A stretch of 64,000 nt of DNA, from the NCBI GenBank assembly GCA_051599415.1, contig AP039714.1, forward strand, positions 62,001-126,000, given 5' to 3'. This document shows positions 1-64,000 of the stretch, piece after piece. Each line of letters begins with the position of its first letter. Position 1 is the stretch's first letter. This stretch comes from Savitreella phatthalungensis. Taxonomy: Eukaryota. Below the pieces are notes generated by a model. It saw only the letters and a list, made by a program, of their open reading frames with translations. It was not told the DNA's origin and made no database searches. A program made the translations under genes and the position numbers.

Positions 1-3000
1 TTTCTTCCTATATTTCCCCGGCCATGCATATATATACTGTAGCGTGTGTAAGCACATATGTGCATCGAACAAGTAATAATAACTAACAAGCTGAAGATAT
101 CTGTCTGTCTGATCGAGTAACTGACAACAGGAATCAAAAACCGATTGAGCACCTGCATTCAAGCTCGGTGATCGGCGCATACCGGAACAATTTGAATTCA
201 ATTCTCCAAATATACCGAATGATATTAGTGTTGAGACGCAGACTGGTATAAATTCATTATGATTATGTTGTGCATGCATGGTGAGCAAATGTCACGCAAT
301 AGATTTTGTGAATGGCACCTAATTGAACTAATAGATTTTTATTCAATATTGAATAAATAGGATAAATTGATCAGAAACTGATCGAGTCAATGAACCGCGG
401 CATTGATTCAATCAACCAACTCTCTACTGACGATGAAATTTGCATGTGTCACTGACATGTGCGTGCTTACTCACAGTACGTATACTCTTTGATCAGCAGC
501 TAGAGACAGTAAAATATTCGAAGGGCTCAGTAAAGACAGCACGTGATTGAGGCAATAGAACCTCATCACATCTTCCAATTGCCTGTATACAAGAGGCGTC
601 TGTCAGAGTCCGCACTGCTAGTCATGCTCGAGGGGAGAACAGAATCATCGACCTCACAAACGCTCAGAGCACCTCGGAGACGATCAATCAATTGTATGAC
701 TCAAGAACATCCTCTTTTACCTATGATTGAATGTGCGCACTCAACCATTATACTCCATCCTGGTCCTCCTGGATTTTCTAAGATCCATCGAGCCATGTCA
801 GTTGCCTCATGAACGCAGACATTCACTCCTGGCTGATTGTCTAGTCACCAAATAATTGTGTCAGCGGCTTAGATGAGTTCCCGCAAAATACATAGTCCGA
901 ACTCAATCGAAGTCTCTTGTGTCCTTCTCGTTTGAGACAAGGCTCGTTGAAGTAAATGGCAGATCAAATACAGCTTGACTGAGTAGATGGTGCATCTCCC
1001 GAAATAGCACCTATTGACACACTCGAGACTCAGCCATTATCGGAGAATGTACATTCGTCACCGAAAGCAATCAACCAACCTGTTATACGATAATCATCAT
1101 CAATCACTCTAAACACACAGCAAGCGAGCGAGCGAGACGTCATCTTGGGACCACAGCGCATCGGAGAAAAAGACAAACACAGCGAGACACGGTTGTTCGA
1201 GATGTCTGTCCTCGTTCAAACGCATATGTCTCAATTGATGCCTGATCGAGCATCTTCACCCGTTGGACCCGATGCACTAGAAATTCGCTGGCGCGTCACT
1301 CAAATACCGGTATGGGCCTCCGCACTGACACATAGTAATGTCGAGAGACATCTCTACTTATGTGCGCTGCCGATGATGCTAGCGGACGTGTACGGCATCA
1401 GGAGCCTTTTTCCCCGGATCCTGATGTCTGGTCCGCAAGAAGGTAACAGAGAGACCAAGGCGGTGGATGGGTGAGACCTCCCGCTTGCTAATCGCACCTC
1501 GAGCATCATCGCTCGGCAGGCCTTTGTTGCAAGACAATGCATTGCCAGTGTATCCAAGCTCCACCCTCTGCAGCAGTCTACGCTCGGATACCGTCCTCAG
1601 TCAACTGGAGGTTTTCTTCCTTCCCAGCTTATTCTGTTTTAAAGTTCTGAATGTGGACTCGGTCGAATTCGATCGCAAATGCACAAAGTCTGGCCGATTG
1701 CGGTGTATTTTCCCGCGGAACGGCTTCTCAGCCAATCAGAGTCAAATTCAAATCGCCGCTCGCGTCGACTAGCGAGCGGAGGAGGTATGTGCGCGGTCGA
1801 CCCACTTGCCGGACATCCTCAAAGGGGAAGTGGTAACCGAGACAAGGTCAAGTCGACCTGTCTTGACGCGTTTGAACTGGAAGACTATGTTTCTCAGAAC
1901 CGGAATGACCTCAGTCGATGGAGGGTGCGCTTGAATCGGTAACAGACCAACGATCGAGCCAGGCGGATGTCCACATTACCGGGTCGAAACACAAACCCCT
2001 GTTGTCCATCCCCGGGCGAGAAATGCCTCTGGTGCTCGAAGAGATCTGATCTTCGGACTCGCTTGGGTAAGCGACGAACATGGAATCGGTAGCGGAGGTC
2101 TTGTCTCTGTTTCTGAGTGACAATGACGGATCGCCTGAAGAGAGAGACAACATGCTCGATTCGAGGGTCTTGTCTCTGCTCAGACATTGCGTCAGCACTC
2201 CCAAAATGATCTCTGCCCGACACAAAGTCTAGATGCAGACGACCGGACACATTCGATACGCGGAGACCGATGGACACCCAACGCTGATGCATCTGCTCGC
2301 CTGAGCATGATCTTTGCAGTAGCGACGACCGCCTTCGTCCTTTTGTCGGCAATGCACCTTTATGCACATAATGCTTAAAAGAAAGGGATCGCCTATGCGC
2401 GTTTGGCCGCGCCATACCCCTGCAATCTTCGTTACCGGAATGCAAGGTGTACGGCACAGCGCTCGAGTTCGCTTGACTGTGCATCCGGGTAATCAAAGAA
2501 TGTGCCGAGCTATCGAGATGTGTGGGGGCACCCCGATGCCAGTCACGGAGGATTTGATATTGCTCCTGTAATTGACTGAAGCAAGCTCGATCCCAAGTAA
2601 GTGAATTAATTAGCTAGCTCGCTCGCTTGTGCGTATGGGCACTCCCTTGACAAGAGTCTCACGGTGACGTGCATCCTGCGATAAGGCTAGCAATCTCGAT
2701 TTCTGAATGGTTCATTTCTGGGTCTAGAAACTGTACAGAGCTCACCCACTCTGGTGATATGTCTCACATTTGACGGGTGACAAGCTTAATTTCCTACAGA
2801 GGCTCTTAGAGTTGACAAGAGAGTCTGATCAACTCTGACCTTCGATAGATTGCAAACTACCACAATCTAAATTGGTCAAAAGTTTATTACTCACACCACA
2901 GATCTCCTGCTCTCTCCCTGGTCAGGTTCTAGACTGGGCCACTTGTCAGACAAATCACCGGACACAGTGAACTTCCAGTTTCTTGGTCGAGCCGTCCCAG

Positions 3001-4996
3001 TACTTACAGTGTCTTTTGGGGTATGCCAGTCTACAATTCGTCCTATCATGTACAAAGGGAGGGCGGATGCCTGGCTGGCTGGCTCGCTCGCTCGCTCGCC
3101 TGCTAGTACTGACATTCGGCATGCCTGTGGAAGGCTGAAAGCATCGCCAGCATGAGACAGTGCAATCGGTACCGACGCGTCGGTCTATCAAGACATCCTT
3201 ACCCGCGCTGCCGTGCAAAATACAACAACCTCCATTAGCATTCGAGTTGACTGCTCACAAAGTTGGCTAGTAGTCTAGATCACCTCCCGTCTGGGTCTCC
3301 CAGCGAGACACCTGCAAACGACGTTCTATCGCAAGGAATGCGGATGGATCCTGACGTCAAGTGAGTCTGGAATTGGATCTCCTATACAGGCCAGCAAAGA
3401 CATGTCGTTTGATACTCACACGACGAAACAGATCATCCTCCGAATCTAGCGTCTCCCGTATACGAACCATCCTCGATTGTGTCTGCATCTAGCCTGCCGT
3501 CGTTGACAGTCCAGTCTAGCATCGTCTAGTCTCGTAAGAATCGGATGTCGAGGACCTGGAACAGATTCGAGATCCGTTGAAAATCCAGTAAGCTGCGAGC
3601 ACAGCACTCGATGTACATTTTGAATAGCATCCGTTCCTCAGACGTTAACAAGAAGTTTCACCACGGGCTCGCCTACAACCTGTGTTCACGTGTACATTCA
3701 CGTGCACATTCGAGTTCGTGATAGATTCTCGCCACCTCTCCCATTCGATATACGATTCACCGCTTCCTATACCATGCTGCTCTCGAGTCTTCCGCGCTAG
3801 ACTTCCTTGGCCGGCGACCTCTCCCACAAACATCGCCGAGCTGCAGACTGCAAGCTGCTCTCCCCAACCCGCGGTCTATTTCATTCTCCCACCCGCCGCC
3901 CCACTGCCGCTCCAATGCTCTATGTCTTGTGCCTTCGGTCGGCCCTGTGGGGTGGGTTGGAGACCGGGTCGGGTAGATTGACACGGCCGATGTGGCACCT
4001 TTGCAGATGGCCAGTCACCAATTTGAGCCTTTTCGTCGTCGTGCAGGTGTGCGTGTGCGCTGGGTCACCCGTTCTGGATACGCGTTTTGTTGCCGACCGA
4101 GGTAAGGATCTGCGGTCCACTAAAAAGATACAAAATTCCCCCACCAGCAGGTCCAATGCATCGGACCGTGGCCAAATCCAAATCCAGCGCTCGACCACCC
4201 ACGAGCGCGCGAGCGATCGGCAGAGACCTCTACCTGACGCGTGGGGACGCGGTCGGGTATCGCGTGGCTCTCCAACCGCGAATGCCGAGACCGGCTAGAG
4301 GACCGTTTTCACGTGAGTCATGTGCACTAGTTGTAGATCACACACAGATGCAGATGCAGGACCAGCCGGCTGCAGTGACCGCCGTCCTCCACCAACATCA
4401 CAGACGCTGTGTTCATAGACCGAGCGAGTGCAGATGGCTATGCAAAGTGATTCTGCTCGTGAACACGCGTGTCTGTGTAGATGAGGTGACGTGATGTGAT
4501 GTAGATGGATTGGTAGTGCGGAAGGCCGTGCGAGGAGGCGTTCGCTGATGGCGGGGGGGAGTGGACGCACGGATCGTCCGTGCGGGTCGAACCAGGCAGG
4601 GGTTCGGTCCGATGGAGTTGACTGAGCCACACTCAAGAGTCGATTCGGAACGCACTGACAATGTGCTAGAGACACCGCAGACAACGGCTCGCTCGGTCCT
4701 GACGTCGACCTACATCGCTGATAGGTGATAGGGCAGAGACAGCGGTCCAGCACTCTCTTACAGGATGCGAGCCCCTCAACGATACACGAACACGTCCAGG
4801 GTCTCGAAGCTTGAGTAGGATGAACTAGAGATACAATTTTTGTTCCTAAAATTTTGGAGGGTGGTCATGTCGGCTGTACTGCTTAGGTACGTAGTCGTGA
4901 AGAGAAACTATGGACGTATGTAAATGATTGGCGAAGTTGTGGTATGTCGTTCATTGCATCTTGAAATTTCAGTGTGCGGAAAGGTGGTTTTCATCA

Positions 4997-6370
4997 TTAG
5001 AAGCTGCCACGGTAGGCGGCCGCAAGTTGCGGAGGTGGGTGCTGCTGCATCAGCAACATGGCTTTGGCCGCGTGCTTGTCGAGCGGCATGCCGAAGCAGG
5101 GCTGTTGCCATTCGCCAGCAATCATTGGAGGCTGGTCGAGCATCTCCCGCTGCTCGTACGACGAGGTCGACTCGTGCGAGGAGATGGATGAACAGCTGTC
5201 GTACGGCGCTGCCACGTGGTGGGTCGGTGCAGTGGCGGGGTTGAGGTGGTAGTGTGGTGCAGGGTGGAGCGGAGACATGGGTGTCGGCGGCGGTTGCATC
5301 GTTGCGTGCTTTGTCTTGTAGAAAGCTGCGCGGCCTGTGGATGGTGTACAAGGTGTGGCAGGTGCATGTCTTGCAGCTGGACGCAGTGTCTGCGCCAGGA
5401 CCGGCGGTGGTGTCTGTGGGCGAATGGCCTCGACCATCGAGACATCGCACATGTCCTGCTCCTGTGCTTGCTGCTGTTGTGCCTGTGCGAGAGTCTCCTC
5501 CTCGTACTCCTCTGAACGGGTGAATCGCGGGCAGTGGAGGATCAGGTGTCGGAGTTCTGCGAGGGAGATGCGCTTTGCAGGGTCAAGCTGGAAGATGCGC
5601 TTGAGCACGTAATTGAGCTCGTCGCTGAGAGGCAGGATAGTCGGCAGGAAGTCTGGATTGCGGACAAATGCGCGGAAGGTCTCGTCCTGCGATACACTTG
5701 CGCGCTTCCATGGATTCCGTCCACAAGTGAGGTTGACAAGCATGACTCCGAGCGACCAGATGTCGTTCGGGCCAGAGGCGTAGCACTGCGTCCGTCTCGG
5801 TGGTGTGGACTGGCACTCTGGTGACATGTAGAATGTCGAGCCACAGCCAAAGTCTGCGGTGAAGTTGTCTGTCGTTGCGAGTCCAAAGTCTGCAAGCTTG
5901 ACCGTGCGACCGCCATCGCAGACGAGCACGTTCTCGGGCTTGAGATCGCGGTGGTAGATACCCTGTCGGTGGCAGAAGTCGACTGCATCGATCATCTGAA
6001 GGAAGACCGAGCGTGCCATGTCGTCGTCGCCGACGTAGCCTCCCTGGTCAGTGATGACGCTGAAGAGGTCGCCCTCAGGACAGTACTCCATGACGACGTA
6101 GACGCAGTCTGGTGCGTCCAGGATTTCGATCAGCGAGACGACGTTCGGGTGTGCCTGTGCTCTTGCATGAAGGGCAATCTCACGTGCTTGAAACTTCTTC
6201 TGCCGTGAGTCGAGGCCGACCTTGTTGAGCGCCTTGACTGCATAGGTCTTATTTGTGTCGATATCTACTGCTGTGTAGACGACTCCATAGGCGCCGACGC
6301 CGAGGATGTCTGTGAGCTCGAGGTGGTTGTCGAGCAGGTGGCCGAGCCGTGCTTCTGGTGCGTCGCACAT
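4997..6370 (-). CDS. pat1: Ran1/Pat1-family Ser/Thr protein kinase (negative regulator of sexual development/meiosis; SKS1/VHS1-like)
   Basis: 457 aa. Kinase motifs LGVGAYGVVY, YAVKAL, HRDLKPEN, LADFGLAT, DFGCGSTFYMSPEC, DIWSLG, LTCGRNPW. QAREIALHAR and GRNPWKRA are typical of Ran1/Pat1. Low-complexity Q/P/H tail. Confidence 0.93.
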   Translation of the reverse strand: MCDAPEARLGHLLDNHLELTDILGVGAYGVVYTAVDIDTNKTYAVKALNKVGLDSRQKKFQAREIALHARAQAHPNVVSLIEILDAPDCVYVVMEYCPEGDLFSVITDQGGYVGDDDMARSVFLQMIDAVDFCHRQGIYHRDLKPENVLVCDGGRTVKLADFGLATTDNFTADFGCGSTFYMSPECQSTPPRRTQCYASGPNDIWSLGVMLVNLTCGRNPWKRASVSQDETFRAFVRNPDFLPTILPLSDELNYVLKRIFQLDPAKRISLAELRHLILHCPRFTRSEEYEEETLAQAQQQQAQEQDMCDVSMVEAIRPQTPPPVLAQTLRPAARHAPATPCTPSTGRAAFYKTKHATMQPPPTPMSPLHPAPHYHLNPATAPTHHVAAPYDSCSSISSHESTSSYEQREMLDQPPMIAGEWQQPCFGMPLDKHAAKAMLLMQQHPPPQLAAAYRGSF

Positions 6371-6578
6371 GATGTATAGATGGGGGAGATTAGAAGAAGG
6401 GCGGCTTAGACTTTTTAAGTCTTGTGGCTCGAGACCCCTGAGTTGATGGGAGGAGGGTGGTGAAGGAGGGGTGGAGAGGGAAAGTCGCTGATGGTAGGGA
6501 CTGTCGCGCGCTCACACTCTTTTCGATATCCTTTTCTCCACTGCTGAATTCAAGCTAGAGCTCCTTCGTATCGTTGAC

Positions 6579-6825
6579 CTGTAGAGCAGTTGTACAGTGA
6601 GGTGACCTAAGGACTCCTTTAGTTCGATTTTTTCTGTTGATCGAATGTCGCGCTAGGAGTTTCACTAGACAAACCTTAAGAGATCCTTTACCTCAGAAGA
6701 TGTTCTGTCGAAAGGATGATGATGAATAGTGAAGGGATGGTGACCGGTGAAGATGCGCCGATCGTGACTTAGGGTGTCGAATAGAGGATGTTTGGCGGAT
6801 GGGGAGGTTCTTGTATATGACTTAC
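6579..6825 (-). other. Candidate 5'UTR intron of pat1
   Basis: Minus-strand GTAAGT donor at 6825 and CTGCTCTACAG|G acceptor at 6579. Branch site is weak (CTCAC). Lies in an ATG-free leader. Confidence 0.35.
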
Positions 6826-7192
6826 AGAACCGTGTTTGAACAGCTCACTCGACAGTTTGCGAGTGAGTGAGCGCGAACGTTTGTTGGTGTACGGATACGC
6901 TGTGCTGCGCTACGTAGTAAGAGCAAGAGCAGAGAGAGACGGACAGATGAGCGCAATCGAGAAAGACAGAGAGAGTAAGTGAAGCGTTCGAGTTCGTAAA
7001 GTCACTCACTCAGCTAGCTTTTAGACCTTTTAGACTTGAATTCCTTCTCTCACCCCTTACCGAGTTCCTGGGTTTTCTCTGGGCGCAGGTGGAGTGGTGG
7101 TTGTGTTGGCACTGTTGGAGAGAGTTTACTTTGGATGTCTTGTCTTTCCTCTCCTGGCTATCTACACCGGCTGATCCTCCCGTTTTTTTTTT

Positions 7193-7272
7193 CATCCTCA
7201 TCCTCATCCTCATCCTCTTGGCTATGGCTTATGGCTTATGGCTTGGGCTTAGGCTTGAGGGCTTGGGCTTAG
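7193..7272. repeat. Short tandem repeats: (CATCCT)x4 followed by GGCTT-based repeats
   Basis: catcctcatcctcatcctcatcct, then ggctatggcttatggcttatggcttgggcttaggcttgagggcttgggcttag. Confidence 0.85.
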
Positions 7273-8423
7273 TGAGTGAGTTGAGTAAATTCTGGCGTGT
7301 TTTCAGTGAACTAGATTCAGGTGATTTGAGTAAGGTGTTTGTTCAGAACGGCAGACTGGAAACGAGGTACAACAAATACAGAATCTCCGTTGCGTAATTT
7401 ACGAGCATATTAAAAAGTCCAATTCTTGACTTGACCTTGTTTACATTCATAAAATATACTTCTCCTTGGCTTGCTTGGCTATCTTTCTTGACCTTTTTTT
7501 CATCTGTGCTTGTATAGATTGATGGAAATTCTGAAACTCCTCCTACGCCTCTCTGACCCCCCTTGATTGGAGTGAACATGAGTGGAAGGGTGAAATTCAG
7601 TAAATTGATCTATTTACCATGCATCTTCGTATTTTCACCTCCATCTTCTAGCAAGATGACGCGCTTCCACATGGATTTCAAAGGGCTGAGCTATTGACTC
7701 ACTTTTGGCAGCCGACAGACATTCCATTTCGACACGGTCTAGCTTGATCGACGAGAATTGTACGGCATTTGAATAGAAAAGCCACAGTCTGTGATGTATG
7801 AAAAGGTAGGCGCATCGTTTCAGTGACTCAGACGGGCACCGCAAGCACTCGACATAGTGTACAGGGTCAAAAGTGGCGCCTCCTGGATTGCCGAGCCATA
7901 TCGTCACTCGACACATGCTCCTCTCTCTCTCTGTCAATCCGTTCGAGGCTTGCTTGAATTTCTAGGCACATGGTCCAGCTGATGCTCCCCTCTGAGATAG
8001 TGTTCCACAGAACCATCAGAGTGAAACATACGAGTTTCACCCCTCCTTTCTGATGGGTGAACTTCCTAAATCCAGCGACAATAATCTTCCTCGTCAGGCA
8101 ATCCAACAATCGAGATCGACCTCGATCTTTCCTCCTTCAAATTCCTCCTCTTCCTATCTCCCCCCTCCTCTTGGCCCGTTGCAAAGAGAGAGAGATCTTG
8201 AGCCATTCTACCCGCAACCGGCAATTCTACAGAGAGCGCTCTCGCTCTCTCTGCCTCTCTCTGTCTTTGCCTCTCTCTCTAGTCTTTCCCCTTGGCTGCC
8301 ATGTATCAACCGTCACCACTGCGCCTAGAAGATCGCCATGGTTCAATGACGAGTTCGGATTTTTGGGAGTGAATGACGACTCCCCCCTGCCAATCCTTCC
8401 CTCAATACTCTATCCAAAAAAAA

Positions 8424-8481
8424 CCACGAGTGAATCCACGAGTGAATCCACGAGTCAATCCACGAGTCAATCCACGAGTCA
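8424..8481. repeat. 12-bp minisatellite CCACGAGT(G/C)AAT, about 4.8 copies
   Basis: Read directly: two GAAT copies, two CAAT copies, one partial copy. Confidence 0.95.
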
Positions 8482-11400
8482 GGCTTTAGGCCAGAAACAA
8501 CAGACCATCCCCTGCCCTGCCGTCCCCCGCCCTGCATCCACGAGGTTGCCCAATTCTGTAATTCTAACAACTCTCTCACACACACTCTCTCTTTTGTCTT
8601 GCTTTCACTCTCATCGTTCAGGCCTCCAAAAAGCGCCTTCTGCTGCACCATCGTCACTCTCGCAACCGCCCAGCCAACAATCCATCGTCATTCACATCAT
8701 CCAACCCGATTTGACAGCATAGAGGAATTTCCACTTTTTCCCCAGATCCAGCTAGAATCTACGCCATCTGCCAACACACACACACACACCAATAATTAGC
8801 TGTCAACCACTCTAGACCGACACGACAAAGCCGATCGATCGGATCCACAACTCTGGAATCCTGGGGTTGCATCGCATGACTTGTCGCGATGGACAGAACG
8901 CGTCTAGGCCTTTATGACACATACACCTGTCAAACTCACGCGCATCATACACAAAGAAAAGACTCGGAGTCCTCTCCTTCTCGCATGTCGCGTGTCCACG
9001 TGGTTGTCAAAATCTACGGCATATCTCCGAACGCTAGCGTGTCTGCCCACCTCTCCCTCTGCCTTCATCTGTTCTCTACCTGTCTCTCTGTCTTCCTCAC
9101 TTCTGTATCATCTTCCTTGCACGCACATACTCGGTTCGCGCGACTCGTTGTCAAATCGGTCTGCATACGAACGTAGAGGTGAAAATCCGAATTCTCCGGC
9201 CGAGGCATACGCGCAGGCCTTCGTCTACCCATGTAATCTTGATTGCACTCGTGCATAGGCTCTCCTGCATTGTTACAGGATACCAAACGACGTTTAAAAT
9301 TTCGATCGCGCTTATGCACGATCTTGACGGCTATGCAGTCAATCGGCTGTTTTTGACGAACCGGATACCAAACCTTCGGACATCAGTCCGTGCACACTAA
9401 GCGACAGTGATATATCCACCAAAACCTTCTGTTGACTGTCGAAAGCACGATCGACCAGGGGGAACGACTCCTGCGCACAGTCCTGCTCCTGAACACAATC
9501 AGCAACACAGACGGTCAGTCATGGACGGGATGTGGTAAAAGTCCGATTGTGGAGATTAGAGCAAGACCGTACCCACGGGTGCCGCTTACGAGGACGAATC
9601 TAATGCGTGCAGGCAATATCATTTCACCAACACCATCCATTTCGACACGATCCTTAGTCCTGAATGAAAACGTCTTAGTCGAGTATCTCGTTAATCTACA
9701 TGGACAATACCTCAGGCTGAGGCTAGCTGGATTTCAGATCCCGTGATAGTTTCCGCAGCCGTCAATCCAACTTGAATTTGTCTCTCGGTAGATTGGGTCG
9801 ATCGAAGCGAAGTTGGGCTCGCTTGGGAGCTGACCAATCATTGAGTAGATGGAATTGAATTCCTGATCCGACCGAAAGATGAACAGGGTGAATTTAAGCC
9901 ACTTCCGCTTCATCTCACTACGTTGCCCCAAAGCCCGTCATGGGACCAATGCTGAAATCTCGCCTAGCGCAAGGACGGCAAACTACCTTCTCGAGACGAA
10001 GAAGGGAGCTTGCACACTAGCGACATCTCGACAGAAGCGGTGTGTATATTGACGACAAGGACAATCCAGCCAGGAGAAAACCGAGATGCCCAAAATCTCC
10101 AGGCTGCTCATCAACACAATCTCCAGGCGACAATGGGTTCTACATCACTAGAACAACCGGTTAGTTTGTATTCGTCGTGTTCGCGAAATGGTGAGTTAAT
10201 CGCTTTCATCTCTGCCATGGAGCAATTCATAGGCTTGTCGATTGCGCTAGTGCAGCGTTATCCGTTGCGCTCCGCTGCACCAGCCCGGTTCGTCTTCATC
10301 TCCAGCAGGATAGAATCTCCTCAAAGTCTTCATCTCCAAAGGTCTTCAATTTCCTGAAGTTAAAACAAACACATGTCTCCTCCAATTAAGTGAATAGACC
10401 ACACAACTAATCGGAAAATTGCTCAAATGTCCGATAAATAGAAGCTGGGAACGGTGTAAACATAATCCAGACATTCAAAGTCAATCAAATCATGATTAAT
10501 ATGGGATTTGTGGAGAGGGAATCACAGTTTCGCCCTTGAGAGATACCCGTCACCGTAGTTTATAGACATACTGTAATCCTGAGATGATGCAGGCGGACGT
10601 CATACTCCGAAGAAACATGGAATGAGAGCGCAAGCGCACGGCACGATTGAATACCTTTCTTTGGGCCTGCAAGCGCTTAGGATCGGAGCATACAATGAAT
10701 CCTTCGATCGATGTGGATCTGGCTGATGGACGAAGAAGCTAGCGACACCCGATCGCAATCTCTATCCCTTCTCCCTGCCCCCTCCCGACAATGTCCCCAA
10801 CGTCCACCGTGCACCTGCCCAATCACTTACCCTGATTAGCCTTAACTTTGCGATGACGAAGGTATGGTAGCGACCAACCAGCCAATTCTACAAAGCGTGG
10901 GGTAACGAGATCCATCCGATCGGCTCCCTCTTGGCGCCCCTCTGTGCGTTTGTTGCATGCGCGTCCGTCCCGTCAAAATCCATGGGCTCTAGCGCTGTCC
11001 AATCCGAGCTTTGTCCCCAACACCGTGCTATTGGTAGCCTCTTGTATTTTCCCCCCAGGATCGAGATCTCGATCCGCGTAGCTCGTCGAAGATGAACCGA
11101 TTCCTCAATCGTTCCGCATCATGTGCGCCGCCCCAGCTAGCTAATCCCGCCCGCACCAAAAGGCACGTCTTGTCGTCATAAGTCGTCACCTCCGGCCCCG
11201 TCCAAATCATTAAGACTCCTCCTATTCATCTCAATCCCAATCTAAATCTCAATCCCAATATCTCGTACATTGACAAAAATCACATGACCTCACCAAAAGA
11301 TGTCACTGTGCATGACCCATCGATCCAGCCGTATGGAACCAAAAGTATCCGTGTCCAGGAGATCTCGTACCTAGTCACGCGCACGCACATACGTACACGA

Positions 11401-12242
11401 AACTAATCATGTTGTCACGCGCTTTCATTACCTTTCATCGCTCCTGTCTTGCTCGAGTCTTCATACATCCTCTGGACAACGAAATCTTCAACCATTGTCG
11501 ATAGATACCCGAGCTTTTCGCGTACTCTTGCACGCGTCACGATCTGAGCGATCGCGTGAAATGAACCCCTCGATAGTTCATTGTTGTTTGTCGTCATGTC
11601 AACAAACCCAGACAACGTTGTCTCTCGATCCGAACTACGTACTTCCCTTTAAGATATCATGACGTGACAGTCGCCGTGACTACAGAGTCGACGTGGCTGA
11701 GCATTGAATGCACGATTTGACTCACATCGGCGCTCACCCAATCAACGTTCATCCCATTGGTATCACTCACCATCGAAGACGGTCTAACAATTCGTGTATC
11801 CACACGGGCGGACCAGCGAGCGAAGTCTCATTCGACGCGTCTCTATAGCTCACGACTTTCGTCCGCGGCTTTTGTTTTCTCACAATCTAGCGGAGGTGAG
11901 AGTGAGTGGTGTGACTTTGATTTGGCGTTTTTTTCCCTGATGGATGCCGAGTTCGGCTAGATTCTAGACCAGACCAGGGTGCGCATACGATGATCGACCT
12001 AGATAGACGCCACGTCAGGGCCGCTGCGCGCGCGCAGTCACAGTGAAAGAACAAATGGGCTGCCGCGTGAGGTCAGTGGGGTCTGGAAAATTTGGGAGCA
12101 AGCAATCGATCGATCGTTCGATCGTACCTGCGTGGAAACACATCAAAAAGAAAAAATTTCATGCAAGATCGGCCAAGCAAGGGGTAATATAGTGCATATC
12201 CATTTTGCTCACCACACCTCCAACTAGACTGTTGAAGCCAAG

Positions 12243-12293
12243 ACGTCACGTCAGGGTGCGAAGTCACGAGTGACGCATGCGTCAGTGCCGTCA
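12243..12293. promoter_or_regulatory. Cluster of ATF/CREB-type TGACG/CGTCA half-sites
   Basis: Five half-sites in about 50 bp, including the perfect palindrome TGACGCATGCGTCA at 12271-12284. Confidence 0.4.
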
Positions 12294-15200
12294 GACACTA
12301 CGTATTCCGTGTTGTCTGAACGAACTGTGGAGCCTGAGCTCAATAGACCACGAGATCGATCTGACCGGAAGCTGGCGTCATCACACGACCCACCTGACAC
12401 CTCCTTTGCAAATAAATATCGTTGACCTCATGATCAAGCTTCTCTGTGCCACCGATGAACATGGTACGAGATAACAGTGTCAACAAGCAGGGAAAATCAA
12501 CAAAAAGCATGACGCGACGTATACGCGTCATGTGGTGTCGTGGACATAACCCCCTTGATATTCCGCATGCTTGGTTGATCTGCGCAGTCGAGGAGGACAT
12601 GGATCGTCGATTGTGCGTTGGCAAGGCCAAAGTGACACGTGTGGGATATGAGAAGATTTTGGGGGTCTGTGTGGAGAACGTGCCAAGCACATGGATAGTC
12701 GGCGTGCATTCCTTCTGCGGAACAAGCCAAGCCAAGAGATAGCCAAGCCTCGATCATCCTCCTCCTTCGCCACAATCTCTCCACTTGGCCTCCTCACAGG
12801 CACCGCATGCATCCTCGGACGAGGGTCATGCTGATCAAGGAGACACACCGCATGCGACATCACGAACCCTTGCAGATTCTCTCATCCCTATGCACAGAGA
12901 TATCTCCAATCTTGCCTATCCAGAATACCAGCATCCGGGTCATTGTTCCACTCAGAGATCCTACCGACGATCACCATGATAACACCCTGATTGCAAAAGG
13001 TTGTTGACAAGAGATCCCTTGCTTTTGCATTCAATGATAGTCTGACCAACGGATCTATCACTCTCCCCGCCCGGCTGCCCCTCCGTCAGGGCCGATCGAC
13101 ACTGCAGGGTGGACGGGTGCGAGGTTGGATGGGTGGATTTTGTGTGCATATGTGCGCTACTGAGTTATTTCCATACTTCATTTACCTGAGATTTTGATGC
13201 TTCTAAATTTAAACCTGAATATTTTATACACACCCATCAATACATCCAACCCAGCCAGCCAGCCAGCCAGCCGATCCAATGCACAAAATACCAGCCGAGG
13301 CTACCCAACCCCCAGCCATGCAGGTACGTATGCATATTGGCATCGAGGAGAAAAATTAGCCATAGCAGTTGGGGGTCACCCAGAGTCAATGTAAAGATTC
13401 AAAATGCACATCGCCAAATTTAGACGCCAATATTGATTCCCTCACTCTCTCTCAGTCACTCACTCATTCAATCTCACTCACTCACATTATTTCAAAGGAA
13501 TCATCACCAGTCAATCAGCTAGCCACCTGCCAGCATACTGCAAAGCAAATCAATGCATGGAAAAAGAGTCGGGAAGAAGGGTCTATGCACGACATGTTGG
13601 TATGCATAGTATATCAGCTGTACATTCTTCAGAATAGACATGTCTGTATATAGGTAGAGGTAGAATTGACTTTCAATACACACGTGCCCTTCATCTAAAG
13701 TCTATCCGCAATATCACAAAGCATTCGCCAGCAAGGAAGCAGAGGACACAGCATTTACCATCCTCGTGGACCCGACAAAATATGACGAGTCATCCGCGAA
13801 CTCCAACAACATCTTCATAATCCTCCGAGTGAGAGACAATTTCTTGTGTTCGGTCCATGGGGAGTCCCAACCACAATGCAAGTCCAACAATCGACGCATC
13901 CGGGGAAGAAGGTGAACTCGCTCCGTCCAGGGTGATTGACAAAATGCACTCGAGACCCGATTATCACATGTGTCGGACGAGCGATTGAGTAAGTGCGGGT
14001 GAGTGACGACGACTGTCAAAATCAGGGTTAGTGATCCAATGAGAACGCATTCCCGGAGCGTTGGAACGATTGATGTGTATACTACCGTTTCACCTGTCGA
14101 CAGAGAAAGGAAAAGTATGGGGTAGATGGACATGACCACGTACACACGACACAAGTGAATGTCAAGGCTACGACGTAACGGCCACGCTTCCGTGTCCTCG
14201 CCGGAAGCAAACGCTCATCCACAATGTCGGTCAGCTAGCTGACCATAATACACCGGGGATTCCTTCTTTCACCCTATGTCGTACACAAACGTGCGTATCG
14301 AACATATAAAAGACCCAGCACATCGTCTGCCGTACCGCCTGGCAGCCGCCGTCCTCTCTCAGGAGCTTCATCCCGTCAGATTAAAAACCACACCACCACA
14401 GGAATTCGTCCTAGCTGGGATTCATGTCTTACATGGGTGGGGCAGGGAGGCGCGCGGTTGAAGATGAGATGGTGGAATTCCCATTCCCGTTCTCCTTCAC
14501 CCACAGTGCTTCAAACTCTTTTTTTTTCTCTCTCTCTCAAAATGTCGGAGAATTCACGCGGGCGACAAGAAGAATCAGCGTATTTCCGAATTCGGTAATT
14601 CTCTCGATCTCCAATTCTTAAAGAGGCAGTACCACAACACCATCCTCGAGGCCAACTGGCATTGATACAGTGAGGAGGACGGGAAGCCACAAGCCTCAGC
14701 CGTCCATACTCTCCTAGTCAGCGTCAACGATGTTCTTCTAGAATACCTTTAGCGTCACTGTCGCAGGCGCACGCGACTTCCCAATCAGGCTCCCGACCTC
14801 ATCCACCTCTCTTCTGCACCTCTCCACCACAATCACACACACACTGCTCCACTGCCTTACTCACACAGTCGATCGCCTCCATCCGCGGCAACTCTAAGAA
14901 CATCTGTGCCTCTTCCCTCTGACGAAATGACGATCTCAAAAGATCTCCAGTCTGCATCTGGAAGAAGCTCATCCACCCCAAAGCTGATAAATGACTCTTG
15001 ACTCAGATTCCAACGCCTGCTCCCATCCACCTTCGCCTGTGCTCATACCACATGATACGTCCGCATCCTGTGACCCAGTGTCTTTCAGCACATACGCGAG
15101 CGATGACCCTCATTGAGCAAGCGAGATGAGTCTCCAGGACTTTTCTCTTTGCGTGGGATTGATAGCCGTACGTCGGAATCACACAGCGTCAGTCAATCTC

Positions 15201-15886
15201 TTCCATTTCCATGATCATCACTCAACCTGAGAGGCACTCTGCAACGTCCCAAGACGTCACCGAAAAGGGTCTTCCTTCTTCGAAAGTGATCGGCGGCTCA
15301 TACACCGGCTCCTCATCCTGATCATCCGTCCGTCCATCCGTTCATCTGCCAAATCCCTCTATCACTCATCCGGCTTGCCAGTCTCTCTTTCTACCATCCG
15401 AGACGCTTCCCACACATACACGGAAATCTCACATCTACGCACACGTGAACGAATTTGTTGCCCCTTGATCAAGTGAGTGTGTATTTTCATCTACACATCA
15501 ACTGTCATCTCCGACCCATCCGATTTAGATCGACTGGGCTCATGGAGAGTGGTGCGTGAGTGGTGCACCGTCTGACAGATCCTCGGCCATGACAAAGTAC
15601 TTTTCTCCGCCACAATTTCAGAACTAGCGTCTCGAAGAATTCTTTGTTAAATCGTACAGTCCAACCCATCGCATTGAGAAGTTTCCGCTTTCCGCATCCT
15701 TTTCACGTGAGCCGCCCGCAACACTGCGGTAGCCGGATCGTTCATAATCGAATCCCCGTGTTCCGACTCCCGGATCAGAAGCCCAAAAATAAAGATGCAG
15801 GCAATCGCCGCATAGGGGTGGGTCGCAAGCCGTCATCGTTAGAATCATCACAGCTGCTTTTTCTTCCTCTCCTGAATGACCGTATA

Positions 15887-17185
15887 CTAGCGTGTAAGGA
15901 TGCGGTTCTGAATATGGCGCGTGGCTCTGCCCTTGGCTCTTGCGTACAGGTAGAACAAGTTGAGAAAGTCCTTTGCGACGACGAAGCAGACGCCGCCAAT
16001 CAGCGCACGCTGAAACCTGTGCGGGTACGCCTTCCTGAACGACGGAATCGCCCGCGACAGCAATGTGCCTGACCACGACGCAAGCTTCGGCAAGACTAAC
16101 GCACCAGCAATCAATCGAGCGAATTTTGGAGCCTCGATGTAGATCCACCTTTCTGCTTCGCCGTCCTCATCGTTGTTGTTGTTGTTGTCGTTGTGGTTGT
16201 GGGGTCCACCCTCTGCGTGCTCCTGGATGAGTTGTTCGTGCCTGGCACGCCGGCGCTCAGCCACGTTGAGCTCGAGCATGGGTGGTGCATCGCCGGCCTG
16301 AATGCGGTCGATCGGTCGATCTCGGAGGACGACACCCGGAGCAAGCTCGCGTGAACGTTCTCTGAGCAAGCCAGCCTCCCTTTTCCACTGGAGCTCCCGC
16401 CTGCCAAAGCACACCCGCCAGCAGACGCTGTAGACGTTCCTGAGCCAGGGCAACACGCACAGCCACAGCGTCGGAGACGACTGCATCGGCCTCCTCGCCT
16501 GGATGAAGGACGCGTCTGAGAAGCAGAAGATGGACGGCACAAGCGGCAGCACAAAGTTGAACAGGTCAAACCGGGAGCCGATCAGGCAAAACGGGATCAC
16601 GCTTGCCCCAATCATGTACCTGGCCTCGTCCCCAGGCTTCAAGTTCACAATGATCTCCATCAGCCGATCCTCACCAAGCACATCCTGCATCGCAGCCTGT
16701 CCGTAGTAGAAGCAGGCGACTGCGAAACCCTTCAGCATCCCTAGCGGAATCGTCGCCAGCAGTCCTCGTGTGATCCACTTGTCCCCGACCGTCAGCGCCC
16801 TCACCAGGTGCGACCTCCTGCTCGTGATGGCGTACCGCTGCTTGCACTGCGGGCACCTGATGGACGATGTCGGGATCGGTCCCTGTGGGGAATGCCGCTG
16901 CGTCTCGTCCACCCATCTGAGCAGACACGCCTCGTGCGCAACAAGCGAGCACGCGCACGGCTTCCGCCATCCCTCAGACCGCATCGGATCCACCCCAGAC
17001 TCCTCTTCGAAACAAATCCAGCACCGCGTCAAGTCACCAAGTCCTCCATCTTCCAACCCACCAGCCTCCTCACCACCGCCCATCGCACTTGCAACCCCAT
17101 GTCGCCCGTCCTCAGAAGCAGGCATCTGAGTGACCCCACCCTCGCGCTCGCTCTCCCGACCTCGAAAGACCGGCCGCTGCTCCAT
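15887..17185 (-). CDS. RING-CH (RINGv) membrane E3 ubiquitin ligase, MARCH5-like
   Basis: C4HC3 pattern CWIC...WRKPCACSLVAHEACLLRW...CPQC followed by several hydrophobic segments. C-terminal FQRALIGGVCFVVAKD..Y resembles MARCH5. Start is uncertain (ATG at 17185, or upstream in-frame ATG at 17275). Confidence 0.85.
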   Translation of the reverse strand: MEQRPVFRGRESEREGGVTQMPASEDGRHGVASAMGGGEEAGGLEDGGLGDLTRCWICFEEESGVDPMRSEGWRKPCACSLVAHEACLLRWVDETQRHSPQGPIPTSSIRCPQCKQRYAITSRRSHLVRALTVGDKWITRGLLATIPLGMLKGFAVACFYYGQAAMQDVLGEDRLMEIIVNLKPGDEARYMIGASVIPFCLIGSRFDLFNFVLPLVPSIFCFSDASFIQARRPMQSSPTLWLCVLPWLRNVYSVCWRVCFGRRELQWKREAGLLRERSRELAPGVVLRDRPIDRIQAGDAPPMLELNVAERRRARHEQLIQEHAEGGPHNHNDNNNNNDEDGEAERWIYIEAPKFARLIAGALVLPKLASWSGTLLSRAIPSFRKAYPHRFQRALIGGVCFVVAKDFLNLFYLYARAKGRATRHIQNRILTR

Positions 17186-17461
17186 CGCGAAGACGCTCGT
17201 GAGCCCTAGACGCCTATATGTGCGTGTGCGAGTGTGTGCGATGTGTTTTGATGATGTGATGACATCTTCCTGCATTCAATGTTTTAATCACCTGAAATCG
17301 TGCATCCGCAATCACCTCAACACCCACACCCCATACGGCTCCACACGACAAGCACATCATCAACAAAGTCACAGGCCTGAAGGACAACCCCTCAGGGATT
17401 GAACACATCTGTACGTGTTCCATGCGTGATTTGTGGGTATGAGCTATTGAAAAGGGCTTCG

Positions 17462-19387
17462 ATGGCGGCGACGAAGTCTGCAAAGCGCTCAGGGAGAAAG
17501 AAGGCCACATCCATTGACAATGACGCTACCCAGGCTCAGCAGACCGAGACAGCACCGACCAGCGCAGCTCAGGAGGGTTCCAAGTCCCTCCCTGCTCATC
17601 AGGACACCCGTCCAAACACGCGAAAGCGCAAAGCCGAGCTTGAAACAATCGTCATTCCCGACAATGACTCTGCTAAAGCGGAGGAGTCCTCGGAACCCGA
17701 GATATTCGCAAACACACCTGCATGGGCACGTCCCCAGAAGTACACGTTGCGACCGTGTAAAGCGAGCGAAACATCTCGAACGCGTCCTTCATGGGCTCAC
17801 GACTCAGTGATGTATAGCTTGCTAGGCGACAAGATGAGCGGCCCTGAATCGCTGCTGTCGTTCCGCCAAACAATGATCGCCCAGGTCTCTGGTCCTGATC
17901 TCACCCTCATCGACAAGTACACCGACCCTGACCGACCCCAAATCCTCGATCCCAACATCTGGCCTCCCTCCACCGAGAAAGTCAGGGTCGCCGAAGTCCA
18001 GACCGACTCAAACCCTCAATCCTCCCAAACCCGGACCGTCCGAGTCGTCAACGCCGACGGCCAAGTCACGAGTGTCCTGTCCCGGAACGAGGTTATGAAC
18101 ACACCTGTCAGCAGCACGCTGTACACTGGGTTGGAGAACGCGTGTGTGGCTTGGCTGCCTCGACCTAAGGGTGCTTCCGAGTGCTGGCTCTTGGTGGGCG
18201 GGATGGTGAGTGGTGAGTCCACGCCGCGATACTACAGCTTCGGTGGGGGTTCCGGTGTGCTGACGCTGTGCTCGTTTGTGGACGGTCAGGTGTGCGTGCG
18301 TGCACGGTTCCACCACCCGTACGGCCCGATCTGGCAGATCAAAGCTCACCCGCACGCCCGCCCCCTCGAATCCACCTCGCTAGCACTCGTCGCTCTCCTC
18401 TGCAACGACGGAATAGTCCGCATCCTCGATATCCCATCACCACCGTCACCACACACCCAGCAAGACCTCCAGCTCCCAACACCCACACACACCCTACAGC
18501 CAGCATCCCGCACACCAAACATCACAGCATGCGACTGGCTACACCCGACCGCCGTCGTCTGCGGCACGGACAACGGCATGCTGATGGTGTGGTCGGTTGG
18601 TGTGCGTGAGTGGTCGGATCGCCCTGTTTGGTGTTCGAGTGTGCACCTCTGCGGTGTTGGGTGTGTGAGTTCTGGGTATCCTTCTGTGGGTGGGAGTGTG
18701 CTGTCGTGTGGGTGGGACGGTGAGACGAAGGTGACGAGCGGTGTGTTTGGTAGGGCGTCAACGCGGACGGTGTCGCGTGCTCGCGTTGGTGGTGGTGTTG
18801 TCGGGTGGTGTGATCTGACAAGACTAGGCGTGTGCGCGGACGAGACAAGAGACCTCCTAGCCTTCTCCCTCAGGCATCACAAAGTAGGTAACCTCAAAAC
18901 CTCAAACCACACCCTCACCGCACTCGCAACAGCACCAACACATCCCTACGTCCTCGCAGCCGACGCAGCAGGCACCCTCACGCTCGTCAACCCTTTCAGG
19001 AGATTCGCAGCAAGGAAGCTCCCGCCACTCACGCGCGTACTCTACAGGCTCGATATCGGCCGTCCAGGGCTCACGCACGATAGAGAGAGGTGGCAGTATA
19101 GGTTCACCGAGCGATTCAACGTCGATGTTGGGGTTGCGAGCGAGCGTACTTACGCCGTCAAGTCCAGTCGGCCGGCCGCGGATGGTGGTGGTGGTGGTGG
19201 TGGTGGTGGCGCGGAGGAGGAGGATGTGAAGAAGGAGTTGGCAAACTCACATGCAGGCACCGTTCTCAAGAGTGTCTTCCCTGAACCACTTGCCGTGAGA
19301 GGCGTCTCCTGGTGTACGGACTACGGCAAGGAACACCTGGTGGCCTCGTGTACGCGCGATTTCCTTCGCGTCGATCGAGTCTCGTAG
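17462..19387 (+). CDS. WD40 protein, probable TFIIIC tauB subunit Tfc6/Sfc6
   Basis: Basic/disordered N-terminus. Propeller segments GPIWQIKAHP, LVALLCNDGIVRILDIP, TACDWL..VVCGTDNG, SCGWDG, PTHPYVLAADAAGTL.LVNP.RR fit the fungal Tfc6 layout. First ATG is at 17462 (the track start is TTG). Confidence 0.65.
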   Translation: MAATKSAKRSGRKKATSIDNDATQAQQTETAPTSAAQEGSKSLPAHQDTRPNTRKRKAELETIVIPDNDSAKAEESSEPEIFANTPAWARPQKYTLRPCKASETSRTRPSWAHDSVMYSLLGDKMSGPESLLSFRQTMIAQVSGPDLTLIDKYTDPDRPQILDPNIWPPSTEKVRVAEVQTDSNPQSSQTRTVRVVNADGQVTSVLSRNEVMNTPVSSTLYTGLENACVAWLPRPKGASECWLLVGGMVSGESTPRYYSFGGGSGVLTLCSFVDGQVCVRARFHHPYGPIWQIKAHPHARPLESTSLALVALLCNDGIVRILDIPSPPSPHTQQDLQLPTPTHTLQPASRTPNITACDWLHPTAVVCGTDNGMLMVWSVGVREWSDRPVWCSSVHLCGVGCVSSGYPSVGGSVLSCGWDGETKVTSGVFGRASTRTVSRARVGGGVVGWCDLTRLGVCADETRDLLAFSLRHHKVGNLKTSNHTLTALATAPTHPYVLAADAAGTLTLVNPFRRFAARKLPPLTRVLYRLDIGRPGLTHDRERWQYRFTERFNVDVGVASERTYAVKSSRPAADGGGGGGGGGAEEEDVKKELANSHAGTVLKSVFPEPLAVRGVSWCTDYGKEHLVASCTRDFLRVDRVS

Positions 19388-19470
19388 TAGTGCTAGAAAG
19401 TATATATAGAGCTACATGTGCCAGACTGAAGACTAATAAGGGTAACCTGCCCTGCGTTAGAAGTAATCAT

Positions 19471-21162
19471 TTATACAGAGGTCTTGTCGGACTCGACCAC
19501 GGTGAGGTTGGTTTTGCCGGCCTTGCTGTCGTCTCCGAGGGATGCGACTTCGGCAACGAGGACGGCCGGGTTGACTGTGATGCCGAGTCTCCTAGCTTCT
19601 TCTGGCGTGAAAGTGCCGAAGACATCGAGCTCGTCGATCGTGTCGATGCCCGGGTATGGGAATGCTTTACAGATGGCATAGTAGACTGCGGCGGAGACGC
19701 AGAAGCCTGCAGGGTATGCGAGGTAGAAGTAGTGTGTTGCGCCGATGGGGACTGAGATGGTCGGTGTGACGTTGTGGACGAAGCCAGGGAGCAAAGGGCC
19801 GAAGCCGACGATCCAAGCGACGAACGACCTCGGGTTGAATCCACCGCTGTACCAGTAGATGCTCGTCGCGTCCGGTTTGTACAGGTGCGAGAGACGGATT
19901 CGACGCTTACAGACAAGCCAGTAGTGGGTGATCATGATGCCGCACATCGGCCCGAGGAAGACTGAGTAAGCGCCGAGGACGGAGAGGAAAACGGATGCGG
20001 TCGAGAGCAGCTGCCATGGTTGAAGGATGACGGAGAGAATCAAGGTGAGGTAGGCGCCCCTGCGGATGTTGAGGTACCTTGGGACTAGACCTGCAAAGTC
20101 CATGCCACCGGAGAAGGCGTTGTCGAACGCGTTGATGGCCAGCTGGGCGACGACGAAACCGAGGCCGAGGAAGAAGCAGCCTGCACGAGCTGTTGGAGTG
20201 TAACCACGAGCGAGGATCCGCTCTGCGATCGTCGGTGGATTCCACACCACTTCGCCAAAGACCTGCTGCGTCGCAGACGCACAGATACAGCCGAGCAGAG
20301 GAACCACCGTTCCAAAGACCGGGATCGAAAGCCATTGACCCATCACCTGGTCTCCCGGCCTGCGGGCGAATCGGGAGTAGTCTGGCTGATTGGAGAGGCC
20401 GACTGCGATCGAGCCGATGACGGACGTGATTCCCTGGACGATGCCCCAGCCGTACTCGTCCGAGGTTTTGAGTGTGGCGCCGGCAGAGAGCAGCGGCCCC
20501 GGACCACCTGCCTCGTGCACCGCCCAGGCGGTCAGACCGACGACGGTGACGAGAGTGACCGCGTTACTGACGACGAATGCGCGTTTTGTCTTTTCCACCG
20601 GCACATACACGCACGCGCACATGAGGAAGTTGAAGATAACCCATCCGATGAAGGTCTTGGTGTGCATGTGGGTCGAGGCTGGCATGGTGTTGGTCATGTG
20701 CTGGAAGCTCGGGAAGATGGAAGACAGGACGATCGAAACGCAGATTCCGCCGGTCCAGCTCTGGACGGCCATCCAGACTGCGGAGAGGATGATTCGCTGG
20801 ACCACCTGCACGTAGCACCCATACATACCCCAGATGTACCTCGAGATCACTGTGAACCCAATGTGCCATTCCGCTCCGGGCCATCCGTTGAATACCGCGA
20901 CAAAGGCAATGATGAGTCGGGCAATCACTGTCGAGATCATCGCCTGCCACACGGACAGTCCGAGCGCCACAAGGGCAGAACCTGTCGTCATGCTGTACAA
21001 GGTCAAGTTGTTGAGTGCCCAGAAGAAGACAAAGTAGGTTGTCGTCCAGGTGCGTCTGTGTGGAGGTAGAGGTTTGATGTCATCGTTGATCCAGGCATTA
21101 GCCTTGTCAATGTCAGAGGAACTCAGACGAAGCACCGAGTCGGCGCGTCGAAGGAAGTCCAT
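19471..21162 (-). CDS. NCS1 (Fur/Dal4-like) nucleobase/allantoin/hydantoin cation symporter
   Basis: 563 aa, about 12 TM segments. DIKPLPPHRRTW, GWPGAEWHIGF..SRY.WG.YG, NQPDYSRFA, WNPP, GGMD..L.PRYLNIRRG, QPWQLL, YSVFLGP..GIM..HY. Confidence 0.93.
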   Translation of the reverse strand: MDFLRRADSVLRLSSSDIDKANAWINDDIKPLPPHRRTWTTTYFVFFWALNNLTLYSMTTGSALVALGLSVWQAMISTVIARLIIAFVAVFNGWPGAEWHIGFTVISRYIWGMYGCYVQVVQRIILSAVWMAVQSWTGGICVSIVLSSIFPSFQHMTNTMPASTHMHTKTFIGWVIFNFLMCACVYVPVEKTKRAFVVSNAVTLVTVVGLTAWAVHEAGGPGPLLSAGATLKTSDEYGWGIVQGITSVIGSIAVGLSNQPDYSRFARRPGDQVMGQWLSIPVFGTVVPLLGCICASATQQVFGEVVWNPPTIAERILARGYTPTARAGCFFLGLGFVVAQLAINAFDNAFSGGMDFAGLVPRYLNIRRGAYLTLILSVILQPWQLLSTASVFLSVLGAYSVFLGPMCGIMITHYWLVCKRRIRLSHLYKPDATSIYWYSGGFNPRSFVAWIVGFGPLLPGFVHNVTPTISVPIGATHYFYLAYPAGFCVSAAVYYAICKAFPYPGIDTIDELDVFGTFTPEEARRLGITVNPAVLVAEVASLGDDSKAGKTNLTVVESDKTSV

Positions 21163-24100
21163 CTTCTCCTTCGGTGATTGAGTGATTAGAGACTGAGTAG
21201 ATGATACTTTCGTGGATGTCAGATGGCGCTCGATGTGTTTGGGAAGGCGAGGAGTTCGACTTCTTATAGAGACTGTAGGTCGAGTTCAGGGTAAAGGTAG
21301 GCCTAATGTCGATGACCTTATCGAAGTGACAAGATTGTGACGTGAAGATGATAGGCCTCTGTCGAAGGTGAAATGGCTAAGGAAAGCGTCCGGCGAGTAG
21401 GGGGACGATACGAATGAGGTCTGAATGAGACAGATAAGGAGGTGAGCAGTCTCGACAACTTGAGTTGGGTTGTGGAATTTGTCCAGATGGGCGCGCGTGA
21501 CTGAAGTATGCCCTAAAGCAGAGGGAAGTGTAATGAGCTCGCTAGACAGTTAATCTTACAAGGTCGTGAAGTGGACAAGGCCAAGATGCAGACCGTGCCA
21601 ATGACACGAGCTGCGGGACACGATAGCCGATACTACGGCTCTGAGACTTTTGGGTCCTGCCGGGTTCCTCTGCTTTGATACGTTCGTAAAGGGCGCGTCG
21701 AGTCTGAAGAGTCACTCGAAGATTGCTTGACTTGACCTGGGCTAACCTGAGCCGGCGGATCTGCAATGTCCGATGAACTAAGAAGTATGTACGAGATGGA
21801 AAGGCTTCTGCCGCGTATCTGACCTTGTTGGCTTTCTGGAGTTGTAGAGGAATCTGGGAGAATCTGAAAGTGGATCTCGTGACCTGCCACAGTCTGTGCG
21901 GATGAGCGCGGGGGATAAGCGTCGGCTGGCTGCAGGAACGTCGCGCTTAGATGCGACACGAGGTCACTTTCATCTCCGGATGTTCAGTCGGCGGCGAGGA
22001 AGTTCAGAGATCAAATTTCCAGGGCAAGGATACTGGATAGATTGGTGACCAGGTGGGCAGGTGGTGAGTAGGCGGATATCCAAGGTTGAATTGCCGGTTC
22101 GGCGGATAAATGAGAGAAGCACGCCTACACGAGAGAAGAGATGGTCAGGTGAGAGACTTACAAGGTCTTTCAGACTTGACCTGGTTGATTGCAGGAGCAG
22201 GTAGACTCGATGATCTCTTCTCGGTAATGTTTACGATTCCCAGCTGATAAGGAAAGGGATTAAGATCGAGAAGAAGATCCACGAGCAAATAGGGCACAAG
22301 TGGGTGAATGGCAGTGACTCAATCGATGATGAGCAGATTGAGGTGAGCAAATCCACGATCCACAAATGGATGCGAAAGAGGAGATATGTGAGAAGGATCT
22401 TGGGTCACTCTGTCGTGAGTCAAGATCAGTGGAGAGAGGCGATGAAAGGAAGGCAGAGATAGAGAGAGATGAGTGAAAGGTGGCGTGCGATCTAGTTGAG
22501 AATAAGTCTGCTCCTGATCCTGGATCTAATCCCCCGCGGACGACAAGAAGAGATTAGGAGGAGAGCGTCTGTCGCTTGGCGGGAGAGATGATGCAGGTGC
22601 AGGAACTCTGACGCTGGCGCGACTGAAGTTGTACAATCGATGAGGAAGCCACGAGTGGATATGCGAGAGGGAAATGCGAGAGGATGAGAGCGCCTCCCGT
22701 CTTGTCTTTGCCCTTGAGGTCTGACCCTGTCCTGTGGTTTAGGGGAGCATCTATAATATCGGTCTGCAATGGTTCACATTCCCATATCACTCGATCGTGA
22801 TCTCTCTCTTCTCTGTCTCTCTCTCTCTAAAATTAAAGTTTGTTGGACGTTAGATCAGCTTAATCTGGGTATATAGCTTGACAGGATGCGCTGGACGTGA
22901 TAACGCAATTGACAATAGATTTTAATTGACTTTTATGAAATTACTTGATTTGAAGAAATTGATTTACTGATCCATCGATTGATTTAGGCTGTTGGATGAA
23001 ATATTCATTCAAGGTCAAATTTCATCCTCTTCAGATTGAATTCCACTCCCTCTGCTACGGCTATTTTGAACATGATTCACTCCACCATTTCCACTTCCAC
23101 TTTCACTTTGCTCAATCAAATTGCAAAATGAATTGTGCCTGTGAGTACTGACTCTCTCCTTTGAAACATGAGCATTGGAGGCGAGACGATACCCACTAAA
23201 TTAACCAAATCGGGATAAGTTAGTGACGTACATATTGTATAGATGCATATCATTCACTAATTTATCCTATTCAGGCTTATCTCCATCTTTATCAACTCAC
23301 AAATTTATCCTTTCCTGGATTTCATCTCTCATCGAATCGCATCAGATCGCTTCTACTCCACAGATCTGCGGCACATGATATCTTCCTCTTCCATTCATTT
23401 CGTACCCTTTTTATCCGGGGTGGAACCTACTGACAATCGATTATCATCATCATCTCCAGTGGATGTCGACTGTAATCTCTTGGCGATATGGAAAACTACC
23501 GATGTGCCGGTGGGGCGGAATTGTAAGATCCACACAAGCCAATCATCCCACTCGAGGAGAATTGGTTTGAAGGTGGAACGAATGAAGGTATGGCAACAAA
23601 TCATCTATCTCAAACACACCTGCATGAGCCATCCTCTCAGCCCTGCAGACCATCACAGCACAATACAGCACGCGCACAGCCATACGAGCATCAGCACACG
23701 AGCATCGATTGATGAAACGCATTGCAATCTATTCGACACAAGGATTAATGTCTCGCCTAATGACACATTACCCGCCCATACACATGTTGCAGCCCTTCCT
23801 GCACGTCTCTCTAGCCGAGAAGTGAAGCATTAACCGTCATATCCGAACCCTCCTTCTGTATTCGAAGCTTGAGTGCGCGATCTCTATCTCCGTCAATCAT
23901 CCGAACATCTTCATCTCACTTGAACCCACTTCCAGCTTTCACACAACCGGATAATCTAAGGGAGACACAGACACGCACGCGGCAGCACCACGAGCTAGTC
24001 GCATCAATCTGCGTCCTCATTCACATCCAAATCCACATCCACATCCACGATTCACGTTCCACGCTTACAGTTTACACGCAAGAGAAGTTTCTACGACGGA

Positions 24101-25311
24101 ATCCTTCCAGCTTCAATCTCCCAAAAGTCGAGTCTTTAGCCGGCGTGAAGCTCTTATCTATCATTACGGGAATCGATCAGAGGGTCACAGAGGGTCACGC
24201 GGGTCATCAGCTTACGAGGAGGTTGATCGGTACCAACTCCTCGAGTCATCCCCCATCTCCAGTACGCTTCCGTCAGTTATCAAGCTGCTCGGTCCATCCA
24301 TCCAAGCACCAGGGGACAACTTCCAATTGTCGTCTGATCCTTCAATCTCTCTGTCTCTCGTATAGTGTAGACAGTCGCAAGTCCACAGCTATACCTATCT
24401 CGATTCAGCAATCTGGCCCAGAGTAACTATTCCAGCTACAACGACATCTCGTATCAGTATCAGCCACGGGCATCAGTAAAGGCGGAAGGGATAACGTGAC
24501 CTGCTCGAGAGTAGGTGCTAGGTCAGCAGTTGGAACGTGACTATTCTGTCTGTCACTGTCACCGCCACTCAATCTGTCTTTGACCTCCACCTGCTAGGAG
24601 AGTTCCTAAAGATAGCAACCAAAGGCAAGTCATTCAAGCATTAGTCTCGCCAAGGTCGACAACTTCTGGTCCTTCTCCTGCAGTCTCTTCAAGAGCAAGT
24701 CAACAGAAGATACGATTCTACTCGGCCATCTAGGCTGCCTATCTGACTCCGAATTCACTATCTATCTGACTATCAGTCGCTCTGGCTGTCTCCTTCTGTT
24801 CTTTCTAACCTGCGACACATCCTCCGACAGAGACATCCATCTCGGCTCATCTCATCTTGGACACAGCTTCTATTCCTGGTCACCAAGACAACTCTCTCCA
24901 CAAAAAGCTTCCACCTAACATTACTTATCTCATCTCCATCCCGACCTGCTGTTCATTACCGAGTACAGTTCCCGTAAGTGCACTGCCCACATACCAGACG
25001 CCAACAGTCACAGAATCTGCACGTCTGATTCATCTTCTCCTTCTCAACCATACCAGCAATTCCACCATTCATTCTTCTGAGTCCTCTCTCTCCTAGTCTC
25101 CACTCCCACTCGCACTCTTACTCGCCTCCCGCGCTCCTATAAGACCTTTGTTCTTCCCTCCCTTCAATCCACTACTTGACTCGACTAGATTCTCCCAAAT
25201 CCAACTGCTCATCGGCTACACTTCAGCTGCCCTTCAGCTACACATCGGCAACACGTCGGCTACGCATCCGCCGAGCATTACTGACAACTATCAGCTGCTC
25301 GTCAGCTTCTC
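21163..25311. promoter_or_regulatory. Divergent promoter/leader region rich in GATA-factor sites, with central AT-rich core (about 22830-23330)
   Basis: GATAAG/CTTATC at 21317, 21433, 21914, 22246, 23214, 23276, 24153 and 24924, with about 18 GATAA/TTATC pentamers in total. TATAAG near each gene (21263-21268 minus, 25138-25143 plus). Confidence 0.6.
24974..25294 (+). other. Candidate 5'UTR intron of the hydantoinase-DUF917 gene
   Basis: GTAAGT donor at 24974, branch TACTGAC at 25279-25285, acceptor CAG at 25294, 17 nt before the ATG. Same layout as the tma7 intron 3' end (TACTGACAATTCAG). Confidence 0.5.
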
Positions 25312-28300
25312 ATGACCCAGACCATGTCTCTACGTATCGGTGTCGATGTCGGTGGCACAAACACCGATGCCGTTTTGCTCGATGCAGCACAGAAGGATTC
25401 TAATTCAAGAGGCGTCCTAGCCTCGTACAAACACGCCACAACAGCAGACGTCACAGACGGCATCGAAAGAGCAATCCGATCAGTCATCGCCTCCTCTGCC
25501 ATCAATCCTGCACAGATCTCTGCCATCACTATCGGCACAACTCACTTCATCAATGCAGTCCTCGAACGGGATAGATCGAGATTGCGTCCAGTCGCAGTAA
25601 TTCGTCTCTCGGCGCACTTCACACGCTCCACCCCACCGTTCAGCAACTTTCCAGCAGCATTACGGGACATCATGTGCGGCTACTACACCTACTGCAAGGG
25701 CGGCTGCAACATCGATGGCTCTCAGATTGCTCCGATTGACGAAAACGAGATCCGTGAGAGGGCACGGGAAATTCGAGCACGTGGTCTCCGCACCGTCGTC
25801 GTCACGGGAGTCTACTCTCCCATCGACGAGACATTCAAGCAGGAAGAGCGATGCGCTGCGATACTCCGAGATGAGATTCCCGGGGTCAACGTTGTCTGCT
25901 CTAGAGATATCGTCAATGTCGGCCTGCTCGAACGTGAAAACGCCTCAATCCTAAATGCCTCTATCCTGGAATTTGCACGTGCAACCATCGCCTCCTTCAG
26001 GCGTGTTCTGACCCGTCTTCAACTTGGCGGCTGCGCTCTGCTTCTTACACAGAATGATGGCACGATTGTCAGCGCGTCCGACGCTGCACGGACTCCCATC
26101 AAGACCTTCTCCTCCGGAGCCACAAATTCCATGAGAGGCGCTGCGTATCTGGCCGGCATCAGTCCCGAACAACAGCGTGGCGGCACGATTGTGGTCGATA
26201 TCGGCGGCACCACATCTGATGCCGGCATGCTCCTCCCTTCAGGCTTTCCCCGCCAAGCTGCAGCATACGTCGATGTGGCAGGCGTCCGACTGAATTTCTC
26301 CATGCCTGATCTTCACTCGATCCCGCTCGGTGGCGGCTCCATCGTTCGCCATCTTTCCGACGGCACAGTCACAGTAGGTCCCGACTCGGTCGGCTACAAG
26401 CTGACGAGCGAGGCACTCATCTTCGGCGGCAAGACACTAACCACGTCTGATGTCACCGTGCGAGGATCCTGTGGTAAGGTGGACATGGGAGACGCTTCTC
26501 TCGTCCAGAGCCTTCCAGAGGTACTGGTGCAAGATGCACAAGAACGTATCACCTCTATGCTCGCAGATGTCGTCGATCAGATGAAGGTGTCGCCAGAAGA
26601 TGTTCCTGTCATGCTTGTAGGTGGAGGATCTGTTATCGCGCCGACGCACATTCCAGGCGCTTCTGCTGTCGTTCGACCGCCATTCCACGATGTGGCCAAC
26701 GCCGTCGGTGCTGCGATCGCCAAGATCTCCGGCACGATCGACGTGATTGAGAATGTCAATGGTAGATCCGTTGATGCCGTCGTGGCCACGGCGAAAGAGA
26801 GAGCCATTGAGCGCTGTATTGCCGCAGGTGCTGATCCTCAAACCGTCACGCTTGCCGATGTCACCACGATCCCAATCCAGTATGTGACCAATCAACTGCG
26901 TGTCATCGTCAAGTGTGTTGGTGAGCTCGACCTCGCGCGCCTCGGCACCGCGGACGACAGCGAGCTCGAAGACGATAGCCCAACTGACACTGCCTCCGAA
27001 ACGCCGTCGAAGGCCTCGGCTTTGGAGGCAGACGACTCCATCATCGATCTCTCCACTTACAAGCCATACATCACGGCCGACCGCCAATGGATCTTATCAG
27101 AAACCGATCTGCGCTTCCTATGTGTGGGCACCTATGTGCTCGGCTGTGCCGGCGGCGGCTCTCCATACCCCGAATTCCTACAGCTGCGAGACATGGTTCG
27201 GCGAGGTCACAAGCTGCGCGTTGCCGAGTGCGAGAGTGTCAAGGATGACGACGTCGTTCTGTGGGGAGGTCACATGGGCTCGCCCGCAGTCTCTGTCGAA
27301 CGCCTCGGCGGCGAAGAGGTTGTCGACGCCATGCGAGAGCTTCTCGACCTCCAGAGAGTGCCACATGTTTGCCCTCCAAATGACAGCACACCAAAACCCA
27401 CGAACAAACCTGGGTATGCAGCTGTCATGTCTCTCGAGATCGGCGGTGGCAATGGCCTCCAGCCCTTGATCGTCGGCTCTTCTCGCTTCTTCGACACGCC
27501 CACCCTCGACTGCGACTGGATGGGACGTGCATACCCGACGTACTACCAGACGACCCTCTCAGCGTACGCACCTGGCTTGCTCGTTCCTGCGGCCATTGCG
27601 TCGGGCGATGGCAAGACAGTTGTGATGACACGAGCGCCTGACGACACCTGCGTGGATGTGTGCTTGCGCGCGGCCTGTACGGAGATGGGATCTCGTGTGG
27701 GCATGGCCGCCGCGCCTACGACGGGCGACCTCGTCAAGAAGTACAGTGTCCGCAACACCGTCTCGCTCGCCTGGAGAATCGGACGCACCATCCTCTCGTG
27801 TCAGCAAAACGCTCAGACCTCCCGCGTCGCAGACGCCCTCATCGACGCCCTCGGCGGCCCGACCACAGCAAAGAAGCTCTTCACAGGCAAAATCGTCCGT
27901 GTCGAGTCGCGGCTGTTTAAAGGCCACTCATACGGATCCATCGTGATTGAGCCGCTGTCTAACGCTGAGAACGATCACGTGTTGCCTGATCTCCCGCTGG
28001 CTGCTGTCACTGCTGCCGCATCTGGTCGCACCGGCGCGCGCTCGACCACGACAACAGACGCCTCGAGCGTAACAGGTTCCGATGGGTACGACTCTGACGC
28101 ACGCCCATCCACCGCCTCGTCCACATCGACAATCTCTTCACGCCACTCCGCAGGCACCCGTACCCCGCCTGCACCCACGGCCGACTCGGAAGGCAGCTAC
28201 TACTCTCCCCTGCGATCGACGGGTGTCGTCCGAATCCCATACAAGAACGAGAACATCCTGTGTGAGCACTTTGGGTCGCTGGAAGCAATGGACGCCGCTG

Positions 28301-28596
28301 GAGACGACGCGGTCGGCGATATCCTCTGCAGCGTGCCTGACCTGATCTGCGTGCTCGATGGTCGGTCTGGTGAATCGCTCGGGGTGCCAGAGTTCAGGTA
28401 CGGTCTGAAGGTGGTGGTGCTCGGCATCACAGGCTCACCACTCTGGAGCGCGACAGACGAAGGACTAGCGCTAGGAGGACCAGCAGCATTCGGCTACGGT
28501 CCAGACCAACAACCACCTAGACAAGTCAACCACCATCCGCTAGGCAAATACATCGAGCCATCGAGCGTGATCGCCGAGTACGCGAGCCACAAGTAG
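25312..28596 (+). CDS. Hydantoinase A/oxoprolinase domain fused to C-terminal DUF917 domain
   Basis: 1094 aa. N-terminal half: GVDVGGTNTDAV, GTTHFINA, RENASILNA, TFSSGATNSMRGA, DIGGTTSD, GGGS, ANAVGAA. C-terminal half DUF917 motifs: LGCAGGGSPY, GHMGSPAV..E, EIGGGNG, DCDWMGRAYP, NEN, SVPDLICVLD, EFRYG, GGPAAFG. Confidence 0.9.
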   Translation: MTQTMSLRIGVDVGGTNTDAVLLDAAQKDSNSRGVLASYKHATTADVTDGIERAIRSVIASSAINPAQISAITIGTTHFINAVLERDRSRLRPVAVIRLSAHFTRSTPPFSNFPAALRDIMCGYYTYCKGGCNIDGSQIAPIDENEIRERAREIRARGLRTVVVTGVYSPIDETFKQEERCAAILRDEIPGVNVVCSRDIVNVGLLERENASILNASILEFARATIASFRRVLTRLQLGGCALLLTQNDGTIVSASDAARTPIKTFSSGATNSMRGAAYLAGISPEQQRGGTIVVDIGGTTSDAGMLLPSGFPRQAAAYVDVAGVRLNFSMPDLHSIPLGGGSIVRHLSDGTVTVGPDSVGYKLTSEALIFGGKTLTTSDVTVRGSCGKVDMGDASLVQSLPEVLVQDAQERITSMLADVVDQMKVSPEDVPVMLVGGGSVIAPTHIPGASAVVRPPFHDVANAVGAAIAKISGTIDVIENVNGRSVDAVVATAKERAIERCIAAGADPQTVTLADVTTIPIQYVTNQLRVIVKCVGELDLARLGTADDSELEDDSPTDTASETPSKASALEADDSIIDLSTYKPYITADRQWILSETDLRFLCVGTYVLGCAGGGSPYPEFLQLRDMVRRGHKLRVAECESVKDDDVVLWGGHMGSPAVSVERLGGEEVVDAMRELLDLQRVPHVCPPNDSTPKPTNKPGYAAVMSLEIGGGNGLQPLIVGSSRFFDTPTLDCDWMGRAYPTYYQTTLSAYAPGLLVPAAIASGDGKTVVMTRAPDDTCVDVCLRAACTEMGSRVGMAAAPTTGDLVKKYSVRNTVSLAWRIGRTILSCQQNAQTSRVADALIDALGGPTTAKKLFTGKIVRVESRLFKGHSYGSIVIEPLSNAENDHVLPDLPLAAVTAAASGRTGARSTTTTDASSVTGSDGYDSDARPSTASSTSTISSRHSAGTRTPPAPTADSEGSYYSPLRSTGVVRIPYKNENILCEHFGSLEAMDAAGDDAVGDILCSVPDLICVLDGRSGESLGVPEFRYGLKVVVLGITGSPLWSATDEGLALGGPAAFGYGPDQQPPRQVNHHPLGKYIEPSSVIAEYASHK

Positions 28597-28627
28597 AGTC
28601 TTAAACAGAGAACGAATACGATTAAAA

Positions 28628-30292
28628 CTAGGTGATGACTGTGGGTTTGGATCTGCCAGTGAACTTCTCGAGCTGGAGGATGTGTAGTGCTGCTTGAATG
28701 AGTGACTTCAAGCCTTCCTGAGCATCGAGCGTGTACTTGGACTCGTCCGTCTCGTACTTTTCGACGTAGAGTCTGATGGTTGCGCCTGAGGATCCCGTTC
28801 CGGAGAGTCTGACGACGAGTCTGTCTCCTCCCTTGAACTTGATAAACAGCCCCTGGTGCGAAGCGACCTCGCCGGTGACCACATCCGTGTACTCGAAGTC
28901 GCCAGCCTCAGCAACCTCGAACCCATCGACTGGTGAGCTGCCCACAAACTCAGGAGACTTGATCTGGCTTGCGACATGGTCGATGACCTTGTTTGCATCA
29001 GCACTCTCGATCTCCTCGTAGTCGTAGCGGGAGAAGAAGGTCCTGCCGTAGGTCTTCCAGAAGTCTAGGAGGATATCGTTAATGCCGAACGGTTTGTCCT
29101 GTGCAGCGACGCCTGCGATGATATTCAGCCAGGCCACAATCGCCCAAAGTCCATCCTTCTCCCTGATATGGTTCGAGCCTGTACCAAAAGACTCCTCGCC
29201 GCAAATCGACAGCCTCTTGTCGTCAAACAGCGAGCAGAAGAACTTCCAGCCTGTGGGGACCTCGTAGCACGTAAGTCCCTGCTTCTTTGCGACGAGATCG
29301 AGTGCTCCAGAGGTCGGCATCGACCTCGCCAGCCCATAGACTCCCTGATTCTTGAAATAGGGGATGAGTTTTGCGTGGTGGGCGATGACGGCGACGCTGT
29401 CTGAGGGTGAGACGAAGGCGTGGGTACCGTAGATCATATTCCTGTCACCGTCTCCGTCGCTCGCCGCTCCAAAGTCGATCGCCTCCTCGTCCACCTTGGA
29501 CACGAGCGAGTGTGCGTAGGTCAAGTTCGGGTCAGGGTGACCGCCACCGAAATCCTCAAGCGCAACGCAGTTCTGAGTGCTCCCCTCACCAAGCCCAAGC
29601 TCCTCACCAAAAATAGCCTTACCGTAAGGACCGGTCACACCACTCAAACCATCAAACAACACCTTGTACCCCGAGTGAGACCCCAAAAACGACTTGATCA
29701 ACCCAAAGTCGAAGATCTCCTTCAGCATCGATACATAGTCAGCCGTCTGGTCAATCACCTCGACTTTGAGCTCGCCATAGGTCTGCTCTCCGAGGGTTGA
29801 TAGATCGATGTCCGGGATGTCAGCCCACTTGTACTCGCCTATGGTTGTGGATGTTTTGTAGATTGCGTTTGTGACTGATTCTGGGGCTGGTCCGCCGTTT
29901 GCGAGGTTGTACTTGATACCAAAATCGTTTTCGGGTCCTCCTGGGTTGTGCGATGCGGTGAGGAGGATACCGCCAGTGGCAGAGCGCTTGCGGATGATGT
30001 GGGACGTTGCAGGGGTCGATAGGATACCTGCCTGGCCGATGATCAGCTTCTTCACCCCGTTGCCAGCGGCGATCTTGCCGATGATCTGGATCGCCTGCTT
30101 GTTGAAGTACCGGCCGTCGCCACCGATCACCAACACCGCCCCAGAAGCCGAAGGCTCCACGGCAGACAGGATGCTCTGCACAAAGTTCTCCGTGTATCCA
30201 GGCTGCTCAAACACCTTCACCTTCTTACGAAGGCCTGAGGTGCCCGGCTTCTGCCCATCAAAAGGCTTTGTCTGCTTCGTCGTGATCGACAT
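28628..30292 (-). CDS. pgm: Phosphoglucomutase
   Basis: GQKPGTSGLRKK, catalytic TASHNPGG, metal loop DGDGDRNM, GEESFGTGS, RLSGTGSSGATIRLY, C-terminal PTVIT. Conserved start MSITT at 30292 gives 554 aa. Confidence 0.97.
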   Translation of the reverse strand: MSITTKQTKPFDGQKPGTSGLRKKVKVFEQPGYTENFVQSILSAVEPSASGAVLVIGGDGRYFNKQAIQIIGKIAAGNGVKKLIIGQAGILSTPATSHIIRKRSATGGILLTASHNPGGPENDFGIKYNLANGGPAPESVTNAIYKTSTTIGEYKWADIPDIDLSTLGEQTYGELKVEVIDQTADYVSMLKEIFDFGLIKSFLGSHSGYKVLFDGLSGVTGPYGKAIFGEELGLGEGSTQNCVALEDFGGGHPDPNLTYAHSLVSKVDEEAIDFGAASDGDGDRNMIYGTHAFVSPSDSVAVIAHHAKLIPYFKNQGVYGLARSMPTSGALDLVAKKQGLTCYEVPTGWKFFCSLFDDKRLSICGEESFGTGSNHIREKDGLWAIVAWLNIIAGVAAQDKPFGINDILLDFWKTYGRTFFSRYDYEEIESADANKVIDHVASQIKSPEFVGSSPVDGFEVAEAGDFEYTDVVTGEVASHQGLFIKFKGGDRLVVRLSGTGSSGATIRLYVEKYETDESKYTLDAQEGLKSLIQAALHILQLEKFTGRSKPTVIT

Positions 30293-30717
30293 TCTCGTAG
30301 ATACACTAGTGCTCAACAACAACGTCGTCGTCCTTCTCTTGTGTCGGTGTATCTTTGTCCAAAGTAGTGTCTGTCCGAGGATGTCGGCTGGATGATGGCG
30401 ATTGGGAGGCGATTGACGTCGCACACATATCTGACTCGATCCAGATGCACGATCAATTTTTAACAGTAAGTGGGACGGGATGATGTGTGTATGCACGTGC
30501 ACGTCATTCGTGATGCCTTCAACGACAACATATTCACGCTGGACAGTAGAGCACTCAAAAGGATTAGAGACGCGATGGGTGAAGTGATTGCCAAACATCA
30601 TCTAATGCTACAACGTGACGGCGAATTGTCTATGTACAGTTGGTTTCTTGGTATGATATGTGTTGTGTGTGTGCGTGTGTGTGGTGTGGTTAGGTAAAAA
30701 GGTAGGTCATCTCATCG

Positions 30718-30743
30718 TCATGACTGGTTTGGCGGCATCGGCG

Positions 30744-30784
<41 letters not shown>

Positions 30785-33700
30785 GGGGCAGGTCCAGCGC
30801 CGGACGCTCCTGTGGAGGTGCCGCTGGCACTGCCGCTGCCGTTGCCGTTGCCGGTTTGGTTGATGTGTGAGGAGAGGCTCTGGAAGAGTGCTTGGATTTC
30901 AGGTGTCTTCTGAACGAATTCGAGTTGCCAGAATCCATACTTCTGGTTCTTGAGGAGCTCTGTGAAGGTGATGAGAAGTCCCCAGGGATGCGGTCGGTGA
31001 CAGATTAGCCGCTCTAGGAGAACTCTGGCGATTTGCTCTTTCGCCACCAGGGCGTCATCACTCGTGCTCGTGTTTGTGCTTGTGGCTTCCTCGCTCGCTG
31101 GGCTGCCGACAGCGGAGAACAGGGATAGCAAGACGCAGCTGAAGAAGTAGGTGTGCCTGTTTGGATACCTGAGCTGATCGACGACCGCACACAGGAGGGT
31201 GTACCTGCCTGGTGGATCTAGCGCCTTGAACAGTTCCTGGATCAGTCCGACCCAGGGTGAGTTGAGGTCGAATTGCGGCGGTGAGGTATCATTGCCGACT
31301 GCCTGGACGCCTGCATAGAGGACGAGCGTTGCGAGAAGGGTCGGGTCGACGTGTGATCCGTTCTTCTCGTTCTGGGCGTCCTGCTGGTGATGCTGCTGCT
31401 GGTGGTGATGCCTGGTCATGGCACGGATGACCTTGGCGACAGCGGTCGCACTGCCACTGTAGATGTAGTTGTTGACGTGGGTCATCACTTTCCCGGCACT
31501 CAGAATTTGGTCGAGGTCAGCGGCGATGCGCGGCGCCTGTGCTGACTCTGGCAGACGATCGACTTTCAGACCTGGCAGGAACGGGTCTGGCAGGAGCATG
31601 TGCCGCGGGAAGGCGCTGAGGATCAGATTTCGTAGCTGGATTGCCGTCGCCGGCACGTTGATGCAGAACGTGTGGTGGTTGTCCGTGAGGAAGTTGGGGA
31701 AGTCGTTGAGGAGAACGAGCATAAGGCGCAAGGTGGCCTGGTACATCATGCGTGTGTGCGCTGGCAGCTGCTCTTCCGGTGCGCTGACGGCCTCTAGCTG
31801 AGGGGAAAGGAACCTCAACAAGGTCGACAGAAGATCTGCATACTTGTTCCAGGACTCTTCGTCGGACAGAAGCGCCGGCAGCAGGAATCTGTGTGAGATG
31901 ATGGTGATCCAGGCGAATGTGAACTCTGGGAAATGGTTCGGCTGAAGGATCAGGAGGATGTGGACGATCGAGTGGAGGGCTGGCTGGTAGACTTGTCCTA
32001 GGGCGGCCTTCGCTCCATTCAGCTCTGCGAGCAGGGAGGTGAAGAAGCGGGAGAAAGGTCGCTGCAAGGTGGCATCCCTGGTCTTGTCGCGCGCGTGCGC
32101 ATACACGATCGCTACCATCGCTAAGATGACCTCGAACGACTCCACTCGCTCAGCCACCGTCAACGACGGCGATGAGTTTTGTAGGAGAAGCGCTGTGAGC
32201 TTCGCGACGCCGTCCATTGCATTGAAGACGCTCATGGGGGCTGCGGAAGGTGATGGCGGTGGACGCAAGGCTGTGTCGCAGGCATGCTCAATGATGGTGC
32301 GGAAGAAGAGCAAACAGTTGTCGCGGTCGGTGAGCAGTCCAGAGCGATCGAGTTGGAGGACGAAGGCGCTCTGGAGTTTTGGCGAGGTGGCTGCGTGATT
32401 GAGGAGATGCATCCATTCCTGGAACACGCCGAGAACTTGATCCTTTGGCGGGGCATCGATCACCGAGCGAGACTGGTCAAGCGCTCGGAGAAGTCCCCCG
32501 ACGAGATCGATGTGCGCTACGGACGTCAGGGCCTCGAGCGTAGCTGCGAAGTCGCTCCGCAGGGCTGCCGGGCTGTCAGCCAGCAGAACTTCTCGTAGGA
32601 GCTCGACGGCGAATTCGAGCGCACCTTGACGCTGGAGCTGGACGTGCTTTGCAAGCTGGACGTCGAATTCCATGGGCACGACGATCCCGGCACGCATGAG
32701 CTGGCGGATGATTGGCGCATTGTACTGCGTGGGTCGTCCGAGTGGACCAGCCAGACGGAGACGTCCCTGTAGGTCTTCATGGACATGTCGATGAAGGCTG
32801 AGAGGGTCGTGGTGAGACATTGCGCCGCGAGCTCGTGGTGAGGCATCTTGAAGAGCAATTGGCAGACGCGCTGAGCACATGTCAGAGAGCGCTCGTCGCC
32901 TCGCATGCCGGCCAGCTGCGGCACCTGTGATAGGATTTGTTGCTGGAGAGAGCGAAGCTGTGAGTCCGCGTCATCGAGTGATGACGCCGTCTGCTTCCGT
33001 GCCAAGTTGTCGAGCTCCGTGATCTGGCCAAGGAGCTGCTCGAATGTCGAGGCGGACTGCTGCTCGTTGCGGTATCGGACGGCAGGGTCGACGGCCTCGA
33101 GAGCGGACGCAGCGGCGCGCGAGTCGTCCTTCGCATAGTACGCCGCTGCATCGTTCGCCGTGCGAGGAATTCGTGCAAAGTCGCTGTAGAGTGCGACCTG
33201 ATCGTTCGTAAGCCCTGTCGGCTGGAGACGCAGTGGGTCTGGCAAAGGATATGCGTGGCGAGGTGCCGTCTGATCGACAAAGCGCTGACCCGACCGCGCC
33301 TCCAGATGACGACGGCGTGCCTGGTAGCTGTCCCTCAGACCCTCATCGATCTCCGTAACCGCCTTTTCCATAGCTGCCTTTTCGACGATCGCACAGGCAG
33401 CGTCCAGGTTATCGGAGATCAGCTGAGACAATAGGAGCTCTCCATCCTGAGTGAGTCCATCGTAGCCACTCTGTGCGAGCACTGCGCGCAGGTTGCTCAT
33501 GAAGGCTCCGCGCAGCGGTTCCTTGCACGTGACAGTGGCCAAGCTGCCTGCGAGATTCTGATTCATCACATGAGCTGCCTCTCGGAGTTTCTGAACGTCT
33601 TCCTCAAACGCAAAGTCCTTGGTGACGAGCTGCGAGGTGGAGATACTGGCGATAGCCACGCTGCGCTCGACCACGGGCAATATGAACTCTCGAACGGCAC

Positions 33701-36700
33701 GCTCCGCCGCGATCTGGAGCGACTGGCGCAGGTCCGGTAGTGCGGCAAAGGTCTGTTGAATGGTCGGATGGATGGCGATCGGCATCTCTGCGATGTGGCG
33801 AGCAACGAAGGCGGCTGTACGCTCTGAATTTGCGGCTGCTGCTGCAGCTGCGGCCCCGCCATCCTCGCCGCCAAGGTGCATTTGTCCCATGGCGTCCTGC
33901 AGGTCATCGCCCTTTTCCGGTGACGATTGATCCTGTGGTCTGTTGTTGAGGATGTCGCTAGGTCGAATGTCTGACATGGTGATGTCGAGCTTCTTGCACA
34001 GGACTTCGACCTCGAACTTGAGGTTGAGCTTCATGTCGGCGTGCTCGTAGAGCTCGAGCAAAAGGCCAAGAACGGCCATCGTCCATGGATTCGGCGGCTT
34101 GAAGACCTTTGACTCATGGACCTGCTCCATCACACGGCATACGAATGGCAGTGCGACAATCAGACGCTGGGAGTCATACCCTTCTAGCAGAAGATCTTTG
34201 AGGGAGATCATCTTGTGCAGCAGCGGCCTGTTGCGAGCGATCGTGAGACCGCCGAGCCAGGCTCCGAGGTTCTTCAGATTCGTCCTCTCGACTGTCGATG
34301 TCACGGTATTGTCCGAGTTGAGGAGCGTCGAGATGCTGGCAATCGTCTCCTGGAGCACCTTGTGAACTAGGTGCTCGCTGTCGAGTCCTTCGAGCAGGTG
34401 AATGTACAGAGTGTGGTAGTTGGGCTCGACAGCTGCGCGCTGGGTTACGAGGTGGTGTGCGAACCAGGCGTAGTATGGCTCGACCAGGACAGACGTGATC
34501 TCCTGTAACTTGTCCGAGAGATTTGTTAGGGACATGTTGTTGATGTTGAAGAGGATCTTGTCTGAGGTCTCGACATCGGGTTCGCGATACAGATCGCTGT
34601 TGGTTGAGGAATTGGCGTTCAAGGAACGGAAGGCCGGACGAGCTGCAGCTTCAGCGACCGCTTTCGGTCCTTCATCCACGGGAGCGACCGCTGTGGAAGC
34701 TCGATTGGTTGCGCTCGTTGCCCTGCGGCGGATACCCTCAATCAGCTCCGGCTCGCGCTCAGCAAGGGATCGAATGGCCAGTATCTGCTGGCAGTACTGT
34801 GGCCACTCTGGCACGCGGTCCTTGAAATGCTCGAGCGCACGGACACCGAATTTGAACATGTTCGAATCGGCATCGTGGGAAACTGCGTCGAGGATGTAAC
34901 GCAGCGCGATACCGAGCGGGATGTATGACAGCAGTTGGTTCTGGATCAGGCTGCCGAACAACATGGCCGTGATGTTGAGGGCTGAGAGCGGGTAGTCGGC
35001 AAAGAAGCGATACTCGTCAAACAGGCTGTGGAGCATGCATGCAAAGACGTCCTGGTCACGATTGCCGCCGCTGCGCTTAAGGCTCTGTAGCATCTCGATG
35101 AAGCTTGAGATGTTCATCTCGCCTTCGTAGAGTCTGCCGTAGTAGAACTCGACCTCTTTCTCGACGTCCTTTGCGAACCCATTCGACTCCGTGATGCGAG
35201 TTGCGCTGTTCATGAGACGCGGGTACACCTGCAGACAGGAGCTTTGAACTGACTTGAGGTACTCACCATTCTCGGTCGACATAGCGCTGTTCATGAGTGC
35301 CTTGAGGAGGGTTGCGACGGTGTCGACGCGCAGCGGAGTCGTGACGACATGTCCCTCACTACCTGACTGCTGCTGATGCTGCTGGAGGACGTTCTCGGCC
35401 TCTGCCTTGTGGCTGAGGAAGCTCATACAGGCTTCCATGAAGCCATCGCCGCCGTTCGAGAGTCGCTGCTCGAGCCACTTGTCTAGATTGAGGCTTTCGT
35501 GGGTGGATGCAAAGGCGGCCAGGTCAAGGGCGAAACGATGCGGCTTGAGGATGAGTAGCTGCTCGGTGATGCGCAGCTCTTGCGAGAGCTCGAAGATGCG
35601 GCCGATTGACAGGGGTGATTTTGCATACATGTCGACCAGCTTGCGGCACAGGAGTTCTGCAGACACCTGCCAGAGACGGTAGAAGACGAGCTCGTGGTTG
35701 GTCTGTCCTGAGAAGAAGACCTCAAAGCCCTTCTCTGCGAGCTGTTCCTGCTGCGGCGACCACGGTCGTGGGAGCTGAACGCAGCCGAGGAAGATGAGCT
35801 CCGGTCGAACTTTGCCAGCAGCTTCGAGAAAACCCTTTGCGATACCTGCCGCGTCATCGTTCGACAGGAGCTGCAGGCTGACCTGAAGCATATCAAGGTT
35901 GTTCCATGGTGATTGCTCGAGCTGCTGAGCGAGGTTCTTGACGGCTGGCGGTGCCGCAACAAAGTCTTCAGCCGACAAGACCTTGTTGCTGGCGTCCTGC
36001 CCACTGAAGACATTCGGACTAGCTTGGGCGAGGTGGTGAAGAAGCTCTGCCTGTGCACGTGCATGCTCCCATCTGGTGAAGAGACCATTCACGGCACTTG
36101 GCTTTCCGAATGCAGCCGGAGTCTTCAGGATGTTGACGAGGAGGGCAAGTGCATCTCTGCCGGAGACATGCATGGTGGGCCTGTCAAGTGTGCGGACGAG
36201 CACCGACCAGTCAAGGTCTGGGAAGCGCTTAACGATGGCACGGCCTAGACGATCACCATTCCAGGTGTTTGGTGGTGCACTTGAGCACACTAGGACGGTG
36301 ATGAGGTCTCCGAGCTGGCCGTGAAGGTTGTGTGATGATCCTGTGAGGCCCTTACGAATGAAGATCTGTTCTGCGGAGCTGACTGTTGTCGTTGCTGCGC
36401 CACGCGTCTCGTCGAACAGCTGAGCCACAGACTTGCTCGAGTCATCGAAGTGTCTGTTCTTATTGAGCTCGTCGAAGAACGCCTGGACCTGGGGTGGCAG
36501 GTCTGTTTGGTAGCGTTGGAAGAGGGCGTACTCTGCCACGAATCGCTGTACGCTGGACAGGACGCGTGCACATGCATCGTTGAGCAGGAGCTGTCGGAAT
36601 AATTTGACAATCTCCTCCGGAACGAGCTCCTCTGACTGTGACTTGACACCGATTGCCCTGAGAGCGACTGGGAGTTTATTGGTCAGCTCGGCTGAGGTCT

Positions 36701-37103
36701 CCTCTCGGAGCCTGCCGTTTGCATTTCTGCAGAGCAAGGCGGTCGTGACTAGGCAGATCTGGACCTCGTTCAATTCTGTCGCGCGGAAGAGTTGACCGAG
36801 GTTCTGGAAGTTTGCCGTATCTTCCTCTACGGAGAGGTGTACAGCTTGAGCAAAAGCAGCTACGTGGGTTGGAAGCTTGAGCCAACCCTGGATGACGCGT
36901 GCAAGGAGTCGAAGGTTTGCCGTTGTAGCGTCACCGTTGCCGCGTGAGCCTGGTCTACCGACTGCATTCTGACTGAGTAGACGTCTGTATAGATGTAGCT
37001 GATCATCGCCTGTGCCGTGTCTGAGAGCGTCCCTGAGCTGATCGACGACGGCGTCAGTGATTGGCTGGGCGAGGAGCCTATCGACGTCCTGCCGAACCGT
37101 CAT
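30718..37103 (-). CDS. not1: CCR4-NOT scaffold subunit Not1/Cdc39, interrupted by a 1-nt frameshift at about 32726
   Basis: ORF 32526-37103 carries FALDLAA, CLQVYPRL, DVFACMLHSLFDEYRFF..YP, EPNYH.LY, LKNLGAWLG, FKPPNPW, VVERSVAIA, LVTKDFA, TCKEPLR. ORF 30718-32880 carries the C-terminal NOT domain (FP.F.FAW, QLRNLILSA.P, QLRYPN.HT, LLERLI..RPHPWGLLITF.EL). Adding one A restores DDPRKYN and a 2128-aa protein. Confidence 0.95.
30745..30783 (-). repeat. (CAG)13 pure trinucleotide repeat encoding polyQ at the Not1 C-terminus
   Basis: 13 uninterrupted CTG units on the plus strand. Confidence 0.97.
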
Positions 37104-37636
37104 GCGCCGATGGAAGTGTTAGATGTGTGCTTTCCTCTCTGAGAGAGAAATGGAGACGAGCACTTTTCAGGGTGATTTGCGAGAGTGTCAAGGTGAATGC
37201 CCAGATGGTAGGAGGTTGATGGGCAGTTGACGCGACTTGCCTAGCTGGCTGTGCAGATGGAGGGGGGCAGTGTAGATCTAGGGGAAGGTGCAGGGAGTAG
37301 ATATCTAGAGGGATAGTTTGCGGATGGTGTAGACGCGTTAGTACGTCGGTGTAGACTACCGTGCAGACTGTAGAGTAACTCCGTGTGAGACAGACGGAGC
37401 AGGAAGGTTTGGTGATGATGATTCTGGGTAGTGTCGTCGCTGGTGATGCTGCAGGTAGGTAGGTGTAGGCGTGGGTCTAGGTAGAGGTAGAGGTAGAGGT
37501 CCAGGTAGAGAGAGGTATGCGTGCGTGCGTGCGTGTGTGTCTGACTGCGGCTGCTGTTGCAACTGTGCTTCCAACTGCAGTATACAATAATCTTTCAGAC
37601 AAATGCACGGAACTCACTCGATCGACCGCAGATGTT

Positions 37637-37703
37637 CACGTGTGTTTAAACCTCACATGTGAGGTGATGAGCACGTGACCAGACTTCAACTGTAGATCAC
37701 GTG
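37637..37703. promoter_or_regulatory. E-box cluster upstream of not1
   Basis: CACGTG at 37637, 37672 and 37698, plus the 14-bp palindrome CCTCACATGTGAGG at 37651-37664. Confidence 0.55.
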
Positions 37704-38665
37704 CAAGGAGATCTGACCACCCTTACAGAATGGACTGTTCATGTACTCATGAGTTTAGGCACTCTGAGTCAGCATTCTCATTCAATAGCACATATATACG
37801 CTACAAACCTATATTCACTGTGGAATACGTGATAGTCGCATCGATCCCAGCGATCGCAGTTCATCTGGGGTCGCATTCACAGTCGACCTTGGCGATGTAC
37901 TCAATAAGTCATAAATCGGATGTGCAGACATGTTGCCCACATAGATGGTCAGTGTAGAAAACACGAACGAGATGTATGGCTGACAATAGAGCGGCAAAGT
38001 TGAATCCCGCGTCATCTATTCAGATTGTCACGAGTCTAGTGTCACCTGACTAGACTCTACATTTCCGTACTGGACGACGAAGTCAGACTTGACGTGCACA
38101 ACAGGCAGCAGTATGACGGTGAAGAGTCTAAACACTAGGGTTGGCAATCGAGCGAAGCCCCTGATCAGCTGCAGAAGGATAGAGTCGTTTTTCAACGTGT
38201 TCATGGTATGGACACAGCCTCCGAGTTGACCTGGGAGTATCTGCCACACTGCACGCAGGCGTTCAACAGTACATCACGTAGTCATTTTGATCCACATGTT
38301 CATGTAGTCATCACAGTCGAGTTTCACATCTGAATACTATAAATATATCTATCTATCTCAATATTTAGATGTTCAATTGACCTGGACGCAGATCTGAATT
38401 CAGTTCGGAATTTAAATGATAATTGAGATCGTAATATATACGTTCGAGATATCTCTAAATTTTATATGTAGCTCTATAGGGCAGAGACAAGATGCATGGA
38501 CTACACGTGCGCATATACACGTGAAGACTGAATCTTGCACCTCCCTCCTATCATCTGCTCTCGAGGGTATCGTAGCTGTTATGGCTATCTGGACTCTGAC
38601 TAGTCAGCTGGTCCGACGTTTTACTCACCTGCACTTCCGTTAGATTCTAAGATATATTCTGTTTT

Positions 38666-39568
38666 CTAGACGACCGAGCCACCTTCCCAACCGAGCAGGA
38701 CCCTGTACGATCTCCATTCAGCCTGGACTCTGTAGGTTGCTGATGCTGCGATAATGGCTGTGCAGCCTACGAGCACGAGTGCCCACATGCCTTCGCCTAG
38801 CTGGCCGAGTGTGAGGGCGACGTAGCAGTAGGTCAGGAGGACGCCAAACATGGCGTCGCTGACGGCTGCGAGCACGAGCGTCAGAAACAGGGCTAGCACG
38901 TAGGTGATAAGTCCTGGGTGGAAGCCTGTCATCTTGTATGGGAAGAATGCAGAAGATGCTGTAGAAAATATTAGTCAGTATGAACACTCCACAAACGACC
39001 TTTCAGACAAAGACTTACCATTGTCAACGATATCGAGTATGCCAATGGCCGCAAACATCTTGGCCACGAGATGTGTCTGCATTGCATCGCTTGTCATCTG
39101 CCCTAGCGGACCAAACACGTAGAAGAGCTGTGCGCCTGAGTTGATGAGGACGAAAAGGAGTGAGACCACCAGATGCTTGCTATTCCACGCTAGCATCCAC
39201 AATCCGATGGCGAAGTTTCCGAGCGCAAAGACGGGAGCATACTTGATCGCTTCATCCGGTGGATCTTCTCCAAACTCTCCTTCGACGCCACCGACCTGGG
39301 ACGACAGCGACGGTCCCGTCCGCGTACCCTCGCCAGACACGTGCCGCTTGTAGATCCGGAAGAGCCAGTTGAGCTGGATGCCTGCCTGCCATAGGAAGTA
39401 CACCACAATCAGGGGCGCGTACGGTGATCCGAGCGCATGGTACTCGTCAGCAACATCCTTCATCGACGGCGTGCTGCTCATCCCATACAGCTGGCAAGCA
39501 AAGTTGAACACAAACGACGCAGCAGCAACCCCAAATGCCACATTCGGCCGCAGCGTAGGTACCGACAT
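38666..39568 (-). CDS. Multi-pass fungal membrane protein (possibly DUF1774-like), 2 exons: 39568-39019 and 38958-38666
   Basis: 60-nt intron 39018-38959 (GTAAGT...TACTGACTAAT...CTACAG) joins the 204-aa and 88-aa track ORFs in frame (DN-A-SSAFFPYKMTGF). About 7-8 hydrophobic segments. The family assignment is tentative. Confidence 0.8.
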
Positions 39569-40096
39569 CCTTTTCTCTGATCCTGTCAAGCTCTATAGTA
39601 CGCGACTAATAAATATCGCCCTGAGTGCTGTCTGGAGTGGGTGGAACAAGCGTCGTATAGGATTCAGAAGCCAAGCAATAGACATCTGTACTCTATGACG
39701 TCGAAAAGTGTGATCAATCAAAGGGAGGGATTCAATCTGGCGCAGGTCGAATCAAAACATCCATCCCACCACTGCCAATTGAAGTCTATGTACATAGATG
39801 CACATGTACATGCACGTGCAGATATAGAAACATGTGCTCACTCACCCGCTCGCTCGCCTCATCCACATACACTCACACCTTCTAATCAACCCAGTCACCC
39901 GGCATCTCTTCCATCAAGTTACGCAGGTCGACATTCAATCTGATCTAAGCTGAAGATTGCCATAAGTACGTCATAGGTCTGTAGTCGACGCGAGAGACTA
40001 GTGTGTCTTGCTCGTTCGAGATATGTAAGATTAAGAAGTCGCGTAAGTTGGAGAGATTGTGTTGAGGATCGGGAGTTTCTGGGAAAGGGAGAATGC

Positions 40097-42790
40097 TCAG
40101 ACTCTGGTGAAGAAATTGCTTGGAACCAGACCACGTCTTGATCTCTGTGGTCCTCTGGTATGCTCACCGATCCACCACCCATCTTGCCTGATATCTGTGA
40201 TTGCAAGGAGATCGTCTGCGTTGAAAGAGACTTCCTCAGGCGCTGCTGCAGCGTAGTCGTACAGCGCTCTGGCCATCGTCATGATCACACGCCCGTCAGG
40301 AGTCTTCCCTGGAGAGCTCCCTCGAGCGCTGCTGCCACTACCACCTGTGTGCTGGCGCTGCAGCTGGCTCACACGCTCAGGAGAAACTCGACCGTTCACA
40401 CCACCACCACCACCACCACCACCAACGGCCTCCCTGTCGTGGTAAGACGAACCGTTCGTTCCTGGACGCTGGTCGTGCACAGATCTCTCTGGCGAACCGC
40501 GTGATTGGGATCTCGATCTTGCCCGAGTCTCATACGGAGACTCACCTGGGTAGTGTTGCTGGTGCTGGTGCTGCTGGGTGTACCCGGAGAGTGACTGGTG
40601 TGAGCGTGACCTGCGCTCATCGACGTACCCGTGCGGGTCGCGTGTCGGGCTGAGTGTGCGTGGATGCTGTGATGGCGACTGGAGTGCTGGTTTCGGCTCG
40701 AGTGCTTGACCGTTGTAGCTTCCTCCGGACCGGTGGCTCGCACGAGACGCGTCACTCACCACCGACCCTGCATACCGATCGTACCCGGCCCCACCACGGC
40801 GGGGTTCAGGAGAATCGCGTCCACCGTCTCGTTGCATCGTCGACGCCGTCGAGTTGCTTGCGGAAGTCGTGCTCCGTCTCAAGTCACCAGGCGCGTACCC
40901 GTTCGAGCCCACCTGCTGCTGGTGCTGTGGGGAGAATCGCTCGGGGCTGCCGCCACGACGCGTCGATGCGTCGAGCGCCCGCAGGGTATCGATGCTTGGT
41001 CCTGCTCGAGTCGGACTGCCTCGGCCGTCGACAAACTCGCGCGTAGGCGACGCCCTCGAATCCATTGCCGGCGTTCGCTTTGGAGAGTTCGGGTCAGCAT
41101 TGCTCGATGGTCGAGAGCTCACTTTCAGGCGTTCGAGCGCCGCAGCGATCGGATCGCTCTCGTCGTACGCGCTCCGCGACAGCCGATTCTCACCCTTGAT
41201 CGTTTGGATCGAGTGGCTTGACGTCGACTGACGGAGTGCTGACTGATCGGCGGGAGTGACAGTTGCAGCTGGTGCAGTGGTAGAAGGTTGTTCGGGCTCG
41301 CGTGCAGATGATCTCGACTTTGAGCGTGATCTTGCGGGTCGAAGCGCATCGAAGATCGAGCCACCGGTCTTCTGCGCCTTTAAAGGCGGAGCTGCAGTTG
41401 CGCCGGCGCTAGCACCAGCTCCGACACCATGGCTGCCATTCAGTGCATCGGATGATGGCGCCGATGCCGCTGCCGGTGCGGTTTTTCCCTGACTCGATGA
41501 CGGCCGAGCAAACCACGAAGATCCGTCATCCCGAGTCAAGAAGCTTTTCTTCCTGACGAGACCACCACGGCTTGCCGTACCGTCCCTACCTGACATGAGC
41601 TCCAGACTCGCCTGTGGTGTATGTCGGTTGCTGCTTGGCGGCACTGACGAGTAGACGGATGACGTCGTGATGGCAGATTCCGCCACGCTGTTCGTCCGTG
41701 ATACATAGGTGCCGTTTGAATCTGATCGGCAGAGCTGCGTGATGCCATCCGTCGGGTACGGGTTCACCACAGTCTGCTGAGGACTTGTGCGGAAAGGATC
41801 TGCTCTGCTCTGACTGCGCTGGTGGCTCGGTGTCTGTGACTGCTTTGCGCGTGCCTCATCCTCTGTCATGCTCCGCTGTGGACCAGCCTGCCGTATGAAG
41901 TTTGCGATTGTGTAATCGTGGGTAGAGTCGTGCTCTGCATCCTCTCCAAACGCTCGGAATCTCGGCGGATCCGGTATCTCATTTCCTGTCCTGCGCTGTG
42001 CGACAAAGTTGTCGAGCTCTGCGACGACCTCGACGCGTTCGAGCGACTGACGAATCCGCTCACAGGCTTCGTCATCCGTCACGCAAACAGCAGAGATCAC
42101 ATTGGACAGCGTCCACATGATGCTTTTGAAGCCCGTCAGACGCTCTTCCTCTAGATCCTGGAAGACGTCACAAGCCTGCTTCCACTCCTTGTTCCATTTT
42201 GCGACGGTCTCACTGTACGTCTGAACAGCCTGCCTGTAGTCTGTCTGGGAGACCTTGACGGATTGCTGCACCTTGTCGAGCTTGACGTTGTTCTTGTCGA
42301 GTTCTCTGCCAAGCAGGAGATTCTGTTGTGCGAGATGTCCATTGATCTTCATACAATCACCGTCGTAGCGCTCTTTCAGCCGTCTCACATCGTTGTACTG
42401 GTTCGTCTTGAGTCGCCAAAGTTTTTCAATTGCTGCCTGCTGACCCTTGCGCTTCTCCCTGATGGTGTCTGCTAGCATGCTATGAGCGTCATCAACCTCG
42501 ACCTTGAGCTGCGTTGCCATCTGTGAGTGTTGCTGTGCCATGGAAGCTGTCTCCTGCTTCAGCGTCTCGATCGCTTCATGTACAAAGCCGAGCTCGCCCG
42601 TGCCGAGTGGCTGCCGTGAAAGCTTCGTCAGCCGACGCGCATACTCGTCCTCAATGCTCGCACGCTCTTTATAGTACGCGCGAAGCTCTTCGTTGACGGT
42701 TTTAGCGTCGCTCATACGAGTGATGAGCGCTGTGACGCCTGCGTCATCTTGCATACCCCAGAACTCGTTGGCAAAGCATGTTGTCGACAT
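40097..42790 (-). CDS. F-BAR/SH3 cytokinesis protein, Cdc15/Imp2/Hof1 family
   Basis: N-terminal FCH: FANEFWG..DAGV..L..RM, YYKERASIEDEYARRL.KL, FQDLEEERL, NVISAVCVTDDEACERIR, TGNEIPDPP. Disordered S/P/R linker. C-terminal SH3 ARALYDY.A..PEEVSF...DGWW...GLVPSNF. Confidence 0.93.
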   Translation of the reverse strand: MSTTCFANEFWGMQDDAGVTALITRMSDAKTVNEELRAYYKERASIEDEYARRLTKLSRQPLGTGELGFVHEAIETLKQETASMAQQHSQMATQLKVEVDDAHSMLADTIREKRKGQQAAIEKLWRLKTNQYNDVRRLKERYDGDCMKINGHLAQQNLLLGRELDKNNVKLDKVQQSVKVSQTDYRQAVQTYSETVAKWNKEWKQACDVFQDLEEERLTGFKSIMWTLSNVISAVCVTDDEACERIRQSLERVEVVAELDNFVAQRRTGNEIPDPPRFRAFGEDAEHDSTHDYTIANFIRQAGPQRSMTEDEARAKQSQTPSHQRSQSRADPFRTSPQQTVVNPYPTDGITQLCRSDSNGTYVSRTNSVAESAITTSSVYSSVPPSSNRHTPQASLELMSGRDGTASRGGLVRKKSFLTRDDGSSWFARPSSSQGKTAPAAASAPSSDALNGSHGVGAGASAGATAAPPLKAQKTGGSIFDALRPARSRSKSRSSAREPEQPSTTAPAATVTPADQSALRQSTSSHSIQTIKGENRLSRSAYDESDPIAAALERLKVSSRPSSNADPNSPKRTPAMDSRASPTREFVDGRGSPTRAGPSIDTLRALDASTRRGGSPERFSPQHQQQVGSNGYAPGDLRRSTTSASNSTASTMQRDGGRDSPEPRRGGAGYDRYAGSVVSDASRASHRSGGSYNGQALEPKPALQSPSQHPRTLSPTRDPHGYVDERRSRSHQSLSGYTQQHQHQQHYPGESPYETRARSRSQSRGSPERSVHDQRPGTNGSSYHDREAVGGGGGGGGVNGRVSPERVSQLQRQHTGGSGSSARGSSPGKTPDGRVIMTMARALYDYAAAAPEEVSFNADDLLAITDIRQDGWWIGEHTRGPQRSRRGLVPSNFFTRV

Positions 42791-43207
42791 GTTTGATGAT
42801 CCAAATTGCCTTTAAAAGACAAGCTACAGCGTACAGATTTCTTCAATGCTGTAGCTTTCGAGGACCAAGACAGAAAAAGACGGACGAGCGCAAGTAATTG
42901 ACCTGCCAAAGATCCCTGCGCGCCAGTGTGCCAACCTCTTCCTTCAGAAGCTGAGCCGCGCCTTGAGCACCTTGCCACCTATACAAGCAGTGAACCCACA
43001 AGGAAAGCTTCGTACAGCTGACGGAGCTTGTATATATGACGATATAAGGCCTGTCTAGGCGATATACTGATGTGCTTATTGTCGTCGTCGTCGTTGCAAC
43101 GGCTTTGCTTTGTCGTGCTTGTCTCTTTGAAGCGACATTGTTTTGTTTACTTTTCTTTCCTTCATGCTTGATGAGGCGCAGGCAGGTCAGACGATCTACT
43201 TTGCAAG

Positions 43208-43262
43208 CACGTGATTTGTGGCTTGATATTCACGTGCATCTAGACATCATCACAGTCACGTG
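43208..43262. promoter_or_regulatory. E-box triplet in the cdc15/imp2-rav1 divergent promoter
   Basis: CACGTG at 43208, 43231 and 43257. Confidence 0.55.
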
Positions 43263-43395
43263 TACTTCAGGGTTACGCTTTCCAACAATGACGATACTGC
43301 TCCTCTTCAAGCGTCTATTTACACGCTATCTACGCTTGATATCATGCTTCACATGCCTCTAGATCCATGAGAGTGGGGCATATACGGGCCGAGGA

Positions 43396-46300
43396 ATGTC
43401 AGCAATCGCTCCAGGTGCTCTACTCCCCGTGCATTGCCCTTTAGCGAGCGCAGTCAGACGTGGTACATCATACTTCCTTTGTGCCACCTCTACCGATGTG
43501 TCCGTCCTCGTCGATGCAGATCATCTGGTTCAGCGTCTGCAATGCCATGATAGACCCTGTGCTCTAGCATTTGACCGCCGAACAGGTCTCATTGCTGTCG
43601 CTACGGCTGACAACGTACTCCTATTCGAAGAGCTTTACGATATTGCTACTGACGAAATCCGCTGGAAGGCTGCAGGCAGCATCACGCTTGAAGACAGGGC
43701 AAAAATTGACAGCTTATCATGGGGTACATCTGGAGAGCTGCTCATCTCGGCAGCATCAACACTGATGCTGTACGGGCCCGCTGGCCGAAGATCCGCCGCT
43801 ACTGGCGGGATCGAGATGCTATGTACTTGGCGTTGCGCAGTCGGTGGTAAGGGAGTCCGAGCGACGTTCAGCCCAGACGGCAATCTTGTTGCCTCATTTG
43901 CGGCAGATGATCGTCTCGTCAAGGTCTGGCGTCGACTACCTGACCGGACGTCCTCAACTGTGCCAGGCGGGCGGCAGAGTGACTTTGACTTTGTCTACCT
44001 CAAGCATCCGCGCGCCGTTACTTCTGTCCAGTGGCGCACGCCCGCTCATGAAGATCTGACGGTGGACAATGTGCTCTACACCACGGCGCGCGACGCCGTT
44101 GTCCGCGTCTGGGCAAGTGATATTCCACACGACTCTCACCTGCTCACACTTCATGGACAGGTAGCCCTCACCGAGGCCGGACTTCAGGTTAATCACAGCC
44201 TTTCTTCATCTCCTGTACTCAGTACATCAGCGCCGGGCACTCGTTCCAGGAGAGGCTCTCTGTCGCGTCGCGGAGGCATTGGCACGAGCGTGGCGGCAAT
44301 CATGGACGATGAAGTATTTGCCGCTGCTGTCAAATCGGCGCTCTCACAGTTTGACGAGGCGGCATGTGCTGGTGACGCCCCTCGCAGACAAGCTGCGCAT
44401 CGCCTGAAGCAGCAACGAACGGCTCAGCCGGAGTTACTCCTCTGCATCGGTCTCACTGGTGGGATCGAGGCCCACGCGCTCACTCACATTGGAAGTCGTT
44501 CGCACAAGCCTGCTACGCAGCATCTCATTTTTGCGGACGACAAGGATATTCTGAGATCGCTGCGCCTGACAAGTCGCATCGTCAGCATCGCAGTTGATCT
44601 GTTGAAGCTTGACCGAGATGGTGCCAAGCTGTGCATGCTTATCCGAACCACGGAAGCAGTGCATATATGCGAGCTCGACCTACTCAATTTGTTCACACAA
44701 GGCCGACCGCATTGCCTCCATCCATTGGCGACCATCAGCGGTGCTGCTGGCCCGTTTGGTGGTGTCTGCGCGATCGAAAAGACCGGATCCTCGTCGATCG
44801 ATGTTCGCGGGGACAGCGGGACAGTATCATGGATGATCACTCGTGACGGTCGGCTCGCACGCTCGCAATCGACGCAGACGGTTGCAGAAGAGAGTACAAC
44901 GACTAGACATCTCGAGGACATCAGGCATGAGCTGGCCGCTGAGATTGTGGATAGCATGACGATCGTCATCAAAGCTACTGAACAAAGTGTGATCTCATGC
45001 AGTGATCGACCACTCCACATTCATCGCTTTCAAAGCAAGGTTGTGACCCTCGACTGGCGGGATTCTCAGAGCTCGCCTAGTCTACTAGTCGCAACAGAAG
45101 ACGGGCTCCTGCTTGTTCTGCACCGCACGACCAGCGAAGATACCGGTTTGCCGAACTGGAAAGTTCAGTGGCAAACACATCTGGACATCCTACCGACGCA
45201 TGTCGCTTTCACCGAAGATGGGACCGTCTGGGTAGCGTCACGCGAGCAGCTCATCGCGTACAGCGCTCTCGAGCGTGGAGTTTCTTCGACGGCGGACACG
45301 CCGGCAATGTACAGTCCAGCGACGCTGTACTCACTACTATCGCTCGGCCGGCTCGATGCCGCAAGTGCCGTCCTGCGTGAGCTCTATGATAGCTTACTGA
45401 ACGAGCGAGACTTCCAGCCTGATATGATGAAGGTGCTCGCGAAGGGCAAGGACTCTGAGGTCGATCAAGAGAGCGAAATCATCGATCAATCGATGGCAGA
45501 CTCCCTAAAACAGTTACTCGCGACCTCACCGCCACTGGGTCTGTCCGTCACACAGCTTGATTCGCTAGCAGATATCATCGACGCAGTAGCCTCAGGACAA
45601 GTGGAGGCGTCCAACCTTGACGCGTCGGGTTTCTTGTTTTACGTCTTCTTCGTCCTATCAAACATGCGAGCCGCTCGAACAGCAAGCTCAATCGTACTCG
45701 ACAATGCACATGTGTGGTTTGCTAGGCAATCTGAGACGCAGGAGTCCTTGCTGTCGCTGGTGCGAAAGCCATTCGGAAGTACGCTGACATGGGCAATTGC
45801 GCGCCAGCTTCGACTGTTTGACTGGGTCCGCGAGGACGCCACACTGATCCAAATCGGGGAAGATGTCGCTCGGAGCGAGTTCCTGCATGGCGGGCTACCA
45901 GACGAGATGGATCCCTCGCCGACAGACGTCGCTCCCCAGCCTGCTGCCTTCATTCCTGGCGCGACCACTGGAGAGCGCGATCCCGTGTCGGCAGCGCTCT
46001 GGTATTGGACGCTTCGCCGGCCTGCACAGGTGACGTCGTGCTGGCGACTGGCTTCATCTCATCGCGAGCGCACCCAGACCATGCGTCTCCTGACCTCGAA
46101 TGATTTCGCTCAGCCGAAAGCCCGGACGACGGCGGCGAAGAACGCGTATGCACTCCTTGGCAGGCGCAGGCCCCGGTACGCAGCAGCTTGGTTCATCCTA
46201 GCAAACTCACCGTCAGATGCACTCCAGATCCTTCACCACAGAGCCAGAGATCCACCACTCGCCCGCGCAATAGCCAAACTCTTCGCAATCTCAGCGACCA

Positions 46301-46920
46301 CCACCAATCCAGCGGCACCAACGCTCCTCCAAGCGGTGTCGGAGGACGATCGCGCAGTAGCTCAGGCGGCCTTGTCGTCGTTTGTCGAGGGAACCTTGCT
46401 GCCTTGGAGTACCAAGTGCAATGACCGATTTGGTGCTTGCATCGCAGCGGCGCTTGTACACGAGGCAATCGACAGACAGCTTGCACTGTTAGTGCTCCCG
46501 CTTCCTCCTGCTACTCCTTCCGACACAGATACTACGTGTGTCGTAGAGAGACCAGCAGCCAGGTGGACCGCCGTTCGAACACTCCTCGCCGCCGCTACAC
46601 CAAATAGCCTACGATTCCGAGACAGGGATACACTCGACAAAGTCCTGACAACACTGCCACACCTCCGTAGGTATGCAGCGGGCTCCCTCGGCCCGGAACT
46701 CCGCCCGTGTATCTCCGATGACGGGTGGGAAGAGAGAGCGATCTCGAAACTTATCCCGGCGGATGACGTCCATGATAGGAACGAGGCCGAACGACGTGAA
46801 GAGACTGGAGTTCAGAAAGATAAGCAAGGAATCGGGAGGCTACAGCAGACTCATGCGCCTACACAGGCGACCTTCCAGATGGAGCCTGACATGGACAGTT
46901 TCTCGAGCTTTGACTTCTGA
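43396..46920 (+). CDS. rav1: RAVE complex subunit Rav1 (DmX-like WD40)
   Basis: WD repeats (FSPDG..AS...DDRLVKVWRR, FDFVYL.HPRAVT..QWR). Rav1p_C features: LD..G..F, SETQE.LL, RDPV.AALWY, WRLA..H.E, TAAKNAYALLGRRR..YAAAWF.LA. Confidence 0.9.
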   Translation: MSAIAPGALLPVHCPLASAVRRGTSYFLCATSTDVSVLVDADHLVQRLQCHDRPCALAFDRRTGLIAVATADNVLLFEELYDIATDEIRWKAAGSITLEDRAKIDSLSWGTSGELLISAASTLMLYGPAGRRSAATGGIEMLCTWRCAVGGKGVRATFSPDGNLVASFAADDRLVKVWRRLPDRTSSTVPGGRQSDFDFVYLKHPRAVTSVQWRTPAHEDLTVDNVLYTTARDAVVRVWASDIPHDSHLLTLHGQVALTEAGLQVNHSLSSSPVLSTSAPGTRSRRGSLSRRGGIGTSVAAIMDDEVFAAAVKSALSQFDEAACAGDAPRRQAAHRLKQQRTAQPELLLCIGLTGGIEAHALTHIGSRSHKPATQHLIFADDKDILRSLRLTSRIVSIAVDLLKLDRDGAKLCMLIRTTEAVHICELDLLNLFTQGRPHCLHPLATISGAAGPFGGVCAIEKTGSSSIDVRGDSGTVSWMITRDGRLARSQSTQTVAEESTTTRHLEDIRHELAAEIVDSMTIVIKATEQSVISCSDRPLHIHRFQSKVVTLDWRDSQSSPSLLVATEDGLLLVLHRTTSEDTGLPNWKVQWQTHLDILPTHVAFTEDGTVWVASREQLIAYSALERGVSSTADTPAMYSPATLYSLLSLGRLDAASAVLRELYDSLLNERDFQPDMMKVLAKGKDSEVDQESEIIDQSMADSLKQLLATSPPLGLSVTQLDSLADIIDAVASGQVEASNLDASGFLFYVFFVLSNMRAARTASSIVLDNAHVWFARQSETQESLLSLVRKPFGSTLTWAIARQLRLFDWVREDATLIQIGEDVARSEFLHGGLPDEMDPSPTDVAPQPAAFIPGATTGERDPVSAALWYWTLRRPAQVTSCWRLASSHRERTQTMRLLTSNDFAQPKARTTAAKNAYALLGRRRPRYAAAWFILANSPSDALQILHHRARDPPLARAIAKLFAISATTTNPAAPTLLQAVSEDDRAVAQAALSSFVEGTLLPWSTKCNDRFGACIAAALVHEAIDRQLALLVLPLPPATPSDTDTTCVVERPAARWTAVRTLLAAATPNSLRFRDRDTLDKVLTTLPHLRRYAAGSLGPELRPCISDDGWEERAISKLIPADDVHDRNEAERREETGVQKDKQGIGRLQQTHAPTQATFQMEPDMDSFSSFDF

Positions 46921-47008
46921 TGGATGTATCCTGGCAGGCAGACTAGTCTAGACTACCTTGGTAAAAAAAAAAGGATTTGGTGAATGTAATTGAAATGGGA
47001 TCTTGGGT

Positions 47009-47890
47009 TTAGATGCCACGGCCGCCAGTGACCTCGAGTGTCTGACCGTTGACGTAGGATGCGAGTGGTGAGGCGAGGAGGAGGATGGATGCTGCTGCCT
47101 CCTCTGGCTTTCCTGGTCTTCCGAGTGGGATGTCGGCGACTCCCGAGACTGGTGCGCCTCCCTGGGCGGGCTTTCCGCGTCCGGGGATACCGAGGGCGAT
47201 AGGCTTGCCATCGACCATCATGACGGCGCCGTCTGCCTTGTCTGCAGTCAGACGGGTCTCGATGAAGCCAAAGGCGATCGTGTTGGCACGGACGCCGAAG
47301 CCACCCCACTCCTTGCAGATCGTCTTTGTGAATCCCTCGACACCGGCCTTGGCGAACGAGTAGTTGATCTGGCCGGCGTTGCCGTGGGTGCCGGAGGTGG
47401 AGGAGATGTTGATGATGCACTTTGGTGCGCCGTCCTTCTTCCGCAGATACGGTGCTGCGGCCCGGACGATCCTGAATGGACCTGTGCCGTGGCAGGCGAG
47501 CATCGTGTCCCACTGCTTGTCCGTCATCTTGTGGATCACACCGTCCCACGTGAATCCCGCGTTGTTCACAATCACGTTCAGCTTTCCGAACTTCTGCACA
47601 GTTCCGTCGACGAGCTTCTTCGGGAACTCAGGGTCCATCACGTCTCCGGCAATCGAGATAGCAACCTTACCACTCTTCGTGATCTCCTCAGCCACCGCAC
47701 CGCTCTTCGCAGCGTCAATGTCAGAAACCACAACCTTCGCACCCTCATTCGCGAACAGCCGAGCAGCAGCAGCACCGATACCCTGGCCAGCTCCAGTGAT
47801 GATGACCACCTGGTCGTGCATCAGACCAGTGTAGTGGGTCGCAGAGACCGGGTTGACATGGTTGGCGATTTGTCCGAGTCTGTCGCTCAT
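47009..47890 (-). CDS. Short-chain dehydrogenase/reductase, FabG/3-oxoacyl reductase-like, with N-terminal PTS2-like signal
   Basis: TGAGQGIG, VNNAGFTWD, NISS, catalytic YSFAK, IPLGRPG, YVNGQ.LEVTGG. N-terminus RLGQIANHV. Confidence 0.92.
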   Translation of the reverse strand: MSDRLGQIANHVNPVSATHYTGLMHDQVVIITGAGQGIGAAAARLFANEGAKVVVSDIDAAKSGAVAEEITKSGKVAISIAGDVMDPEFPKKLVDGTVQKFGKLNVIVNNAGFTWDGVIHKMTDKQWDTMLACHGTGPFRIVRAAAPYLRKKDGAPKCIINISSTSGTHGNAGQINYSFAKAGVEGFTKTICKEWGGFGVRANTIAFGFIETRLTADKADGAVMMVDGKPIALGIPGRGKPAQGGAPVSGVADIPLGRPGKPEEAAASILLLASPLASYVNGQTLEVTGGRGI

Positions 47891-48583
47891 CTTTCGTAAC
47901 TTTAGGAAGGACTTGTGATGGGAGAAAGTGTATCTAGAGTTGCTGCTGGGTGTCGTGACTTGATGTCTTGTACTTGGAATCGTTGTGGAGAGAGCGAGAG
48001 AGGTATGTCGTCGGTAGATGATGGTGATTCAGCAGTGACTGAACGGTTAGGAGTTGCTGTGTGGAAGTCTGTCTAGGCGGTTACCGCCGGTGTGGCCGCT
48101 GCTGTTGGTGGTGCTGATGCTGCTAGTGCTGCTGGTGCTGATCCTCCGTAGCCCTGTAGCTTGGCTCGGGGAGCGGTGTAGCCGAATGAAGCCTCGGTCC
48201 AGTCTGAGTATCACTACAGACTCTTCCCCCACATTCTTTCGCCGTCAAGTATCTTTCTTTCTTTCTACTCCTGTGTCAGGTCAAATGTTACACAAGAAAT
48301 TTTAGTTTGCTCCAAATTCCACTTTTGACACGTATCAGATTGAGTAGTTGGGGAGTTGTGGCGTTGTGGAGAAATCGTGGCTGTGATACGGCGACTGCCG
48401 ATCACGTGTGTAGCCTCTCCCTCTCCCTATTGAGGTGTCAGGGTGGCCAGGCATGCAAGGAGTGGCGGCAAGAAAGTCTGTCGGTCTAGGAGTCCAGGCT
48501 AAGCTACCATCATTTGCCCTTCGTTATGTATGTATTCTACTTGGGTGACCCCTCCGGACCTGAGTTGACTTGTGTGCGCCGTT

Positions 48584-51226
48584 TTACACATCGACTTCAC
48601 GCCAGTGCTCACCATCCTCGTCTTCACGACGTGCCTTGATATGGTCAATCACCCGGTGGAAGTGTGCACGAACAGCCTGTGGGGAGGCTGGTGCGCCTGA
48701 CACGGATGCTGACGCTGATTTTGACGCCGACGGGTCTTGTGAATCTTCCGAAGCTTCCAAAGATGCGAGGTTCTGAGTGACGAGATCCACCAGTCCCGAA
48801 ACGAATTTCGGCGTGATTGACTCGACTTGGTGGTCGTAGTAGTATACATATCTGTCGAGGATTTCGACAAAGAGTGCGCACGAGGTGACGGCGTCCATAC
48901 ATGCATCTGCGATCTTGAGTGCCTTCTGAAGACACTCCAACACGCGCTTGTCGTCTCTGAATAGGGTTGATTCGTCCTCACCCTCGAGCTCTTCCTCGTC
49001 CTCGCCAGCATCCCCGATGCCAGCCAGCGGCAGCTCAGTCTGCCACCACAAATGCGATGCTAGTAGAATCGCTCGGACCTGATCAGGCTTCTTGAGCAGT
49101 TTGGCTCCGTGAAGCGCGCACTTGGTGATTAGCGTATCGTAGTTATCGCGCGAGAATGAGCGAGTCATCTGGAGTGCTGATGAGATCGCAGCGACTGCGT
49201 TGAATTGTGCCCGCGACTCTGAAATACTCTCCTCATACACAGAGAATGCCTGAGCGAAGAACTCGTACGCGAACTCTTCGAATCGACCCTCATCTGCGAC
49301 CTGTGCTGCAAACAGATACTGCCGGAGGATGGGTTCTGCAGGCGCGTTTGACGTTCGGGCATGCAATTGAGTGATGGTCTGGTGAATGAATCTGTAGTTC
49401 TGCTTGTGAAGGTCTTCCGGAGAGTCCTTGCGCTTGAGTTCGCGAGCGAGACGCAAGCATCCTGTGATGATGGACGGATACGTGTATCGAATTCGGTCTC
49501 CTCCTTGCTGGAGCTCCCGACGAGCGATTTGCAGGAGCTTCGCTTGAGTCTCGACATCGTCACTCCGAAGCTGGTGGACGATCCGTGCAAGCCAACCTTG
49601 CTCCTCGATCAGTTCGTCAGAGTCCTGGTCTGCAGTACGCAGTCTGCGCGCACCGTTGCTATTTCCTGCACCATTGGCGCTTTCAGCCTCAGGATCGACA
49701 ACGACCACAGATAATAGACCAAACACGCCTTCTGCGTCTGCAGCATTGTCAATGGGGGTACCGTTCTCCAGCAAGGATTCCGCGACAGCCCCTGCGATCG
49801 AGCGTCTGATAGCGAAACTCTGGGCCTGAAGCAGCGGGACGTAGGAAGGAATTGCGAGGACGGATAGTAGAGTCGGGTAATGCTCGATTGGGGAGAGGAG
49901 AAGCTTGAGGAGGTTGTCTTTGGCCTCTGTAGAATGAAGATCAGTGGAATCACGGCCTTCGTCCGTACGGTCACGTGCAAAGGCAAAAATCTGGTCGATG
50001 TTGTCGACAGCTGCAGGGTAACACCGCATCGACAGATTACACAGGCTCACCAGCATAGCAGAGACATCCTGGATCTTCAGGTCGGAGCGAGCGCCGACGA
50101 TCGTCGACACCTGGTCCCAGAAGATGTCGAACAGGGGCACGTCCACTGGAATGCCACGATATTTTTTCCGCTCGCCGGCAAGGTTCTCTTCCGTGGGAGG
50201 TTTCTCACCCGTTCTAAGCGCTTGCAGGCGTTTTGCCAGAGCCTCATTGGCCTGTTCCTGCTCCTTCTTCCGCACGTCCGCAGGCTCTGCATCTGCTTCA
50301 GCGGCAGCGTATGCAGCCAATCTATCAATCACCTGGATGATGATACCCTTGACGTCTGTATGCGGATTCAGCTTCGAAATGGTCGACAAGAGTTTCTGGA
50401 GAGTATGGAGATGCCAGTCATCCGGGAAGACCTGAGTCACGACCTCGAGCAGGTACTCCTGTGCCAGAACGTCCCGGCATTGGACGACCTGCTCGAGGAT
50501 GGCCGGCAGGAGTGTCTCACTGTAAGTATCGAGGTCGATCCCGTCGAGCTGCGAGAGTCGGACCAGATTTGTGCCTACGAGAGTCTTCAACTCGCTCCGC
50601 TCCACCTCACGCAGATGTCTGTCTCGGGAGTGTCCCTGGTGCTGCAATCTGACCCAGAGCTTGTTCATCTCGATAAAATTGGTGAGTGTGAAGGTGATTG
50701 AGTCCTGGAGATTGCCAGCAGGACCATCTACCGTGCCTATGGGCATGCTGTCGCGACACTTGCCCGAGAGATAGTATCGAAGGAAGAGTCCACGTGTAGG
50801 GTGCTGAACACCACGTGACATCTCCATCATATCCCGCATAATCTCTCTTACCGGCGCATCTGCCATACTCATGTAGGCAGATCCGACCGTGATCATCAGG
50901 TAGAGTCTGGGAACGATGCTTCCTGCGTACTGAACGAGCTCGTAAAGGTCAGCAAGATGATGCCGCTGCGCCTTGTGCGCCTCTACTAGATATGAAGAGA
51001 GAAATCCGAGTGCATCGAATACAGCCATGTATAGCTCGTAGTACTGTTTTGGTCCGAGTGTGCTGGTCTTCATCTCTGCAAGCATGGTGGATGCGTGCTT
51101 GAGGGCATCCATGAGTCTCTGAGTGTCAAGACATGCGATCATCCGAGTCTTGGCCCCTCTGACGACTGCGAGCGCTTCCTCGAGCGTGTTGGCATCCTGT
51201 GTGGAAGCAGAAGCATCTGTAGACAT
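48584..51226 (-). CDS. vps35: Retromer subunit Vps35
   Basis: LMDALKHAS, LGPKQYYELYM, LADLYELVQYAG.IVPRLYLMITVG, RGVQHPTRGLFLRYYL, NFIEMNKLWVRLQHQGHSR, LLKKPDQ, RVLECLQKALKIADACMD. First ATG is at 51226 (the track start is GTG). Confidence 0.97.
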   Translation of the reverse strand: MSTDASASTQDANTLEEALAVVRGAKTRMIACLDTQRLMDALKHASTMLAEMKTSTLGPKQYYELYMAVFDALGFLSSYLVEAHKAQRHHLADLYELVQYAGSIVPRLYLMITVGSAYMSMADAPVREIMRDMMEMSRGVQHPTRGLFLRYYLSGKCRDSMPIGTVDGPAGNLQDSITFTLTNFIEMNKLWVRLQHQGHSRDRHLREVERSELKTLVGTNLVRLSQLDGIDLDTYSETLLPAILEQVVQCRDVLAQEYLLEVVTQVFPDDWHLHTLQKLLSTISKLNPHTDVKGIIIQVIDRLAAYAAAEADAEPADVRKKEQEQANEALAKRLQALRTGEKPPTEENLAGERKKYRGIPVDVPLFDIFWDQVSTIVGARSDLKIQDVSAMLVSLCNLSMRCYPAAVDNIDQIFAFARDRTDEGRDSTDLHSTEAKDNLLKLLLSPIEHYPTLLSVLAIPSYVPLLQAQSFAIRRSIAGAVAESLLENGTPIDNAADAEGVFGLLSVVVVDPEAESANGAGNSNGARRLRTADQDSDELIEEQGWLARIVHQLRSDDVETQAKLLQIARRELQQGGDRIRYTYPSIITGCLRLARELKRKDSPEDLHKQNYRFIHQTITQLHARTSNAPAEPILRQYLFAAQVADEGRFEEFAYEFFAQAFSVYEESISESRAQFNAVAAISSALQMTRSFSRDNYDTLITKCALHGAKLLKKPDQVRAILLASHLWWQTELPLAGIGDAGEDEEELEGEDESTLFRDDKRVLECLQKALKIADACMDAVTSCALFVEILDRYVYYYDHQVESITPKFVSGLVDLVTQNLASLEASEDSQDPSASKSASASVSGAPASPQAVRAHFHRVIDHIKARREDEDGEHWREVDV

Positions 51227-51542
51227 GACTGCAGATGTGCGTGAGCTGCCAAAGACGAGTGTAAGCACTGGGTCAATGACAGTTGACAGGCGTGATAGAG
51301 CCGTGGCTGGGGGTTTGACCCTAAAGAGGAGCGCTTCTTCTTGCCGCGCAATCACTTATTGGAACCTGTTGTAAGCCTTTGATGGCTTATACCCTTTGAG
51401 AATCCCTTGAAGAGTCCTGTAGCTATCACTTCAGCCTGTCTGTCGACTTCTGTAGAGTGTGCTGATGGAAGGGTGAAAGGTATGACGTTGTCGTTGTCGC
51501 GGTTACTGTACTGTATTGATGTATACATATGTGTGTATGGTG

Positions 51543-51578
51543 TATGAGTATGAGTATGAGTATGAGTATGAGTATGAG
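51543..51578. repeat. (TATGAG)6 microsatellite
   Basis: Read directly in the vps35-tma7 divergent intergenic region. Confidence 0.95.
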
Positions 51579-51808
51579 TGTATGTGGTTGATCAAATTGA
51601 AATTCCAACTCGGGTTCACGTGCATCTGTGTGGAGAGAGATAACATTCTCATTTACACCCACACACACATACACACATACACACATACTCTCTCACAAAG
51701 TCACTCACTCACGCACTCACTCATCCTCGCACAGTCAACCCTCAATAATCTATCTTTCAAGACTCAAACTCCTCAACAAGCAGCGATTAATCGTCTGAAG
51801 GGGCTTGA

Positions 51809-52041
<233 letters not shown>

Positions 52042-52207
52042 GGATCTGCTCTAGTCCCTACTCTCGAATGTTATATTGTACAGCTTGTGCTTCCTAATCG
52101 CCAATCTCCGCTGGCATTGATGCAGATCCTGGTTTTCTGGTGCTCTGGTGCTTTCACCGATTTGTATCTTTAGCAACGCTTCCTTCATACCGCGCTCATG
52201 GAAGCTA

Positions 52208-53080
52208 CTACTTCCTGCTTGCGCGTGGAGCCCTGATGATGACCCGATCATTCTCCCCATCGATCACCCAGCCTGTCTCCTCTGCGTGCTTCCTCCAACG
52301 ATCGCTGTCGACCGCTGCATCGAGCAAGGATATTGGCGCTTGCATGTACGCTGCCCCGGTGACCGCCAGAGCACGCCTGTAGACCTTTTCTCTGGCATGC
52401 TCGATGAGCCTCACGCACAGCGTGCTCGCAGCGTCTCGCAGAATCTTGTTGTACGACAGCGGGTCGCCGCGTACCATGACCAGCATGATCTGTGTACTCG
52501 TCGTGTGCGTCGGGTCAATCATATCGGAGAGCACGAGTTGCTCTTGCTCCTGCAGGTATCCATGCAGATCGTCCATGACACAGAGCAAGTGAAGCAAGTA
52601 CGCCTGAACGAGGTCTTGATCGGGCTTGACTGCTTTCCGCGTGTACAGGTGGAAGAGCAGATGTCTGAGCGCAGGCAGGTAGGCTTCCGGGTGATCTCTC
52701 GAGACTGCGTAGCGCGCACTTCTCTCAAACACCAGCACTGCAAATGCATCCTCCCTCCCTGACGCCGTGATCGCCTCTCGCAGTTTGCGCAGCTCGCCAA
52801 GACACCTGTGGTCTGCTGGCGAGAGCTGGACAGGTGGAAGCGGTCGGGGTGCTGCTACGGGCGTGCGGCTGGTGGTGACCGCATTGACAGCAAGACTGCT
52901 CATCCCAAGACTCAAATCATCGGTACTGACGAATTTCTCATCCTCCAGCGCGTATTCGCGAGCTAGCTCACTGTAGAACCTCTCCTGTAACCGGTAATCA
53001 AGCAATCGTGCATCACCTTCCACCCGCGACACATACCCATACCCGTGCCCATCCCTCGCCACTGGTCTCAGTCTAGACAT
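52208..53080 (-). CDS. Conserved fungal protein, SAC3/GANP/THP3- or CSN8/PSMD8/eIF3K-like (PCI fold)
   Basis: 290 aa with coding-like codon use. LRKLREAI.AS.R.D.FA..VFE and E.YLPAL..L motifs, plus a C-terminal winged-helix-like segment (AY.Q.P...GW.IDG...IIR). Confidence 0.6.
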   Translation of the reverse strand: MSRLRPVARDGHGYGYVSRVEGDARLLDYRLQERFYSELAREYALEDEKFVSTDDLSLGMSSLAVNAVTTSRTPVAAPRPLPPVQLSPADHRCLGELRKLREAITASGREDAFAVLVFERSARYAVSRDHPEAYLPALRHLLFHLYTRKAVKPDQDLVQAYLLHLLCVMDDLHGYLQEQEQLVLSDMIDPTHTTSTQIMLVMVRGDPLSYNKILRDAASTLCVRLIEHAREKVYRRALAVTGAAYMQAPISLLDAAVDSDRWRKHAEETGWVIDGENDRVIIRAPRASRK

Positions 53081-53401
53081 CGCTATATGATGTTCTGTAG
53101 AGCATCAGTCATCTGTAGAGAGGAGCAGCTCCCATGACTTGACTGATGGTGTAGTTCACGAGGATGACGGTGTCTTGTGCTAGTAGACTGGGCTTCCCGT
53201 TGATTGTGCATCCAAACGTTCTTGAATCTCAGATTCCAATGACGCTTTGTGTTACCCCACAAGTCAATGTCCCACTCACTTCAGCGAACCCATCTGACGT
53301 ACACGATCACTACCACCACCACAACGACAACATCAGATACGCATCCTTCTAGATCATCTCATTCCTTGTGCTCTACCTTCATCACTATCGAAGATCTTTG
53401 G

Positions 53402-54541
53402 ATGTCTCAAGTCAATAGCACTTCTACACGAAAGGCATCATCCAAGAAAGTCCTCCATTTTGACGATCTCCCGCCATGGCTGCAGGACAACCAGTACATC
53501 CAGAGTGGTTACCGTGCTCCGAGCAACAGCGTGGTTGGAAGTTTCTGGACTGTGTTTGGTGTGCACAATGAGACTGTGAATATCTGGACGCATCTGCTTC
53601 CATCGGTATGGTTTGTTGGTGCGCTAGTGTACTTCCTGTTTTACCGTCTTCCGTCTGAGCCTGCGCGAGACCACATCCACCCTCTATCGTCACTGCTTCC
53701 TGTCACTGTCGCTGACGCCGAGTTCTCACGACTTTCGTTCTTCGGCAGGCTCGCATACGCTGCCAGGCAGCCCTCTGTCACTGCGACCGACGTCGCAGTC
53801 CTCACAGTCTTCCTCGCTGGAGCGACCGCCATGTTCAGCCTCTCTTGGACTTACCACACGCTCTCGAACCACTCACCCTCGCTCGCTCGCTTCTTCAACA
53901 AGCTCGACTACCTTGGGATTGTGGCTATGATCTTGGGTTCGTTTGCTCCGACGATCTACTACGGGTACTACTGCGACCGGCGGTTGATGGTGGTGTACTT
54001 GGTTGTGCTAAACGGTTTGGGTTTTGTGTGTGGGGTTGTGACGCTGATGGATCGGTTTAGGACGCCTCGCTGGCGTCCTGCGCGTGCTGGTATGTTTGTA
54101 GCGCTTGGTCTTGCCGGTGTGTTCCCTGTGCTCGGTGCCCTCTACACCACCCCAGCCCACGCCATCCGCAACCACATGTCCCTCTCCCACACCGTCGCCC
54201 AGGGAGCACTCTACATCACAGGCGCAACCATCTACGCATGCAGGTGGCCCGAGAAAAACGCCTTTGCAAAGACCCTAGCGCGTCACAGACCCCAGAACAA
54301 CACAACACCACCACCTATCGCCACCTCAGCCGACTCATCCCTTCGCAACCGCAAATCCGCACAACACAACACCCCCAGCACCCACCACGACAGACTTCCG
54401 CCAGGCACATTCGATATCGTTGGTGCATCTCATCAGATCTTCCACGTGTTTGTGGTTGCTGCTGGGTTTGTCCACTTTGTTGGGATCTTGGAGGCCTTTG
54501 CCTTTAGACACGGTGTGCTGGCTGGCAAGTGTGCCGTGTGA
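53402..54541 (+). CDS. PAQR/hemolysin III family membrane protein (Izh/adiponectin receptor-like)
   Basis: LPPWLQDNQYI.SGYR, HNETVNIWTH, S..YHTLSNHS, KLDYLGI, RTP.WRP.RA.MF, GA.IYA.R.PE, PGTFDIVGASHQIFH. Start at 53402 (alternative ATG at 53267). Confidence 0.95.
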   Translation: MSQVNSTSTRKASSKKVLHFDDLPPWLQDNQYIQSGYRAPSNSVVGSFWTVFGVHNETVNIWTHLLPSVWFVGALVYFLFYRLPSEPARDHIHPLSSLLPVTVADAEFSRLSFFGRLAYAARQPSVTATDVAVLTVFLAGATAMFSLSWTYHTLSNHSPSLARFFNKLDYLGIVAMILGSFAPTIYYGYYCDRRLMVVYLVVLNGLGFVCGVVTLMDRFRTPRWRPARAGMFVALGLAGVFPVLGALYTTPAHAIRNHMSLSHTVAQGALYITGATIYACRWPEKNAFAKTLARHRPQNNTTPPPIATSADSSLRNRKSAQHNTPSTHHDRLPPGTFDIVGASHQIFHVFVVAAGFVHFVGILEAFAFRHGVLAGKCAV

Positions 54542-54683
54542 TGAAGGAACCATCGGACGATGTACAATAGATTCGAGTTTGGAGTTTGAGGAATTCCATT
54601 CTATTGCTAATCGATGTAGACTCCTACAAAAAGAACCAAGTGTTCAGGACAATCGCGTTGTCCGAGACAGCTTGGCGGGGGGG

Positions 54684-55601
54684 CTAGAAGAGCCGACGAG
54701 CGGTTGGAATTTGAGGCTGGGAGACCGGCGACTCTGACGAGTCTGAAGACTCGCTGGTATCATCGTCATCCAGATCGACGTCTTCGAGTGATTCGTGTGG
54801 TGGGAGAAGTCGCCGGCGTGAGGCTTCAATCTCGCGAGCAAACAGCTTCTTCCGTGACGATTCCAGCGCCAGTGCGTTCTGTTGAGCGTCTTCAGGACTC
54901 TCGAATTTTCTAAAGATGCGTTTGCCCCTGAACACATAGAACAAGCCGTCCTGCTGCTCTGATGAGGGAGCGTCCGATCGACCGACATCGCCACCCGTGG
55001 AGGCATCTGGCCTGCTTGTCTGCGTCGCTGATGACGATTTCGACTTGGACGAGCAGGGAGCGAATGGATTGTCAGGGTCGTCGTGGAACGGATCGGCTGG
55101 TGCTGGGTCTGCAAACACTTCGAATGCTTTGTCGCGCGAGAGTGTTCTGCGTGGACGGTTCTTGCGTGATGTGGTGACATCTCTATCGCGAGTCTCCGAT
55201 GCAGGAGGTTCAGTCACCGTACTAGGGAATAGGATCTTCGCAGTGCCGTTCTCGACAATCATCGTCGCTCGGCCGCGTGCCGATGTAGCGTGACCTTCGG
55301 TCTGCGTGCTGGCACCAGCTTGACCTGGAGCTGCATCTTTGTTGCACTCTGCTCCTGCTTCTGCGGCCGCAGCTGCAGCAGCAGCGTCGATAAACCGCTG
55401 CTTCGCTGGTGTTCGTCGTGGTGTAGCGAGACCAGCAACCTGGAATGACCTCTTGATACCATGGTGCTGATCTTGACTCACGGCATCCTTTGCTTCCGGC
55501 TGCGCTGCAAACAATTGACGAGCGGCGTGATGGGGCAGTCCAGCGACTGCCGAGCGAGTCGTCTTACTCCGGGTCGCTGGCGTTGGCGGCGGGGAGTGCA
55601 T
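54684..55601 (-). CDS. rum1: CDK inhibitor Rum1-like protein
   Basis: Disordered 305 aa with TP sites (PPTPA, TPRRTPAK), DNPF, then DGLFYVFRGKRIFRKF...RKKLFA. This matches the Rum1 core as I recall it (NPF...DGLYYVFRGKRIKKSF...KPKLLFA). Confidence 0.8.
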   Translation of the reverse strand: MHSPPPTPATRSKTTRSAVAGLPHHAARQLFAAQPEAKDAVSQDQHHGIKRSFQVAGLATPRRTPAKQRFIDAAAAAAAAEAGAECNKDAAPGQAGASTQTEGHATSARGRATMIVENGTAKILFPSTVTEPPASETRDRDVTTSRKNRPRRTLSRDKAFEVFADPAPADPFHDDPDNPFAPCSSKSKSSSATQTSRPDASTGGDVGRSDAPSSEQQDGLFYVFRGKRIFRKFESPEDAQQNALALESSRKKLFAREIEASRRRLLPPHESLEDVDLDDDDTSESSDSSESPVSQPQIPTARRLF

Positions 55602-56541
55602 GACGTTTGAGGATGCGTGGCGGGGACCTGTCGGTTAAGGATACTTGATACGCTGCCAGAGACCAGCTCAGAACGTCGCGCGGCTTTGACAAGTGTCAAC
55701 CAGTCACTCTTCGATGATGCGACCGTTGCTGACGTGTCGATTATGTATGGAATGGCGAAGGGCTGTAGGAGAAGCGAGTCTCAGATTTCGCGCGTGACTC
55801 TAGCGTGCGTGTCGCCGAGATTTGGTTGTCCTCGTGGGGGTAAGAAAGGAAGTGGGAGGCTGACCGAGGGATGGACAAGATCGACTTGCGGTGTGCTCCT
55901 TGGCAGAAAACTCCCTGTGCTTGCCCGTCAGGAGTGCCGCAGTGAGACCAGCTCCGTGCAACAAGGACAAGAACTCCGAATGGAAGAAGAAGTAGAAGAA
56001 GTAGTAGAAGATAAAGATGAATACAGCGCTTTGATGACGCGGACGCGATCAAGACTTGCGCTCCGAAGTGTAAGGTTGTGAGGAGAGCGGGTGTAGTCAG
56101 GAGAATGAGTAACCTGGAGAGGACAGTGTAGGTGAGAGAATCCTGGTGGTACAAGGTGATGCGTAACACAGGTGGCTGGTTCAGAGGTGGTTTAAGTAAT
56201 TATAACGTCAATCTATCAATTTGGAAGTGATTCAATCATTTCTGAGTGATTTTACAAATTCGTGGCGCTCGTTTTTAGAATTGTGGCTAGGGCTCACGTG
56301 CTGACGCGTTTCTGTGCGAGGGCGTCTACACGTGCTTGTCAGAACCACTGTACGACACGGTATTTACACTTAGGATATACTGTATATACACTGCACGTAG
56401 TACACAGGGAACGCGCTTCCAACCCACCTCTTCTCTCCTCTACGCCTCTTTCCCTCTCTCCGCTTTCAGACTCCTGCTCGTGATCTGCACGCTTCTCCAC
56501 TCCTCTCTTATTCTTGTCACTCTACGCACACGGGTTGTGGG

Positions 56542-57252
56542 ATGGACACGTCGCAGGGTCCAGGTGAACGTCACCCGCTTGATCGGGAGCTCTTCCACCT
56601 GCAGCGCCTGAATTCCACCTTGGAACGCGTCTTGAGCTCTCTTTCTGACGCCTCTTCGAACGTCGGCGAGGTCGACGGGACCGTACGGAATGCAGACCGA
56701 CTGCTGGATCTGTATGTGCGGGTGCTGGATCGGGCTGATGCCGCACACGCGCTCGTGCTCGATCCTTCGTGGAAAGGTGCATCAGCGGACCTTGCATCAA
56801 CCGCTGCCGCTCCAAGGCCGCCGTCTCCACAGCCTTCGACCACAGTCACCGAGACCCTCCCACACACATCATCATCACCAGTCAAGTCGACAGCGACTGC
56901 CAATCCATCCACATCAGACAATCTGCCCCGATCGGCGCCAACGACGTCCTCATCCACTGGTGTGAGGACGACGTCGCGCGGGAGGGGTCGGGCTCGGGGA
57001 GGTATGACAGGGGTATCACGTGGCGGTACAATGACAACGACGACGACGCGGAAGCCATCGGCAGGTAGATCGTCACTTGCTCCACCGACAGATTTCCTAG
57101 CCAATAGACCGTCAGCGCTCGCGCGCGATGGCACCACCGCACCACCGTCCACCCGCGGTCGAGGCGTACCAGCAGTCCGGGGCACGCGTGCGAGTCGGGG
57201 CAGACAGGTAGTGATGAATCGGACGGCTAGCGGTGGTGGTGGTGGATCATAG
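56542..57252 (+). CDS. duo1: DASH/Dam1 complex subunit Duo1
   Basis: LDREL..LQRLN..LE.V..SL..A..NV..V..TV.NA.RLLD.Y.RVL......LVLDPSWKGA..DL, followed by a T/S/R/G-rich tail. Confidence 0.85.
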   Translation: MDTSQGPGERHPLDRELFHLQRLNSTLERVLSSLSDASSNVGEVDGTVRNADRLLDLYVRVLDRADAAHALVLDPSWKGASADLASTAAAPRPPSPQPSTTVTETLPHTSSSPVKSTATANPSTSDNLPRSAPTTSSSTGVRTTSRGRGRARGGMTGVSRGGTMTTTTTRKPSAGRSSLAPPTDFLANRPSALARDGTTAPPSTRGRGVPAVRGTRASRGRQVVMNRTASGGGGGS

Positions 57253-57376
57253 ATTCACAAGAGACGGATTATTCTCTGCAAGACACAGTCAGGGTCTGTA
57301 CATAGGTTTTTGGCAATGAAGAAGGTGCGCCTTTTGGAAAGAAGGACCTGAATATCTTTGATTGGGTTTCAATCGT

Positions 57377-57812
57377 CTAGTGGTGTGCGTGGTCGGGCGT
57401 TGTGTCGAGCTCGAACCAGTCGCCATCATTTGCGGCTTTCGCTCCCTTGGTGTGGGTGGCCTGTGCTCCTGCAGGCGTGTCTGCGGCCTCCTGAGCAGAA
57501 GCGTAGGCGTCCAACTCCGCCGTCACACCTTCCTTCGACACACCCTCAGGGGATTTAGGCGCAGCAGGGGCAGACCAGGCCTTCACCTGACCCTCGCTGT
57601 CGCTAGCAGACGATGCGCGAGGCTTGTACTCCTTGATACCCTTCAGGTACAAATCGGTGATGATGTCAGCACGGGCGACAGAGGCGGTCCCGAAGGATCG
57701 CAAGCAGGAGGTCGGCGTGCGCGCGCGAGTCTAAAGAAGAAAACGGTCAGCGGTCGAGCAAGTAGGAGAGAAGGATGGTAGTTGAACATACGGCAAGTCT
57801 GAGAGCGTTCAT
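57377..57812 (-). CDS. atp14: Mitochondrial ATP synthase subunit h, 2 exons: 57812-57792 and 57730-57377
   Basis: 61-nt intron GTATGT...GCTGAC...TTTAG gives presequence MNALRLATRARTPTSCLRSF, then ADIITDLYLKGIKEYKP...SDSEGQVK.W..P..PKSPE...EL..Y and DWF. Confidence 0.9.
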
Positions 57813-58275
57813 GATGTGTGTAGTAAATTCGCAGCACGATGAGTGATGTATATAGACTGCGTCTTCCCGTACTCTGACTCTGTGGGTCTCTCCTCCCGTG
57901 ACAAGAGACCGAATCGACCGTTGGTAAGAGAGAGTAAGAGATAGTGAGAGAGAGAGGTTTCTGCCAGTGCGTAGTAGGTCGGTCGGGAATGAGTGATTGA
58001 TTGTACGATGGTTGTACAGGCTTGGGGTATAGGATTGAATTTCGATCGAGCGATAGATTCCGAAATTTTACTAAGAGAATCTACCCAATTCTATTCGAAT
58101 CATTTTATTTCTATTTAAATTCTATTGATATTGCTTAATTCATTGCGTTTTTATATGGGAGACCAGGTGAATGGATGCACGATTGATGAATGCACATCAC
58201 CCATCTCATGACTCCATCACATATCAACATGGACCGCTCGCCTAAACATCTATCTTGTCGATCTCATCTCGTCTG

Positions 58276-58300
58276 GAGTCGAGTCGAGTCGAGTCGAGTC
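58276..58300. repeat. (GAGTC)5 microsatellite
   Basis: Read directly. Confidence 0.95.
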
Positions 58301-58788
58301 GAAGCGAGTCAGGTACGATTGAAGAGCTTTTTTGAGATATCACTGTCATTCATTGTATGCTGGATCATGACTCGTGCGGCGAAAGGAGGAAGAAGATTGA
58401 TCTTCCATAGTGCGGATTTCTTCGTCTGCTAGCACTGTAGACTTCCGCCGGGTGCATCACTCTCTTCGAGTGCACTGCATCGCCACCTCATAGACACTGC
58501 TTGAGCTTTCCTTGACTATGTCTGCGGGCGCACTCCCTCGATACACTGACCTTCGAGCCTAACAATCGAAGGAGGGATGGAGTGCTCGCATCACGTGTAC
58601 ATGAGAGGTCACGTGTACTTGGCACGAATAGAATCAGGTTGCACGAGATTTACCAGATTGAGGGATACACCAAATCCATTTCCATCACGGGAGTCCTCCA
58701 CTACCTATAGCTATTTATCCCCTTTCCCGTCAGGTCTCCACCCACTCCACAGACGGCAGACGCTCGTTGAGCGCGCAGGTGTTCTGCC

Positions 58789-59172
58789 ATGTCAAAGTCT
58801 GTCGCTGCGTCGCCAGGAGCGATCACGGTGAAGGTTGCGCTGGCCGGTGGACTCGAGACAGTGTTTCTCTCGCCCTCGACGTCGTTCGATGTGAGGTTGC
58901 CGTGTGCCGGGAGTACGCGGTCGAATGCATCGTCAGGGACGGATGTCGGTGCGCTGATTGCCGAATTGGCGTCAAGGACGCAGCCTGCAAAGCGCCACTT
59001 GTTTGCAGCGGCAGCAGCAGCAGATCAGGAAGGGGAGTCACCGGCAGACGACGTCAGGCCTGGCATTCTCGTACTCGTCAACGACGATGACTGGGAGCTA
59101 GAGGATGGACCTAGATGGGCATTGCATGATGGCGATGTCGTCACGTTTGTGTCGACTTTGCACGGCGGATGA
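58789..59172 (+). CDS. urm1: Ubiquitin-related modifier Urm1
   Basis: [36 protein letters not shown]-terminus. Confidence 0.96.
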
Positions 59173-59387
59173 TTTTGTGGGAGGCTCAAAGAGAAAGTAT
59201 CGATGCAGCAATCAAGGTAAGGGCACGGAAGAGAGAGAGAGAGGGAGAAGGTGCGAGAAGCGGGGTTTAAATGGGCAATGTACATCTTGCTGCTAAGAGA
59301 GGGAAAGGGGAGAGTTGGCGGTCGGGTATAGTGGGAGAGAGAGAGAGGGCTAGAGATGGAGGTGAAGAAAGAACGTTTCGGATTCCT

Positions 59388-59702
59388 TTACTTCTTGCTC
59401 TTCTCGTACTTGGCCTTGGCGGTCTCGTAGTCCGCTTTTGCCTTCTTCGCCTTGTCCTCGTAAGGCTTCTTCTCGGCATCCGACATAGACTTCCACTTGT
59501 CACCAAGAGCCTTGCCGATTGCTCCGAATGCAATGTCCGGGTTCTCAGCCTTGACGACCTCACGGTGGTCCTGGGTGAAGAGCATGTAGGAGGAAAGCGG
59601 ACGCTTTGGCGCGTTCGGGTCCTTCTCCTTCTTTCCACCGCGTGCAGGTGCAGCAGCGACGGGTGCGGCCTTGCCACGCTTTGCAGATGTGTCCTTTGGC
59701 AT
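59388..59702 (-). CDS. nhp6: HMG-box non-histone chromosomal protein Nhp6
   Basis: [47 protein letters not shown]. Confidence 0.96.
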
Positions 59703-59936
59703 GATTTGGGGGTTTGTGGGTTTTGGGAGAGATGTAGAGGATCTGATAGAAGGTTTGGATGAAGCTCGTGAAGACTGAGCTCTTTCCTTTTGGTCTGATT
59801 GCTTTCGTTGTTGTTGAGGTTTTTAGTGTGGCGAGCTATAGAGCGTATAGGAAATTATTGGTGTTGTGGTGTGGATCACAGTAGGTTAGAGTGTAACACG
59901 CGCAGAGGTTGGAGAGTACAGTGGTAGAGTGAATGG

Positions 59937-60102
59937 GTGAGTGAGTGAGTGAGTGTATGGCTGTAGTGGTGAGTGAGTGAGTGAGTGAGTGAGTGGGTAT
60001 GCGCAGAGTGAGAGTGGGCGTAGTGTGGAAGGTAGTAGTAATCTGCCAGATCGCAGTGAATGAGTGAGTGAGCGGCTGAGTGATTGATTTTGTGAGTGAG
60101 TG
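59937..60102. repeat. Interrupted (GTGA)n / (TCAC)n repeats in the nhp6 leader/TSS region
   Basis: Three runs of gtgagtgagtga. Similar (TCAC)n runs lie on the sense strand upstream of tma7 (about 51700-51722). Confidence 0.85.
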
Positions 60103-61159
60103 AATGACTACAAACAGGATTATTCCTCCCGGTTCATACGGACTCAATCTAATCCAGGTGAATTCCAACTGCGAAACAATTTCAATTCATCCCAATTTCA
60201 TTAGTTCAATCGAGTTTCAGATTCAAAATTTAATAAAATTCGTCAATCGAACGCTCAATATTCCACCTGAATTAGATCGAAAAACCGAATTCGGATACCC
60301 GACTGCAATCTAATCTAGGTCAGATGAATTTATTACAAAACTGATTCAGGTTCTAATGGACTTCGGCTCTTGTGTGATTGTCAATTGAATTTGTTTATTG
60401 ACACCGAACGCGCACCAGCCGTCTTTCACCTACTCCAGATGGAGATACACCCGTCTCCATAGCAAAAATAAATGAATTATTGACCTGGCAACGACGCTAC
60501 ACCACACCCGTTGCCATCACACCCACATCATCCTTGTCTATGCGGGTCATCACTCATCATCAACCATCCACCCGAGTTGAAGCAGGTGCGTTGTCAAGGT
60601 CACTCACCTCACTGCATGGCCTGATGCACCACAGTCCATCTTTCCCTGACAAGCTTACCTCGCAGATTTAGCAATCAGATGCACGAGATGGAAGTTGGAA
60701 ATCAGACTGAGCGATGTGATCACCGTCAGTCATTTTATCTTCTCTCCAACATGAGGTCACAACTGCGACTCATATGCAATGTATACTAGATAGATTATTC
60801 ACGCACGTAGCATGACTGTCCTGTGCATCCACAAGCCTGGACAAGGCGAGTGGTTCACTGACCGATGGTTGAGTAGAATCGGTCGTGCATCAGGAAAATA
60901 CCGTCATAGACAGGTACTTACAAGCAACCTCACTCTCATTCCAGAATGCATGAGCGATAGACGGACACGATCGACGGAGACAGGTGCATCCTGACCCGGT
61001 TGATAACCCATATAAGACACGTGCACTAACATAGCCCAAACTCAGAGTTCCATATATGCTGCATGTTCTTCTACTGATGCTATACTGTGACTGGAAACCT
61101 GGATCCAGATTTCAACATCTCTAAGTCTTCCATGACGAGTAACTCTGGTTTTCCGGATC

Positions 61160-62464
61160 TCAGAGCTTCGTGGCAGGCTGTGCGTGATGCTTGATGCTCG
61201 CCTCGGTGGCTTCGTCTGGTGATGCGCCAGTGACCGATTGGATGTGAGTATCCTTGTGTGGTGTGAACTCGATCGATTGACGTGGTGTGGATGCCATGTG
61301 GTACTGGATTGGGAATCTGACCTGGACGCCTAGTTCCTTTGCCCAGTTGAGGACCATGGATGGGTCTCTGAGGAATTCTCTGGCTGCCATGACTGCGTCG
61401 AGTTTTCCCGAAGCGACGTAGTTCTCTGCCAGGTCTGGACGCCAGATCATGCCGACGCCTGTGACGAGGATATCTGGGATGCGGCGCTTGATCTCGACCG
61501 CAGCCTCTGCCTGGTAGCCCGGCATGATCTTGATCTTCTGGCGCATGTCCAGTCCGGCGGACGTGACATCCAGCAGGTCGACGCCTTCCTTCTGCAGCGC
61601 CTGACCCAGGTACACGCAGTCGTCCACAGTCCAGCCGCCCTCGACCCAGTCGGTCGCTGGGATGCGAGCAAACAGCGGAATCGTCTTGCCACTCTCGTCG
61701 ATCGCACGCTTGATCGCTCGCGTCGTCTCAATCACATACCGACACCTGTTCTCCAGCGACCCACCGTACTTGTCCGTCCGCTTGTTCGAGAGTGGTGAGA
61801 GGAACTCGTGAGCGAGGTATCCGTGAGAGCAGTGGTTCTCGAGCACCTGGACGCCTGCCTCGATGCCGCGCTTTGCCGTCCTGTAGAACTTCTCGACCAG
61901 GTCAGCGATCCTTTCCTCGGTCAGCTCGTTCGGCTGGGCGTAGTCGTCGTGGAATTTCTCAGCCGTCGGTGCGACCACAGCTCCGGGCCAGCCGTTTGCT
62001 CCTTCGCCTGCAGCGGACTTGCCACCGAGCCAGGGCGCCGTCGTCGATGCCTTCCTGCCGGCATGGGCGATCTGGAGAGCGACAACGGTGTTCTGCGACT
62101 TGATGAACTCGGCCACCCGCCGCATCGGCTCGATCTGGGAGTCCTTCCACAACCCGACATCCTCAGGCGTAATCCGACCTTCAGGCTCCACAGCCGTCGC
62201 CTCGATGAACACCAGACCAGCACCTCGCAGGGCGTACGACCCAACATTCACAAGGTGCCAGTCGGTCATGTGACCATCGTGCGCAGAGTACTGGCACATC
62301 GGTGCTACCCAGATCCGATTGTGGATCTTCAGTCCACGAATTGTCAGAGGACGAAACACAGCAGGCAGGTGAGAGCCATCGGAGACAGTACCCGCAGGCA
62401 CGGTCTGAGCGGGCGTGTAGTAGGAGATACCCTCTGCACCCTTGTTGATTGTCGACCACGACAT
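61160..62464 (-). CDS. NADH:flavin oxidoreductase / old yellow enzyme, YqjM-like subclass
   Basis: NRIWVAPMCQYSA, GLVFIEATAV.PEGRITPED.GLW, QIAHAGRKAS, H..HGYL.HEFLSPLSNKRTDKYGGSLENR, PGYQ, AREFLRDP. First ATG is at 62464. Confidence 0.95.
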   Translation of the reverse strand: MSWSTINKGAEGISYYTPAQTVPAGTVSDGSHLPAVFRPLTIRGLKIHNRIWVAPMCQYSAHDGHMTDWHLVNVGSYALRGAGLVFIEATAVEPEGRITPEDVGLWKDSQIEPMRRVAEFIKSQNTVVALQIAHAGRKASTTAPWLGGKSAAGEGANGWPGAVVAPTAEKFHDDYAQPNELTEERIADLVEKFYRTAKRGIEAGVQVLENHCSHGYLAHEFLSPLSNKRTDKYGGSLENRCRYVIETTRAIKRAIDESGKTIPLFARIPATDWVEGGWTVDDCVYLGQALQKEGVDLLDVTSAGLDMRQKIKIMPGYQAEAAVEIKRRIPDILVTGVGMIWRPDLAENYVASGKLDAVMAAREFLRDPSMVLNWAKELGVQVRFPIQYHMASTPRQSIEFTPHKDTHIQSVTGASPDEATEASIKHHAQPATKL

Positions 62465-64000
62465 CTCTACAGCTAGAACTTTACTGGACACTCGATCTGC
62501 TGTCTACGGCTACATTTATACCCGTTCGCCAGCGTGGAGAAAGTCGAGAAGATATTAGTAAGGCTTTGAATGACGGTATTGCCGGTGCATCCGCGCAATC
62601 ATCTCCACCAGCTTCGAATTAGCCTTTATGAATGCAAGCGAGCGAATCGAGTGATCTTACTTCCGTCTGGGGTCATGGTTGATTGGCAGTGGGTGGACCA
62701 GTGGAAATTGAATATTTTATGCATCAACAGAACCCACACAGCAGGGCATAGAAAAAGAGCCGAGGATATGCCATTCATGCATTCTACCAACCAACGCAGC
62801 ATGTCCATCTTGAGTTTTCCGAATGCAGCATGGTCATTGTCAGACGATTCAATCAATCACCATACTTTAAGATACATTAGAAAACTTCGGTCAACGGAAG
62901 TCATCAAAAGTCCGAGGCCGAGGTCAAATTCTAGTATATAATACACGTGCATGAACTCCTCCTTTCTCTAGCTACCCTGCATGTAACATCCAAGATAGTC
63001 GATTGAACCTGTCGAATATACAAGTAACGAAAGAGCTGGCAGGCATACCTCTCTCCCCTATTTCCCAGAATTCAGAAAACACATGAGGCAAAAGATGACC
63101 TCGGAAGTCCTCACTTGCGCATACAACATCTACTTAAAAAAAAAACTTCCTCTCTCCTTGCCCCTCGCCCTGGTGAACCTGACTCACAAGCAAAAGAGTT
63201 AATCTCCTATTACCCGATTGACAATCATCCGTGACATATTCAAGAGGATTACACGGTGTGAGCACTCAAGCAGATCGGATCACAGAACAATCTTTGGAGG
63301 CTAATGGAATACCGCTGTCTCGAATTGCTCACGTGAGCAGCATTCAGTATCGCCCTGCCTGTATCTGCCTTCTGGAATTCCACCTTCTATCGGTCAGCTG
63401 CAACGCCACTCGACCAAGACTGAAACTTCCCTGCATGCATAAATCACCATGAATGACGTCAATAGCTAGTTTGCTGCTTTCAGTGCCGTGATCACACGAT
63501 CTCTGCCCATCAATCACAGGATCCCCGACCCAACGTCTTCTATGTTTCTGTGTTTCAGAGTGTTTCGACCTCTGACCGAGCGAGCAGGAATCCCAATCAT
63601 TGGCGATCTCCCCAACAGAATCATTCAGGACTCGTGACCTTTCCCAAACGATACAAAACATGGGTGACCTGACTTTGTAGTTCAGTCTCAATGCAATTAA
63701 AGCGTGATCGTTTATGGCTGCGGGCGACAAGCTGGCTTTGAGTCTGAGCCTGGCTCTAGCATCGCACGTTCCTCAAATCGCCTCACAAGCCAGGTCACAC
63801 GCTCTGCTCAGTAAAAAAGCTCTGAGTCGGCTGTTTCAGATGCATGTGTATATATATACCAGACTAGCCTACCTTCCACTACAGCTCAACACCATCGCTT
63901 CATGAACTGCTCCTAATCCTCGGGAAGAATGTCCTAAAGCAGTGGCCTACCATGGCAGAGAGAACGCTAGGAATCGTCGCGAAACGCGCTGACGCTGCAA

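Follow-up and report, generated by a model that had tools for sequence, protein, structure and literature searches.

In the yeast DAL cluster, the Fur-type allantoin permease Dal4 is clustered with catabolic genes under GATA-factor control. In bacteria, the transporter Mhp1 belongs to the hyu cluster of Microbacterium, and its partner enzymes are ATP-independent hydantoinases. In this work, we analyzed a 64,000-bp window of the Savitreella phatthalungensis genome (contig AP039714.1, positions 62,001 to 126,000), in which a Fur-type NCS1 permease gene and a gene for a fused HyuA-like ATPase/S-Me-THD (DUF917) protein are transcribed divergently. Like the DAL cluster, this locus has a Fur-type NCS1 gene beside a putative nitrogen-catabolic enzyme, with GATA-factor control being predicted. 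Unlike the DAL cluster, it has an enzyme partner of a different kind, and its permease missed the equivalog cut-offs of the allantoin permease models (166.7 bits vs. 620 for NF008476 and 135.4 bits vs. 800 for NF047713). The N-terminal half of the enzyme falls in the same Pfam families as 5-oxoprolinase, N-methylhydantoinase, caprolactamase, and the acetophenone and acetone carboxylases. In contrast to the classical HyuA/HyuB enzymes, the fusion lacks a HyuB domain and has a DUF917-fold domain in its place.

The permease gene (positions 19471..21162 of the window, minus strand; 563 aa) requires no intron, and the fusion gene (25312..28596, plus strand) encodes 1094 aa. Both ORFs are intact, include their stop codons, and have their outer ends exactly at 19471 and 28596. 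The divergent intergenic/promoter region between them (21163..25311) spans 4149 bp, and no family-supported ORF, tRNA, Rfam match, or notable repeat was found in it. The neighboring genes are unrelated and encode a RING-variant protein, a 662-aa ORF without a Pfam match, phosphoglucomutase, and Not1. The ORF coordinates and the identities of these neighbors confirmed the head-to-head arrangement amid unrelated genes that had been described in an earlier note on this DNA. The gene identities assigned there (an NCS1 permease and a hydantoinase A/DUF917 fusion) were borne out by profile searches with PF02133, PF05378, PF01968, and PF06032.

The hydantoinase-A/oxoprolinase (ASKHA ATPase) half of the fusion (25333..26601, plus strand) contains Hydant_A_N (PF05378; residues 8-188; E 4.4e-28, 98.6 bits vs. 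a cut-off of 25.2) and Hydantoinase_A (PF01968; residues 208-430; E 2e-22, 80.2 bits vs. 22.9). The S-Me-THD (DUF917) half (27103..28506, plus strand) contains S-Me-THD_N (PF06032; residues 598-773; E 1.1e-47, 162.5 bits vs. 27) and S-Me-THD_C (PF20906; residues 778-1065; E 3.8e-56, 189.9 bits vs. 27). The Pfam profile search of this protein gave no match to Hydantoinase_B. Among the matches listed, the same four Pfam domains are present in 120 of 120 relatives of the fusion, which range over Taphrinomycotina, Pezizomycotina, and Agaricomycetes. The HyuA half is short (~540 aa); its sequence matches in the PDB are N-methylhydantoinase 7hk5 (E 1.5e-20), acetophenone carboxylase gamma 5l9w_B, and 5-oxoprolinase 6yra, and it also matches a caprolactamase alpha model weakly. 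Glycine-rich motifs of the ASKHA type are invariant in this half (D12-D19, D296-D303, and G437-G439) and presumably bind ATP. The database label of the fusion, "hydantoinase/oxoprolinase," follows the N-terminal half only.

The family motifs of DUF917 are intact in the fusion protein. Sequence comparison of this half with the PDB returned nothing meaningful (best E 0.87), and its predicted model has a single strong structural match, the DUF917 entry 2o3i (chain B: Z 37.0, rmsd 2.6 Å over 346 residues; Foldseek E 2.8e-15), the next best having a Z of 5.6. A HyuB-like fold was also considered; no hydantoinase B chain appeared among the Foldseek (PDB) or VIA-align wide matches listed, a result that leaves room for distant likeness. 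Inside the S-Me-THD C domain, a Ser/Thr-rich low-complexity insert (27973..28194, plus strand; residues 888-961) with a pLDDT below 50 is lineage-specific: the 20 fungal relatives and the 23 bacterial DUF917 proteins compared all lack it. An AlphaFold prediction of the whole fusion from 21 sequences (pLDDT 69, pTM 0.54) is too poor for reading the domain arrangement.

The earlier note had linked a bacterial DUF917 protein to S-methyl-thiohydantoin desulfurase activity. The current names of PF06032/PF20906, NF058532, and NF058529 agree with this link, but it does not extend to the fungal domain. The S-methyl thiohydantoin and thiohydantoin desulfurase models NF058532 and NF058529 scored the fusion at 44.4 bits vs. 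450 (E 1e-11) and 35.5 bits vs. 440 (E 5.5e-09), an order of magnitude under their equivalog cut-offs, and thus the DUF917 half is not an orthologue of the named desulfurases. The two share PF06032 and PF20906 and, by the family names alone, a hydantoin-type ring as the substrate; unlike the named desulfurases, the fungal domain is joined to an ATPase.

Prokaryotic operons contain the same two families in the same order. In prokaryote-type metagenome loci, separate hyuA-like (~515-545 aa) and DUF917 (~365-395 aa) genes are adjacent in the order of the fusion. Among bacterial genome loci, a HyuA-like ORF lies at most 8 kb from DUF917 in 73 of 79. Identity to the fungal protein in the DUF917 part is 27-37% in the best segment. 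The fungal fusion, one protein where the prokaryotes have two polypeptides, descends from such a two-gene hyuA-DUF917 operon.

The earlier note had stated that bacterial operons commonly join an NCS1 permease, DUF917, and HyuA; this is overstated, since in two samples of bacterial loci no more than 2 of 79 and 5 of 58 have an NCS1 gene near the enzyme, and these genes are CodB-type rather than Fur-type. ABC or TonB importers dominate, with SBP_bac_5 (Opp/Dpp-type ABC) in 33 of 79 loci and TonB receptors in 23 of 58, and AroM or racemase-family genes also surround hyuA-DUF917 in most loci. These importers hint at peptide-like substrates in bacteria; the fungal substrate may differ. A tight hyuA-DUF917-NCS1 operon is present in Acetobacter nitrogenifigens DSM 23921, where, as in the fungus, the importer gene lies alongside and the genes around the module are housekeeping genes. 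The prokaryotic NCS1 partner is nevertheless CodB/cytosine-permease-like (NF008241, 151-178 bits), with 26% identity over 159 residues to the fungal permease (P0001).

The HyuA and DUF917 proteins of A. nitrogenifigens are predicted to bind one another, in a confidently modelled complex with a score of 0.83 compared with 0.00 for the best of three controls, at least 89% contact agreement among runs, and a partner pLDDT of 89. Of 78 solved complexes, 51 reached the score mark, as did 2 of 108 mismatched pairs. Transferred to the fusion, the modelled bacterial interface corresponds to D135, G204-L206, R314, R326, P521, Y524, and R530 in the HyuA half and to G656-P658, E663, P742, R786, N979, and G1031 in the DUF917 half. 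The interface in this model, which is of the bacterial pair rather than the fungal fusion, is built from the best-conserved motifs of both proteins. Judging from the model, the two halves of the fusion probably form one active site.

The permease matches PF02133 over nearly the whole profile (E 1.6e-91, 307.7 bits vs. a cut-off of 23.5; positions 1-439 of 440), and its TIGR00800 score of 349.8 bits is just below the cut-off of 353.1. Its orthologues have 49-68% identity across 90-99% of the length. They are labelled inconsistently in the sources as uracil, thiamine, or purine-cytosine permease, or as "aclS." Mhp1 belongs to the same transporter family (E 2.3e-16), and we compared the hash motif and TMH6 substrate-site positions, with roles as given in PMC4195764. 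Trp117, Gln121, Gly219, Trp220, and Asn318 of Mhp1 align with W130, Q134, G238, W239, and N348 of the permease, so that all five ring-contact residues are conserved. Across 20 orthologues, W130, Q134, W239, and N348 do not vary, and conservation of G238 is 90% or higher. The same source assigns binding of the hydantoin ring in Mhp1 to Trp117, Gln121, Gly219, and Asn318 (PMC4195764). These residues are common to NCS1 carriers of other solutes as well and therefore do not discriminate among substrates. Unlike the fungal protein, Mhp1 is bacterial and sodium-coupled, and its Gln42 stands opposite Thr54 of the permease.

The pairing is not confined to this species. Consecutive locus tags for the fusion and NCS1 orthologues were found in four named fungi (MBLNU459_g5688/g5687, PG995_012652/012653, A1O3_09436/09435, and LTR53_008235/008236). 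In nine further cases, including the closest relatives of both genes (P0004/P0123) and Saitoella, both orthologues are on equal-sized contigs. Metagenomes provided 18 fungal-type loci; the 14 with 1 kb or more of upstream sequence represent 12 distinct loci. An NCS1 orthologue (40-56% identity) lies upstream on the opposite strand in seven of these 12, with intergenic gaps of 634-1852 bp; the 4149-bp gap of the present locus is two to six times as long. The other five distinct loci (L004, L010, L013, L029, and L070) have no NCS1 gene in the available flank, and their neighbors are unrelated. No third conserved gene was found beside the fungal pair. The functional link between uptake and catabolism proposed in the earlier note gains support from these results, as the two genes are linked in many fungi and the GATA-rich divergent promoter is conserved; the proposal thus withstands the test of linkage that the note had set for it. 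Given its recurrence in many fungi, the pair probably represents a genuine unit for nutrient scavenging.

Among the six genes that are reportedly induced against both fungal preys in Clonostachys rosea, one is named "hydantoinase/oxoprolinase" and another, of the NCS1 family, "uracil permease" (PMC5999205). The identifiers of these genes are far apart, and the likeness to the present pair is by name only, so that no evidence is drawn from it.

The region between the two genes contains 22-23 HGATAR sites, and its GC skew flips at ~22.9 kb, around an AT-rich core. With 12.8 GATA cores and 5.5 HGATAR sites per kb, it ranks at the top of the 13 ORF-free gaps of at least 500 bp in the window. The 52 GATA cores compare with 34.9 ± 6.0 expected under a first-order Markov model fitted by halves (52 being reached in 2 of 1000 simulations) and with 41.2 ± 6.2 under a second-order model (47 of 1000). 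For HGATAR, 22 sites compare with a second-order expectation of 18.2 ± 4.0, and the observed count was reached in 215 of 1000 simulations. The excess in this gap is thus statistically modest, and weak once trinucleotide composition is matched; "GATA-rich," the term used in the earlier note, holds as a description of density. Across the seven orthologous fungal intergenic regions, 64 HGATAR sites were found (9.8 per kb) vs. 19.6 ± 4.5 expected (reached in 0 of 1000 simulations), and the control, consisting of the ORF-free stretches of the same loci (n = 23; 17,809 bp), has 2.86 per kb. The GATA enrichment of the divergent promoter is kept across fungi. Purine-regulon (UaY-type) CGG-N6-CCG sites were also searched for, and none was found in any of the eight intergenic regions examined.

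We propose, with a probability slightly above one half (about 0.55), that the pair constitutes a nitrogen-regulated module in which a hydantoin-like cyclic amide is imported and then opened with ATP, with DUF917 replacing HyuB. One divergent promoter would drive both genes, probably under nitrogen (GATA-factor) control. The substrate of the Fur-type permease may be a hydantoin, a ureide, a cyclic amide, or a similar small and polar ring compound, which the fusion enzyme would open or convert after import with consumption of ATP. The HyuA-like ASKHA half would bind ATP and activate a ring carbonyl, as in 5-oxoprolinase, N-methylhydantoinase, and caprolactamase. The S-Me-THD/DUF917 half would then carry out a water-dependent step on the activated ring carbon, which is the role of HyuB in the classical enzymes. 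Importer genes flank the prokaryotic enzyme too, which we count in favor of an uptake-plus-enzyme module. The suggestion in the earlier note of a minimal two-gene nitrogen pathway goes too far, as two genes cannot make up an entire nitrogen-releasing route.

The same arrangement could also arise if the genes were co-located but functionally separate, the permease being an ordinary NCS1 carrier of nucleobases, allantoin, or vitamins that does not carry the substrate of the enzyme, although both genes are expressed from one bidirectional promoter under nitrogen regulation. The inconsistent names of the orthologues, the generic nature of the ring-contact residues within NCS1, and the presence of the enzyme gene without the permease in 5 of 12 fungal loci are consistent with this explanation. 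We nevertheless regard it as unlikely, because the divergent arrangement has been retained across distant fungal classes and the prokaryotic enzyme is also flanked by importers, including NCS1 proteins of another subfamily that were recruited independently. That the two genes are adjacent by chance is extremely improbable: a very long gap (4149 bp) and unrelated neighbors would fit such an origin, but it is contradicted by the 7 of 12 distinct metagenome loci in which the pair recurs with its orientation unchanged, and by the locus tags of the four named genomes.

A different chemistry would follow if the DUF917 half removes sulfur or another exocyclic group from a thiohydantoin-type ring, such as those among the breakdown products of ergothioneine,; the module would then function in salvage or detoxification and not in the scavenging of nitrogen. 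The Pfam and NCBIfam entries are named after (S-methyl) thiohydantoin desulfurase, and the protein matches both NCBIfam models weakly, but at 44 and 35 bits it is far under their cut-offs. The HyuA-like ATPase partner, found in 73 of 79 bacterial loci and fused here, would be needless for displacing a good thiol leaving group, and the conserved GATA-rich promoter suggests nitrogen control; we consider desulfuration quite improbable.

Within the ATP-driven ring-opening module that we favor, a more specific and rather unlikely possibility concerns the enzyme class and its substrate. HyuA-like and DUF917 proteins may represent a distinct ancient class of ATP-driven ring-opening enzymes with a composite active site, in which DUF917 takes the place of HyuB. 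The fungal form, fused and with a dedicated Fur-type importer, might then allow cells to feed on an otherwise very stable peptide-derived cyclic amide, for example a cyclic dipeptide (2,5-diketopiperazine) or a hydantoin that is 5-substituted or carries a 2-imino group. The suggestion arises from the peptide-type ABC importers, AroM, and racemase-family genes around the bacterial enzyme. It also draws on the reported enrichment of cyclodipeptide-oxidase clusters in DUF917, hydantoin racemase, and AroM (preprint 10.1101/2023.09.25.559410). In addition, several of the permease orthologues are named after AclS, a putative transporter of a diketopiperazine toxin cluster (PMC10086836). If true, this would be a catabolic route of a kind not previously described in any eukaryote.

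A literature search covering sources outside subscription journals found no publication that deals with the fungal fusion or with its linkage to the permease, no assayed HyuA-associated DUF917 enzyme, and no publication on a thiohydantoin desulfurase or on ergothioneine-thiohydantoin catabolism. Among the publications listed on S-methyl-ergothioneine or thiourocanate, none concerned this enzyme family. The titles and abstract openings of the DUF917 publications listed contained nothing on fungi, and for PF06032/PF20906 the search found only the cyclodipeptide-oxidase preprint. Among fungal enzymes that lack an assigned function, the fusion is one of the more widely distributed. Uptake and ATP-dependent conversion of a cyclic amide or ureide by the pair, if confirmed, would give the ATPase-partnered DUF917 proteins a reaction and add a nitrogen source to fungal physiology.

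Both genes lie exactly where the earlier note had placed them. The gene for P0001, the NCS1 permease (19471-21162, reverse strand, 563 residues), matches PF02133 end to end (E = 1.6e-91; profile positions 1-439 of 440), which bears out its family assignment. P0001 scores 349.8 bits against TIGR00800, slightly under the cut-off of 353.1, and far under the cut-offs of both allantoin permease models. The gene for P0002, the fusion enzyme (25312-28596, forward strand, 1094 residues), encodes four Pfam domains, namely, Hydant_A_N (residues 8-188), Hydantoinase_A (208-430), S-Me-THD_N (PF06032, formerly DUF917; 598-773), and S-Me-THD_C (PF20906; 778-1065). A Pfam domain search of the protein gave no Hydantoinase_B (HyuB) match, in agreement with the claim that DUF917 is fused to hydantoinase A in the HyuB position.

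The two genes are divergent and separated by 4149 bp, within which no supported ORF, tRNA, Rfam family, or notable repeat was found. Flanking the pair are a RING-variant protein, phosphoglucomutase, Not1, and a 662-aa ORF (17399-19387, forward strand) without a Pfam match. This ORF converges on the permease gene, ending 84 bp from its stop codon, and the related fungal loci lack a counterpart of it. The Not1 gene (30718-37103, reverse strand) is covered by two overlapping ORFs, 30718-32880 and 32526-37103, each carrying CCR4-Not Pfam domains; around 32.5-32.9 kb, the gene probably has an intron or a change of frame. Farther away, 7.2 kb (8723-15886) contain no ORF of at least 200 aa (longest stop-to-stop frame, 166 aa) and may hold many introns or few genes; their left edge (8239-8481) carries short CT-rich and 12-nt tandem repeats.

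The four-domain architecture is found in all 120 fusion relatives among the matches listed, which are about 970-1290 residues long and span Taphrinomycotina, many Pezizomycotina classes, and Agaricomycetes (e.g., Gloeophyllum and Jaapia). By identity of the fusion and of Vps35, the nearest named relatives among the matches listed are Protomyces lactucae-debilis (63 and 61%, respectively) and Saitoella (58 and 54%), which places the host in the Taphrinomycotina, at some distance from any sequenced relative. An alignment of 21 relatives has a mean column identity of 49%. Its HyuA half contains invariant glycine-rich motifs (D12-D19, D296-D303, and G437-G439), which are putative ASKHA ATP-binding motifs, and the DUF917 half likewise has invariant motifs. 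Two low-complexity inserts in the DUF917 half, both modeled as disordered, are private to P0002 and were not found in any aligned fungal or bacterial relative: one Pro-rich (residues 684-699; 27361-27408) and one Ser/Thr-rich (residues 888-961; 27973-28194). A rapid maximum-likelihood tree built from the HyuA halves splits the 21 fungal from the 27 bacterial rows by a long branch (SH-aLRT 100) and groups P0002 with two relatives and then with Protomyces.

The pairing of permease and fusion is real, because locus-tag adjacency and metagenome loci, two independent kinds of evidence, agree; the linkage proposed in the earlier note thus extends across fungi. Judging from the source names of the matches, the orthologues carry consecutive locus tags in four fungi, namely, a Dothideomycete (MBLNU459_g5688/g5687), Apiospora arundinis (PG995_012652/012653), Capronia epimyces (A1O3_09436/09435), and a Teratosphaeriaceae species (LTR53_008235/008236). 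In nine further cases, including Saitoella and the closest relatives of both window genes, the longest contigs of the two proteins are equal in size; these comparisons cover the best 120 matches of each search. A metagenome scan with the fusion alignment recovered 76 loci, 18 of them fungal-type. Fourteen of the latter have at least 1 kb upstream and represent 12 distinct loci, since three are near-identical. An NCS1 orthologue (40-56% identity to P0001) lies upstream on the opposite strand in 7 of the 12, at a distance of about 640-1850 bp. Five loci (L004, L010, L013, L029, and L070) have unrelated neighbors and no NCS1 orthologue within the available flank. L029 and L070 share their downstream genes, for a mitochondrial carrier, a pyridine-nucleotide oxidoreductase, and a protein with a fungal rhodopsin domain, and may stem from a lineage or paralogue that lost the pairing. 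ORF clustering of 11 fungal loci together with 30 kb of the window revealed no further gene conserved beside the pair.

The intergenic region had been described as GATA-rich, and it is indeed the densest of 13 ORF-free stretches (12.8 GATA cores/kb and 5.5/kb of HGATAR, the GATA-factor site consensus), but its excess over composition-matched simulations is modest. Its 52 cores compare with 34.9 ± 6.0 at first order (reached in 2 of 1000 simulations) and 41.2 ± 6.2 at second order (47 of 1000); for HGATAR, 215 of 1000 second-order simulations reach the observed count, so that excess is not significant. These sites track strand composition. Read on the sense strand of the gene it adjoins, either half of the gap is rich in pyrimidines, with the GATA sites oriented accordingly. 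Within 21000-25500, GC skew changes from positive to negative at about 22.9 kb, around an AT-rich core (GC 0.40 at 23.0-23.5 kb). The start codon of the fusion gene is preceded, at a distance of 44 bp, by a 22-nt tandem repeat (25212-25268; 2.6 copies, 74% matches). The comparative test is much stronger than the window-only test. Seven orthologous intergenic regions hold 64 HGATAR sites versus 19.6 ± 4.5 expected (reached in 0 of 1000 simulations), with all seven above their own expectation and a density of 9.8/kb versus 2.86/kb in control stretches of the same loci (23 ORF-free stretches, 17,809 bp). GATA is contained in the most widely shared 7- and 8-mers of the intergenic regions; CGG-N6-CCG sites are absent from all eight regions examined. 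A conserved cluster of GATA-factor sites is typical of fungal nitrogen-catabolic genes.

P0001 aligns with Mhp1, the hydantoin permease of the Microbacterium hyu cluster (E = 2.3e-16). In Mhp1, Trp117, Gln121, Gly219, and Asn318 stack on and hydrogen-bond the hydantoin ring, and Trp220 likewise lines the substrate site (PMC4195764). In P0001, these residues correspond to W130, Q134, G238, N348, and W239, respectively, whereas Gln42 is replaced by T54. Among 20 orthologues, W130, Q134, W239, and N348 do not vary, and conservation of G238 reaches at least 90%. Such a site fits a small polar ring as the solute; ring-contact residues serve other NCS1 substrates too, so they do not name the compound.

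In prokaryotes the two halves are separate. The 58 prokaryote-type metagenome loci encode a HyuA-like protein of about 515-545 aa and, in the next gene downstream, which frequently overlaps the first, a DUF917 protein of about 365-395 aa. Their neighborhoods include a TonB-dependent receptor (23 of 58), a LuxR/MalT-type regulator (22), an ABC ATPase (14), an Opp permease (11), an Asp/Glu/hydantoin racemase (8), and Amidohydro_3 (5). A DUF917 scan of bacterial and archaeal genomes gave 79 loci, mostly from Alphaproteobacteria and biased to close relatives of the window domain because the best 80 of 604 confirmed matches were kept; search patterns bias the bacterial samples as well, and ORF calling in GC-rich loci is crude. 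These have an ABC ATPase (49 of 79), a family-5 solute-binding protein (33), an Opp permease (27), a LuxR-type regulator (22), and AroM (17). The earlier note held that bacterial operons commonly link an NCS1 permease, DUF917, and hydantoinase A. The HyuA-DUF917 part stands, with a HyuA-like ORF within 8 kb of DUF917 in 73 of 79 genome loci, but an NCS1 permease is near in only 2 of 79 genome and 5 of 58 metagenome loci. One case is the tight hyuA-DUF917-NCS1 operon of Acetobacter nitrogenifigens, isolated among housekeeping genes. The bacterial NCS1 partner is CodB-like (NF008241, 151-178 bits), whereas P0001 is Fur-type, and the two have only 26% identity over 159 residues; different NCS1 subfamilies were therefore recruited independently in fungi and bacteria. 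Some prokaryotic loci have two tandem DUF917 paralogues after the hyuA-like gene (L014:5251-7503, L038:10307-12474, and many genome-scan loci with DUF917 matches of about 2.1 kb). In Komagataeibacter swingsii (L119:3001-5939), two arginase-family (ureohydrolase) genes just upstream of the hyuA-DUF917-NCS1 operon hint that the ring substrate of this lineage carries a guanidino or imino group.

For the model of the DUF917 half (pLDDT 75.8, pTM 0.78), the sole match is 2o3i, a structural-genomics entry (Foldseek E = 2.8e-15; VIA-align Z 37.0, rmsd 2.6 Å over 346 residues; next entry Z 5.6), and no HyuB chain is among the structural matches listed by either program. The whole-fusion model was too poor for use (pTM 0.54). 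For the separate HyuA-like and DUF917 proteins of A. nitrogenifigens, the complex model scored 0.83 in three runs (best of three controls, 0.00; among 78 solved complexes and 108 mismatched pairs, 51 and 2, respectively, attain the mark for this score), with contacts agreeing by at least 89% across runs and a partner pLDDT of 89, which supports predicted binding. We know of no solved complex of this type, as the only DUF917 entry found is the protein alone; the model is therefore unlikely to be recalling a known complex, although it is still a model. The modeled interface consists of the most conserved motifs of both families. Mapped from the bacterial model, it would involve D135, G204-L206, R314, R326, P521, Y524, and R530 in the window HyuA half and G656-P658, E663, P742, R786, N979, and G1031 in the DUF917 half. 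This arrangement would fit a composite active site.

We propose that, when good nitrogen sources run low, the permease takes up a nitrogen compound that is hydantoin-like or another cyclic amide. By analogy with its relatives, the HyuA-like half would spend ATP to activate a ring carbonyl; such activation is established for 5-oxoprolinase, N-methylhydantoinase, and caprolactamase. The DUF917 half, replacing HyuB, would carry out the hydrolytic step at the activated carbon, and general amidases would finish the ring-opened product. We assign this scheme as a whole a probability of roughly 0.55. We consider it unlikely that the two genes have a promoter in common but different substrates, although the permease site could suit other solutes. 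Somewhat less probable still is a desulfurase-type salvage or detoxification: named DUF917 relatives, by their Pfam and NCBIfam names alone, displace a sulfur substituent from a hydantoin-type ring, but the fungal promoters resemble those of nitrogen catabolism. The recurrence of the pair across fungal classes makes adjacency by chance highly improbable.

Both protein families and the fusion architecture are already in databases. Our literature searches found no published work on the fungal fusion or its permease pairing, and a 2023 preprint describes DUF917 proteins as lacking experimental characterization (10.1101/2023.09.25.559410). The window contributes the fungal case: a fusion enzyme whose gene has stayed next to that of a dedicated Fur-type permease in different fungal classes, the divergent GATA-rich promoter conserved in fungi, the recruitment of another NCS1 subfamily by bacteria in a separate event, and a modeled interface composed of conserved motifs.
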